Source: Gnetum montanum (Eukaryota; Plantae; Gnetophyta). From it: a DNA stretch of 64,000 bases. Below, piece after piece: positions 1 through 64,000 of this stretch (position 1 is the first letter of the stretch; each line of letters opens with the position of its first letter). The notes beneath the pieces were generated by a model. The model was given only the letters and a program-made list of their open reading frames with translations. It searched no databases and had not been told where the DNA came from. The stretch covers positions 208,685 to 272,684 of the forward strand of contig MNCI01002615.1 in assembly GCA_015680685.1 (NCBI GenBank), given 5' to 3'. The position numbers were made by a program, and so were the translations under genes.

Positions 1-3000
1 CCTATCCATGATGCTACATCAACAGAATAGTTGCCCCCTCATCATCCTCCAAGTGCATTGAGAAGGTAGCAGTATTTCTAGAGATTTTTGGAAATTGTTG
101 TTATCCTAGGAGGGACACTATTACCTATCAGGCACAACGATTTGAATGCACAGGAGCCTACATTCATTGGATAGTAAATAGTGGCACCATCTTCTCCAAC
201 CAACTGATGGTACAAGTGACCTCATTTAAGTGAATTAGGATTGGTTGGTAGATGGATGGACCACCACTCGATCTAGCTTGCTACTGTTGTAGGAGTTCCT
301 CATGGAGTTTCTGCATGTGCTCCATGGCAGCATGAGCCTTCAGTGTTGTTTTGTGAGTTGGTGGTGATGGTGGTTTCCCTTCTTCTTGAACTTTTGGTGG
401 AACTGTATCCTTCATCATTTCTTCCCAAGAGGTGGCAAGAGCATGTCAAAGTATATCATTTGAATAGCAGGTTATCCCTCCCCTTCTGCATAATTTATGA
501 ATGAGTCAAGAGAAGTGAAGTTCCTTTCTCCCACACTCATTTTCCTTGAATCACTTCTCTATCTTAAGATAGATTAGCTATGGGAGATTGACTGGAAATT
601 TTCCACTCAGAGTAACATGCATGGGTAGAGAAGGTTGTCACCTTGTTGGGCCTCACCATTGGATTGAGGTGGTAGGTCATAATCTTGAAATATACCTTCT
701 CTACCTTGGTTAGCATGCCATACTCCTTGTGGTCAATCACATAGCACCACTAGACCCACATCATTTTCACCTCTAGGTCCACTTGAGTTGATATTTTCAC
801 CAATGTTACCCCAGTTTCAAGTAGCCCAAGCACTTAAGAGATAACCTTCACCAAGTATGATACATTAATGTCTTTGATTCTTACTATGGCATTAGGTTAC
901 TTGTTATTCTAGAAGAGGTATTATTTCCCCATGTACCATTCTCCACTGGAGATAAGAATAGGCTACATGGGAGAATTCTAAAATTGAGTTCTAACTTCTT
1001 TTAAAGCAAAGTCCAACAAGGTACCAAAGTTTAGCTCTTAGAGAATTAAACTTTGAATCTCCTTAGACATAATTTTCTTTATAAAAGCATCAATCAAGGT
1101 GACTTCAAGGTTTGGCCTTAGTCCTAGTGTCTCATCCCAATGGGATAGCTCTATTTCAACTTCAAAAATCTATAGGACAGATTCCACTTTGGGCTCCTCC
1201 TAAAGAGGTCCCATTACATGTATCCCAGCTATTTGCTCCTAGGTCTACTTTGACTATTGGCCCCTTCTAGTTCTTGGCCACTTATTCCTTGGTCAGGATA
1301 GTCTTGTGTCCACTCCATGTTCATTCCTTAGTCTAGGTACCATCTTTAATCACAACATGACTAAGGATCAACGTTTGTGATCATGGAAGATTTGATTATT
1401 TTAATATTATTTGATTATTATTTTATTTAGATGGCTACTAGAGTTCATTGGAAAGGTTTATTTCTCATGAATTAGTTATTTAAGATTATGTTATTAGTTA
1501 AACTGTATAGGAGTTGAAAAAATTTCAAAAAAAAAACCTAAGGTTTTTGGCCCCCATGATAGAGAGCTAACCTCCAATAACTATAGGATTGAAGAACAAG
1601 ATTAATTGGACTAGTGGTTTGTGAGTTATGGGCTCTAGAAGGCTCTAGGCTCTTGAAACAGAAAAAATTCCTCATTCGTTTGGAAGAAATGCACAAAAAA
1701 ATGGCTAAGTCCCATAGTATATATAGATAAATTTTGTACTATGTCAATGCAATCATGCCAATAGGGTTGCATCAACATAGTTGGCTGCATTGATAGGATC
1801 AAGTCAATGCAACTATTTGCAAGAATTTTTCACTTAGAAAAATGAGGGAAAATAAGGACTTTTTGAATAAAATTTGAGTCCAAAGGAAGCTAAGAAATCC
1901 TAGAACATGATGGAATGCATGAAGAGGACTAGATAATTTACCAAAAAAAAATATTTTTCCTAGAGAACATTAATGAAGAAGTACACAATTGAGTGCAATC
2001 GATGTGAAGCACAAAATTTTTGAATGAAAAAATGCCTAAGGGACAAGGAACTGAACTAACCCAACTAAGGAGTATGTAAGTGGGTCCTCCTCATACTAGG
2101 CTCATGCCCTTAATTCCCTTGCATGCCCTCAAACCAAGGAGTCCATGGACCCTAGGAATGATTAATGGTTATGGTTAGTTAAGGATCAAATCACCAAGGA
2201 TACCATCAAAGAATTTTGACCATATCAAACCAAGACATTGAAACAAACATTAGAAAAGGTAGTAAGGTGAGTTGTGGAAAGCATAGGTAGATAAAGTAGA
2301 GTATGAAATGGAGTCCTATATCATGGTCACATGAAGTTCCTTGTGGGTTTCGTGGTTAATATAACCTAATAACATCAATCCTTAGTCTGAATTAAAACCA
2401 TCCACTACTAGTGACTTTGCATTGACACTTGTAAACTAGTCCACTCCTAAGGCATAATAATATCCCCACAGATCAATCCCCATTCCATAAAGAGAAGAAA
2501 AGCGAAGCAAGAAGTGAGATGGGCCTTAGTTATATAGGACCTTCAAGCATGGGTAGCATGTCTTTCTAGTCCCATAACCAATGCTTTTAGCCCATTATTT
2601 TGTCTAAGGGATGTGCTTTATATTCCTAGTATAGTGTTTTTTTTTTGGTATTTTTTTGAATTTTTGGATGGAAACCACACCATGCAAAGACTTGACTTCT
2701 TGTTATTGGTCGACATAGGAATGGCAAAGGACCTATGAGAATATTGATGCATCCCAAAGGATAGGTAAGTACCAAAAGTATCAAATCCCATTAAAGTCAC
2801 ATTCTTGTCTATCCATTTAATCTTTTCCAAGTTTAAAAACTACCAAGGTCACAAATTCATTATAAGCTTCATTTAAGAAGGAACCTCATACTTCCAAAAC
2901 AAGGGAACACCATAGAGTTTTGTAGATCAGTGAATTATAAGATCATGTTGTTGCTTGTTATAGGCCTTTTGCACTTATTGGATGACAGGGCCACTAGTTA

Positions 3001-6000
3001 GTTCTTGTCTAGCACATTGAGATTCATTAATTGTTCTTTCTATGCTAAGCTTAGGTCAAGGCAAAGATCACAAGCTATCAAAAGTGTACAGAGTCCTGCT
3101 TGAATGGGAAGTGTTGGTAGTTTTTTGTACATAAGCTCATAGGGAGAGTAGCCAATAGGAAGTTTCCAAGTGGAGCAACAACTCCCAAGAGCATCATTGA
3201 GTTTTGTGCCCCAATCCCTCCTATATTTGCTAACAATTCAAGTTAGTATTTTTGTAATCTCCCTATTACTAACCTCTTCTTGACCATTGGCTTGGGGGTA
3301 ATATGAGTTGTCAATTTTTGTTCAACCCCCAAGCATTGCATGAGCTTCTAAAAAGTGGTACTTGTAAAATAATTTTCATTATCAAAATAAGTGCATGTGG
3401 CATCCCAAACCTATTTACAACATGTTTTTGCACAAATCAAGTAGCCATAGAAGATGTGCAATCAATGATGGCCATAGCTTCCATCCATTTGGTGTAGTAG
3501 TTAATAGCTATTATGACGTATGCCTTTCTATTAGACATGGGAGTGATGGAATCCATAAAATTGATGTCCCAAATATTGAAGGGCTATAGTGGTTGGATCC
3601 ATTATTGAGATTCCTCCATATGAGGTGTTATCCCACCATCACATTGGTAGTGTTCATAGGAGTAGATGAAGTGATGGGCATCCCTAGAAAGTGTTGGCCA
3701 ATAATACCTTGCCATGAGGAGCTTAATGGCCATTCATCTTCTAGCATAATGACCCCCAAAAGGGTCCTCATGAGTGTCTTTGAGAATGCATAGTTGACCA
3801 TCATTAGGAATGCACCATTGAACTAGGCCATCGATGCACACCTTGTAAGGTTATCTGTTGATTTCCATGAGGTGTTTTGCCTAGTGAAGAAACTATTGTT
3901 TCTTCTTGTTGTCCCACTCTTATGGCATCTCTTGAGTATGAAGGTAGTTAAAAATGTCATCATACCAGTTGGTTTTGGTGGGAACTTATTCAGGTATAGC
4001 TTCAGCAAAGAGGAGTTCATCAAGAAACTGATCTAAAAGTGAACTCCCCTCCTCTTTGTTATTCCATCTCAACCTAGATAAGTGGTTACCTACCACATTC
4101 TTAGCTCAATCCTCAATCCACATCAATCCATTTCTGTGAAATTTTTTGCCCCAATACAATGTCCTCCTAGACCATTAAGTGGATTTTCTATGAGTTGATC
4201 CTAAGGTTTATCTCCATGCACCATTTTAACACTTGCTCAAGATATTAGAGGGCTTTCTCAAATGTAGCCCCATAGGTGGAGAAGTCATCCATGAAGACTT
4301 TCACCTTGCTACCAATCTTCTATTGGAATATATTTAGGATAAGGAATTGGACTATTGTAGGGGCATTGTATAGGCTAAATAGCATCTTTCTATATACAAA
4401 AGTTCCTGAAGGAATTGTGAATGTAGTTTTATCCTAATATTTATGTGGTATCTAGATTTGGTTATAGCCACTATAACCATCCAAAAAGCTATAATAGTAA
4501 TGCCCAAAAATTGTGCCCAACACTTGGTCCACAAATGGCAAAGGAAAATGATCCTTGTATGTTTCCATATTCAACAGCTGGAAATCAATGTAGACCCTTC
4601 ATTTTCCATCTTACTTTGGCATGATCATGAGTGAGCTAACCCTCACTATCTACAATTAGATAGATGAATCTTGCCTTCAAGAGTTGTTTAGTCTCCTCTT
4701 TGATAATCTACTTAAGCCTAGAATTCAACTGTTGTTACGACTACCTCTTTAGTTTCATGCAGGAATTTGTGCAAATTCAATGCTAGCATATCCTTAGATC
4801 AATTCAAGTCAACTCATGATATGACCAAGCAAAGGTTGTCAGCCATTTGTTGGCCACCTCCAATAGCTTCTTTTTTGTACAAAAGTAAGGTTAGCATTCA
4901 TGATGACTGGTTTTCCATTTTTTAGAAAAGCATATTCCATTTTAGTCGGTAGAGTTTTAAACTCAAGGGGCTCCTATTTGAAGCTCCCAAGGATTTCCAA
5001 CTCTTCCTAATTGGTTTCATCAGGTTCATTAGAGAGATGGCAATGGACTTACTCCAGTTCATTCATGCCTTCAACGTAGGCACTTGTAAGGCTCTTAGTT
5101 TGTTCCATGCACAAGGTTGAACTACTTGCTACTTCAACTATTAGCCACTGGGCATCCTTCTATTTTGTGGTTGTTGTGTATGGGCACCTTTGAACTTCCA
5201 TGAAGTCTATACATTGCTTTCATGCTATAAGTGTGGTACTTTTAACAATCCATAATTTTTGTATGTAGTGGCACCCTATGTTATTATATGCGATGCATGG
5301 AACATGCTTCCTCTCTATCTTCCCAAAGTTATTTTCCTTGGAAATATCCAAGGAGAGGTCTTTGATTCCCAACTGTGCATCAATTATACTTAGCTAATCC
5401 CTTTCCATGACGACTGGGAAGCCCCCCTTATAGTTATCAACACAAATCACTAGGAAGTTGGTAGTATATGACCACCCATAGATGGTGGTCATAATATCCT
5501 CCACTAATCCCAAAGGGGATAGTGATGGACTAATATGCTAACCTAAGATGAATTTTGCTCTTCTTAAGAAGAGGAAGGTTTCAAGCTTTGTACATTTCAT
5601 GTTAGATTATATTGACACCAAAACCTAAGTCTAGAAGAGCCTTGCAAGGCTCATTCCCAATGATTTGAAAGTAAATAAAGGAACTCTCAAGATCATATCT
5701 CTTTCTGGGAAGCTAGCTAGCCTTTATTCAATTAATGACTACATGAGCTAACATTACAGTATGCATGCCAGAAGGAGTTTGGTTTGAAGGAATCTAGAAG
5801 GATGTTCTGGAGGAGAAAGAAGTAGGGTCAGTAGCTACAGGTATTTGTGAGGGCTTGGTAGGATTTTTGGTTCAAAAAAAAAGGTCTTTTTCAAGGCTTA
5901 GTATTTGAACCACTTAACTAATAAGCCAACTATAGTTTAAAAACCCTTCTGATGTTTCTTTGCTATGACTGTGCTAAAATTTCACCCTACATAGATGGAG

Positions 6001-8350
6001 CAAGTGGCAACTGAGTTGAGGATGGAGGTACATGTGCAGAAGGATGATAAGGGTAATAGGAAAATGGTAACTCTACTCTTAGCAATTGTGCTTGATAATA
6101 TTCAAGAGGGTAGTAGTGGTGCTAGAAAGAAGTGTGACTAGAAGAATCACATGGAGAAATGGACTGCTAAACATAATACCTATATAGATCTAGCTACCGA
6201 TAAGGGTATTTTTACGTTGGTGGTAGCATCTCTCATGACTATGGGTGTTGCCACTAGTAGTATTACTCATGAGGTTTATGTGGTGCTCCACTCAAATAAT
6301 AGGCTTGTTGGTGGAACTACCTATAGTTGCCTTGAGGACAAGACAACCTCCTAGGTATTTGCCATTTTTCCAATCTACGATTCAAAGCATACACCTAGGA
6401 TTCTTGCAAGTGTGACATAATTGGGTAACATCCCTTACGATTTTTGTATTAGCATATGTCATATACCATTCATCATCTATTTTAGAATCTATAACTTCTT
6501 CCATTACAGTAGCTTTGCCTGTACCCTTCTGATGAACACATTTATCTTTCTTCATTCTCTTGCAGTCATGATCACTACCTTGCTCTTTGGCCTCCTTGGC
6601 AACTCTGAGGGTAGCTAAAAAAATTTCATCCAAAGGATCCACAATCTTGTCCATCTTGGCTAATATTTCAAAAATAGATTTTTGCATTAGTAAGGTTTTT
6701 CATTGCACCACTTCATCAAGTGATGCATCTTCATCATTTTCATAAAACTAGACCTCCCTTTTGTGAATGGAAAGGTCTCAATTGAACTCCTCCGTAGTTT
6801 TTCTTTTTCCAACTCACCTTCTTCTTTAGACACTTGCTCAATCAACCTTTGGATTTGATGGGCGTTTACCTATGAAAGCCTCCCTTTGGCATAGACCCCA
6901 AGAGTTCTCCTCACTTCTATTTGAAGCCCATTTATGGTATGGCACAACTTCTCTCTTTGAGAATAGTCATGGCCTAGGCATTTGTGTAACAATGAGTAAT
7001 ATCTACCCATGGCAGCATTCAAGGATTCATGTATTCCTTGCTTCCAACTTTGGATCTCCCTTCTTAGGTTAACTACTCAAGAGTACATTTGATACGTATC
7101 ATTGAAGAGTTCAAGCATTGTATTTCAACATCTAATTGAAGTCTATTCTAAGGATTGGTACCAAATTTTAGCCTCCTTAATGAGTGTCCTAGGAAACAGC
7201 TCCAATTTCTTACATTCTTTCTCAACATTTTGTAAGATGCATCCATTATGAAAGGCTTGAAGATGATATCATGGATCTAAATTTTATCCCCCTTTGAACT
7301 TAGGGATATTTTTCATGTCTAATCATTTGATCCAACTATCCTTCATTTTCCTTGTTGGAATCCTTATGGCCTTTGCAATGTTGAGCATGTTTTTAGTTGC
7401 AAGTAGAGGCTCATCATAGTAATAGCCCCTATGATGATCATGATGCCTATGATTCCCTTTGCTATCCCTTCTTTCTCTGTGGTGGACCTCCCTTGATTAC
7501 ACATGTCCTTGGTCTCTATTATTTTAGCAGGATCTGTGATCATATCTATCCCTCCCAATCATCTCCATCATGGTCTTTCCCTCTACGACTTTGGTCAAAG
7601 TTGGAGGAGGAAGATGGTGAGGATGATGAAGATGAAGAGGAAGGAGGACTAGCATCAAAACAGTGCCTACTACTTTCCCTCCTTTGGTCCTAGCCATGAT
7701 CACCATGTTTGTCATTATCGTGATGCTTATCAAGATTCTTGCCTTAACTCCCTTCCTTTGAGGCCCCATAGTCATGAGATCCATTCTCCCTAGAACCAAG
7801 GTTATCTATAGTGAAGTGTAGATTTTGATTGAGGGCCTCTTCCTCAAAGAGAGAAGAAGAGTCAATGTATTGAAAGGTTCATGAGAAGGGGTTCTTCCCT
7901 TCATATTGGCCCAATAAAAATAAGGGATTTGTGAACGTTTTCCTTTTGATGCCTCATAGTGAGCTTTCATTTGTCAATCTTTCTTTTGCTAAGCCTCTAT
8001 GGAATGATAATCATTGTAGGAATGATCTTGCACCTCATACTCAGCATTGAGCCTTATGATACCCATTCTCATGAGATTTTGGAGCAACATCGTAAGAACT
8101 GATCAATCAAGAGGTAACAAAATGTTGTCCTCCATGTTCCTCCACCACCATTATTCATCCTAGTGTAGGATAAAGCTGATATTTGGAACGTATTCATCCA
8201 TATGCATATAGACCACTCTACATTGTTAAGGCATGGGTGGTTTCAGGCCTTCTTGCCTTTGCTGATTGGAATCACCTGTGAATCGTGGTAGAGAATCTTC
8301 CCTGTGAGAAGAATCCACATTACTTCTTGTGAAAATAGTGTGCTTTTGTT
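1..8350 (-). mobile_element. Decayed Ty3/Gypsy (Athila-like) LTR retrotransposon internal region: gag-PR-RT-(RH deleted)-INT, spacer, extra 3' ORF; runs off the left edge
   Basis: Minus-strand remnants in Gypsy order: gag ~7350-6700 (IPKFKG..DP..HL..F; LFPRTL..EAK.WY), protease ~5650-5450 (ALLDLGFGVNII), RT ~4700-4115 (FLDGYSGYNQI, KVFMDDFS), integrase ~3960-2850 (H..PFGGH, YYWPTL). Many stops and frameshifts. LTRs not delimited. Confidence 0.85.
470..1343 (-). pseudogene. Athila-type extra 3' ORF remnant (Transposase_32 / 'putative plant transposon protein'-like)
   Basis: Candidate ATG at 1343 (MVPR...). Manual translation gives PILISSGEWY..PNAIVRIKDINVSYLVKVIS*VLGLLETG..KVEKVYFKIMTYHLNP..(frameshift) KFPVNLP*LIYLKI..ELHFS*LIHKLC. 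This follows the family pattern LVREFY..VRG..I..IN..LG..G / INLG.II / LPFPSLIT.LC. It lies ~1.5 kb downstream of the integrase. Confidence 0.6.
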
Positions 8351-9319
8351 ATTATTATTTTGTTTAATGATTTCAAATTTAAGGTTCATTACAACATTGT
8401 TGGATAAGTTCACTAACTTCCTAGATAGTGCACATAACTAACTAAAGTCCTCAATAGTGGTACTAATGATGAGCAACAAATAGTCCCTACATCCAACCAT
8501 ACAAATCACCAATGTTCACTAAGCGATCTAGTCAAATTTCATAGATTTTAGTTCTCTAAGTACACCTTATCTAGGTAGTGAATCTTAAAGACATGATCAT
8601 TATCTTCCCAGTTCCACTTATGAGGTACAATGGTATGGTTAAGTGTAACTGAGGTATATGATTTGTATCATTTTCATAATTTTCATTTAATTCACCTAAG
8701 TGTTCAAAAATAAAGTAATTAAATGATGAATTAATCTAATAACTAATTAATGCTTTAGACTAATCCTAACACAAGCATCTGTTCCAATCTATGGTACACA
8801 TCCTGAACACATTGCAACGCTACTAGGTTACCAAGTCTAAATGGTACTGGGATTACCAAGTATTAATGTATGCACGAGGTGGTTGTACTTATGTGCATTA
8901 ATTATAAAAATTTAATTAACTAATTAAGTGCATCAAATTAAATTTCATGAATAGTAAATGTTTTTTAAGTAAATATTATGCTAAATCCAAGTTTTGCAAG
9001 GTTTATTAAGAAAGCTCATCTTTGTTTTCATTCACACTAAGGTGTCCAAGTACATCAGTGCTTGAATAAAGATCCATACACTTCTCAACTCCTACTGTAG
9101 GTACTTAGAAAATATTCTAACTCTAAAATGAACAAACTACAAGGACTTCACTATGCTACTTAACAATGAAGTTCATAAATGCAATAAATGCACACATTTA
9201 TATAGGTAAGACTAGACACTCTATTGACACATATGTGTCGATGCATCAAATCATGCATCAATGTAACAGCATTGATGGGTACACAATGATAGGATCATGT
9301 CAATGTAGTCAAATCCACG

Positions 9320-12120
9320 ATGACTCATTAGCTACGATGCTCAAAAAGGCAATAGATCTTGGTAGTCCTATGATTTCTTGCATGATTCATAATAGGAATT
9401 TTCATCATATGTTATTGGATTTAGGGGCTAATGTAAATATTATGCCATTTCAGATTTAGCAGTCATTGGGTTACGATCATATTAGACTTAACGATATTAT
9501 GATTTCCTTGGCTGATGGATTTACCATTTATCCAAAAGATATTGTTGAGGATATATTATTTTAGGTAGATAAGGCTTTGTACCGTGTTGATTTCATTATG
9601 CTAGATTATTATACATCTTCATTAAATAATGTTTATCCTTTGATTTTAGACAAGCTTATGTTGGTAACTATGGAAGTGGTTGTTTATGTAAAAACTAGAT
9701 TAATGACTTTAACATTTGTGAATATGAACTTTTTAGTCAATTTATATAACCTTGATAACATATTTCATTTTGATGAGCTTAATATGGTTAATGTTGTGGT
9801 AGCAAACATGGTTTCTTCAGAACTATACGATTAGGATGAGACATATTAGCTATCAACATTGAAAGAATACAAAGTGGTAACTATGGATGATCAAAGGAAG
9901 TTCATATTTACTCAAGTGGAAGATACTTTGGATGGTAAGGATTTATTTAAAGTAGTGACTTATTCTTTTGTTGCAAGTGATGAGGAGGTAACTTTAGATT
10001 TAAAAGAACTTCCTTCTTACTTGAAATACATTATGCTAAGAGCAATAAATCCTTGATTATTAGTTTAGGCTTAACTATTGATCAAGAACATATATTGATA
10101 CATGACTTTTGGATCTTACGTAGGGGATTTTTCCATCCATCATTCAAAATCATGTTCATTTAGAGGCTAAGGCTAGACCACAACAACAACCATGTAGGAG
10201 TCTAATCCCAACTTTGAAATAGGTGGTAAAAGATGAACTTTTGAAATTTTTTCAAGTAGGTATTATTTATTTGATTTTTGATTCTAAATGGGTTATTCCT
10301 ATTACGATTGTACCTAAAAAGTCTATTAAGTGGTGAGTTTGTATTGATTTTTATGAATTAAATAAATGGAGAAGCAAGGATCACTTTCCACTTTCATATT
10401 TAGATTATGTTTTAAACAAAATTTAAGGACATGAATTTTATTCTTTTCTTGATGATTTTAGCAATTATAATTAGGCTTCAGTTGCCCCAAAAGATCAACA
10501 TAAAACAGAATTTATTGCACTATGGGGAACTTTTGCATTTCAATGTATGCCCCTTAGGCTATGTAATGCTCTTATTATATTTCAAAGGGCTATGACATCT
10601 ACTTTTTAGGATATGATTGATTCATTTCTTGAAGTTTTTATGAAAGATTTTTCAATATATAGTGATTCATTCTCCGATGCCTTGTGTCATTTTAAAGTAG
10701 TCTTACATAGTGTATTGATAAGGGTCTTAGATTATCTTGGAAGAAGTGTCATTTCATGGTCTCTTCAAGTGTTGTGTTAGGTCACATTTTAAGTAAGAGG
10801 AAAATTTCATTAAATCCTGAAAAAATAAAATTTATTTTCCATCTTACTCCTTCCACTAATGTCAAAGGTTTGCGTGCATTCTTGGGAAATGCTAATTCTA
10901 TAGATGATTCATTAAAGCTTTTTCATTGATTACTCAATCATTGGTAAACTTATCACAAAAAAACATTATTTTTAAGTGGATTGAAGATTGTCAAACTACA
11001 TTTGAAAACTTAAAATCAAATATTTCTTCAGTATCAATATTACAGGGACTTGATTGGAGCAAAGATTTTGAGCTTATGATAGATGCCTCAGATTTTGCAA
11101 TTCAAGCTATATTGTATTAGTGTAAAGATAATATTCCATATGTTATTTATGATATTTCTAAGACACTGACCCCTACTAAAATTAATTATACTACTACTAA
11201 AATGAGATGCTAGTAATTATATATAGTTTAGATAAATTTCACCATTACTTAATTAGTTATTGGACTATAGTATTTACTGATCATGCTCCTATTAACTATT
11301 TTCATAATAAATGAACTAAAAGTATAAGATTAATTCATTGATTCCTTTTGATGTAAGAATTAAATTTGATGATTTGTGATAAGAAAGGATCCAAAACTTT
11401 TGTGCAAATAATTTTTCTAGGTTGAAGCATAATACAAATTTGGAGACATCTCACACTTTTAATGATTCATTTCTGAATGTGCAGTTCTTTCTTTGTCGAG
11501 CTAGGATTGTTATTTTTAAGGTTCAAGATCATTGGTATGTGGATATTACTAATTATTTAGCTATACGCAAACTACTAAAGTCTTGGACTAAAGGACGATA
11601 ATAGGCCTTCACCATCAAGGCACAATTGTTCATTTGGAAAGATCCATTCATCCATAAAATTTGTAAAGATCAAATCATTAGATGATGTCTACCGGAACAA
11701 GAACAATAAGAAGTAATTTCTTTCAACCATGATAGAGCATGTGGAGATCACTTTGCAGGTAAGAAAACTTCATAAAAAATCCTCAATGCTGGTTTTTATT
11801 AGTCTATTTTATTTAAAGATACTTCTATGTATTATAAGAGATGTAATCAATGCTAGCAAATAGGGGGATTCACAAGATGCCAAGACATGCTATTGTTACT
11901 TCTCTCGATGAAGTGTGAGCCCTTTGATTATTGGAACATTGATTTTTAGGTTCTTTTCCTTCAAGAAACACTTGTAAGTATATCTTAGTTTCCGTTGATT
12001 ATGTCACCAAATGGATTTTGGCAAAAGAAACTAGTCATAATGATGCAAAAATGGTAGTTAGGTTCTTAAGAGAAGACTTAATACCATGCTTTGGTAACCC
12101 ATGGACCCAAAGTAGCTATC
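9320..12120 (+). mobile_element. Decayed Athila-like Gypsy pol, 5' part (PR-RT-RH-INT N-half), interrupted at 12120
   Basis: DLGSPMISCMI..MLLDLGANVNIMP (protease); FLDDFSNYN / GTFAF..MPL.LCNA (RT); ELMIDASDFAIQAIL (RNase H); integrase up to FGNPWTQSSY at 12120. Confidence 0.9.
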
Positions 12121-14646
12121 TATTAATGACCATTTGGGACATGATTGTCAATGTTGGAAGCCTCACAGTCTCATGGCCTTGGGAAGTCATGGGATCGAAG
12201 GTGTTCTTCAAACAGGGTTTAGGTGCTTGCTAGTCTCTAGCAACACCAAGAATCAAATACTTCTAGATAGACTAAGTAGTTATGCAAATATGTATTTGTT
12301 ATTGTAAATTTTGAAATGGTTGTGTGGTATATAAAATTTTAATTGGCTATCATAAAAGAGATTCAGCTAACTTTGTTAACTATGACAAGTTGTTGGAGAT
12401 TCCTATTTTGTTTAATCACTTAGTCTCTATGATCCTTATAATACCTACTTGTAAAAACTAAAATTTTGCAAAAATATTTGAGCATAATTATACCAATCTA
12501 CTCCTAATTTTCCCTAGAGAGAAAGTTCCACAAGAAAATTAGAAATAGAGTAAGATTTAATGGACTTAAAAAGAGAAAGAAAAGAAAGTAGAATTGTGTG
12601 AAATATCGAATATGTAAGCAAGACAAATTAACATGAGAAAACACTTCATAATAAATCTATTCCTAATTCAATAACTATGAATTGTTCAAAACTTTTTGAG
12701 CACAACAAAAATTTCATACAGAGAATCTCATTAAACTACCAAAAATCACTATGTAAACGATAAAGTATGAGTCTCTATTTTAGATAGTTAATAAATGTCA
12801 AAGATTGCATTCAATAGAGATTTCAAAAAAAAATTTGACAATTTCTTAATTGAAATACCAAGGGAATAAACTTTTAAAAAATAAAGAAGCTATTTCAGTC
12901 CCATGAAAATTCCAAAGCTTTTCCTAGAACTCTATGCTCAAAACATTATAATTTTGTTAAGACATTACTATTAAATTTCTCATAAGGCTTTCAACAACAT
13001 GAGCTCTTCTATGGAAAATCTTAATAGAAGTCTAATATTGCACAAAAATAGGGCTATAAAAGTAACCTAGAACAAATCCAAAAATTAAATTGCAAGAATG
13101 ATACTATATAAACCATTAGCTAAGCAACTAAAACAAAATGGGAAGAAATGAACTCACAAGATTACAACAAAGCAACCAGATTAATATCTTTAGCAATCCA
13201 TCATACAAGTAATCTTCAAATATCCTTTTCTTCTAAGTCTCCCCTCCTTTTTCTTCACTTCTACCCTTGAAGCTCTATTTATAGTGGCTTCATCGTTTTT
13301 ACAATCATCATGAGAAGTTAAGGGTATTACAAATATTTAGGAATATTAATTTATAATCACCTGAGAAGTTATAACTTCCATGAAAGTTATGATAAATTTG
13401 AGAAATATATGTCACGGTTGGCAAGTATCCTCTTGGTAATCACAACTTCACAAATATCAAGGAAATTAAGTTATAACTTCCATATGAAGTTATATTTTTT
13501 GAAACACTTTAAATGTTGTAGAGAATAAAGGTATGTTTTCCACATGTCTACTAAATTTATCCCTTACAATTTCAAAAAGTAATTTATATGTAGCATATCT
13601 CTTGGAGTCAAATTATGCCTTACCATGAGGTTGTGCTAAAATTTAACCTTTCTCATCATGAAGGTTTTTTTCTTTAAAATAAAATTTAAATATTCCTAAT
13701 AAAATAAGCATAGATCAAGGATTAAAAATAGAATAACCATTTCAAAATATAATTCTTCAGAGAAGTTTCAAGAACACAAATTCGGGCTCCAACTACTACA
13801 CCTCAACAATCTCCACAACAAACATTTGTATTGCTTTGGTTTGTTTTTATCCACATAGCATTGTGTATGCTACTCTACACCTTATTGCTCCTACCATTGG
13901 AATATCTTTTCTATGTGCCATTGGTCCATCTTCCCATATCAAATATAGAAATGAGGGTTTTGAAGATTGCCGCATTGCATCTTGGATGTTATTCAGGGAG
14001 AAAGTGACAACTATGGTAGCTTGTGCTCTAAAGTCTCTAATCTAGCATCAACAATGTTCATACCATACATGGAGAAAATGTGAACTAGCTTCTCTACTAT
14101 GGTGTTAACACCTATGAGCAGACTTGGTTGAACCAAGGGTTTCTATCATTGCCACTTTTAGGAGTAATTTCATTATTTCCTTGATAGTAGTTATACTTCA
14201 AATCGAAGTTAGGGTTTGGTTGCCATGAAACATATTCCAAATCAATGTATAAAAAATATTCATTACAATGATTTTTTTTGTTCATTATTGTTGGCGACCT
14301 TTTGGGACACAACCGCCAACGAGTATCCTCGAATAGGATTTAGGTGTCTGCTAGTATCTGGAAACACCAAGGCCCAAATACCTCCAAATAGACTCAGTAG
14401 TTAATGTGAGTATTTGTGTGTGCTGTTGTGGTGTGTGGTTGTGAAAATGAAATGATTGCGTTGTGTGTAAACTACGAATGACTTATCTTAAAGAGATTCA
14501 GCCAACTTTGCCAAGTACTGTGAGTTGTTGAGAGTTCCTATTTTGTTCAATTACCTAGTCTACGTGGTCCTTATAATACCTACTTGTAACAAATAAAATT
14601 TTGTTAAAACATCTGAGCACAACTCTGTGAATCTACTTCTAATTTT

Positions 14647-14700
14647 NNNNNNNNNNNNNNNNNNNNNNNNNNNNNNNNNNNNNNNNNNNNNNNNNNNNNN
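14647..14700. other. Assembly gap (54 N)
   Basis: Run of N. The homologous stretch in the 24774-27851 LTR is ~260 bp, so the real gap is probably longer. Confidence 0.97.
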
Positions 14701-15362
14701 TACGAGACTCCATTTTGGCTAGATAATGGACGTCAACAATTGCATTCAACAGAACCTTCAAAAGACTTGACAATTTCTGATTGAAATACCACAGAGATTC
14801 ACTTTAAAGATAAAATAATGCTATTCTGGTCCCATCAAAATACCAAAGACTTTTTGAACCCTCTTGACTATTGAATCGTTCAACGGCATGACTACAAGCA
14901 GAGGCTCTCTTACAACAATCCCAATAGCGGTTCTTCTACGTTGCACAATAACCAAATTGACTACTAAAATGCTCTTAAGGATTTTCATACACAAGCGCTT
15001 CTATGGCAAAATTTTAATAAAAATTTTCTATCGGGCAACAAGAACAATAAGAGCAATCTAAAAATCCCAAAATTACTTGCCAAGGATGATACTATCTAAA
15101 CCACTAGCTAAACAATTTAAACAAAATAAAAAATACAAAAAACATAACTCACAAGACCATGACAAAGAGGCTGAAATATTTTCTTTAGCAAGTCATCTTA
15201 CAAGCAATCTTTCACAATTTCTTCTTTACAATGCTCTTCTCCCAAGACTCAAAGTGTGTCTCCAAGTGAAAGCCCAAGTGCTAGCTGGTAACCTTCCAAA
15301 GTGTGATGTATCAAGTGTCTTCTCAAAAGTATGATGTCTCTATTCTTCTTACCCCTGAAGCC

Positions 15363-15370
15363 TTTTTATA
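15363..15370 (-). promoter_or_regulatory. TATA box of the solo LTR promoter
   Basis: Minus strand CCTTATAAAAAGGCTTCAGGGGTAAGAAG. It sits at the same position as CTATAAATAGAGCTTCAAGGGGTAGAAG in the host LTR (~13260-13284). Confidence 0.6.
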
Positions 15371-16195
15371 AGGTTCAAAGGTAGTTACATATTCAAAAAT
15401 ATCTTACCTAACTTCTCTCCCAAGTAACTTGGCCAACAAGTTAGGAAGTATTAACTTAGGAAGTTAGGAAGTTAGGAGAAATATTGCAAATATTGCCTTT
15501 GTGAAAAATAACTCCAATAGCTCCGTATAATTGTTATTTTCATTTTAATTTATTTATAATTTTTAAGTTTTGAATACTATTGAAGCCCTAGTAATTTTTT
15601 GAACAAGGTAATGGTAAAAAGATAATATAATATCCACCTTGGTGTAGATGTTGGTGGTAGCGGTAGCTAATCCGTATAAATTTATATAAATAATTTATCT
15701 GCACTTGCACCCATGTAAAATTTTTTGCCGAATGTGAAGACGCCAGGCCTGGAACTGCTAGCAAATAATTCCAAATTATCCCGCCCTGCCAAAATCATTA
15801 TCAACTGTCACCACGAGAGAAGGCTCTGCCGCTGCATCCGGCATCATTCTCGTGTGGTGTTCATTTGCTGAAGAGCGGAGGAGAAGCATCTTAAAAATGA
15901 TGTACTGAACACATGATCCTGAACATAGGGTTTCAGTTGCCTAGAATTTGTTTTGTTTTTCCCCAAATTCGCTAAGGGCTTCCTGCATTTTTTTTTCCTC
16001 CACGAATGTATCAACATAGTTTTTAGAAATCACATTACAGAATCATCAATCACTTCTACTAGAAATCCACGATCAATTCAGATGTTCCCAAAACATTATA
16101 CAAGAAGCCAAGTTCCAAATTTTTAGAGCTAAAAACGCTTGATTCTAGGATTGGCCAGGTCTCTGACTATGAGAAACTTTCTTCATCTTATGGGA

Positions 16196-16543
16196 TTACT
16201 CACCGCCGAGCTGCTGCTCCTGAGCGAGCGCCCACTGAAACCATTCATCGACAGCATCCATGAAAGCAGGATTGAGCGGAATCATCATGATGCAGAACTC
16301 GCGCTGTGACAGAGCACCATCGCCATCAAAATCACCCTCCCTGAGCATGACCTGCAAATCAACGTCGAAGAGCGAATCCAGACCCAGAATTATAGCATTT
16401 CTACGTAGACTCTCCAACATTATCAGTCTCGTCAGTCTCATCACAGGCTCTACCAGAAGCTTGAAGCACTTGCACATCTCCGCCATGAACTCGCCGGCCC
16501 CTAATTTATCCACCATCATAGGAAAATAATCCTCGAACTCCAT
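16196..16543 (-). CDS. KIC/PBP1/KRP1-family single EF-hand calcium-binding protein (115 aa, intronless), inside a solo LTR; possibly a decaying captured copy
   Basis: MEFEDYFPMMVDKLG..EFMAEMCKCFKLLVEP..LESLRRNAIILGL..MLREGDFDGDGALSQREFCIMM.PLNP matches the plant KIC/PBP1 family pattern (FED.LP.M..KL, ESLRRN..LG, EGD.DGDGAL.Q.EFC.LM.RLSP). ATG at 16543, stop at 16196. EF loop DFDGDGALSQRE is intact. Confidence 0.85.
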   Translation of the reverse strand: MEFEDYFPMMVDKLGAGEFMAEMCKCFKLLVEPVMRLTRLIMLESLRRNAIILGLDSLFDVDLQVMLREGDFDGDGALSQREFCIMMIPLNPAFMDAVDEWFQWALAQEQQLGGE

Positions 16544-17883
16544 GGCTTGCTCAGACCCTCCAAAAATCCTCCGCAACTTCACAAGAATTTCCTCTTCTCG
16601 TAGAGCTTGAGCAGGAGGAGGACGAGAATGAGAAATGCTAAGAGCTTTCTGTGTTAAATAACCGAGGAGAGGAGTGCAGTTGCCAAAGAAGCAGCGAAGA
16701 AATGCGAGACTTGTGCAGAGAAAGTGGGGAGAAAGAGCAGGGCGTATGAATGCAGTTGAGAGAGGAAACTGCACAGAAATTTGACTACTGTAGCGTAGGA
16801 CTTTTTTTTTACTGTTCTTCTTCTTCTTGTTGTTCCTCCATTATCTTCTTTATCATTTTGAAAACATCCACTGATAATTTCCCCATTTTTTTATTCATAT
16901 AATCTATTGATTTTAATTTTTGAATTTTCATTTCCAGTTCTCTTCTCTTATTCTTTACCAGTATCCAAATGATCAATTCCTGAATGTATTTCTAACAATG
17001 AAGAATTCCTTGCTTGTAAATTGATTCACCATTGGCACATTATCTCTTGCAATCTTCTATTTACTGTCTTTCATATATGAATTATTTCCACCAATAATAT
17101 TATGGTCTCCCCTAGATCCCATACCAATAGTATAAAATAACACATTTACATTCTCCCACTCTTATAAAATAACACATTTACACATTGAATCTTACTATTC
17201 CATGAAATGGCCAAATGTGCCAACAATTATTATATATTTATTTGTTATTCTAAGATGACTTCTTATCTTGGATTTCCCTTCTTTTTTCTTTCTATTTCTA
17301 CCTTTACTTGTGTGGTTCATAGTCATTTGATCAGTATTATTTTTGTATGGATTATTTCTATCTTTCTTAGCTATTATTACCTTGTAAGCAACCCTGCTAA
17401 CCATGAACAATCCTAAGTATGAGAACCTTTAACATTTTCCCTACTACTTGAACGTTGTAACATCTTCAATATGTTATATTATTATCAAATACTTGATATG
17501 CTTGTGTAAATCCATCCTGTATAGAGAATAAAATACTATGTGCATTCCACAAATTTAATAATGCAGATGTAAATTCCATTATGGAGTCCCATAACATTTA
17601 CACAAGTTAATTCCAAATATTACATCCTTTGGCTTGTTATTAAACTTCCATAAATTCCATAATTAATACCCTTGATTTTCTATCTTGAAAGTATGAACAC
17701 TTAAGCCAGAATGGTGACACCTTAAAACACTTTCTATTCATTTTCCTTTCTACAACATTCATGATTCATTCATGGTATGCTAGTATATTATCTTCCAATC
17801 ATATGTAAAATTTAATTTTCCCAATGCTATCTAAATCATCATCTTGAAAGTTTTCTCCATCAAATGGCATATATATGACAACA

Positions 17884-17903
17884 TTTCACACCCTCTTCTT
17901 TGC
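17884..17903 (-). other. Polypurine tract of the Tat element
   Basis: Minus strand GCAAAGAAGAGGGTGTGAAA immediately precedes the TGTTGTC start of the 3' LTR. Confidence 0.75.
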
Positions 17904-19193
17904 ACATTAACAGGGAAACATAATTTTATTGGAAATGTTCTTTTTACATAGAAAAAAAATTCTTCCTTGAGGAAAACTTCCATCAAACTTAAGATTTAAT
18001 GGAATAAAACCTCACACTAACAAAGCTTAGGAACTATACAAATGAATTTTTATAGAAACTATTCTATGGGTCGAAAGAGAATAGTTAAAGTAACACTTTT
18101 AGGAATTCTCATATTGAGAGTCCTTTCATATGTTATCTCAATTATGATAAGTGCTCTTCTTTTCTTTTCTTACCTAGTTGAAGCCTCAACTTGGCCTTCA
18201 CCTTTATCTTCCAAAATTGTTTTTGTCTACTTTACATCCATTTCTTTAGCTTATGATTTTTTAGGTTCTTCCCAATTAGATGCTTCTGTGTCTTAAGACA
18301 TAAAAGCCTCTCCCCAAGAATCATCTCTACTAGACTCTCTTTGATATTTAGCTTGAGTGTTACATTCATGGAAGCTACCCCAAACATTGAAATGTATAGA
18401 AATTCCACTAGTAAAAAATCTAAACTCATATGAAAGCCAAAGTAGGAAAGGGCTTTCACTTGATTCTCCATGGGCAATTGCCTTACAATAGGCTCTCAAC
18501 ACATGTTTTGGTTAACATCCCATGATATATGGGATAAATGGCCTTCTTACTACTCTTTCTCCGAGAATCATCTTTCTACTTCACACTCAAACACCTCACT
18601 TGCTTTCTCCACTTAATTCTTGAATTGAGAAATGATGCAATCCTAGCAATCCAAATCTCTTTTTATAGTGTAAAGAAACTTTGAAACTCCCACCAATTTC
18701 ACTAACCAACTTTGCCACTTTGCCAAAATTAATTATGTTTCTATCATTATACAATAGGCCAATTCAAATTCCACTATTTGGTTGTTAAAATTAATTCACC
18801 ACCAAGTTGTTATCTAACTATCACTTTCATTTACACTCATCATAAGAAATGATTACTTAGGATAATATAAATTAAATATTTTTAAACTAATAGTTTAACA
18901 TATACATGTTTTTTTAAATATTATATAGACTCACCTAAGCATACGTATAGGATATTTATGTTATAGTTAAATATGACATTAGTCTATACTATTTGTTAAA
19001 TATGCTACTACAAAGTATATATATATTAAATAAAAATTTATTATTTACTATTATGTATATTAAATATTATATAATTACACACACACACACATATTACTAT
19101 ATTAGATACATGCATTAATTGATATACATAGATTTAAGTTATGGGCAATTGCCCAAAATAATGTTTTATATGTAAAACATTATATGGAAACTA

Positions 19194-22100
19194 TCACTCT
19201 ATCCCATCAGGCATCGATAACTTGTATGTATCTCCAAGTAATTGTTTCTTGATCTGAAATGGACCAATCCATACTATTGAAAACATATTTAGCTTCTTCA
19301 TATTCCATAATAATACTATATCACCGACTTTAAAAGCTCTCTTCAAAGCTTTTTTTATCGAACCACCTTTTAACTTGAGAAGCATTCTTTAATAAATTAT
19401 CTTTAGCTCTATCCATTTCAGCTTCTCTTTTGATGAGAAAAGTCATGAAACTTTTTTCTTTATTAGTTTTCTTGCTATACTTTTGCACAAAATATGATGC
19501 TAAACTTATAATCTTGTTTGCGATTCTAGCAAGAAACCCATAGACTAAATCATAAATTGAAGTTCCAATAGCCTTTTTAAATCTAATACAATCAATCCAT
19601 AATGCAGATTGCAAATAATCAATCCAATTTCCTATATTTCCATCCATTAACTTCTTAATGTAGCAAATAAGCATTTTATTTGTAGATTCAGTTAAGCCAT
19701 TTTCTTAAGGATAATAATTTCAAGAAGAAAATAGGAAGATGAATTTTTCTGATGCCCATGTTATAAATTCTTCAGATTGAATGGCAAGTCCATTATTGGA
19801 TACCAACACTTTAGGTAGACCAAATAACTTAAAATCTAATCTTTCAAGAACTTAACCACATCTAATGTTAAACATTTCTTAAAGCCTTTGCTTTAGACCA
19901 TTTAGTAAAATAATCAATAGCTATGAGAATAAACTTTTCTCCTACTCTTGATGGAGTAATTATACCAAAGAAATCTAAGTCCCATTGTTGAAATGGTCTA
20001 TCCACTATTATCAGTTTTACAGGAGCTCTAGTCATTTTGACCTTTAGTTCATGAATTTGACATTTGTAACATCTTCGAACTTTCAAACTAATATCTTAGT
20101 ACATAGTAGGCCAATAGAAACCATAACAAAGTATATGTTGTAGAGTGGACTTAGAAGATTCATAAAATAAATTGGAATGATCATGAAATTTATCTAAGAT
20201 CATATCAATTTGATCATTTTGAATACATTCCAATAAAATTCCTTTGAAATCCTTTCTATGTAAAACCCCATATTTAACCACAAATTTATTTTCTCTTTCG
20301 AAGAAAGCTCTCTTTTGACTTGTAGTTAAATTATTAGGAACTTTTTGTGTATCAGGGAATTCTAGAATCTCATCATACCAATTTCCTTCATGAGTCTTAA
20401 GCACACATACCTCATTTTCTCTATCCATTAACTTGGCTAATCCCATTTCTTTAATGGTTTTACATATTTCTAAAAAAAATCTAAAATTTTGCAGCATTAT
20501 GAGCCACTTTCCTCTTTTCAATCCAATTTCATTTTGGGCTAAGTATTATTTAACTGAAACCTCTATTAGCATAATGTGAACTAATGAGCTTTCCAAATAA
20601 TACTTGAAATACTAAAGTGCCTTAATAACTATGAATGGTTGTTTCTCTAAATTTGAATAATTAAGCTCTAAACCTTTCAATTGATATCCAAACAATTCAA
20701 TCAATTCATCTTGACCTTCATCTCTTTGAGTTAAAATAGTAACAACTGAATCATTTGAAGTAAAATCATATAACCAAAAGTCTTCTTTCAATTTTTTCTT
20801 TATCAAATATGGAGCTTCTTGAATAGCTTTCTTAATTTCTGCTAAGGCGCTCTCTGATTCTAGTGTAATCTCTACTAGGACATCTTTCTTTAGCATATGC
20901 ATCAAAGGTCTAGTAATTTTAGTGAATCCAAGAATAAATTTCTTAACGAAACTTATCTTCCCAAAGAAAGATCTAAGAGACTTTTACTTGTGGGATGTTT
21001 GATATTAAATTTGAGATTTATCTATAGCAATTCATTTTTGACAAATTAAGTGGCCTAATAAACTTCTAGATTTAACCCCAAAGATACATTTCTTAGGATT
21101 TAATGAAATACCATACTCACGACATTTGTCAAAAACTTGTTGAAGATAACCAATAACATATTCCCTCCTTTTTTAAAAGCCAATGAAATCATCCAAATAA
21201 ACTACAATGAACTTTTCTATTAAACCTTTAAAGGATAAATTCATTACTCGTTGAAAAGTAGCTCAAGCATTTGACAATCCAAATGGTATTTTTTTGATAA
21301 GAAAAACTTTCCCATTTGGTGAAAAATGGTGTTTTATGTTTATCACCCTTATCTACCATGATTTGATTATAGCTTGCAAAGCCATCTAGGAAATAATATA
21401 ATTGGCAACTAGATACTTTGATCAACATCTCATCAATTCTAGGAAGTGGTTATTTATCCTTTTCTGAGGCTTCATTTAAATTTTTAAAATCCATACAAAG
21501 TCTAATATCACCATTCTTCTTTCTTGCTAGTACAAGGTTAATAAGCCATGTAGAATATCGGATTAGATATATGTTTTAGGCTTGTAATAACTTTTTGATC
21601 TCAGCTTCCATAGCTAGCTCAAATGATGGATGAAATTTTTTTTATTTTTGTTTAACTATCTTACAACCATTTATGAAAGGAATCTTATGTGTCATCACAT
21701 CTTGTCAAAAAGTATTAAGATTATCATAAGACCAAGTAAAATTTTCCAAATTATTTTTCAAGAGTAATAGTATATTTTTCTTGAAACTAAATAGTTTTCC
21801 TTTGTGACATTTAATGTCTTTGGCATCTCGAAATTCACTATTTCATAAACTTGATCATCTAGATTCTGTACATCTTTTTTGGTGAGCAACGTTTTGCCAA
21901 ACTCATGTTCATAATCAATAACTTTTGGGGGAATGAAATTTCTCTTAAACCTTGATGCTATTTTAGGTATAATTTGACCTTTAAATTATTGCTTCTTTTT
22001 CATAAACCTGAGTATTTGATCATCATCTTCGAATTCTTGTAAATGTTTTATGTTATCTTGTACTAATGGCTAATGTTCTTTCTCAATCATTACACCTTAA

Positions 22101-24648
22101 TAACCTTCTATCCTTTTCACATCTAATGTTGAAGCTACCTTTGCTAAGTCATCTACTATATAATTATCTTCTCTACCTATATGTTCTATTTTGTAGTGAT
22201 GAAATTGCTCAAGCATTCTATAGACAAACTATTTATAGGATCGTAAGAATGAACTCTTTAGTACACAATTACATTTAATTTATTCACAAACTAATCTTGA
22301 GTCTCTCTTTATGGTGATTACCTTGATTCTTTTTTCCAATGTTGTTTTAATTCCAATACTTAGAGCTTCATATTTGGCCTTGTTGTTAGTACAAGGAAAC
22401 GATAGATGAATTGCCTTGAATATTTTTGGAAAATCATCTTTTACTAGAACTACTCTAGCTCTTTCACCTTTGGAGTTACATGAACCATCAAAGTACAATT
22501 CCCAATTGCTCTCATCTTGAGATTCTTCTTTCTCCAAGTTATAAATTTTTTGAAGTGTGCAAATTTTGGTTTCAAAAGCTCCTGTTTCAACAACCTTGTT
22601 CTTTCCATTTGAAGTAATGTTCTCAACCATCAATAGTTCACTATATATGTAAATTTGATTTGGTTCCTATTTCCAAGGTAGCCACATATGTGAATAATTT
22701 GTTGATATATAACTTAAGAAATTCTGACTCTAAATTTCACTCAACAAAAGACTATGTGAATCTAATATATCTGCCACTTGAATAGTTACTCTACTTTCGA
22801 TACAGGGTTCAAAAGTGATTTCTAATAGAACATTGGAAAGTTGACTCACAATCTTTACTCTACTTTTGTCCACTTGAACAATCTTTTTATTTGATTTTTC
22901 CATAATCATACCAAGATTTTTGCACATAGATAATGGCATCATAGTAGATGTAGCTCCAAAATTGACTAAACAATTGTGAGGATACTTGTCTTTAAACTTC
23001 ATTGTCAATAGAAAAGGAGGAGCTTCCTTATCAAAAGTACACTCATAACTAGTTTTTGTTATCTTATCCATGTTGGATATATAGCTTAACTCTAAATCTC
23101 CTACTTTCCTTTTACCTTTAATGAACTCTAAAGCCTTTCTTTATGGATCTCCTATCTATAGTAATTGATATATGCTAATATTTTCCTTAACATGTTTAAC
23201 ATCTTCAATCAAATCATATTCTTCATCTCCATAAAAACCTAGTTTCTTCATCCATTTATTTAAAGACTAATTTTGAATAGTTTTCTCTACTTGATCTTCT
23301 TTACTTTTATTTTTCTCTCTTCTACTTGATTCAAAACCAATTCTCTTAGTAAATAGATCAGAAATAACATTTGGAGGCCTAGACGTAGTTCATCTTTCTT
23401 TTGATCTTAGATTATATCCATTTTCTTCATTATTGTCACACTTCTCATCTGATGATATATCTTCTTCAAAACTTGATATAGTAGAGGTATCACTAGATCC
23501 ATTGTTAGAGGATTTTCTTTCATAATGAACACTAGATAACTCATCATCAAATCCAATATCAAGGAAGTTAAACATAGCAAGATCACTTTCATCCTCATAT
23601 TCTACTAACTTAGTATCTTTATGCTTATATTTTTTATTTTTCTTTTCTTCCTTGATTTTAACTTTTGCCAAAGCTTTTTCTAGTTTCACTAATTTGTTGG
23701 ACAAGTCTCTCATTAACTATCCTTTTTCATATTCTTTACTTTCCGACTCTTGCTCCATCTTAAGATAAGATGGTCTCGGTAATGCTTTAAGTTGAGAAAA
23801 ATCTTGCATAGGAATTATCATTTTCTCTTCTCTTTTTTAAGTTGTGATAATTTCTTCATGATTCAAATTCAATTATTTTTCTAACTTTATAGCTTCACTA
23901 AAGTAGTCATTTAGTGTTATCAAGTTTGGAGTTCTCCTTAATCAAATTGAAATATTGGGATTCACAGCCTTAAGATAAATATCTCTAAGAAATTCATCTA
24001 ATGGTCTATATTATCTTTGAAAGAGCCCACAAATTCTTTAAAACTTAATGTTGAAATCTCTAATAGACTCTTTAATTCCTTGCTTAGCTTGTACTAACGC
24101 ACAATACAATTACTATTGATCTAATTAATTGCCAGATTAGGCTAAGAAAAGACTCTTCATATCATCTCAACTTGTGATACTATTGCTTGGCAAGTTTGAA
24201 TACCAAGTCTGGGCCATATCCTTTAATTTGTCACAAGTAATCTACAAGCTTGATGTTGATGTTGAACATTGGCATGAGGTAAAGCTAACTCAAACATGTG
24301 GATGTATTCTTCAGCAAAGTAAGCTTTTCCAAGAATAAAAGGCTTAGGAAAGTATTTATAAACTACCTTAGGAACATTGTTGTAATTTTGAAATCCTAAT
24401 GGTGTAACTCTTTGCCAAGGATTTTCCATCCTATTAGAAGTCATTTTGATCATTGAACTCTTATGTTTCTTTAACTTTCTCTTATGGACTAATAAACTAG
24501 ATAAAAGGGGTGACTTTCTTATCTTTCTAGTTTTTAATCCACTACTTGTTCCAAATTTAAAAACCTTATTATGTTCTTCTTCTGATGAATAATCAAGAGC
24601 TTCTTTGGAACCTTTGAAATATTCCAAACTATCAGTATGTTTGGTCAT
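19194..24648 (-). pseudogene. Tat gag-pol: gag, protease, additional RNase H, RT, RNase H/tether, integrase with GPF module
   Basis: ORF fragments: 24223-24648 gag; 22730-23071 PR (PPFLLT..NCLVNFGATSTMMP); 22280-22633 aRH (WELYFDGS..TNNKAKYEAL); 21228-21428 RT (FLDGFASYNQI); 20612-20905 RH; 19330-20521 INT (PFQQWDLDFFG, AIDYFTKW); 19194-19385 WIGPFQI. Confidence 0.92.
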
Positions 24649-24749
24649 TAACTCAAACTAGTATCTAATTTCTTAAACCCTTCTGGCAACAAAGAACCAT
24701 TGTTGTGCTAGGACCATTAGGCTTATGAACTTACAAGATGAATTTTTAG

Positions 24750-24766
24750 CCATCCTTCTAGCATCA
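24750..24766 (-). other. Putative primer-binding site (decayed)
   Basis: Minus strand TGATGCTAGAAGGATGG lies 7 nt after the end of the 5' LTR and looks like a decayed TGG-starting PBS. Cognate tRNA not assigned. Confidence 0.55.
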
Positions 24767-24773
24767 AAAGACC

Positions 24774-27700
24774 TATTGGCGACCATTTGGGATACAACTA
24801 CCAATGTTGGGAGCCTCATAGTCTTGTGACCCGGGGAAGTCATGGGATCGAAGGTGTTCTTCAAATAGGGTTTAGGTGCTTGTTGGTCTCTAGCAACACC
24901 AAGGCTCAAATACCTCCAAATAGACTCAATAGTTATGTAAGTACGTGTTTATTTTTATGAATATTGAAATGGTTGCCTAGCGTATAAAATTTTAATTGGC
25001 TATCATAAAAGAGATTTAGCTAACTTTGTCAAACACTACAAGTTGTTGAAGATTTCAATTTTTTTTAATCACTTAGTCTATATAGTCCTTATAATACCTA
25101 CTTGTAACAAATAAAATTTTGCAAAAATATTTGAGCACAATTCAACCAATCTACTCCTAATTTCCCTTAGAGAGAAAGTTCCACAAGAAAACTAGAAATA
25201 AAGCAAGATTTAATGGACTTAGAAATAGAAAGAAAAAAAAAGCAAAATTACATGAAATCTTAAATATATAACCAAGATCAACTAACACAAGGAAACACTT
25301 AGTAATAAAGTTATTCCTAATTCAATAACTACAAATTATTCAAAACTTTCTAAGGTCAACAAGTAATTTCATAAAGAAAATCTCATTATACTACCAAAAA
25401 CTACTACGGAAATGACAAAGTATGAGTCTCTATCTTGGCTAGTTAATAGATGTCAAAGATTGCATTCAACAAAGCTTTTAAGAAAACTTTGACAATTTCT
25501 TGATTGAAATACCAAGGCAATAAACTTTTAAAAAAAATAAAGAAGCTATTTTAGTCCCATCAAACTACCAAAGAATTTCCTAGATTTTCTAAGCTCAAAA
25601 CATGGCAATTTTTTCAAGACATTACTATTAAATCGCTCTTGAGACTTTCAACAACATGAGCTCTTCTATGGCAAATCTTAATAAGAGTTTAATATTGCAC
25701 AAAAACATAGCTATAAAAGCAACCTAGGACAAATCCAAAAATTAAATGCCAAGAATGATACTATCTAAACCATTAGCTAAGCAACTAAAATAAAATGGGA
25801 AGAAATTAACTCACAAGATTAAAATAAAGCAACCGAATTGATGTCTTTAGCAAGCCATCATACAAGTAATCTTCAAATGTATTTTTTCACTTCTATCCTT
25901 GAAGTTCTATTAATAATGCTTTAGGGTGTTTATAATCATCATGAGAAGTTAAGATTATTACAAATATTTAGGAATATTAATTTATAACCACCCTAGAAGT
26001 TATAGCTTTCATGGAAGTTATGATAAATTTGAGAAATATATGCCATGGTTGGCAAGTGTCCTCTTGGTAATTACAACTTCACAAATATTAAGGAAATTAA
26101 GTTATAACTTCCATAGGAAGGTATATTTTTTGAAACACTTTCAATATTGTAGAGAATAAAGGTATGTTTGCCACATGTCTATTACATTTATCCCTTACAA
26201 TTTCCAAAAAGTAATTTATATGTAGAATATCTCATGAAGTCAAATTATACCTTACCATGAGGTTGTGCTAAAATTTACCCTTTCTCATCATAAAGGCTTT
26301 TTTTCCTTAAAATAAAATTTAAATATTCCTCGTATAGTAACGGTAGATCAAGGATTAAAAATAAAAGAATCATTTCAAAATATAATTCATCAGAGAAGAT
26401 TCAGAAACACAGATTACTTCAATTTGTTTCCATCTGCATAGCATCACATATGCTGCTCTGCACCTTACCACACCTACCATTGGAACTACAAGCCATGACC
26501 TCTAGAATGGAATTCTCTACACACCATAGCGTGGTGAGCATCGTTTCCTTCAATCCTTTTTCTCAGCAAAGTTCCTCTTCCATTGGGGTTTCATGGCTAC
26601 ACTTTCATTTGTCATAACCACCTACACTGCCACCATTCAAGATTCAGGGTTGTGGCCATCACTATTTCTATCTTTTTTATGTGCCATTGGTCCATCTACC
26701 TATCTTAAACATAGAAATGAGGGTTTCATAGATTGTTGTGTTGCATCTTGAATATCATTCAAGGAGAAAGCAATGACTACAGTAGCTTGTGCTCTGAAGT
26801 CTCATATCTGGCCTTGACAACATTCATACCATCTATGGAGAAAATATGAACTAGCTACTCTACTCTGGTATTAATGCCTATGAGCACACTTGGTTAAACC
26901 AAGGGTTTTTATCATTGCCACTTTCAAGAGAAATTCCATTATTTCCTTGACAACAATGATCCTCAAAACCAAAGTTAGGGTTTGGTTGCCATGAAAAATA
27001 TTCCAGATAAATCTATAACAAAGATTCATTATAGCGATTTTTGTTGTTAATTATTATATATTTTCTTGTTGTTCTAAGATGACTGCTTATCTCAAATTTC
27101 CCTTAATTTTTCTTTTTGGTACTAGTTCTGCTTATGTGGTTCATAACCATTTCATCTGTATTATTCCATCTTATTCATAGTTCCAAGGATTGGCATAGAA
27201 TATTGGTTTTATATAGCTTTTTTTTTACTAAGTGGCAAGAACTACATATAATTTTCATTCGATACTAGGGCCTTGAATACTTTTTTTTTTATGAATTATT
27301 TTTTTCTTAAAGTACATTAGTTTGGCCTATCTTTTTCAACTATTATTACTATCTAAGCAACCTTGCTAACCATGAATAACCCTAAGTATGAGAGCCTTTA
27401 ACATTTTCCCTACTACTTGAAGGCTATAACATCTTCCATATGTTATAATATTATCAAACATTTGATATTATTGTGCAAAATCATCCTATACAGAGAATAA
27501 AATACTCTTTTCATTCCACAAATTTGATAATGCAAACATAAATTCCACTCAGGAGTCCCATAACTTTTACACAAGTGAACTTCAAATATTACAACCTTTG
27601 GCCTGTTATTAAACTTCCATAAATTCCATAATTAATACCCTTGATTTTCTATCTTGACAGTATGAACACTTAACCAAAATTGTGAAATCTTAAAACACTT

Positions 27701-27851
27701 TCTATTCATTTTCCTTTCTACAATGTTCATGATTCATTCATCATATGCTAGTAGATTATCTTCCAATCACAAGTAAGAATTAATTTGCCCAATGCTATCC
27801 CAATCATCATCTTGAAAGATGGCTTCATCAAATGGCATATATGTGACAACA
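24774..27851 (-). repeat. 5' LTR of the Tat element (3078 bp)
   Basis: Plus-strand termini TATTGGCGACC...GACAACA. Homologous to 12121-17883 and followed by the TSD CTATC. Confidence 0.92.
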
Positions 27852-28490
27852 CTATCATGGCACACATTTTGTTAATGATATAATGGAGAAATTTCTACAC
27901 AAAATAAGAATTACACATCATATTGCTACTTCCTATCACCCTTAATCAAATGGTCTAGTTGAAAGTATGAATAAAGAAATTAAAAACGTTTTGTAGAAAG
28001 TTGTAGGAAAGAATAAAATATATTGATCTTATGGATTACCTAATGCATTGTTGGCTATTCATACATCATATAAGTCATCTCTTAGCTTTACCCCATATAA
28101 ACTAGTATTCAGTAAGCAATGCCTTATTCATTCTTCAATATAAAATAAGTCCTTTCAAATGCAACATCAATTTGAATTAAACTGGGACTCATGTCTTTTT
28201 GCCCATTTATTTGCTTTAAATCATTTAAATGAAGATTGTACGCATGCTCTAGAAAGGCAATGTTTGTATAAGAAACAAATGAAGATGTGGCATGATAAAA
28301 ACATTATGTGAAAGCTATTCTTAGAAGGTGATTTAGTATTATTATTTAATAATATGCTTAAGAATTGAAATGGAAGGATCCTTTCAAAGTTATTAAGATC
28401 TTAGGTAATGCTACTATTAACATCTCTAGACTTGGTAGTTCCGAGTCTTTATGGGTGAATGGTAAACAACTTAAACATTATTTTGAATAA
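27852..28490 (+). mobile_element. Continuation of the Athila-like integrase split at 12120
   Basis: Removing the insert and one TSD restores FGNPWTQSSY|HGTHFVNDIMEKFL..THHIATSYHP*SNGLVE..NKEIK..TPYKLVF..GPFKV..VNGKQLKHY. Confidence 0.9.
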
Positions 28491-30517
28491 CAACCCTTCT
28501 TTGATAGTAAGACAATTACCTTAATTGATGCTTCTTCTCAACAAGATAAATTTAATGTAATCATGGACTTGTTTTGAATAGGTCTTTATGAGAATGTTTG
28601 ACTTTTATGCTTCTTATTGTGACAAGTTAATAGCTTTGTTATTATTTGCTTTTATCTTTTTACAAGTATTGGGTGACAAGTACTATGAGCCATACATTAT
28701 ATTTCTATTACTACTTATGCATGGTAGTGATCATTGTTATTATCAAGTCTTTGATAGTGTCTATGAAAGATATCTTTCATGGTATTTAGGCTTCAATGAG
28801 TTAAATCAACAAAGGTTCAACTTGGTTTGTGGCAAGAGTCTTGGGAATTTTTGTTTCAAAACATTTTTAATTTTTTATGTACTTTGTATTTTATGTAAAC
28901 ACAAATATAGGAAAGGTTGGATGATGGGATTTTGTTCCATGGACAAATTTTGTTAGCTTTTCAACTGGAAATTGGTAAATTCTCTTGGTTTATACTAGGT
29001 ATATTGTTAGCTTGATATGTTATTTCATGACAAACTTGAGGCTTTGGGTCTATCTTAATCAGGGACTTGGGATAAGAGACATCATGAGATATTATTCATA
29101 AACCATGGGAGTGCTCATGGGGAATGTCTTGCATAGGGATTTTTTTTCTTTATTTTTCTTTCTTTCTTTTCACACTTTGTTTTCTATTTTCTTTTCCTTA
29201 ATATTTGTTGAAGAATTATGTTAGACTATAAAGTACAAGTAGGATACAACTCACAATCATTTGAAGTCTTACTTCAAGCTTGGTTGCAAGCCGCAATCAC
29301 CTTGGAGTTCACTCTATGGAAGTTTTGCACCTGTGATAGAGTCCAACTTATAGTTCATTACAATTTGGAATTCATGTTTTTGGGTTTCGAACAGTGCAGA
29401 CAACTAGGTTCCACACTACACTACACTGTAATGTTAATTTCTCAAATTTTAGAATAGTGTAATGAGATGCAACCTGTAATTGGTTACAATTTTAAAATTA
29501 TTAAAATATTTTGTTGTCATGCTCTGATGGGTTATGACTCACAATCAATCACAACCCAATTAAAAAACACATAAATAAAAATCATTCCACAAAATAAAAA
29601 TATCATTTTACATCACAAAGCACAATATGACACATCCAATAGCTAAAGTAAGCTTCCATCATATGCATAGTGACTAGATTTGACCTCCAAGCCTTCTTCC
29701 CTTCACAAAATGCCTAAGTTAGGTATCAAATCTCTTATTCTTAAGCATTTTCTCACTGAGATTTCTAGTTGTGTGTTGTTGCAAGTAAATATGAGGCATC
29801 AATGTTATTTTTGGGAATGACTAAACGTTTATGGATGAATTTGGGGTTTTTGGTATCCTCTCTAATATTCTAGTACTTTTTTTGTAGTGTTCCAAGGATT
29901 TTTGTAATTTTGGACATTGTATTAAACTAAGTTTTTGTGTTTTCTTTTAGAATCTTTTGGTTTCAACTTTTTGGGGCTGAAAATTGCTTCAAAAGTTGTT
30001 ATTGCTTCATTTCCCAATTAGAAATAAGTACCCTATGTCCATATCTGGGCTTGGGAAGGTTAATAATGCCTTTGAAATGGCTAAAAATGACATTTTCATG
30101 AGTTTGTGTAAGGGAATAGCCACAAATACGTTGGAGCCATTTTTAGTAGGCATAGTAGCTACAATAGCCATAGTAGCCAGCATAGTCATCACTAGGACCA
30201 AGCAAAGATGCAATGTTGGCATTGTTGGTATGGCCAACGTTGGCATTGTTGGTATGTCCATTCCTCCAACAATAGTCAGTGCATGCATCCCAAGTCAAGA
30301 GTGGCCAGACAACAATCTTCACCAAGCACGACACTTTCCGGAAGGTTCCACCATTTCTATAGTTTTGATTCGTCTTTTCATTTCCCAATACTTTTTCATT
30401 TTCTATTTCCAAAGCCTTCAATGAAGTCACAAATTCATGTTTACTATTTATAGTAAATGGATGGGCTTTTTGTGTATAGTCCACTTTGGACTTACCAAAA
30501 ATACCAACTCTGGTAGC

Positions 30518-30757
30518 AGTAGTTGGTTGACTACACTGCCAGTAGTTCGTTGACTACATTAGTAGTAGTTGGCTGACTATGTTGGTAGTAGTTAGCTAAC
30601 AACACTGGTAGCTGACTATGCTGGTAGTAGTTGGTTGACTACGTTGACAGTAGTTGGTTGACTACGCTAACAATAGTTCATTGACAATGTTGGTAGTAGT
30701 TGGCCAACTATGCTAAGCAATAGTTAGCTCACTATGCTAGCTGTAGTAGTTGTTACT
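30518..30757. repeat. Degenerate 23-bp minisatellite (~10 units) with a palindromic core
   Basis: Units such as AGTAGTTGGTTGACTACACTGCC, AGTAGTTGGCTGACTATGTTGGT and AGTAGTTGGTTGACTACGTTGAC. Confidence 0.85.
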
Positions 30758-31549
30758 ACCCACAATCAACACCAATTTGTTAGCAATTAATGGCAATCAA
30801 CAATAGGCCTAAAAATGGTAACCCTAAACCTATAAAAGCCCAAGCTTGACATCAATTCTAGGTTTTAGACTTTGGGAATTTTTGGCATCATATACAATCA
30901 TTGAAAACACTTGGCATTTTGGCACTTCAGCATTTTAAAACCATTTTGTAGTAACACTATTCCCATTTTCATAGTCATTTTCACTATCCATCAAATCCAT
31001 TTACAACGCAACTACATTTCCAGGAGTGGAAACTAGCGCTACAGCAGAAGTAAGCACTCCCACGTAGTTGTCATTGTCGTTAAAAGTGTAGATCCTATCC
31101 CATTTCCATCTTCGTTGGTAGCCATCAAAACCTATTGCAACCATTACATCCCCACCTCGTAGGACTATTTGGTGGTAAAAGCTAGGACTATGCTGGGCAT
31201 AAAGACTCCCACATAGTTTCTATTGCCTCAAACATGCAACGCCAATCTTGTCTCCATACAGCCAATTTGGTGGAAACTAATAGAAAGTTGCAGTAGACTA
31301 AAGTTGGGAAGAACCCGAATTGTGGAGGTAGCCTTCTCCAATAAACTTCAAGATTCAACAAGCAACCTTATGTGCCCTTGGCACAATACTGTACACTATG
31401 AAAATCAACCTTTATTTATATTCTTTTATAGTATGCATCATAATGAAAGAGTTAAAATTTTTGAGATCCTCATAAGCCCAAGCTAAAGCATCATTAAATT
31501 CATATAACAATTTAATCAAGTTTTGTTTTTCATTTGCATGTAAGTAAGC

Positions 31550-33860
31550 CTGAAGGAAAATGATGAAAGGTTACATAAAACTTAATATCTCCATACCATG
31601 GATCATGTAATCAATTAGGAGCAAACGAGATATCATTCTCCTCATACTCTTGATCTTTAAGTGCATCATGTCTCTCCAAATTTGAGGCTTTAGCTATGAG
31701 CTTAGCAAGACTAGTTACTCTAACTAACTTGGCTACTTTCCATTGAATATCAAACTCTTGTAATTACATAACCCATTTGGCATGTTTTTCACTAGGATCT
31801 TGTAACTTGGCTAATGCAATACTAGCTAAATTAGAAATAATAACAAAAACTTTTGCATTTAACAAATAGTAGTGAAATTTCTTTAGAGCTTTAATAATAG
31901 CATATAATTGTTTGTTTTTTTTTACGAGTGAATATTCTAATTTTGCATCTTCCAAAGATCCAGACATGACAACTATAGGTATTTCACCTTGATTAATGAT
32001 ATCTTGGATTAAGATATTGATGACAGTAACATTCTTAGAAAAAGCATATAAAAGAAAATCATTTTTGTACCATAAAGAATCTAAAATAGAAGCACCTATA
32101 ACAACTTTAATAGCAAGAAAAGCATTTTTCCTTTCTTTTGTCCAATGCATATTACTATCTTTCTTAAGCATCTTGTTTAATGGTCTAACTAATTCAATAT
32201 GAATAGGGATAAATTGTCTAACAGAATTAATTTTTCCAAAGAAAGTTCATAAATCAATCTTAGAAAAGGGATAAGGTACTTCTAAAATAGCATTTACTCA
32301 CTCAAGATCAATCATAATTCCTTCTTAGGTCACTATATGACCAAGAAATTTACCACTTTGAACACCAAAAATAAATTTCTTGGCATTCAAAGTAACACCA
32401 AATCATCTTTATCTTATGAAAATATTTTTGAGGTCTCTACGGTATGTGCCTTGATCTTTAGAGAAAATAGTTAAATCATCAAGATAAATAATGATGCATT
32501 TCTTAATCAATCATTCAAACATTTTATCCATAGCTCTTTGAAAGCTAGAACTAGTGTTTATAAGACCAAAGGACATTTTAGCAAATTGAAACGTTCCGCA
32601 TTTTCTTGTAAAGGCAATCTTATATTGGTCCTTCTTACTTACTATAATTTTATTATATCCTGAATATCCATCTAAAAATAAATACATTTGTGCACCATTT
32701 ATGAGTTGTAAAAGCTCTTCCATTAGAGGAAGTGGGTAATTATTCTTAATACAAGATGTATTAAGGTTACGAAAATTAATACATAATCATATTTCACCTA
32801 TTCGTTTTCTAATTAGCACAAGTTAGATATCCAACTCAAGTATTTCACAAGATAAATAATTTTAGATTCTAAAATTTTATTTATTTTTGCCTTCATCAAA
32901 GTTTCAATCTTGGGGTTAACAAGTCTAAGTTTTTGTATGAATGATTTTGTTTTAGGTTTAGGAGCTATAGTGTGCATCATAATGAGAGAGTTAAAAGTTT
33001 TGAGATCCTCATAAGTCTAAGCTAAAACATCATTAAATTCATATAACAATTCAATCAAGTTTTGTTTTTCATTTGCATGTAAGTGAGCTCCTACTTTAAT
33101 AGAATAGTATTGTCCTTTCTTTTGAATTTGAATTATTTCTATTTCAGTTAGAATTTGCCAATTAGTATTTTTGGATATTTCTTTAGTTCTAATTTATAAA
33201 TCATCAAATAAAGCCTCTCTACTTACTAGTTCAGAAGAGATTTCATTTAAAAATATAACATCATTGGTTACATATTCTTGAGAGATTTTAAAACATTGAT
33301 TAGTAAATTCACCTTTGGAAAATAAAAATTCATAAATATGATGATGATCATCAAAAACTTGGGAAGAAATAATATTATCTACAATGACATAAAACTTAAC
33401 CTTTTTAATGATAATTTCAGAATCGCAAGCATTGTGTCAAAATGGGATGTCTAAAGTAGTGGGCATTTAAGCTAATGCATCAAGAATGTAATTTTCTTCT
33501 CTAAGAATATTTTCTATGGATATGTGATCAAATTCCTTAAAAAGCTCAAGGATGTAAGCTTTATATGCTTCCATGGTAACATCTCGATAGTCAAAATTCT
33601 CATTAATTTGATTTACTATTAGTTCAAAGTCACTATAAATCTTGAGTTTGGATATGTCATAATATTCAGCTAGCTTGATCCTATTTATAAGTACTTCATA
33701 CTTAACCATGTTGTTAGGCATAAGTTATGTGAAAATTGATCGTTCTAAGGATAGGACCTTCATGAGGAGGTATTAGCATTATTTCAACTTCACATCCTTT
33801 TATGGAAGAGACATCATCCACTCTTAATATCCAAGTGTTTAGGTTAGTAAAATCTGAAAA
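31550..33860 (-). mobile_element. Second Tat-type pol fragment (aRH-RT-RH), no LTRs seen
   Basis: aRH at 33467-33845 (WILRVDD..NNMVKYEVLI..IYSDFELIVNQI..REENYILDALA) lies upstream of RT (32511-32723 FLDGYSGYNKI) and RH (31764-32171). Confidence 0.85.
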
Positions 33861-36247
33861 ATTGGCCCTTTTGATCAATGTAATCAAATATTGATGTGTA
33901 AGCCTTGTCATTCTATAAATAAGTCAAAATAATGATAAATTACATGTCACATGCCCATGGAATGTGAATATATGAGCTTTTTCTTCATTTTTGGGCATGG
34001 ATACATAGTTTTATAGCTTGTTTCAATAAGATTGAAGAGATTCAAGGCTCCACAAACTAATTTTTTCATGTTTAAACATAGAAAATGGGGATTCTTCATG
34101 AAACACACTCATGTTGATTTCTTGCAAATCTAAGTTCAAATCAATCTTAAATTAATAGATTTGGTGATTTCCTGCTTGTTTATGCTTTAATTTAAGAAAA
34201 ATGAAAGATATCATATGTTGCTCATGCTTTAACTGAAGTTTCATCATCAAAATGTATCGATTTTATTCATGGAGTTTGGAGGCCAAAAATTTGACAAAAC
34301 ATCATCTTTGACATTTGATCTACACTTGAAAAATCAACTTAAAAATTCCAATGCTTCTGCACATATTTTGGATCTATCATGACTTACTAGCAAGTTGTGA
34401 TTCTGCTTGTGAGAAAGATGGTAATGAAGTCCATTGCCACTTGCAACACAAGTTGCATTGCTTCCAACAACTATTCCTTTTTTTAATAAGGTTTTTTTAA
34501 GAATCTTTAAAATTCAGCATTCAACCATCAACCGGATCCGATCATGACCCTTGATTAAGTCATGGCATAACTGACGGACACTAAATGATCTCCCTAAAAA
34601 AATATGGAAAAATTAGATTTTTCATCCTAAGTGTTAAATCATTCATCATGAGGCATTTATAGTTGATTTTCTAGTTTCTTCTTCAATCTCTCAAGTCGAA
34701 GGATTTTTTTAAGACATCAAACAGATGTCCGAGTAAGATCAAGACTTTTTAGGGTATAGATAGATCTTATGAATCCTCTCCTTGCTACTGTTTCAAGGTG
34801 GCTTGTTTATCATGTTCAGAACAGGTTATCTATAATACGGGGGTCAAAGTTAATTTTGCAAAATACGTGGTACTCATGATTGTGCATTTAGGGAGACAAA
34901 ATACTATTAATTATTGCATAATTCTTATCATTGGCCAGGTGGAACCGACGATCATAAAAAATGTGTCAAAGAATATGCCATTTCCCAAAGTGCCATGTGT
35001 TGCATAAATGTAAATAGGCAATATATGCCATCTAAACCTTGGAAGAGTGTTTTTACAGATTTTGTTTCAGAACTTTCAAATACCAGGCATTGGCATGATT
35101 GAATTGTAGATGTGGATCGTTTAATAAAGCATGAGGTTCATGTTGTCGTTCTTGTCCCACATTTACGTGTGAAACTTCAGGAATCAAAATTAAGAATAAA
35201 CTGTCTTGTAGAATTGGGATGCTCTGTTAGACTTATTGGATCAACCCCTGAAATTTTCACTGTATCTTTCATCACCAGGCAATTCTAACGTTATCATTCC
35301 CCACTCTTTAAAATTTTAAGACTTATCAATCATCAAGCTCATAGAATGTCTCACTACTTTCCAAATTTTCCTCTGTATAACGCTTAATCCATTCAACCAA
35401 TTTTAGCTTTAAGATTTGGCATATTACCTCGTACAATCTAACAGCTTTCTTAACTGGTCTAAATCTCAGCATCATAATTCATCTAAGGTACATCATTCTA
35501 ACTCATACAATCAGTCCTAATTATCTTCATTTGGTTCCAAAGGCTTGGGCAATTGCACTGGAACAATTAAGCTCTATTCCTGAAAATAAAACTGCTGGAG
35601 CTAGCATTGAGAACGTCATAGATTAGTAATTCAATCAGTAAAATATAATTGATAGTATTCTTTAAGCCCATCATACATTTTAAAAAGTCTGAATTATTAT
35701 GTGTACAATGACCAACTTATTCTTATTAAGTGTAAGAAGAAAGCAGAACTATTATCTTGAGCTTGGTGTTCAGTCATCCAATTACATATAAATCCAAACA
35801 GAACCACCACAAAAATGTATATGATATACACAATTGAATCTAATGATTCAAACGTTTTATGACACTATGTGTTCACACTTCATTATACAATTACATTCTA
35901 AAGCATGAAGTTTCCAATGATTTTGTAAAAATTTCCTCTAAACCAAAATATATAGTTCATGAGCAGAATCAGCTTTGTATCATAAGGAATAAGATCAAAA
36001 CTATAATAACTTTCTGTTTACCCTAATGTCAAAAACTGCATTAGGAAAATATGATTTTGAAAAGAAATACATGTCACGCCAAACATGTTACTCTCATTGA
36101 CAACCCGAGAACATCCAATGATATACAAGAATTCTGTTGACAAATATTTGACATGGCATGCGCAGATGCAGGTATGAATGCATTTAATGTAGACAAAACA
36201 TTCGAAAAATACTAAACACTTAATGTAATTGCTGTTTTGTGTGTACA

Positions 36248-36354
36248 TCAAACATTTGCAGAGCTCAAGGCAAGAAAATCAGATATCTTGTTTGTATAAA
36301 AGTTTGGTTGAATGCTGTTATTGGGATTCTCAAGCATTGGCAGAGTAGTGACAC
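36248..36354 (-). CDS. PGLP1: Phosphoglycolate phosphatase (HAD IIA), last coding exon
   Basis: aag|GT GTC... encodes (G)VTTLPMLENPNNSIQPNFYTNKISDFLALSSANV*, matching the PGLP1 C-terminus. Phase is compatible with the preceding exon; the intron is 324 bp. Confidence 0.93.
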
Positions 36355-36678
36355 CTTGTTCATACAAATAACAAAGAAAGATTAGGCATAAATCAAATTT
36401 TAATTTACTAACAAGCTTCCGAATTATAATAGCTATCAGAAAAGATATACGGAACTATGGATGCCTATAGGATCACATATACTTCCAACATTTTAGGAAA
36501 CAATTACATGGAACAAGAAACATGTTCTGGTCGATTTCTTGGCAAACTGAGAAATGCAAATGCATTGAAATTTCATCTAATGTACCAGAAGAAAATTGAT
36601 CTCTTTGAATATTTTCCTTCTTAAATAGTACATCGATTGATCATTTCCAAACCTGTGAGAGTGAAACATTCAGTATAC

Positions 36679-36782
36679 CTGAAAGAACAAGAAGTGTTTT
36701 GCAGCCACCATTTTGTCCAAACATGATATCTGTGTCTAATCTGTCACCTACCATGCATATCTGTGATTTGCTGATCTGAAAT
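36679..36782 (-). CDS. PGLP1: Phosphoglycolate phosphatase exon (HAD motif IV)
   Basis: cag|A TTT...TCA G|gtatac encodes [34 protein letters not shown](G). Confidence 0.96.
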
Positions 36783-37349
36783 CTGCAACAAGAATAAGGT
36801 TACAAGTGTAACGGTAAAAGTTATTTAGAAATAGAATCATATTTGCAGGCAGGGCAAATTAACTCCGATGAAATTGTCATAAATGCTCATAACTACATGA
36901 AATTGTTAGTATTAAAACAGTAAAAGAATTGGAACTCTCTCAGGATTGTGATTAAAAATAATAGTCTAAATGACCGAAAAAAATCCTAATAACGATCTCA
37001 TAACTTTAAAGGAGAAAGTTTATTATGTAGATCCTGCCTTTGTTCTGTGCAACTGATTTCTTCATCCTTTTGTCTTATTGTATGTTTCCATGACCTAGCA
37101 TGTCAATAAAAACTCTGAGTCTTGTTCAGGAGTGGACTCCCTAGGGGAGGTAGGTTTCAGTGAAGCAATAAGCTAGAAATCATCTATTTTCTATCTATAG
37201 ATACCAGAGATACCCATTTCTCTTACTCCATCTGGATTGAGAAAAGAAGAAAAAGACTATTATTGTGTCTTATTGTATATCCAGATTTCCATTCTTCAGG
37301 ATACATTCCATTTTATGCATCAATAGTTGAAAAGTGGATCTCCCAGAGC

Positions 37350-40300
37350 TTTTTTTTTTTTTTTTTTTTTTGGAAAACATTCGGGAATGTATTAACAAGG
37401 AAATGTACAGAGATCAAGAAACAAAAATGGACCGGAGAAGTCTGAAGCCAAATGGCAGACAAGCAGCCCCCAGCGTCAGGGCAAACATCCTACAACACTC
37501 CCAAAAACGGCCAGAAACAGCCCCAGAAACTAGCAAAATGGCCCAAAACAGCCCCTAAACCATCTTTAGGGATGATGAAATGGCTAACCAGAATGTGATA
37601 CAACAAAACTAACAGGAATGACACAGAGAAGACTAGGGATAGCAACCAAGAAAAAAAAGAACACTAGAGCCCCAAAACACACGACGAGATACCCCCAATG
37701 CAGATGAAACTCCATGAATGCCCCCACCATTACGAGTGTCAAGGCAATCTATCGCAATGACAGTGTGGGCTGAAAGTAGCATGTAGTTCGTCCAACTACG
37801 TACGGAACTCCTTTGTGGAGACAAAAGCCACTACCTCTTGGAAGCGCTTAAAGGCCTTTGCCCTTCTAGCATGTTCCACTGCTAACCCTATACCATCGAG
37901 GTGGAGTGGAGCAGGGGCAACACGGATATGATGATGCAATGTTGACCACAGGGCCTTGCGACTGATGTGCATCTGCATATATGGGCATTTACTAGCCTGT
38001 AGCCAAGCTGTGGCATTACTCTTATGAGCCCTTAGCAATCGTTCTTGTTGTTCAGTGTCTTCCTAGGCCTCGCGAATCCATTGCTCTTCTATCTCTTCTT
38101 CCTACACCCTTTGATGCTGCACTATGTTCTCCATTTCTTCCCTAAGCTCCTCCCAAATTCGTTCTTCAAGCACAACCTAGGCCCTTGCCTCCACAACCAG
38201 TTGTTGTTGTTGCAATTCCTCAACTTCAATGGAATGATGCATTTGCAGCTCATGTAGCTAGTGTTGAAACATTTCTTCTTGTGCCTCCCACTTAGCCTAC
38301 CAAGCCTAACTCTCCTCTACCCTAGTGGCCAATGCTGCCTCTTCTCATGCCGATGCAAGCTACATCTCCACCTCCAAACAATTGACCTTAGCCGTGTCAG
38401 CACCCACATTTGTGTTAAAATGAAGTTCAACAAGTTGTCTACCCATGGCCACAAGGGCCAAGCCAACTAACACCCCCCCCCCCCCCCCCCCCAGGTAGTC
38501 TGGTAGACTACCCGTCAACTTCCTATGTCTATGATAGACGGCATGGCTCAGGGATCCCGAAGGACCCATCTGCAGCCCCTCACTAGCCACATGCCACAGA
38601 GCAAGAATAAGACCTGAGTGCCTACCTATCCATTGACATCATAGGGAAGCAAGGAAGAACTCCGAGATGTTCACCTGATGGCCCATATGAAGGTATTGTA
38701 AAAATGCAAAATGCATTCCATGAAGCTTCAACTCATCCCCTAACTAGACAAAATAATGTTCAACCAAATTAGTAGCCAACTACCAAAAGTCAGATAGGGC
38801 GGTGCATGGTAGTTGACCACAAGCAATTCTCGAGATCTAGCCCAGGAAGAAGCTTTGCGCTTCCTATAAACCTCTCGTGATAGGCAAAATCTCTTCCCTA
38901 GAGGCAGGCACACCCAACGCCCTAGCTAGCGCGTCTTCATTAAGGTCAATCCTAACCCCACTGAACACAATAGAGGTATGCTACTAGTTGTTAAAGAATT
39001 CGCCATCTAGCAAAGTCAGATCCCCCACAAGCTTGGGAAGCAGGCCTTCCACCACAACCAAATGCACTAGGTCCCACAATGCAAAGTTGTGCTCGTATCG
39101 TTCCCACGATGGTTCAAACATCGACATCGCAACCATCGCCGTTGAAGCTTCTTTCCAGAATCTACAACCTTCCGCAGCAATATTCGTCAAGAGGGGGAGA
39201 GGCACTTGTCGCAAAATGAGATTGTTCCATGCCTACCACAGACACCAAAGGATGGTCATCACCTAAGAGTCACCCATTAAAAGTAAAGGGAGCGGCAAAC
39301 AAGTAGCCTAGCAAATGGCCTAACTAAAGGGGCAAGTAAAAACGAAATGTTCCCACATCTTCGCCACCTCATTGCAAGTAGGACACATGTCCACTATATT
39401 TAATCTGCATCATTGGAGAGCTACATGCACTGACAGAGACCCATGATTAACAATGCAAAGAAAAGCCTTGATTTTTTCTAGTAGCCTCCCCTACCACACA
39501 ATAGTCCACCCCAGAACCATCAGATACTGAGATTTGATGAGCTCATGCAGGGACACGTGTTGCATCCCAAGTTGGGCCATTCGAAGAGTGTGGCGACACA
39601 AGGCCCGCCAAAGTCTCAAGTCATAACGCATGGCGACCCATTGGTTATACTTGTTTTGCATAAGCCGCACCTAGGGCAGAACATCCAATGCTCCACTAGT
39701 CAGTCTTAATAGCAATTGTTGTTGTCCCATAAGATTAAGATATGCAAATTTGAATATTCCCACCCCTCCTGCATTTCTAGGTTCAACGACCTTGTCCTAG
39801 TGAAGTAAATGCAGTCTCTATCCGCCTCTACACCCCGACTAGACAAATTGTCATATTAATTAATCCACTCTACCCCTAATTTCCAAGGGAGGAAGCAAGA
39901 GACGCAGTAAATTGAGCAATGGACAACAAAACTGTAGAAGCCAACAAAATCCTCCCTTTGTGGGTCAGAAAGTGATTGGTCCAATGATCAATACACGTTT
40001 GCAGCCACTTTAGTAAATTGACCCATTTTTGCCTCCAATTCTAGCCAAACATCGAGAAACCTAGGTACGTATCCTGGTATTGCCCAGGCAAAACCCCTAG
40101 GATACTCACAATCCCAGGCTTAACTATGTTATCAATGTTAGTCATGTAAACCATGGACTTGGCCCTATTGACCTCGAGGCCCACCTCCTCAGCTAACCTA
40201 TTCAATGCCCTATCCAAAGGCTTAGCTTGCGACACCAAGGCCGGTGTAAAGATAATCGTGTTGTCTGCATAATGCCTAGCCAAGCATTCCAGCCCATGAA

Positions 40301-42570
40301 CATTCACTCCCCAGACTCCTTCCTGCTTGCAATAATCCTATAGAGTGTCCATCACCAAAATAAACAAGTAGGGTGACAGAGAGTCACCCTGCTGTAGCCC
40401 TCTTCTTGAAGAGGAAAAACCCCAAAGAACCCTGTCCAAATCAATTGAGAACATGGCAAAGAACTAAATGTGCAAGCATAGATTGATAAAATCCTAGCTA
40501 AAGCCTTTCCTCATCATCACGTCTACCAACACCTCCCACGCCACCATGTCATATGCCTTCGCGATGTCAAATTTAAAACACAAGCCCGGGAAACGAGTGA
40601 GATTGAAGGAATGAAAAAGTTCATGAAGCATAATAGCTTGATCTTGAAGGAGGTAGCCCTTAACAAACCTCGTTTGATTATTCCTAACCAATTTTGGCAT
40701 CAAAGGTGCCAATCTTCTAACAATCATCTTGGTGAACAGTCTCAGGAGCATATTGCAGACTCCAATTGGTCAAAACTATGAAGGCTCGGTTGGACATTCA
40801 ACCTTAGGGATTAGCACAACCCGCAAACAATTGATTTCCTAACGGATCTGTCTCTAGTGGAGCATGCTATTAAAAGCATCAAAGAAGATGTTGGCCCCAA
40901 ACACATCTGTGTACTCCCTAAAGAATTCGATGGGCCATCCATCCAGCCTAGGGGCCCTTCCAGGTTTGATAACTGTCAAGGCCCACTCAAATTCCTGCAT
41001 TGAGAAAGGCTAGAGGAGCTTTGAATTGTTAGCATATGTAAGAATCATCTCCACCAGCACCAAAAGAAGGGCCCAATCCTTCCGATGCCACACATTCACC
41101 CAAAAATCATGGAATTCCTACACGACTTCAGCCAAATGTTCAATGACCCATCCATGCCTAGTAAGAGAAGGAACCTGCCTGGCCTGTTGATTAGCCTGAG
41201 CCACAGCGAAAAAAATTAGTTGGCCTATCACCATCTCGCAACCACTAGATTCTAGATCTTTGCTACCAATACCATGTTTCTTCCTGGTCCATCTACTGGA
41301 GGGCATAGAGAATGTCTTGCTCTTCATGCACCAGATCTTCACCTCTCTCCTATCTCACCTGGACATCCCGAAGCTGTTGCTCCATCACACCCCTTTGGAA
41401 CCTAAAAGAATACTTCTTCCTCTATGATCAAGTTTCCTTTTTAAGAGTACTAAGCCCATGAATGACGAGGCCACAAGCATCGTGACCGAAAGGATACTTC
41501 TCCCAAATCATGGTAACTAGAGGCCTTAGCCAAGGTTTCATGATCCAACCACACTTGAAGCAAAAGCACGAAGCAACAACATCCAACCTCCTCCCAATTT
41601 GACATATCAAAGACCTATGGTCCAAGGTCCTCCGTTCAGTACCCGTAACGCAAATGTCGTATTGAAGCAACAATGAGGCACCCATCCACACCCAGTCAAT
41701 TTGGGACATGACTTTGACATTGCCTTTCATCCTATTACTCCAGTTGTAGTTATAGTTCTTGATTTCTAAGTCCACCAAGTTATGTTGATGAAGGAATTGT
41801 AAGAAAAGGTCCACACCTGGTGACTTCGTGCAGTCGAGACAAGTCTTCTCCTAGGCATAAATTCTTTGATTATAATCCCCCACCGTGGCCCAACACCTAT
41901 GATTTGGAATCATCGCCACAATTCTTCTCAACTCAGCGAGATGTCTCTCCCATTTCCTCTTCCCGTGGAAGTTGGTAAGCCAAATTCCTAGTGAAGGTAC
42001 GTGAATAGTGATGCTCCAATTAGAAGCATCTAGGGGATGGAAACTAAATCTGGACAAAACGGCTAGGCCCCCGACACAACTATGGCAAGCCACCTGCTAA
42101 ACATGCCAATCGTTCCTTGCTAAACATGAAATTCCTTGGGTTGCAACTTTGTTTCTTGCAGGCAAATGATGTCACAGTTATCTATATGCACAATTTCTTT
42201 AAGGGCATGTGATTTAGAGGGGGTGCCCTACCCCTGCAATTCCATGTCATATTCTTCATGGTCATCCACCTACGCGTCTATGATGGACCTCCTGAAGGGT
42301 ATTTTTAAGGCCTAAATCAATTTCAAGCTAGGTTTGTCAGCTGAAAACCACTGGTGTTGGTGGGCAGCCAACTTGCCCAGCTTCGATGGACACCTTGAAG
42401 GCCTCTCTGTGGTCCATAGGGGATCGTAGAATGTCCTTCAAAATCGGGTTGGAGGAACCTCAAACAACGGTGACCCAACTCCCCTGGGGGGTGTCCTTAC
42501 TAGATTGATTAGCTTTAGGTGGAGTGGCAAGGCCTACCTCGAGGGTGGAGGGAGATACTGGGCCCTCGCC

Positions 42571-42611
<41 letters not shown>

Positions 42612-44300
42612 NGAACATACCCCATTCCTAGTGAAGGTACGTGAATAGTGATGCTCAAATTAGAAGCATCTAGGGGTGGAAACTAAATCTGTACAAAACG
42701 GCTAGGCCCCCGACACGGCCATGGCAAGCCACCTGCTAAACATGCCAATTGTTCCTTGCAAAACCTGAAATTCCTTGGGCTGCAACTTCATTTCTTGCAA
42801 GCAGATGATGTCATAGGTATCTCTATGCACAATTTCTTTAAGGGCATGTGATTTAGAGGGGGGGCCCTGCCCCTACAATTCCATGGCATAATCTTCATGG
42901 TTGCCCACCCAAGCATCTATGATGGACCTCCTGAAGGGTATTTTTAAGGCCTAAATCAATTTCAAGTTGGGTTTGTTACCTAAAAACCATTGGTGTTGGT
43001 GGGCAGCCAACTTGCCCAGCTTCGATGGACACCTTGAAGCCCCCTCTGTGGTCCATATAGGATTGTAGAATGTCCTTCAAAATCGACTTGGAGGAACCTC
43101 AAACAACAGTGACCCAACTCCCCTGGGGGGTGTCCTTACTGAACTGATGAACTTTAGGTGGAGTGGCAAAGCCTACCTCGAGGGTGGAGGGAGATCCTGG
43201 GCCCTTCGCCACACCACCCACCCCCCTCCCCTCAATTCCCAACCATCACCTCCAACATACCCCATTCCAAAGGTGCCCTTAACTTCATCGCAAGTCCCCT
43301 TGGAGGGGCCTGCAAATCCACAATCCCAGTTCATTCCTTCGGACCTTTTGTATGCTTTCGCCAAACTTGTTGCCACCCATCAACGTCCAAAGCTTTAGAC
43401 TTGACCTAGCAATTCGCCATAGACTGTCCTGCTTTCCAACAGTGCTAATAGGGGCCCCCATTGGACCTAGATTCTATGCTCCCCTTTCGTACTCCACCAT
43501 TATCCTCTCCTCCCCTGTGGGGAGGGCCAAGACCAAGTCCTTGAATAGGTCTTTTGGAGAGAGTGATCTCTAAACACAGAAGCGGGCAAAGCCCATCCTC
43601 TCCATAGTCCTAGTAGGTTTGTCCAATGCAATGAATTCCTTGAAATAAGTCGCCAATGACTAGAAAAACTCTGGCATCCACACCTCCCAAGGTACACAAG
43701 AAATGCAAATCTAGACTAGGGTGCATGAGAAAAGATCTTTATCCTAGTGTGCCCTAGGCCTCCAAGTCATGAGAGCAAGACCCCTCACTCCAAAAAACTA
43801 GGGACCCCCAACAGGACGTGGTCCTAGTCCTCAATACAATGAAAGACAAAAAGAATAAGATCCTCCAAGAGACTCCTTGCCCCCACATTATCAAGTCCCC
43901 ACATGGCAACAACCCATTTCCGAATGAGTTCAAGCTTGGGCGTGGCCCGCTTGAAACAAAATAGCTAATAAGGCCCCTCTCGATAGTCCCCAAAGCCGCT
44001 AACGGTAGCTAAGGCACCTCTAGCCAAAGAGACTGCCCACACCTCAAGGATGCCCCAAACAAACCTCCAAGGCTAGAACACCCATGTCCACCCAAGCCCA
44101 TGCCACCCCAAATCCCCCCTCCATCTTGAAAACCAATCTAAGCCCCAACAAAACCCAACCTGCCCTTGCTTATTCCATCACCATCCTACCCAATCCTTGC
44201 CGCTGTGCCTCCACTAACAGTCCCTCTAGTGCCTCCTCTGGTTCCTACTTTGGCTTCCATTCGAATTTTGGTTTAGATTGCAATGCAACAATCCAACTTG
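37350..44300 (-). mobile_element. LINE-A: near full-length decayed L1-type LINE in a PGLP1 intron, with extended ORF2
   Basis: Poly(A) tail seen as T22 at 37350-37371. ORF1 at ~44300-42260 (VPWEVW..LDKPT..RMGFARFCV). ORF2 ATG at 42259 (MKNMTWNCRG), endonuclease (VGDYNQ, TLDHR), RT (KFDIAKAYD, QGDSLSPYLF, YADN), zf-RVT at ~39530-39310, then the extension to ~37800. 5' boundary approximate. Confidence 0.9.
41989..43268. repeat. 640-bp tandem duplication spanning the LINE-A ORF1/ORF2 junction
   Basis: Units 41989-42628 and 42629-43268. ATTCC occurs at 41984, 42624 and 43264 (period 640). The copies differ by scattered substitutions. Confidence 0.85.
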
Positions 44301-44460
44301 GGCCTACATTTATGTCTTCATGTTGCCTCTATTAATGTGCCTCTATACTGACATTATTAATAAAATGTCAGTATATTATGCCTCTATTTATTAATAAAAT
44401 AATAAAATGTATCATTACACCATGGCTATTAAAAAATTACAGATAGGTAAATTACTTAAC

Positions 44461-44560
44461 TCTTTTGATAAATAATCCATCATAAAAGTTGATGGCTTTC
44501 CAACAACAATAGGCTCCCTTTGTGTTGATCCTTTTAATGCTCCAACAATAGAACCACCAC
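44461..44560 (-). CDS. PGLP1: Phosphoglycolate phosphatase exon (HAD motif III, GKP)
   Basis: cag|GT GGT...AAA GA|gttaag encodes (G)GGSIVGALKGSTQREPIVVGKPSTFMMDYLSK(E). Phases match both neighbouring exons. Confidence 0.96.
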
Positions 44561-46149
44561 CTGCATTTATCCAAGATCATGGATCTGGCTCACAATACAT
44601 TTTATTGTTATAGAAAGTGACATAATACCTAAGTATGCCAATATAGCATTGGAAATACACCAATTCTTTTCAATATCATACACAAGAACTTGTTCCAGCA
44701 AAAAAAAGACAACAACGTAGACTAGAACATAATAATGTTGAAAAGGATCCAAACAGAAACTACTGTAACATTTATTTTCCATCAGATCTAAAATTATTAT
44801 ATATTTGGATACAAACGAGATTCAAAGATATATGATAAACATTATAGAAGAATGTTAAGTATTCATGTCATCATGGTCTCATAAGTTTCAAAACCATTCT
44901 TCTAAAATAAACATGAGGTAGCAAGGAAGTTTGTATGTTTCCCTTTACGAACTAAATCCAGCTGGAAATGTGGTTGCATTACTGATTTTAGAACCATTCG
45001 GATTTGGATTTCTAGTCCTCATGTAATATGATTTTCACCTTGATGCTTATTTCACATTTGTTTTGTATGTGAAATGATATTATGTTGTGACTGATGTTAA
45101 ACGAAAAAGTAAGACATTATTATGTCATTGAATGGATTTGAAATTATTGTTTCATATGTTATTTGCAGTCAACCATTTGACTGGGCAATTACCTGATGAA
45201 CTGTACCTAAGAGATATTTATTTTTATGACTAAGAAAATCAGAAATTGATCAGTAAATAAAAAAAGATCAGATCTGTGCACCGTTTCAGAGGAATCTCAC
45301 ATAAGCTTTTCACAGTAGAAACTTTCTTTTTATAATCATCTTTTATTTCAAGAAATCAGTATTGGTTGAAACTAAAATATGAATATAGTGTTTTGTGCCA
45401 ATTAGATTATATTGATCTCTATTTTAGAAACCTGGAATTGTTTTCTTTGATTATTATTTCGATGTGAGAATTTCAGAACCATTCATTTCACAAGAGAAAC
45501 TTGTATCTTTTATGTTAGAAAATCTGAGATGCAGACAATGTGTTGGAAGAACTGGAAGATAACATTCTATGATACATTTTGAGCTTATGGTTTATGTATA
45601 TCTTGTATGGGAAATTCCAGGTTTTTGTATAATTGTTACAAGGAAGCAACATGGCTAGTGTAGTTTTCTACTATTGCAATTACTATGTTTTCGTATAGTC
45701 ATACTCTTCGAATGACTGATTATGTTTTTGTTGTGCATAACTTAAAACTGCTAAGGTAAATTGGTTGAATTAATTTGCTTGTATCTGATCTACAAACCTA
45801 TGGATACAATTCCAAGTTTGATTATTTAGACATTTGTGTTACATCGTGGACGCATATTGTATTGAGAAATGTCAATCGTCATATTGGCATTCTCTTCATG
45901 CCAAATCCTTGAGCCGTTGTTTGCATTATATAATCTTTCGGCTTTATGTCGTAGTCTTTTTATGTTGAACTAATTGTTGTTTGAGCTAGTTTAAATACAA
46001 GATTGGATTTCTGATGATTGATTAACTTTTAAAAATTTTACCCTTGCATTTTTCAGCCAGCAGTTTGGGGGCTTTAGGTGTTAGCTCTTGCTCCCTAAGA
46101 ACAAGGTGTTACACCTACCCTCATTTGTGATAGCTCCATTGTTAACTTT

Positions 46150-46760
46150 GAGCATGTGGATTTTCATGGCCCCTTTCTAGGCTTTTGTAATGGCATACAA
46201 AAATTTAGTTTTCTCTAAGCCATGTCACTTGAGATTGTTGCTTCCAATAGAGTTCCTCATCATCATAGATTTCTTGCAATTCCAAAAGAATCATTGTCTC
46301 CTCCTCTTGACCATCCATCTCATGTTCTTGTAATGATTGCACATCATGCAGCCTTTGAACCCAATGTTGTTTTAGAAATTTAAAAGGATATTTTTCATTT
46401 GGTGGCCAACTTTTAATAAACTTTTTAGCTCTTCTCAATCCATCCTTAAAAAATCCCTAGCATCCAAGTGTTTAGAGTAATCTTGCCATATCCTTTCCAT
46501 TTCATCCCTTAACTTAGACATGCCTAGCCAAAACTTTGCTAGCTTCCACCCCCAAAAGATTCCATAGAGCGCAACAGCAAATGATGATCTGAAGCCCTCT
46601 AATCCATCACCCACAAAATGAAATCAGCACTAACCATCAAATCAGCAACCACCCAAGCACAGTCAATCCACATCATAATTCTCTCAATTTACTTTCTCCA
46701 ATTACTCCATGTGAAATCACAACCATGGATCACAGTAGGAGTTGGGCCTAGCAATTCACT
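46150..46760 (-). mobile_element. LINE ORF2 fragment (endonuclease C-half and linker)
   Basis: GCDFTWSN..IDCAWV..ASDHH, and ORF 46205-46438 ending EELYWKQQSQVTWLREN. Confidence 0.8.
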
Positions 46761-46913
46761 AGGAAACATCAACATCTTATTTAATACATAGCCCTTAGAT
46801 ATGAAAAGGATCATTGTCAGGGTCCTAGGGATTGCCACCAAGGGTATGAAGACCCCTACTTAGGGATGTCCATCTTCAACTGGCATAAGTGATAGACATT
46901 GGCCCATATCATT

Positions 46914-48908
46914 TGTAATGCCCCACATTTGTACATGTGACCTTAGTATTATATTAAATACTTTTAATTTGTTTTAGAGCATATATACATTTGTAGATGT
47001 GTCTAATATTTCTTAGTAATATGAAGACCTTTGTTTGGGTGACATAAGCAAGATTATTATTTATTTCTAATTTTTGTCTAATTTTTATTATTTTAAATTT
47101 TATATATATATATTAATGAATGAGCATTGCAAAGACCAGCATTATTTTAGAATAATATTAGAAAATTAACATGATGTGGATTCATGGTTTATTTTGACGT
47201 TTGGATAGAATTTTTAAATTATTAAATATTTAATTAAATAAAATATGTCAAAATTCAAGGTTGTTGGATCGTACTCAAATTTGGTAAAACAACTCACTTT
47301 TACACCTAGAGTATAGATCTACAATTAGTTCTTCAATTCAAGCTTTGTATTTTAAGATTTTAATGTTAAACAATTAAAAAAGTACCCAATTGGACCATAT
47401 TTTCCTTAATTCAATCAAAATATTAAATTCTAGCATGGTAGTTATGGCATGTTTGTGCTCATTACAACCAGCTCTGCATGTGTAAAATGTTGGATGGACA
47501 AAAAGTTTAATATCAATGATTTTTACTAGATATATTATAGGAAACATGGGAAATGGATAAAAGGCCAGAAATAAATTAGAAACCTTCACAACATATAAAC
47601 TAAAAAGTCACTTAAAACAAGACAAAAAGGTGGGGCCATAAGAAAAGTCAATGTGGGATGGCGATGTATGCTCTATGACATACTTATGATGACATCTATT
47701 TTATTTATATGCAAACTGTCTACATCATATTAATGGCTGGAAAAGGGACATAGAACTCATTTAATAGGGGCCATGCAACTCTCTTGAGTGTTGTCAGTTT
47801 TACGTCCACTCCCTCATGGGAGCTTGCTTGTCCAAGTCAAGTAGCAATGATGCCATGAATAAAAAAAAGGATTTTCTTATGAATGGGTTGTTTACTCCTT
47901 GTCCATTGTGTAAACTTTTGTGCACAAGCCTTTACCCAAGCCCTAGGATCTCCTCTATCCTATAAATAAAGGGGTTGTTTACTCTCATTTTCACTTTTTG
48001 CCAAGGAAAGGAAAACTATGCTAGTTGGAGGGGTGAGGAGTTGAGAAGAGGAGAGGAGAAGAAGGGTGGTTGTTCCTTGCTTGTTCTCAGCCATCTCTTG
48101 GGTTGTCTTGAATGTTCTTATGGGCTTTTCAGAGGTGGATTTTGCTGCTGCTGTTGGAGGCTTTTGGGTCTGATTTATTAGGACTGTTTGGCTGATTCAA
48201 GTAACTGTTTTCTCTAATTTTGTGAAGGGATTTTGGCAACACCTTCGACCTACAATTAGAAGATTATTTCTTAAGGCTATTTGCTGGACAACAACCCAAA
48301 CTTGAGGTGTCTTCTCCCTCTCCAAATTGGTCAAGTTCAAATTTAAAGGTGTGTATTTCAAACTCTTGTTGTACAAAATTTTTACTAGGTGTTTGAAGTT
48401 ATACTGGCTTGGACAAGTGAAAATTATTTCGTGAGGGCATGCAGGACTTTTTGTGAGTTGTGAGTCATGCCTAGAGTCCCTCATGTGTCTTGAATCTGAT
48501 TTTTGGCATGCATATTTTGAGCTTATGAGTTAACATTTTCTTTGTGTCATGTGCACTTGGTATTTTATGATTTTATGATCATTTGTGTTTTATAAAAGAA
48601 ATGCCCCTTATCAGTCTATCCAAGGCTGGTGATCTCTTGTGTGGCCTCCAAGGGCTTAGTTCTTGGAGATGCTTGATAGTGTAAGCCCCCACCATTTTAT
48701 CCAACCCTGGTGTTCTTCTTGTGTGGACTACAAGATGTTGTAGGGTTGGAAAGACTTGGTGGAGCACAATTGGATGGCCAAGGGTTCATTGAAAACTCAT
48801 TTTAAAATTAAAAATAATCTATGCATATTGAAGATTTTTGGTGTCTTTTGTTAAGTGCACATGTTTTGCTTTCTTGGTCATTTTTAGGTCAGTTTTGTGG
48901 GGTTTTCA
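46914..48908 (+). mobile_element. Probable solo LTR (~2 kb, Gypsy-type)
   Basis: Starts TGTAATGCCCCAC and ends GTGGGGTTTTCA (imperfect inverted repeat). Internal TATAAATA at 47961 is followed by GA-rich R/U5-like sequence. No TSD recognised. Confidence 0.55.
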
Positions 48909-50149
48909 AAAGAGTTGTCATATCCCGATTTGTTGTTAAATGGTCCTCTGTTCAAGCCTACATTTCTCTCAATGTGAAAACATGAGAGGCTGGAAAATTT
49001 ATTAATAAAGATGTCAAAGTTTGGAACCATGTTAATCCATCATAATGTTCAAGCTTAGTACATGTCAAATTTTATTGTTTTGTTTTATCTACATAAGAGC
49101 ACATGGAATTTTGCTACTTGTTTGCTCCCAAAAATTAGATTTCTAATTTTTTTAAAAAAATGATAGCTATTCATAGTAGACTTACTTTTTTTCGTAGTTG
49201 TTTTTTACTGTTCACTGTTTTCTGATTTCATAGGGAATGGTAGTAATGATAATCATAATAGTCACATATAGAATTTGCCCTTTGTTTCTTTTTTTCTTTA
49301 TTTTTTTTTTGGAAATGATATTAGAGACTACCCATTCACTGTTTTAGCCTGAGAATAAAAAGAACAATTACTGTTATTATTGTTATTATTATTATTAAAT
49401 GGCTGATAATTTACTTTCCAAGATTCATCTCCCAATTATAGATATTGCACAGCCTAAAAATGCCTTACGCTGAGAAGAAGGGAAAAAATTGTTAAATCCC
49501 AACTTCCATGAACTGTGTTTATAATTATAATTTTAGATTTATTTCAGTCCCTTCTTCTTCTCCCAAACTTAGATTTGATTGCTAAAAATTAAGGCCCTAT
49601 TTTCAAACTTTCTTTGCCAAACTTAGGATGCCTGAAACTAGAGAAAAACATTGGTTGAATTTTCCGTGAGAAGTAAACCTAACTATTGTAACTCTCTCTA
49701 TTCTATGATGTGAGCTGGTTCTTATATGGCATGTAAAATACACTTAACATGCATAGTTGGTTCTTTCATTTGTATGATAGGAATATTGTATCTTCAAAGC
49801 CTGGAGGTCTCCTTGGAGTAAGCCTTTCATTACATGAATGTTTTGTACATTTTGTCATAGCTAGATTTTGTTTTATGCATGTAAATATTGTTTATTTATT
49901 TTTGCTTTAATATGCTAACCTTATTTACTTATCAGCAATTATTATTTTTTTTTAGTTGTGGAAAGAAAAGAAAAAAATCATGTATGTTTATTTTCTTTCC
50001 ATAAAATTAACCCACATGAATTATGATTAGAAGCCCTTTAGGCACTAGGATAAGCAATTCACCTAAACTCACAGTTAGTAATTAGGTGGATGATGCATTT
50101 GATTGGTGTGCAAAACCAACTTTGCATGGGTGGAATCTTGCTAAAAGCC

Positions 50150-53100
50150 TCCAAATATGTCTTCTGAGATCCAGCCATGAAATATGGCAACCAATCTCCA
50201 TCACTTCATAGGGACAACACCCAAATCAAAACCTCCTGTAGACACTCGTAGAATGGGCAGCCAACTACTACTTCATCAATTGTTCTTCCTCCGGGGCCAC
50301 CTTGGCCCTCTAGGCCTCAACCGCCTTTTCTCTCTGCACTCTCTCTTAAGCCTCACGACATAGATCCCCCCTGATCTATGTCTAAAGCTCTTCCTCCAAC
50401 ATGCAATGATAGGAAGCTTCCTACAACCCCCGCAAATGCCGCTCCCGTGCCACAGCCTCATGTGCCTACCACTCCACCTCCTAAAGCTTAGCCCTTGCCA
50501 CCTCCTCATGTTTCAAAATCTCAGCTGCCCACTAAATCTGCTTGTCAGTGCACACCTCCTAAATAGCACATTGCAATTCCACCTCATGTTGGGTCTGAAG
50601 CTCCCGGAGAATCTGTACTTCAAAGAGCCAAAACTACTACTACTACGGTGGTTCTATAACAAACCCCTAATCCAGAGCACCAACCCCAACCAACGGCCAA
50701 CTAGAATCCCTTTTTGGTGGCCCTTGCAAAATGGAAGGGGAAGATTCCCCTTCTAGAGAAGGGCGACATTGTGAATAATCTCTCACTAAACAAATGTGGG
50801 ACAACACCCCTGCTTACCCTTCCAAAGGATAGCCAAGAAAACTTTTGGTAGATTAACAAGGCACCCCATCTATAAACAATGCATGAGAGAGAAATGAGAA
50901 CCCTGGAGCTTCTGAGCATTCCCAGATTGAACAAAATAATGCTTGACAAGTTCAACCACATCTTGCCATAAAGCCGACAAGGTAGATTTTGGAACCTAGC
51001 CACTGGCTGTATTTAGCACAGCACCTTGGAAGAAGCCTTTTGCATCCTGTAAACCTTGTCTTGTTGGAAGAACCGTTTCTCCCCCAATTGTTATACCAAG
51101 ATATTCTACAATGTCTTGCTTTGTCAACCTAATGCACACCCCACAAAAGGTAGTGGCATCTTCCCACCAGAATGAGAAGAAAGATGCATCAACAAGATCA
51201 GGATCTTCCACCAGCTGAGGAAGAACTTCATCTCATCCCACTCTCTGCACCAGCGCCCACAGTTGTTGATTATTTCATAACTTCTAGCAATCTAGATCAA
51301 AGGTGGGTATATGACCAATGGCAATCGTTGTCCCTTGCCATTGTCCAAGGACCTTTTGAACAATGCAGGCCAAAGACAGGATTAGCACATTCCAAAAAAA
51401 TGAGGGCATTTTGGGCCTTCCACACAGCACAAAAAATGGCACCGACATAACAATCTCCATGCAAGCATTGCCCTGTGGTGGCAACCGCCTAGACCACACA
51501 CGTTATTGGGCATTGGAACATTAGACTGTCTCATTTGCCACACTGTAGAGAGGGTAGGTGGCAAGTACCTACAACCCCCACGCCCGAAGCAGCATGCACA
51601 CCAAGGCACCCTACATCAAAAGTGATAAAACATTTAATTTTTTCTAGCAGGTGACTCCGCCAAATCTGTCACCAACCAGGAATAGTTGGAAACTTGGTGC
51701 ACAATAATTGATGCAATGGGGTGCCCAACATTCCTAATTGTTGCACTATTTGTGTTGTGGCACAAATGCCATGCCATATCCAAGAATCTTGAGGCCCACT
51801 TCCATAACGTATACTTGTGCCTCATAATTGTAACCCATGGTCTATCAGGCTCAGTGTTTAAAATCTTATTGACAAGATATTGATATCCCATTAATGCAAT
51901 ATCATGAAATCTGATAATACCAAGACTACCTACATTTTTCGATCGTGTCACTCTCTCCCAAGAGACAAGAAGCATATGGTGTCCACCTTTGCCTCCCAAA
52001 CAAACAGAATTATGGATGATTTGGTCCCCCTCTCAATCACCCTTGCAAAGGCATGGCTACCGAAGCAGTATACCTAGTGATGGTCGATAAAACTGACACA
52101 ACCAAAAGAATTCTTCCCTTCCTGTTAAGGAAACACTTGGTCCAATGTTGGGTTCTTATTTGAAGTTGTTGGATGAGCTGCATCCAAGTTTCTTTCCTAT
52201 GCCAATAAAAAATGGGGATTCCCAAATATGTATCATGGGTTGTGCCTTGCAAAATACCAAGGTTACGGAAAATAGTGCTTCTTATCTGAATATTTTTGTG
52301 GACAAAATGAACTGAAGACTTCCCCCAATTAACAACCAAACTAATCTCCTGAGACATTCTACTCAGCCTACACAATTGCATCCACTTGAGGAATAGCCCC
52401 CTAGGTAAATAAGATTGTATCATCAACATAATGCTTGCCAATACAAGTTACCTCCCCATCCTTGAGCCCGTAGACTCCTTCCGATCTATAGTACATATTC
52501 ATAGTATCCATGACAATGTTAAAAAGATATAGGGATAATGGATCTCCCTACCTCAACCCCCTTTGAGGGGAGGAAAATCCCCAACAATTCCCATTTATTG
52601 TAAAAGAATATGCTCCTAATTTCTAAATTTGAATGCAAAGTTCAACAAATTTCAGATGTATCCCTTTTCTAAGCATGATATCTCTCAATGTCATCCAAGA
52701 TACCATATCATAAGCCTTGGCAATGTCAAGTTTGAGACACAGACCTAGGGTTCTCTTGCTTCAACAGATGCATAATTTCCTGAAATAAAACAAGGTTGGT
52801 CTTGTATAGATCTTCCTTTGATGAATCTCATTTGCTGAGACCCAACTAAGACTAGCATAAGAAGCTAAAACCTAGCAACCAAAATCTTAGTAAACAAGCG
52901 GAGAAGGGTGTTGCACACCCCAACCGGGTGAAAGTGAGTTGGCTCCATGGGGTTATCAACTTTCGAAATCAAAACAATCTTGGACCAATTAACTTCATTC
53001 CTAACTTGTCCCCATTATAGCATCATATTAAAGGCATCTAACAAATTATCCCCAATTATATCAAAAAACATTCTCAAGAACTCAACAGGCCATCCATCTA

Positions 53101-55500
53101 GTCCTAGGGCTCTATTTGATTACATAGATCGGAGAGCCTGTGAGATTTCCTACTTAGTAATAGGGGCCACCAAGTTCCTATTTTGTGATGGTTGCACGAC
53201 CTTGTTGATGTTGACAAAGATGGGAGATATATCTCCCTTGGCCCAAACTTTAGCCCAATAGTCTTGTAGGATGGTAGCAACAGCATGGTCTCCAGTTACC
53301 ATCCAATCCCCTTGGTTGAGGCCATGGATCTTCTTAGTTGCCATGTTTTCCTTAGCAATTGCAAAAAAGAATCTTGTGTTACAATCTCCATCCTTTAACC
53401 ATTTCGTGTGGCTTCACTCCTTCCAATATTGTTCCTCTTCCACCGACAGCTATTGCAACTCCAAAAGGACATCATGTTCCTCTTGTCCCAAAGACTGCCC
53501 TTGCTCTTGGAGCTCCTAAATCCTATGTAACTTTACCGACAGCTCCTCCCCATATTCCTTAAACGCATATTTCTCACCTTTTTGTTGATCTTTGATTCTC
53601 TACTTCAAGGTGGTCAACACCTATTTCAGAAAATCTTTAGGGTCCAATCAGTTCAAATACCCTTTCCAGACGTAATAAACCAAATCAGCCAACCAAGGTT
53701 TGGTCAACCATGCTCTCTCAAATCTAAATAGTCAGGGTCCCAAGGAACCATCCTTACAAAAAGAGCAAAGTAAGGGCCTATGATCTAAGGCCCTTCTTTC
53801 CAACCCCTAAACACATATCTATTGCTTCAACAACAAAGCAGAGCTGACCCACACCCTATCAATTCAGGACATGTCACAATCTTTGCCTTTCCTTCTATTA
53901 CTCCAGGTAAATTGACAACCCATGATTTGTAGGTCCACCATATCAAAATTTTTGAGGTACTTAAGGCTTCTTGACTACCAAGCCCATCGGTCTTCTCCCA
54001 GGGGAACATCCGCTAGTTGAAATCCCCAATAATCATCCAGGTTGACTTATTTGGGATTTTCATTGTGATTTTGTGCAGTTCCATTAGGCGTGCCTTAGGA
54101 TCTTGTGGCCCATAGAAGTTGGTAACCCAAATATTCTAATCAACTAGGATAACTGAAATACCCCATCTAGAAGTTTCAAGCAATTACATATTAATGCGAG
54201 AAAGAATGGCTAGTCCACCAGACTTCCTGATAGAATCAACAAACACCGTCTGCCACCCAAACTAATCCAAAATTCTTTTCTATGCCCCAACTAGTTTGTC
54301 CTGCAAGCACACCATATCTACTTTACACAATTGAACTAATTCCCTCAAGGTACTACTTTTGTAAGGGTTACCTTGTCCCCTGCAATTCTAGAAAATGACA
54401 TTCATGGTTTGCTAGTGGACCGTTTCTTGTATACCCCTTTTAGAATAGTCTGGGTCCCCAAATCAATCTCCTGTTGAGTTTTCTTGATCCTCAGATCCAA
54501 AATAGAAGGTCATCTCATTTTTTTGGGACTAGCCAGCACTTCAAACCTACATCCTCCTCTTGTTTTACTGCCTACAGAAAAGGTTCCAAAGGGGGCTTGG
54601 ATGATCCCCTTTCGGCAAAAATCCAATCATTTAAAGGCAGTGCACAAAATGACAAGGATCCCTACCCCACCGGTGGCATGTTCTCCACATCTTGCAAGGT
54701 TTGCAATGGGGAGAAATGATTTTGGGAAACAACAGCCCTACCCTGGTCAAGAGATTGTTGTCAAACAGAAGGAGAAGGCAGCACAATAGAGGGGGATGGG
54801 GTTTCTGGGACAACCTACTTTTGTGTCTGTCCAGCATTGCCCTTCTTACCCTGTCTAGGTCTATCCCCCTGCTTCATCAAACCACGACCTTTCCTTTTAA
54901 ATCTGCAATCCATTGTGTCATGATTCACCTTGCCATAAATTGCACAGCCTTTGGTAAGGTTCCTCTTCAGGGGAGGTTGCATGTTCAACTTTTCATATTG
55001 CACTATAAGGAGCTCCTCCCCCTTCGAGAGCTCAAGCTTAATTTTTGTAACAAGTTCCACCAATGAAAGAGGTTGCCAAACACAAAAATGAACAAAATTC
55101 ATCCTCTCAATGGACATGATGAATTTATCAAATGCAAATAAATTCACCGAAAAACCAGCAATGGTACACAGGAATTCTGACCCCTAGAACTCCCACGGCA
55201 CAAAATCTGAATCCAAACTGGAGCTCATGAGAACAGATTAGATTCACAATGTGCCCCCGCCTGCCAAGGCATTAATGCTAATCCTTAGGCTCCAAAGAAC
55301 CACAACACACACACCCCCCCCCCCCCAAAAAAAATAAAACCTGGTCCCTAGCATCAAAATCAAGAAAAACAAACAACAACAAATCACCCAAGAGCAAGCA
55401 AACCTCCACTCCCACCTTCTTCTAGGTTGAAGTGACCCAACGCTAACCAGATTCCAAGTTAGGCCTAGCACCTACAGAGATCAAACGGCCATTGAAGCTA
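50150..55500 (-). mobile_element. LINE-B: decayed L1-type LINE with extended ORF2 (may extend 5' to ~56900; no poly(A) tail seen)
   Basis: ORF1 with a degenerate zinc knuckle (54815-55147 ..QYEKL..CAIYGKVNHDTMDC). ORF2 ATG at 54405 (MNVIF*NCRGQGNP), endonuclease (IGDFN), RT (KLDIAKAYD, GDPLSLYLF), zf-RVT at ~51600-51490, extension at 51340-50200. Confidence 0.88.
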
Positions 55501-57257
55501 GGCTTCATCACATGCAACCCTTCAGGTGCAAGTGCATGCATTTTCAAATGAAGACCACACCCCTGACGAGAGACCTCATCCACACCAGCAATACCAGGCT
55601 TCCATTTCTCTGTAACATGCCCATTCTATCTGTCCAAGAAAACCCACTTAGGCTCAAACCCTAGAATAGCATGTTTGCCAACGACAACATAGGAGGCCTT
55701 ATCCCTCTCAACTGCAACCCCTAGTATCGGCCCCAACAGGTGTCCACTCCACTCCTTCTAGAGAACACACACACACACACACATTTGGTCTGCCACAAAC
55801 ATTAGTAACCCAACTGAGTTTATAGGTGATAACCCGCATGTTGTTGTCACCTAGACCATCTGAAAGGCTAGGAACCAGCACATCTTCAGCTTTGCACCTA
55901 TGCCACCACTGCCTCTATTAGCTACTCAGGCCCTCAAGCTTTATAGAGAAGCCTGCAACACCATGGACATTCCTCCCACATTTGAACAAGTTATAGCACC
56001 CTTTCAGCAAGACCGTGTACTTTGGTTGCTAATCATGGGCGTTGGATAGGATATTTTTCTTCCTTTGGTACATGGTAAGAGGAACTTCAATGCCACAAAA
56101 TTCTTCTCTTGGTAGAGAGGGGACTGCACTGCATTCAAGAATATCCATATTCATTTGACTAGAAGCAAAAAGGGGAGTAATTCTACCAGGAACAAGGGGG
56201 TTGCCAAATGTCATTGATTTCTTCCCAAATGACATCCAAACCACTACAAATGCTCAAGTTTCAAGGACCTCCTTGCCCACTCTCTGGCAATGTGTGGCTG
56301 AAGTTGTGGAGAGATTCCTGGTTCAATGAGCAATTTGTCCAAGTTGGAGTCCATTTTTCCCTCCTTAAATGCCTAAGGCTAGGTTGCAGGGTCAATATCC
56401 TAATATTCTTCCTTGCCTTCAGAAATGGCAACTGACAAGCAATCTGGTTTCATGCTGGCCTTCTGGCACATTGTGAGGGTTGAGGTCAACATCACTAGAC
56501 CTCTAAATGTTGCTGCCACATCATTCACCTCGGCAATTCTGCCTCTTACTCTAGGAGATGGTCGCTCACATCAAGAGTTCAAGGGGGTTCTGATATGATG
56601 CAACCTAGGGTTGTGGCAAGTCAAGAGGATTCTGATATGCTGCAGCTTGGGCATGCGGCCTCAGAGTAAGAACAACAGGATGAGGGGGACAATCTCAGAG
56701 ACAGTCCATGGGAGGACAGGAATTCATGTCTGAGGACAAGGTGGACTCCAAAGGACAGGCTGAAGCTTGCCACGAAGATTAGTATGATCTTTCTACCATT
56801 GAAGAATCCCTCCATAGGAATATTGAAGTAGAGATTAGCATCCATGTAGAGAAGGAAAGGGAAAAGTTCAAAGACAGACCAAGCAATGAGATGCACATCC
56901 AGAAAAGTTTGAATGAAGACATGTCCTAGAAAAACAGGAAAAATTAGACCATATGATAAGAGATGTGAAACAAAAGGTTATTGAAAGATTATAAACAAGG
57001 GAATGATTAAGAACATGCACTTCAGGAAAACACAAATGAGGATCTTATCATGGAGTGTTAGGAGTTTTAGTTTTCGCTACAGTAAAATGATCCTTAAAGA
57101 TTTGACATTGCAAGTTTACATGCATGCTACATGTTACAGAAAGCAAAAAACTTAAGGTTGGCAAACATTTGTGTTGCAAATGACGATCTTGTTATACTAC
57201 TCCTAAAAATGAGCAGCTTTGGATTCTAGACAATTTTGAGTCATAGGCAGGCCTGGT

Positions 57258-57370
57258 TGTGCTGGAACCCCAAAATAATCGTAATACTTTATAACTTAGC
57301 ATTGCCTACCAGAATCAAACCCTTGACTTGGAGCTTTCAAATCAAGAGTCTTACCATTAGGCTAACACCT
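57258..57370 (-). mobile_element. Candidate tRNA-derived SINE
   Basis: Pol III A-box-like TAGCCTAATGG (57364-57354) and B-box-like GGTTTGATTCT (57321-57311). Flanked by the 10-bp direct repeat CAGGCCTGGT (57248-57257 and 57371-57380). No clear tail. Confidence 0.5.
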
Positions 57371-57557
57371 CAGGCCTGGTCACTATGAATAATGTTTTAT
57401 ATCAGACCATTAGACACCCCTCCAACATCAAATCGAATTATCTATATTCCAGATCTAACTCCAATGCTAATTCCTAAACATTGTACGTTTTCACTGCTCA
57501 GGAAAAACAGATTTAACCAATATAATAGGAAAAACTATCAAGTGGATGTTTTGATAC

Positions 57558-57655
57558 CTGCCCATTCTTGTGCATCTGTTAGATGAGTAACAGCATCACA
57601 GTTTGTAGCAATGAAAAGACATCCTTGATTTTCACGAATACACAAAGTTCCATAC
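57558..57655 (-). CDS. PGLP1: Phosphoglycolate phosphatase exon (cap domain); upstream exons lie beyond the window
   Basis: cag|G TAT...GCA G|gtatca encodes YGTLCIRENQGCLFIATNCDAVTHLTDAQEWA(G). THLTDAQEWAGGGS is PGLP1-type, not PGLP2-type. Confidence 0.95.
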
Positions 57656-58229
57656 CTGTAAGCGGTGATTATAACTTGTTACACATAGTAGCATAGCGCA
57701 CTTCTTTAACAACCAATGTGAAAACAATTATTTCAAAGGTTTCTTCAACAAAAAATATTTAAAAGGTTTTCAATTTCCCAATGAACACAGTATAAACAAA
57801 TTCAAATTTTTCAGTCTATTGATTCTTGATTTGATTTTTTCTTTTACAAAACAAAAGATGATCAGCCACACTACTATAAAGATAATTCTGTGAACAGTAG
57901 GGAATTGACCTTACATGTGTGTATTTAACATCATGCATGTGAAAATGAAAGCTTCAAATAACTGTAGAATTTTTAGTTCTCTCTAAGATATATTAACCTC
58001 TTTTAGTATAAGTAGGAAAGACGATGCTTCAATCTATAACAATTCAGTATCCTTTATGTTATTAATAAGAAGGCAACCAAGTCTTGAATTTGAGAACTTT
58101 GCAAATAAACGTACCCACTATTGATACCATAAGGAATAACTCGTTTCTACAACATTTTCAACAGCAGACCTTGAAATTTTTGTACTGCATTACCAATCTT
58201 TCTCATGTGTTTCATCAACAATTTCTATA

Positions 58230-60580
58230 GAAGCAGCATGGAGCCTTATGCTCTTCTTCCCAGGTGAGAGAATATTTCTGACCAACTTATATGGACCTCA
58301 GGCTTGGACAGATCGGCTCCACAACCTTCTCCTCATCACCTCAAAGGTAGGCAACCACAAGGCCTAGATTGTGGTTGGAGACTTCAATCAGAAACTGTAC
58401 AAATGGGAGCAAGTAGGGAGGGGCATTATGGAACCTCAAGGAAGTGAACTATTCCAGAAGTTTCTCCCCAATTTCAGCCTTGTTGATCTGAACATTCAAG
58501 GCTGCAAGTTTACATGGACCAATAACAAGAAAGGGGAGGACTGATTCATGTCCAGAATAGATAGAGTTTGGGTGAGTGTGGCCATGATGCTTATTAGACA
58601 TATCATCATGATGGGATTGGAGTCACAAGCATCCGATCACAAACCCTTTGTTTGCACCATCGGTCAACCCCAGGGCAAGATCCCTAGGGGCTAGCCATTT
58701 CAGTTAAAGAGAATGTGGCTGAGAAAACACTAGCTGATATGGTTCATCAGGTTTGGGCTTAACACCCTAGAGTCTATGATACTAGAGACTTCCTCAAGCA
58801 GGGACTGCAGCAGGTGAAACAGGGGATAAGAGCCTAGGCCAAACAGGATAGGTATAGTTTCAAGTTCCTCAAGTGGAAACACATTCTCAAGCTCCAAAGG
58901 GTCCAACAGTTACAGCAGGAGGGGCAGGACCTACAGTCAAATGAGTATGAAACACTTCGGGAGCTCCAATAGCTTAATCAAGATGAAGACCTTTACTAGA
59001 AGGAACAATATTGCATCCAGTGGCTAAAGGAGGGAGACCGTAACACTAAGTTCTTTGCCACAGCCAACGTGGCCAAAAGATTCAACACCATGACCCTCTT
59101 GGTTGAGGGGGAGAGTCACATCACAAACCTGCTGCTTATTGCGTGAACAATGCAACAATTTTCGAAGGATATTTGGTGGAAGCAGAATGTGTCCCCTATC
59201 TCCATCCTAATACAAAGGGTTCTTGCACAAAGAGATAACCATAGACTTATTCAAAACATCACTAAAGCCAAGGTCTTGAAGGCCATCTCCACTTTGAAGT
59301 CTGGGAAAGCACCACAGCCTAACGGGTGGCCTGTCAATTTCTGTGTTGAGTTTTTCAAGGAGCTAGGACAAAACCTTGTAGATGCTTTCAACCTTATGCT
59401 TCAGTGGGGCCAGTTGAGGAAGGAGGTCAACTGCTCTAGAGTTGTTTTGGTGCCCAAGGTTAATCCCCCAATGACGTCTGCAGACTTTTGGCCCATTGGG
59501 GTTTGTAACACCCTGCTGCAAATCTTTTCTAAGATCCCAATTCATAGATTACAACCTTTGATACCTATGCTAGTTGGTAGACAACAGGTGGGATTCACAA
59601 AAGGGAGGCATATATCAGATCAGATTCTATTCCTACATGAGGCCTTGCGCTTAGTGAAAAGAGCTGTGCTCCTAGGTATGTTCCTCAAATTGGATATAGT
59701 TAAGCCTATGATATCATTGACTAGGACTCTCTGGGCCATATCATGCTGCACAAAGGCTTCCACCCCAAATTCTTGGACCTTGGTCTTCAAATGCAATGCA
59801 TGGGGGCTTTCTCCTTGATATTAACAGACAGCTTTGGGGGTTTTCCTCCCTCAAGAGGGAACTGCACTAGAGGAATCTATTGTCACCTTACCTATTGATT
59901 CTGGCAATGGATACTAGGATGAAGGAGTGAGAGGCCTAGAAGCAAAGGCATTTCATGCATTGCAAATCACTATGCAAATGACACTATATTAACTACGAAG
60001 GCTACCGTTCCACAGGCCCCAGTCATCAAGAACACCTTGCCAAGAATGAGCAAGGAACTACGATTGGATGTTAGTTGGGTAAAATTTGTCAAACACTTTG
60101 TTCTAACCAACATTAACATGAAAGAAGGATAATTGGGATGCTAGGGATTGGCCAAGGGTGATAAGAACATGTTTATTTGGGGATCCCCATGTTTCACTGG
60201 AGACGGATTGGTATGTGGGCTGGTTTTCTCGGCAGGATCCAAGCAAGGATTAGGCACTTGACCTCAAAATTCTTAACTAGCAAAGGAAAAGTCCTTCTAG
60301 TGACCATTGTTTTGGTGGCTATGGTGAGATATGTGGCCTCCATCGACAAAGTTAACTAGATCGTTAGGAACTTCATTTGGTCTAGCGGGAAAGGAAGCCA
60401 CAAAAGTCATCTTGTTTGTTGGGAAAAGATCACCTGCTCAAAGGTGGTAGGGGGTTGGCAGTGCCTTATTTTGAAGATGTGCTTCTCTTAACACATAATA
60501 ACCTGATGAAGAAGATCATGGAGATCGAAGATTGCTCTAATGATGATGCTCTGTGGGCAATTGCCATCAATCATGAGTAC
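58230..60580 (+). mobile_element. LINE-C: 5'- and 3'-truncated L1 ORF2 (endonuclease-RT), antisense to PGLP1
   Basis: TNLYGP, VGDFNQ, FTWTN..SRIDRVW, SDHKP; ORF 59150-59818 (KAPQPNG, FWPIGVCN, KLDIVK); 60177-60359. Ends abruptly at the LINE-D tail. Confidence 0.88.
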
Positions 60581-60582
60581 AT

Positions 60583-63500
60583 ATTTTTTTTTTCTTTTTT
60601 CTTTTTTCTTTTCTTGTGTGTGTGTGTGTGTGAGAGAGAGATTCATTAAACAAAAGAAAAATTAATGTACAACAACGTTAGTGCATGGCGGCCACCAGTA
60701 AGGAAGGGCAAGAGCCGCATGTCAAGCCACAGAAGCCCCAGCCCTCAATCAGAAAACAGACCCCTACCAAATGGTGGGCCCAAAGCCCACACAAGTGTTT
60801 CCAAACCAGCCCCCAAAAGAACCCCCCCCCCCCCCCCAAAACCCCACACCAAATGATCAAGAAACCAGAATCAACCTTTCTCCGCCTGCATCATACTAGT
60901 AGCCACGGAGCCCACCGCAATGCCCAATGTCACTGTCATCGATGCCCCCAAAGTCACCTCCCGTGCAACCTGGAGATGGTCCAACTCATTGCTCGCAGTC
61001 GTTCCAACCATACCCAGCCATGCCTCCCTTTTGACCTGCAGTTGCCATTGAGTTCTGCAGCTCTCCCATCGCTGCCTATGTAGCTCGACGATCTGAGCAT
61101 ACTCAGCCATATGATGCTCAAGTAAGTCCTCCATGAGCTACAAGTCCTTGATCCTCTGCGCATCCGCCTGCACCTAAATTGATGCCTGCAGCTCTTCCCA
61201 GCATGACTACCAAAACGCCCTTTCTTCTGATCTTGCTTGCTCTGCCACCAAACAACAGGCTACCTCAAGTACCTCCCACATCTGATTGGCCTACGCAGGC
61301 CACCCTCCTAGCAAGCTATCTGGTTCCACTTCCCCTGTGTTGGCACCAAACACTTGGTCCACCTCAATTATCCCCTTTGGTCACTCAAGCCTCCACATCC
61401 CCTATGCCGAACCCTCAGATTTCCTACAGTAAACTAGCACCAACATCGTCCACAGATGGTATGTCAACACACCCCACCCTCCAAAGCACTAGGATGAGCC
61501 CAGAATGTCTTTTGGGCCTTTTCTGCCTCAAAGAGCTAAGGAGGAAGCAAGGAATGTTAACCAAAAGATTGTGACAAATACACCTAAGAAAGGCGAAGTG
61601 CACCCATACCAGACAATGCGGCAACCCAAATTGAACAAAAAAATGATCCACGAGATCCGTGGCGACCTACCAAACCCTTGGCAACTTATTTTTTCGTATG
61701 TGGCCACTTGTGGTCCGCAGTACAACACCTTGGAAAAACTCTATTGCAAATGTTTGGGAGCAAACCATCAAGGGGATAACCTCCCCTTCCGCAAGCACCC
61801 CAAAAACCTCCTACAAAGCCATCTCAATTAGCATTATCCTCCTAGCCCGAAACTGTGTTTCCTCACCCTCCTAGTTTGTGAAGAACCTTTCCATCGATAA
61901 TCCTAGCTCCCCTTCCACACGATGCAACATTTCCTCCCATCCCATTCTTGCGATCAGCAGCCACAGTTGAGCATCTCCGATGAATTCAATGACCGCAGAT
62001 TCGTGAACTGGCCCCCAAGCCATGGCCTACGTTGCTTCCATCCACAAGAAAACTCCAACCCTAACAACCACAAACGGCGTTGGCACCTATTGCCCTTTGA
62101 AAATAGAATTGTTTTTGTTTTTCCAAGCAAACCATAATATAGCCAATGCCTGAGTCCCCACATGGTGGAAACAAAGGGAAAGCTAAGTTGTTCACCAAAC
62201 CTCCTCCATAAAAGAGCATTGGTTAAGCAGATGATTTAATGTTTCCATCTCTTCTTGACAAAGAGGGCATGTATCATCAATAATGATTTCTCGCACCCTC
62301 AATGCCACCTGCATTGGTAAGGCATTATGCTTAATAAGCCAACCAAAAGCTTTTACCTTTTCTAGCAATCTTCCTTTCCACAACTCTTTCCACCTTGCCA
62401 TTGGCAAATACCTCATATGGTGGTTTGCCCAACAGTCCTTTGGCTTCCATTATTCTGACATGGTGGCAAAGGTTCTTCCATAGGTATGAGCATTTGCCGC
62501 TTGCCTCCCATCGATTATGCTTCTAATCAAGAATCTTCATCCAAGGGGCCTACTCTCTAGGTTGTGTCAACATTCAATTTAGCAGGCGTTGCATCCCAAG
62601 CATGACCTCATCCATAAAAGTTAGCACCCCAATTCCTCCAGCCTCCTGTAGCCTTGTAGTTAGCTATCAACAAACCAAGTGTAATTTTTTGCCCCCTTTG
62701 CCCCTAAACCAAATGAAATGCCTAATCATTTGGTCAACTTTCTGGATGACCCCAATTGGCAAGACGACCATAGAAGCAATGTAATGAGTAGTAGCCATTA
62801 GCACCGTAGACACCAGTAAAATCTTACCCCTCCAAGACAAGAACTGGTTACTCCATTGTGTTATTTTTGAACGCACCTTCACCAATAGACCCACCCATGT
62901 TCCCTTTCGGTGCCACTCAAATATCGGCATTCCTAGATACAAATTGTGTTGTCTACCAGGCAATATGCCCAACACCTGCACAATTTTTGTGCTTACCTGC
63001 CCTGTGGTGTTAGAAAAATGTAAGATAGATTTATCCTTATTAACTACCAACCCTAGTTCGTCCTCCATCCTGTGCAAGGCCCTCGTTAACAGTTCTACCT
63101 GCAGCACCATGGCTCTAGAGAACAGAATTGTGTTGTCTGTAAAATGTACGACCAAACAATGCTCCCCCATAATAGTCAACCCCTGCATCCCCTCAGCAAA
63201 ACAATAAGCCTGCAACAGGTCCATAACCAAGAGAAAAAGTAGGGGAGAAAGCGAGACTCTACCGTAACCCCTTGCTTGTGGCGTTGAAGCCCCACAACCT
63301 ACCATCAATATCCAACAAATATTGACCCAAACTTTGTATCTGGAGACAGAGGTTAACAAAAGTAGGGCTAAAGCCTTTTAGCAGCATGATTTGTTTTAAG
63401 GCTACCCAAGTTACTGTGTCATAAGCCTTGGCAATATCTAATTTAATGCATATGCCTAGGAACTTTGATATGCACAACAAGTGCAAAATCTCCTGAAGCA

Positions 63501-63770
63501 ACAAAACCTAATCCTGCAAGAAGCAGTTCCTAATGAACCCAACCTGGTGCATGCCCACAACCTTCATCATTAAAAGGGCCAATCCAACCATGAGCAATTT
63601 TGAAAATAGGCAAAACAATGTGTTACAAACCCCAATGGGCCTGAAATGAGCTAGCTTCGATGGATCTCTCACTTTCAACAGAAACACAATCTAGGAGCAA
63701 TTGATTGCCTGTCTCACCTGCTACCAACTAAGCATTTTATTGAATGCATTCAACATGTTCTCCCCTACTA
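60583..63770 (-). mobile_element. LINE-D: 3' half of an L1-type LINE (RT, zf-RVT, ORF2 extension, A-rich tail with microsatellite)
   Basis: RT at 63504-62667 (KLDIAKAYD, LSPLLF, FTDN); zf-RVT at 62192-62416 (CPLC..E..NHLL.QC); extension at 62100-60871; tail seen on the plus strand as a T-rich run plus (TG)n(AG)n at 60583-60640. Confidence 0.9.
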
Positions 63771-63774
63771 TGTC

Positions 63775-64000
63775 TTGAAATTCTCTGAAAAATTCTCTGA
63801 AGCTCTTCTTGACTCAGGTTCCGGAGTCAACTTAATTTCACGAGAGATGTATCAAGCCTGGAACCTGCCCCAACTTAAGAAGAGCAACATTCAACTAGAG
63901 CTGGCAGACCAGTCCATCACCATTCCCTTGGGATTGGTGGAGGACATCGTTACCACACTATGTGTGGTTGGTCCTACCCAACTGATTTCATGGTGATTGA
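63775..64000 (+). mobile_element. Gypsy aspartic protease fragment; continues beyond the window
   Basis: ALLDSGSGVNLIS..LELADQSI..PLGLVEDI. Confidence 0.85.

Follow-up and report, generated by a model that had tools for sequence, protein, structure and literature searches.

A decaying copy of a KIC-type EF-hand gene within the U3 region of a probable Ty3/gypsy-type solo LTR

The window, a 64-kb stretch of DNA, contains a complete, old LTR retrotransposon with the gene order of gypsy elements, one LTR of which is split by a second insertion (Table 1). The RNase H, RT-RNase H, and integrase-like ORFs of this host element all lie on the minus strand, and a purine-rich tract is found beside its 3' LTR. 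LINE copies were also found in the same 64-kb window. The sequence that splits the LTR is a discrete insertion with ends TGTTGGC and GCCAACA and a copy of ATTAT on each side. The duplication of ATTAT, together with the empty paralogous site in the host element's uninterrupted LTR, shows that the inserted sequence entered as one unit. The tips, the ATTAT pair, and the empty site all agree with an earlier, sequence-only reading of this DNA, in which the insertion was bounded by LTR termini and one target-site duplication pair. The insertion shares 72 to 78% identity with the LTRs of the host element over about 920 bp, plus both tips. We assigned it to the minus orientation because the homologous host element has its pol ORFs and purine tract on that strand. 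An exact-match contig covering 16320 to 16498 had a depth of 7.87, compared with 6.1 and 7.82 for the unique flank contigs (the N gap at 14647 to 14700 was unread), which argues for a single copy of the LTR at this locus, as had been proposed. Taken as a whole, the explanation that we favor, and consider probable, is that the insertion is a minus-orientation solo LTR from a Ty3/gypsy-type family of very high abundance and that it sits inside the 3' LTR of an older element to which it is related.

Table 1. Positions of the host element, the solo LTR, and the gene-derived segment in the window.
Feature	Position	Strand	Remarks
Complete old LTR retrotransposon (host element), gypsy gene order	12121-27851	minus	Target-site duplication CTATC at 12116-12120 and 27852-27856
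Host-element LTRs	12121-17883; 24774-27851		First split by solo LTR; second 3078 bp
Solo LTR, TGTTGGC...GCCAACA	14289-17225	minus	2937 bp assembled, probably about 3.1 kb
Target-site duplication ATTAT, 5 bp	14284-14288 (left); 17226-17230 (right)		Single ATTAT at empty paralogous site
Empty paralogous target site, single ATTAT	27050-27054		In host element's uninterrupted LTR
Family-constant promoter-to-end core (TATA box, presumed R and U5)	14289-15480	minus	Summed depth 1.3e5-1.2e6
N gap in LTR core	14647-14700		Flanks collinear with sister LTR; equivalent sister interval 258 bp
TATAAAAA, likely LTR TATA box	15363-15370	minus	Read from sequence; 826 bp downstream of ORF stop
Mid-copy U3 segment	15481-15987	minus	Depth about 2,700-7,600
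A9 run (sense), 3' edge of gene segment	15988-15996	minus	Poly(A) remnant or junction repeat
KIC-type host-gene-derived segment (leader, coding region, trailer)	15997-16801	minus	805 bp; GC 0.45-0.54
ORF, 115 codons, KIC/KRP1/PBP1-type single EF-hand protein	16196-16543	minus	Stop 16196-16198
9-bp in-frame tandem duplication GAGACTGAC/GAGACTGAT	16422-16439	minus	Adds 3 residues, visible in protein alignments
A9 run (sense), 5' edge of gene segment	16802-16810	minus	
AT-rich mid-copy U3 segment, between tip and gene segment	16811-17124	minus	Depth 2,700-13,000
LTR 5' tip, family-constant	17125-17225	minus	Depth 60,000-72,000

RNA reads on the promoter-to-end core of the LTR came from many thousands of copies and from both strands. 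At the opposite end, the first approximately 28 bp of the 5' tip are homologous to the tip of the sister LTR, and reads from other copies leave position 17225 into unlike letters. A second GC-rich island (15689 to 15900; GC 0.42 to 0.51) lies within the mid-copy U3 segment next to the core, and a family search of that segment matched no family.

The ORF in the gene segment encodes a single EF-hand calcium-binding protein of the KIC/KRP1/PBP1 type. It matched the Pfam profile EF-hand_8 (6.6e-9) and aligned over residues 2 to 109 with residues 21 to 125 of Arabidopsis KIC (KCBP-interacting Ca2+-binding protein; PDB 3h4s_E) with an E value of 1e-28. Relatives named KRP1, KIC-like, and PBP1-like are 44 to 54% identical to it. 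The EF-hand loop, DFDGDGALSQRE, is canonical and intact, and the invariant loop columns of the family alignment are kept. These results bear out the earlier description of a complete open ORF of the KIC/PBP1 type, preceded by a CT-rich leader upstream of its ATG and placed in the sense of the element, in the U3-like part, with the TATA box downstream. The 3' edge of the gene segment is 627 bp upstream of the TATA box.

The edges of the GC-rich gene segment are apparent from the GC profile and are each marked by an A9 run, and these are the LTR's only A/T runs of 8 or more. The two runs would suit microsimilarity at the junctions of a template switch and the target duplication left by a LINE-type insertion equally well, or they could have arisen by chance. 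RNA reads of the expressed paralog described below cover 16029 to 16713 without joints; KIC-type genes are not known to contain introns. We propose that a region of a KIC-type transcript comprising the leader, the whole coding sequence, and the trailer would have been taken up once, most likely via RNA. Reverse transcriptase may have switched to a co-packaged mRNA during the copying of U3. Alternatively, a LINE-type retrocopy may have inserted into an active element, within the U3 of its 3' LTR. By either route, the copying of U3 into both LTRs in every cycle would multiply the cargo with the LTR, raising its number to somewhere between tens of copies and about 150, with at least two related species carrying it. 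We regard as possible but doubtful the version in which a LINE made a processed KIC retrocopy that duplicated an A-rich target on entering U3, in the 3' LTR of the active element, and was passed on to all progeny LTRs. The segment looks like a transcript of full length with a terminal A run, the flanking A9 runs are identical, as a LINE target duplication at an A-rich cut site would leave them, and the window holds LINE copies; however, the A run behind the trailer does not exceed the upstream run in length, and a separate tail is absent.

Summed contig depth, which served as a proxy for copy number and is not itself a copy number, was 237 to 1,150 over the gene, compared with about 7 for single-copy pieces (approximately 35- to 160-fold), and reached approximately 20,000 to 170,000 times the single-copy value in the LTR core. 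The depth profile was alike in a second, related species (organism B). The gene segment has the lowest DNA depth anywhere in the LTR, and by summed depth the gene is present in approximately 1 in 1,000 LTR cores and in about a tenth of the nearest sub-lineage. Because its depth is so far below that of the core, a small sublineage alone carries the gene. The sequence-only reading had taken the near-equal lengths of the solo LTR and the sister LTR as a sign that the gene is integral to the LTR. This argument fails, since the U3 of the sister LTR shares no sequence with it beyond approximately 28 bp of the tip. Found in so small a fraction of the LTR cores by summed depth, the gene is not integral to the family. 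The other part of that claim, that the gene is multiplied by the LTR, fared better. The gene is multi-copy, and the share of the DNA depth that carries the letters derived in the window copy varied among sites, being about 0%, 25 to 75%, or about 100%. Such nested sharing indicates copying of copies, and it fits propagation with the LTR and not a private later insertion. Variation among the other gene-segment copies includes an 84-bp deletion.

We therefore infer that the gene was co-amplified with the LTR in other copies. In the contig data, no contig joining the gene segment to LTR sequence in another copy was seen, nor was a full-length element of precisely the solo LTR's family whose two LTRs both carry the gene. 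The former result, along with the roughly 10-fold rarity of the gene segment relative to the adjoining LTR parts, would be expected if the segment had joined this solo LTR after integration and the multi-copy signal came from independent, scattered retrocopies of the same mRNA. We consider this scenario quite improbable. Independent retrocopies would each begin with the letters of the parent, whereas about all of the DNA copies have in common four silent changes relative to the expressed gene, and several derived nonsynonymous letters of the window copy occur in 25 to 75% of the depth, which points to copy-of-copy descent that includes the window copy.

Among the 222 reads of an oligo-dT library on a 4.1-kb stretch, none was at least 99% alike to the window copy. 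The oligo-dT reads over the gene instead formed one haplotype with 8 to 10 differences per read, and a stranded library showed sense-only RNA over the gene. The source of the RNA is one paralog that is 5 to 10% different from the window copy. This expressed paralog, distinct and conserved, is presumably the parent gene. Compared with it and with 94% of the other DNA copies, the ORF in the window stops approximately 17 codons early. The ORF also carries the 9-bp duplication and departs from the family at the nearly invariant residues L7, G18, L19, G26, V85, R89, and S91. Each of the 17 coding transitions has changed a G/C of the expressed paralog to A/T in the window copy; 9 are synonymous, 7 are nonsynonymous, and 1 creates a stop, compared with 34% synonymous expected without selection (P = 0.12).

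Given the early stop, the 3-residue duplication, the altered residues, and the lack of an RNA read at the 99% level, the window copy is not a working signalling gene. Our verdict is that it is a decaying passenger in U3, most likely a retrocopy, and is not detectably transcribed. That the LTR-borne ORF could be a working extra KIC paralog, under selection and driven by the LTR or by a promoter carried along with it, is very hard to credit. The frame is open for 115 codons, the EF-hand loop is intact, and a simple pairwise dN/dS of the window copy against the expressed form is about 0.2; however, the one-directional change from G/C to A/T in a GC3-rich gene explains the low ratio, which does not depart from what is expected without selection (P = 0.12), and the early stop, the changed residues, and RNA without an exact-match read all oppose it.

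Position 14646 at one edge of the N gap matches 25163 in the sister LTR, and 14701 at the other edge matches 25421. Family reads enter the gap carrying sister-LTR letters, with loose ends at 14625, 14646, and 14701. Probably about 250 bp, and not the stated 54, is absent at the gap. A mis-join at this point, which had been raised as a way in which an ordinary gene might have come to lie here, is not what we found, as both sides of the gap are collinear with the sister LTR. An artefact in which the gap brings together pieces from different repeats, or conceals a full element's internal region, so that the gene in a solo LTR would be illusory, is similarly far-fetched. The gap does lie within a very-high-copy repeat, where scaffolding is error-prone, and its stated length of 54 differs from the 258 bp found in the sister LTR. 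However, the gene is 1.5 kb from the gap and contiguous with the right LTR end and its target duplication. The two flanks of the insertion adjoin each other at the empty paralogous site, the LTR sequence is collinear at either edge of the gap, and the exact-match depth equals the single-copy depth.

Gene capture by LTR retrotransposons is already known, with cargo that normally is described as lying between the two LTRs. A position in U3 has different consequences: the element keeps its coding capacity, the cargo is doubled with each insertion, and the cargo survives when the element is reduced to a solo LTR. The presence of a complete small gene in U3 means that whole transcripts, beyond fragments, are transportable. 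The outcome at this locus is a decaying pseudogene family and not new functional genes. Such copies inflate the apparent sizes of gene families in giant plant genomes, and cross-talk with the parent gene through small RNAs is something for which they are natural candidates. A bolder extension, which we think unlikely, is that this abundant gypsy-type lineage takes up host mRNAs, some of them whole genes, at one fixed U3 site that serves as a cargo bay, so that every insertion doubles the cargo and solo LTRs retain it. Under this reading, small RNAs from the tens of silenced KIC copies would act on the single expressed parent, setting up an epigenetic conflict around a calcium-signalling gene that several related species share.

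Coding sequence in U3 is familiar from retroviruses. The superantigen (sag) ORF of MMTV lies in the retroviral U3, and there, as in double-copy retroviral vectors, reverse transcription copies a coding sequence carried in U3 into both LTRs. MMTV sag functions as a viral gene and has an expression route of its own; the KIC ORF, in contrast, is a decaying passenger without sign of expression.

In the giga-genomes of gymnosperms, massive capture of exon pieces by transposable elements, including Ty3/gypsy elements, has been described, with the captured pieces methylated, mostly silent, and possibly in epigenetic conflict with the donor genes (PMC13477047). The cited part of that survey counts genome-wide overlaps, a level at which a fixed U3 cargo site or whole-gene cargo is not resolved. 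Also related are the chimeric LTRs generated by template switching, such as the BARE-2 LTR with Wis-2 sequence and the long Veju TRIMs, in which foreign sequence entered an LTR through reverse transcription and spread as a subfamily (PMC13317346). The foreign part in those chimeras is another transposon or of unknown origin, whereas here it is a host protein-coding gene.

LTR-mediated retroposition is known from maize Bs1, from surveys of rice, sorghum, and maize, and from Drosophila and vertebrate cases, with short shared sequence at the junctions (PMC5131818, PMC13317346, PMC7264820, PMC2774510, PMC3726574). The locus described here resembles these cases in having host-mRNA-derived sequence inside an element, in the sense of the element, with secondary rounds of copying. 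Cargo inside an LTR upstream of the promoter is not described among them. Their cargo lies in the internal region or replaces it and is usually a fragment; here, a whole coding sequence with its leader and trailer lies inside the LTR, upstream of the promoter.

The minus-strand stretch at 14289-17225, read from sequence alone as a solo LTR carrying a host calcium-sensor gene, begins with TGTTGGC, ends with GCCAACA and is flanked by ATTAT on the left (14284-14288) and right (17226-17230). It sits within the left member of a long direct-repeat pair (12121-17883 and 24774-27851). The right member, hereafter the sister LTR, runs without interruption (...GTTAATTAT TATATATTT...) through a single ATTAT at 27050-27054, and this paralogous empty site identifies the 2937 bp as one inserted unit with a 5-bp target duplication. 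Three regions of the insertion match the LTRs of the surrounding element: 14289-15211 aligns at 72-78% with the first ~1,050 bp of those LTRs in plus coordinates, which in element sense is the promoter-distal R/U5 end; the sense 5' tip TGTTGGCACATTTGGCCATTT matches the host LTR tip TGTTGTCACATATATGCCATTT; and the last 32 bp are homologous to the host LTR end. These matches identify the insertion as a minus-oriented LTR belonging to a related family. Nothing in the sister LTR corresponds to the part at 15212-17200, so the similar lengths of the two LTRs, which had been taken to mean that the gene is integral to the LTR, carry no weight. An Rfam search of 12000-18000 gave no match, and metagenome scans using one exact gene pattern and one pattern of the conserved LTR core returned no matches.

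Together the long repeats form the LTR pair of a single complete and old minus-strand element. They are 82-88% identical to each other, and a CTATC target duplication (12116-12120 and 27852-27856) bounds the element. The LTR starts were set at 12121 and 24774 on the basis of this duplication and of the 32 terminal bases homologous to the solo LTR. A purine-rich tract, AAAGAAGAGGGTGTGAAA in sense, adjoins the 3' LTR. The internal ORFs, all of them minus-strand, follow the gypsy order (gag-like, protease-like, RNase H / RT-RNase H, integrase-like), and the interior is degenerate, with ORFs of at most 141 codons. Between the protease-like ORF and the RT-RNase H part there is one RNase H-like ORF (PF00075, E=2.6e-4); its position upstream of RT is odd for the polyprotein order, and judging from sequence it may represent an additional RNase H or a nested fragment.

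An assembly gap of Ns interrupts the conserved core of the inserted LTR and raised two alternatives to a gene-bearing solo LTR. On the sister LTR, base 14646 corresponds to 25163 and base 14701 to 25421; the two sides are thus collinear with it, with ~258 bp expected where the assembly has 54. Reads from other family members run past the left gap edge into CCCCAGAGAAAGAG...TTCCACAAGAAA, matching sister LTR 25166-25190, and at the right edge family reads likewise continue as the sister LTR. Over 16320-16498, one contig agrees with the window in every base; its depth, 7.87, is in line with that of unique flanking contigs (6.1 and 7.82), indicating that the gene-bearing LTR sequence is present once at the locus. 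This single-copy depth argues against a full-length element collapsed at the gap and for a solo LTR. A mis-join placing an ordinary gene here, which the sequence-only reading had allowed for, is rejected in view of the collinear gap edges and by the position of the gene, 1.5 kb from the gap on the same unbroken stretch as the insertion's right end. Elsewhere in the window, a long C run containing a single N (42612) sits inside a 639-bp-spaced direct repeat.

Layout of the gene-bearing LTR, in sense order, and positions of other features of the window
Feature	Coordinates	Strand	Sense order
LTR tip	17225-17125	-	1
AT-rich stretch	17124-16811	-	2
A9 run	16810-16802	-	3
805-bp GC-rich segment (GC 0.45-0.54): CT-rich leader, ORF, trailer	16801-15997	-	4
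A9 run	15996-15988	-	5
Stretch holding second GC-rich island	15987-15481	-	6
Core, with TATAAAAA at 15370-15363	15480-14289	-	7
ORF, 115 codons	16543-16196	-	
9-bp tandem duplication	16422-16439		
Second GC-rich island	15689-15900		
Hypervariable spot	15269-15351		
N gap	14647-14700		
Host element	12121-27851	-	
RNase H-like ORF of host element	22280-22633	-	
C run	42550-42640 and 43200-43268		
Direct repeat around C run	42034-42333 / 42673-42972		

The ORF within the insertion matches Pfam EF-hand_8 (6.6e-9) and, over nearly its whole length, Arabidopsis KIC (PDB 3h4s_E, E=1e-28). Its relatives, named KRP1, KIC-like and PBP1-like, come from angiosperms and a lycophyte and share 44-54% identity with it; the predicted product is thus a single EF-hand protein of the KIC/KRP1/PBP1 type. 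Searches of two large protein libraries gave no relative above ~54% identity; the protein of the host lineage itself is therefore missing from them. In the alignment the EF-hand loop is intact, and this copy deviates at the nearly invariant residues L7, G18, L19, G26, V85, R89 and S91. The tandem duplication appears as a 3-residue insertion in alignments with KIC (PDB) and with the family.

Two A9 runs bracket the gene segment. They are the only runs of at least 8 A/T in the LTR, and across all 64 kb of the window the plus strand contains just ten T runs of at least 9; because such runs are rare in both, this bracketing is unlikely to be due to chance. The motif TATAAAAA lies downstream of the ORF, in agreement with the earlier placement of the gene upstream of the likely LTR promoter and in element sense. 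As read from the sequence, then, this LTR carries a host-gene-derived segment in sense, 5' of its likely TATA box. Transduced genes are reported to lie usually in the element's sense (PMC7264820), and the segment here has the same orientation. The U3 part also holds a second GC-rich island (GC 0.42-0.51, summed depth ~3,000-7,000), possibly an older captured piece. A Pfam search of eight other open frames in the U3 part found nothing but a weak MT-A70 C-terminal match (15685-15807, E=0.22), for which PDB sequence searches gave no support. Just 3' of the TATA box the LTR family has a hypervariable spot, where many contigs from both species omit 64-83 bp and have differing short replacement sequences.

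Reads from an oligo-dT RNA-seq run (X19) cover 16029-16713, but none of the 222 reads placed anywhere on 13700-17800 was at least 99% alike. Over the gene these reads form a single haplotype with 8-10 differences per read. This expressed form carries the family-typical residues L7, V9, A11 and E12 (reads EDYLPVMAEKLG) and V85, R89 and S91 (reads FCV..RLSP). At the stop of this copy, the RNA haplotype and 94% of the DNA depth have a sense codon, which leaves this copy ~17 codons shorter than other forms. In a stranded library (X16), every gene read came from the same strand, in agreement with minus-strand RNA. These results demonstrate that this copy is decayed, with no detectable transcription; the RNA reads probably come from its parent gene. 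LTR core reads of the stranded library (14659-15206) were mostly opposite in direction to the gene reads, a sign that family members may be transcribed in antisense or by read-through.

At every one of the 17 coding transitions the expressed form has G/C and this copy A/T, and five further transitions in the leader and trailer have the same direction; no change in the reverse direction was found among the differences listed. Such one-way change would be the signature expected of methylated-cytosine deamination in silenced repeats. A simple pairwise dN/dS between this copy and the expressed form is ~0.2, a value we rejected as a sign of constraint since every transition is one-directional in a GC3-rich gene. 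Under G/C-to-A/T change alone, 34% of changes are expected to be synonymous; the observed 9/17 is no different (p=0.12), so evidence of constraint on the copy is absent.

Logan contigs from two related organisms, A (X1) and B (X6), were aligned to 13700-17800 with a likeness threshold of 90%, and the depth (~7) of contig pieces identical to the window was taken as the single-copy reference. Summed depth is not copy number, and the following ratios to single-copy are orders of magnitude only: LTR core, 1.3e5-1.2e6 (roughly 20,000-170,000x); LTR tip, 6-7e4 (~9,000-10,000x); stretches flanking the gene segment, 2,700-13,000 (~400-1,800x); ORF 5' half and leader, 520-1,150 (~75-160x); and ORF 3' half, 237-431 (~35-60x). 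The profile was alike in both organisms. To an order of magnitude, summed depth puts the gene segment at some tens to ~150 copies; most LTRs of the family lack it. A variant with an 84-bp deletion (16124-16207), which removes the stop region, was seen at about ten copy-equivalents in each organism.

Differences from the expressed form are shared among the DNA copies in a nested fashion. Four silent differences (16256, 16272, 16502 and 16581) are common to nearly all DNA depth; several derived letters, including non-synonymous ones at codons 7, 9, 11, 28 and 85, are common to 25-75% of it; and those at codons 12, 91, 98 and the stop are rare or private to this copy. The segment is thus multi-copy, with nested shared derived letters indicating several rounds of copying from earlier copies, a descent to which this copy belongs. 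Because this copy arrived here inside an LTR, an LTR retrotransposon is the simplest vehicle, and we infer that the gene is linked to LTRs in other copies as well; among the contigs placed on 13700-17800, none was seen bridging gene segment and LTR in another copy. The proposal that the LTR family amplified the gene fits the multi-copy, nested segment but does not extend to most family LTRs.

A single capture event would account for the segment, with subsequent propagation since U3 goes into both LTRs at each cycle. Perhaps the likelier route of capture is template switching, in which reverse transcriptase would have jumped at an A run onto an mRNA packaged alongside and later returned, as modeled previously (PMC5131818, PMC13317346). 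Alternatively, a LINE-type retrocopy might have inserted at an A-rich site in the U3 of a 3' LTR.

That LTR retrotransposons capture host genes is established from Bs1, from surveys of rice, sorghum and maize, and from LTR-mediated retroposition in animals (PMC13317346, PMC3726574, PMC2774510, PMC5131818), and massive exon capture is described for gymnosperm giga-genomes (PMC13477047). In these accounts cargo lies between the LTRs or in place of internal ORFs, and we found no cargo site inside U3 in the literature consulted on such capture; in the solo LTR described here, by contrast, the cargo is within the U3-like part. BARE-2 and Veju have foreign sequence within their LTRs, but not host genes (PMC13317346), whereas here it is a host gene. 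Beyond these systems, the present locus has a small gene in its entirety as cargo; the window also contains a related, complete element to which the identity of the LTR can be anchored, and reads provide evidence of amplification, decay and lack of expression.

Follow-up and report, generated by a model that had tools for sequence, protein, structure and literature searches.

The open reading frame 2 (ORF2) plan of LINEs is thought to be stable, with an endonuclease (EN), a reverse transcriptase (RT), a Cys-rich end and, in some plants, an RNase H. The window analysed here, a stretch of 64,000 nucleotides from Gnetum montanum, holds a LINE (LINE-A) whose frame runs on for several hundred codons behind the zf-RVT region, and it raises the question of whether this extension belongs to the element, whether it is fused to ORF2 and what it encodes. 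The reading that we consider most likely, and hold with some confidence, is that LINE-A is a dead L1-type LINE in which an ORF2 without RNase H continues into a conserved domain (module X), a linker, a charged helix of ~100 aa and a decayed J domain of ~65 aa.

LINE-A covers positions 37352-44330 on the minus strand as judged from Pfam matches (RVT_1, Exo_endo_phos and zf-RVT) and the GC profile, with an approximate 5' limit that was placed at the GC drop. The APE-type endonuclease region (41431-42872, minus strand) gave an Exo_endo_phos match (42705-42872, minus strand, E=0.0042) that stays under the gathering score owing to the shortness of the piece (56 aa); the region is homologous to the endonucleases of copies B and E with E=1e-35 to 1e-44. 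The start of the endonuclease region is present as a tandem duplication. The reverse transcriptase (39897-40769, minus strand) was recognised by RVT_1 on the pieces 40497-40769 and 40044-40337 (E=1.1e-8, 35.4 bits vs a cut-off of 29.6 bits), and the zf-RVT region (39323-39560, minus strand) by the zf-RVT profile on the piece 39323-39409 (E=0.015). Hence LINE-A has two features of L1-clade plant LINEs, an APE-type endonuclease N-terminal to the RT, and RVT_1 followed by zf-RVT. At the 3' end, a run of 30 T on the plus strand (37352-37381) represents the poly(A) tail of the minus-strand element; the 3' UTR was placed at 37382-37795 (minus strand) by reading the frame past the TAG at 37798-37796, and the true ORF end lies somewhere in 37796 to about 37739. 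We looked for a target-site duplication of LINE-A and found none. The endonuclease, RVT_1 and zf-RVT matches agree with the L1 identity proposed in the initial annotation, and the poly(A) that it had placed ~430 bp behind the extension begins 415 bp past the frame end.

After the zf-RVT region and the residues ILWCLW, a stop and AWNNLIL, another 479 codons of the LINE-A frame lead up to the TAG at 37798-37796 (minus strand), in agreement with the ~480 codons first annotated. The 537 codons between the zf-RVT and position 37799 include 19 stops (17 TAG and 2 TGA), compared with 24 and 41 in the two alternative frames; openness of the frame alone is therefore not beyond chance. Within module X, five of the seven LINE-A stops align with Gln or Trp codons of another copy, which supports the C>T/G>A decay that had been suggested as their source. 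Copies A, B, C and D are all strongly decayed and none has an intact ORF. No extension piece behind the zf-RVT matched RNase_H or RVT_3 in Pfam, in line with the earlier claim that RNase H is absent. The first part of the extension is the conserved domain of ~210 aa, module X (38588-39229, minus strand; delimited by tblastn to copies B, C and D), and a Gly-rich, variable linker that is unconserved among the copies follows it (38318-38587, minus strand).

Searching with the LINE-A extension (tblastn) identified copy B at 51394-50807 (E=2e-26) and copy D at 62155-61469 (E=5e-23), the two elements for which a common module had been claimed, and it also uncovered copy C, the fourth, on the plus strand (55810-56417, sum E=1e-11). 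In copy B, module X (50810-51394, minus strand) is separated from the zf-RVT by one frameshift, and in copy D a single frame (61475-62413, minus strand) contains both module X and the zf-RVT (Pfam E=1.3e-17). Copy C (55783-56417, plus strand) is 5'-truncated and begins just past the zf-RVT, as expected if module X is the 3' part of the LINE transcript. The amino-acid identity of module X in LINE-A to that in B, C and D is 34-38%, and blastn detected no nucleotide similarity among the copies. In the three comparisons pN is 0.40/0.47/0.46 vs a pS of 0.80/0.82/0.70 (Fisher p 2e-15 to 2e-5), values for which it should be considered that protein-guided alignments push pN downward and that pS is saturated. 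The nucleotide identity by codon position is 0.55/0.65/0.32, and the pN vs pS pattern resembles that of RT and EN in the same copy pairs. Thus, with four diverged copies, similarity at the protein level only and pN below pS, the extension is a lineage feature as first proposed: it is part of the element, it is common to LINE lineages that have only protein similarity left, and it evolved under purifying selection in the zf-RVT reading frame.

Behind the linker, LINE-A has a charged helical stretch rich in E/Q/R/A with neither Pro nor Gly (38008-38317, minus strand; from composition and the A-B alignment). The corresponding part of copy B, together with the segment that follows it (50085-50546, minus strand; ..RLLARFHPCKVG), was located by alignment with the LINE-A tail. 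The two tails align without gaps over 146 aa, with a Smith-Waterman score of 98 vs 36.7 +/- 4.8 for shuffles (0 of 300 reached it, z about 12.7); tblastx between the tails gave no match. Over the whole A-B tail pN is 0.53 vs a pS of 0.88 (p=2e-9) and codon position 2 is the most conserved, the signal being weaker in shifted-frame controls; for the charged stretch the values are 0.525 vs 0.910. Its composition, 38-46% E/Q/R/K/D and 0-3% P+G in A and B, fits a long charged helix. The initial annotation had called this part a long coiled coil, a reading with partial support: the E/Q/R/A-rich, Pro/Gly-free composition and the A-B homology agree with it, whereas a rough Fourier analysis detected no heptad peak at 3.5 residues in either copy.

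The final segment of LINE-A (37799-37993, minus strand), which the initial annotation had not picked out, with the pattern CPY..M.I....HIR.....H-L-D-G..AFKRF.E....S..E.R, was delimited by its identity to the B tail, which is 35% at the same relative place, and by a profile built from the A and B tails. J domains are modules with a four-helix fold that switch on Hsp70 chaperones by stimulating their ATPase, and they carry a His-Pro-Asp (HPD) tripeptide between helices II and III. Among PDB entries, the A+B profile has its best single-stretch match in the DNAJB12 J domain (2ctp_A, E=0.31, 14.7 bits); 30 residues are in register, with HPDK opposite H-L/P-D/C-G/K. At the HPD position LINE-A has H-L-D (CAC CTC GAT) and copy B has H-P-C (CAC CCA TGC), such that neither is intact and the two jointly provide all three residues; a single C>T change would turn CCC (Pro) into the CTC (Leu) of LINE-A. 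Judged from these sequence likenesses, the LINE-A extension probably ends in a J domain, although formally this assignment stays short of all the usual thresholds.

A serious competitor, which we regard as doubtful, is that the terminal segment is a fast-evolving helical C-terminus that resembles a J domain by chance. At E up to 10, DnaJ (PF00226) was not matched in Pfam by LINE-A pieces of 88, 65 and 62 aa or by copy B pieces of 47 and 44 aa, and the HPD is intact in neither copy, all of which would suit such a C-terminus. The same applies to the AF2 model of the J-like piece, which is helical and of low confidence (pLDDT 48.6), and to phmmer against PDB, where LINE-A alone favoured clathrin heavy chain (its top match, E=0.058, unusable for assignment) and where copy B and the C-terminal 35 aa of LINE-A returned nothing. 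Furthermore, the tails of D and C have no significant alignment to those of A and B, and the J-like segment was not found in D or C; a local hmmsearch of the A+B tail profile against the six-frame translated window gave no further J-like segment, and a search of this profile against proteins, with long proteins outside its length window, no match. Against a chance likeness, the joint profile has a J domain as its top single-stretch match, with 30 residues in register and the HPD(K) among them, and by eye AFKRF.E....S..E.R...D in LINE-A follows the pattern of J-domain helices III-IV. A chance match to this very family is unlikely because J domains make up a small fraction of PDB and the family had been predicted before the search. 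We keep a decayed J domain as the preferred assignment.

Which family module X belongs to is a separate matter. The initial annotation had labelled it Transposase_32-like, a label that found no support: nine pieces from the four copies gave no Pfam match to PF20167 (Transposase_32), PF03078 (ATHILA ORF1), PF10536 (PMD) or Transposase_28 at E up to 1 or 10, and a profile of the N-terminal half gave no plant relative among 1.84e9 representative proteins. Both results come from short, decayed, stop-free pieces (none above 82 aa for module X), and the profile searches with them have low sensitivity; in the MAFFT alignment of module X, rows were trimmed to agree with the read-through alignment. The sole match of the N-half profile, a 3728-aa bacterial repeat adhesin, was rejected as spurious. 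The C-half profile gave no match to proteins, with long proteins outside the length window of the search. In total, at least 20 stop-free pieces were compared with Pfam, and only RT, EN and zf-RVT were matched, which leaves module X, the charged helix and the J-like segment without any match. Searching ESM Atlas with an 80-aa piece of copy D and the 65-aa J-like piece of LINE-A gave nothing usable (LAGLIDADG noise at 0.79).

Could module X belong, as a distant branch captured by a LINE, to the PMD, Transposase_32 (Athila ORF1) or Transposase_28 families of accessory domains in plant LTR retrotransposons? Its conserved motif, G-x-x-I-x-L-x-E/D-x(4)-L-G-V/I..(E)..LP, is like what we take to be the PMD hallmark, TLEDV..LLGLP. 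The C-terminal half of module X is predicted to be helical, since AF2 gave four helices for copy D (pLDDT 63, too low for fold comparison), and this would be compatible with such an origin. PF20167 occurs in extra ORFs of Athila elements (PMC11728184), and the extra ORFs of Tat elements, with a PMD or Tr28 followed by a coiled coil, are arranged like module X and the charged helix (PMC4408406). Nonetheless, the nine pieces are without a single match to these profiles, the C-half profile is likewise without one, and the 1.84 billion representatives, expected to hold many plant PMD and Transposase_32 proteins, gave none; a membership in these families is thus rather unlikely, and as relatives are undetectable we regard module X as a possible new domain family or as a very distant PMD/Transposase_32 branch.

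With respect to how the extension is expressed, a single match between A (39529-38588) and D (62413-61475) extends over 296 codons in one frame and covers both the zf-RVT and module X, which makes a fusion to ORF2 likely; the two stops at the junction in copy D are sense codons in LINE-A. Alternatively, the extension could be a separate downstream ORF3 that is reached by reinitiation or leaky-stop readthrough. Consistent with this, A, B and D share the position of a stop directly after the 'VW' of the zf-RVT, and copy B has its frameshift ahead of module X. However, the canonical ORF2 end motif (W.W.ARN..IF) comes after the shared stop, and in A and D the motif keeps the frame, so that decay explains the stop better; moreover, the stop is a TAG in A and B but a TGA in D, which fits CAG/CGA hot spots, and it is probably hot-spot decay. 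From the end motif into module X, LINE-A is without a stop for 82 codons (the piece 38987-39232, minus strand, which links AWNNLIL at the canonical end of ORF2 with the beginning of module X). Together with the colinearity of A and D in one frame, this makes an ORF3 improbable and the ORF2 fusion that was first proposed most likely. Finally, a single 3' transduction, a nested insertion or a non-coding 3' UTR, each without a role in the element, is a very improbable account of the extension, for even if the LINE-A frame is scarcely more open than the alternative frames, four copies (one 5'-truncated) keep the same order beside the zf-RVT, and their similarity is confined to the protein level with pN far under pS.

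If the most likely architecture is correct, the whole extension would be translated as one ORF2 fusion in which module X and the helix may act as a binding or oligomerising platform, by analogy with the PMD-coiled-coil extra ORFs of Tat elements. The J domain would recruit host Hsp70 and stimulate its ATPase on the LINE's own protein-RNA particle, and this recruitment may help the large ORF2 protein to fold, assemble or be remodelled. We tentatively suggest, as a possibility that falls a little short of an even chance, that an old and diversified group of plant L1 elements encodes its own Hsp70 co-chaperone, a C-terminal J domain in an ORF2 fusion behind a PMD-like domain and a charged helix; a retrotransposon polymerase would then bring its own chaperone recruiter. 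A selected three-part extension of ~480 codons across lineages with 33-48% RT identity would mean that plant LINEs can keep large accessory modules for a long time.

The closest known arrangement is that of plant L1 LINEs with RNase H behind the zf-RVT, described by Smyshlyaev et al. 2013, as cited in PMC5203782. Like these, LINE-A has an APE endonuclease, RT, zf-RVT and poly(A), and an ORF2 lengthened C-terminally by an acquired domain, whereas its addition comprises ~480 codons in three parts and has no RNase H match. In PMC5203782, a survey of 503 genomes, RNase H is the sole extra ORF2 domain in plants and DnaJ is unmentioned. Insect R1 LINEs carry a viral-type SF1 helicase domain at the ORF2 C-terminus (PMC4686597); they share with LINE-A the gain of a whole foreign domain at this end and differ in clade, host and domain. 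We found no published description of a LINE with an extension such as that of LINE-A. Viral proteins such as the polyomavirus T antigens carry J domains that harness host Hsp70, and here too a selfish element would have a J domain of its own, although those are N-terminal domains of DNA viruses whereas the putative and more weakly supported one of LINE-A is at the C-terminus of a retrotransposon polymerase. If true, a J-domain end would constitute a direct and testable link between retrotransposition and host Hsp70, and a cellular-parasite counterpart of viral J domains.

Among plant retrotransposons, Tat elements (Ty3/gypsy) of gymnosperms and angiosperms have extra ORFs that encode a PMD-coiled coil or a Transposase_28-coiled coil (Ustyantsev et al. 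2015, PMC4408406), and the earliest of these is found in a gymnosperm Tat lineage (PMC4408406). As in LINE-A, a coiled-coil-like stretch comes behind a conserved accessory domain; searches for homology between module X and PMD or Tr28 found none. Moreover, the Tat ORFs are separate, often antisense, and belong to LTR elements, in contrast to LINE-A, where the parts lie in frame behind the RT and are followed by the J-like segment. If the likeness nevertheless reflects a true correspondence, LINEs and Tat LTR elements would have acquired the same module of an accessory domain plus a coiled coil, either independently or by exchange.

The GC-rich block on the minus strand from ~44330 to 37352 is an L1-type LINE (LINE-A), in which Pfam identified RVT_1 on a 91-aa piece (E=1.1e-8, above the gathering score), Exo_endo_phos on a 56-aa piece (E=0.0042) and zf-RVT on the piece CRLNIVDMCPTCNEVAKMWEHFVFTCPFS (E=0.015); the YADNTIIF box is present on another piece. 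The poly(A) is seen as a 30-nt T-run at 37352-37381, and a search for a target-site duplication gave none. In the 5' part, a 646 bp tandem duplication (43268-42624 vs 42628-41984; 89.6% identity; window 41984-43268) takes in the end of ORF1 and the beginning of EN. An N and a poly-G run lie where the two units meet, and either a genuine duplication or an assembly gap may account for it. Elsewhere in the window we noted an ORF of 192 aa that encodes a pair of EF-hands (16199-16774, minus strand; EF-hand_8, E=7.5e-9) and LTR retrotransposon remains, both on the minus strand, at 31767-32171 (RT_RNaseH, E=2.8e-11) and 22283-22633 (RNase_H, E=2.6e-4).

The zf-RVT frame of LINE-A (codon tops at 46498 minus 3k) gives precisely the reading quoted in the initial annotation and runs 479 codons past ILWCLW* to a TAG at 37798-37796, 415 bp from the poly(A). 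Between zf-RVT and 37799 this frame has 19 stops in 537 codons and its two alternatives have 24 and 41; the open frame is therefore weak evidence when taken alone. LINE-A is heavily decayed with a strong methylation-type C>T signature: the observed/expected ratios are 0.35 for CG and 1.37 for TAG, and TAG makes up 17 of the 19 stops within the frame (37799-39409). That the stops derive from C>T/G>A changes, as proposed initially, agrees with the finding that five of the seven stops in module X, the ~210-aa domain at the start of the extension (39229-38588), are matched by a codon for Gln or Trp in one of the other copies. LINE-A and copy D have a common TAG at one module X column, where copies B and C have Gln, again likely through hot-spot decay.

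Using tblastn with the LINE-A extension within the window we recovered the two other LINE copies already thought to share the module, B (51394-50807, minus strand; 34% identity, E=2e-26) and D (62155-61469, minus strand; 34% identity, E=5e-23), as well as a copy absent from the first list, C (55810-56417, plus strand; 24-54% identity over three pieces, sum E=1e-11). By blastn within the window no nucleotide similarity was detected between the copies. Copy B is apparently full length (49950-55300, minus strand), with a match to ORF1 (55299-54974), EN (from 54255), RT, zf-RVT, module X and the tail, and it closes with an A-rich stretch near 49950. A fifth L1-type LINE (58239-60344, plus strand), where only EN and RT were seen, is 33-36% identical to LINE-A and ends where the copy D 3' end begins, and hence copy D was probably inserted into it. 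Copy C has a (CA)n microsatellite at its 5' edge (55765-55783), as does copy D at its A-rich 3' end (60600-60640).

The conserved columns of module X are LW.L, FF, F.GV.I.L...LG...E..LP..GL..A..FF.G, G..P..L..W..V.LV.HYFVQ.G, HF, VN.P.FL.SL and HSGLIL.LW. Nei-Gojobori counts, in which pN is somewhat lowered by the protein-guided alignments, gave pN 0.40 and pS 0.80 for A-B (Fisher p = 2e-15), 0.47 and 0.82 for A-D (p = 3e-14) and 0.46 and 0.70 for B-D (p = 2e-5), while nucleotide identity by codon position was about 0.5/0.6/0.3. For RT and EN the same pairs gave pN 0.32-0.46 and pS 0.65-0.88; this similarity indicates that protein-level constraint on module X is about equal to that on the enzyme domains, across lineages with 33-48% RT identity. 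The matches in diverged copies together with pN vs pS show that the extension to LINE ORF2 is coding, under selection and lineage-wide, in keeping with its initial description as a lineage feature.

Is the extension a separate ORF? A stop directly follows the zf-RVT "VW" in all three full copies (TAG at 39310 in A and ~51491 in B, TGA at ~62194 in D), as a conserved leaky stop would predict. Its position is upstream of the canonical ORF2 end, and for this reason we take it to be decay, likely repeated hot-spot decay of a CAG/CGA codon, the leaky stop being less likely. An 82-aa stop-free piece of LINE-A (38987-39232, minus strand) leads from AWNNLIL, the W.W.ARN..IF motif with which plant L1 ORF2 usually ends, into the earliest conserved module X columns. 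Moreover, a single tblastn HSP (A 39529-38588 to D 62413-61475; 296 codons, one frame) spans zf-RVT and module X, the two junction stops of copy D are sense codons in A, and copy C starts just past zf-RVT, as in a 5'-truncated LINE. Copy B needs one frameshift, within ~10 codons after ALIF. From these decayed copies, fusion of the extension to ORF2 thus appears to be the best reading.

The tails of A and B align without gaps over 146 aa (Smith-Waterman score 98 vs 36.7 +/- 4.8 for shuffles; 0/300 reach 98), a likeness missed by tblastx; pN is 0.53 and pS 0.88 (p = 2e-9), with codon position 2 most conserved and a weaker signal in frame-shifted controls. The first ~100 residues, the coiled coil of the initial annotation, are E/Q/R/A-rich without Pro or Gly, but a crude test detected no 3.5-residue periodicity, and we therefore refer to a charged helix and not to a proven coiled coil. 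At its end the tail has the sequence CPYMQMHISRKALWSTLHHHIRVAPAPLHLDGIG...AFKRFQEVVAFVSTKEFRT in A and CPYEVMEIGCHISWLDLRRHIWRLLARFHPCKVG in B. Pfam gave no J-domain match here and single-sequence PDB searches nothing relevant; with an A+B tail profile the best single-stretch match was the DNAJB12 J domain (E=0.31), aligned in register with HPDK over H-L/P-D/C-G/K of A/B, and a single C>T change would turn CCC into the CTC of A (in the H-L-D position). J domains constitute a small share of the PDB. Since, in addition, the J-domain hypothesis had been set down before the searches, we consider a J domain at the tail end to be moderately supported; no J-like segment was found in copies D and C. 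That the tail ends in a J domain which recruits host Hsp70, either to ORF2 protein still being made or to the LINE ribonucleoprotein, we regard as about as likely as not; in that case, a platform for binding or oligomerisation would be provided by module X together with the helix.

On pieces from four copies Pfam gave no match to RNase H, the absence of which had been noted, nor to Transposase_32, ATHILA ORF1, PMD or Transposase_28. An N-half profile of module X against 1.84 billion representative proteins returned a bacterial repeat adhesin only, a C-half profile search of proteins and an Atlas search with module X returned no matches, and AF2 modelled the 80-aa C-half from copy D as four helices (pLDDT 63). 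The Transposase_32-like label is consequently unsupported by Pfam and profile searches, though with pieces this short and decayed these negatives do not refute it.

Full-text literature searches found no LINE or non-LTR element with a J domain or DnaJ, and an L1 survey of 503 genomes lists RNase H as the sole extra ORF2 domain in plants, with DnaJ unmentioned (PMC5203782). C-terminal domain capture by LINEs is already known in kind, since an insect R1 LINE carries a viral helicase (PMC4686597). Athila extra ORFs contain PF20167 (PMC11728184). Finally, Tat LTR retrotransposons, from a gymnosperm lineage onward, have extra ORFs of the PMD-coiled coil or Transposase_28-coiled coil type (PMC4408406), and these provide a real literature parallel.
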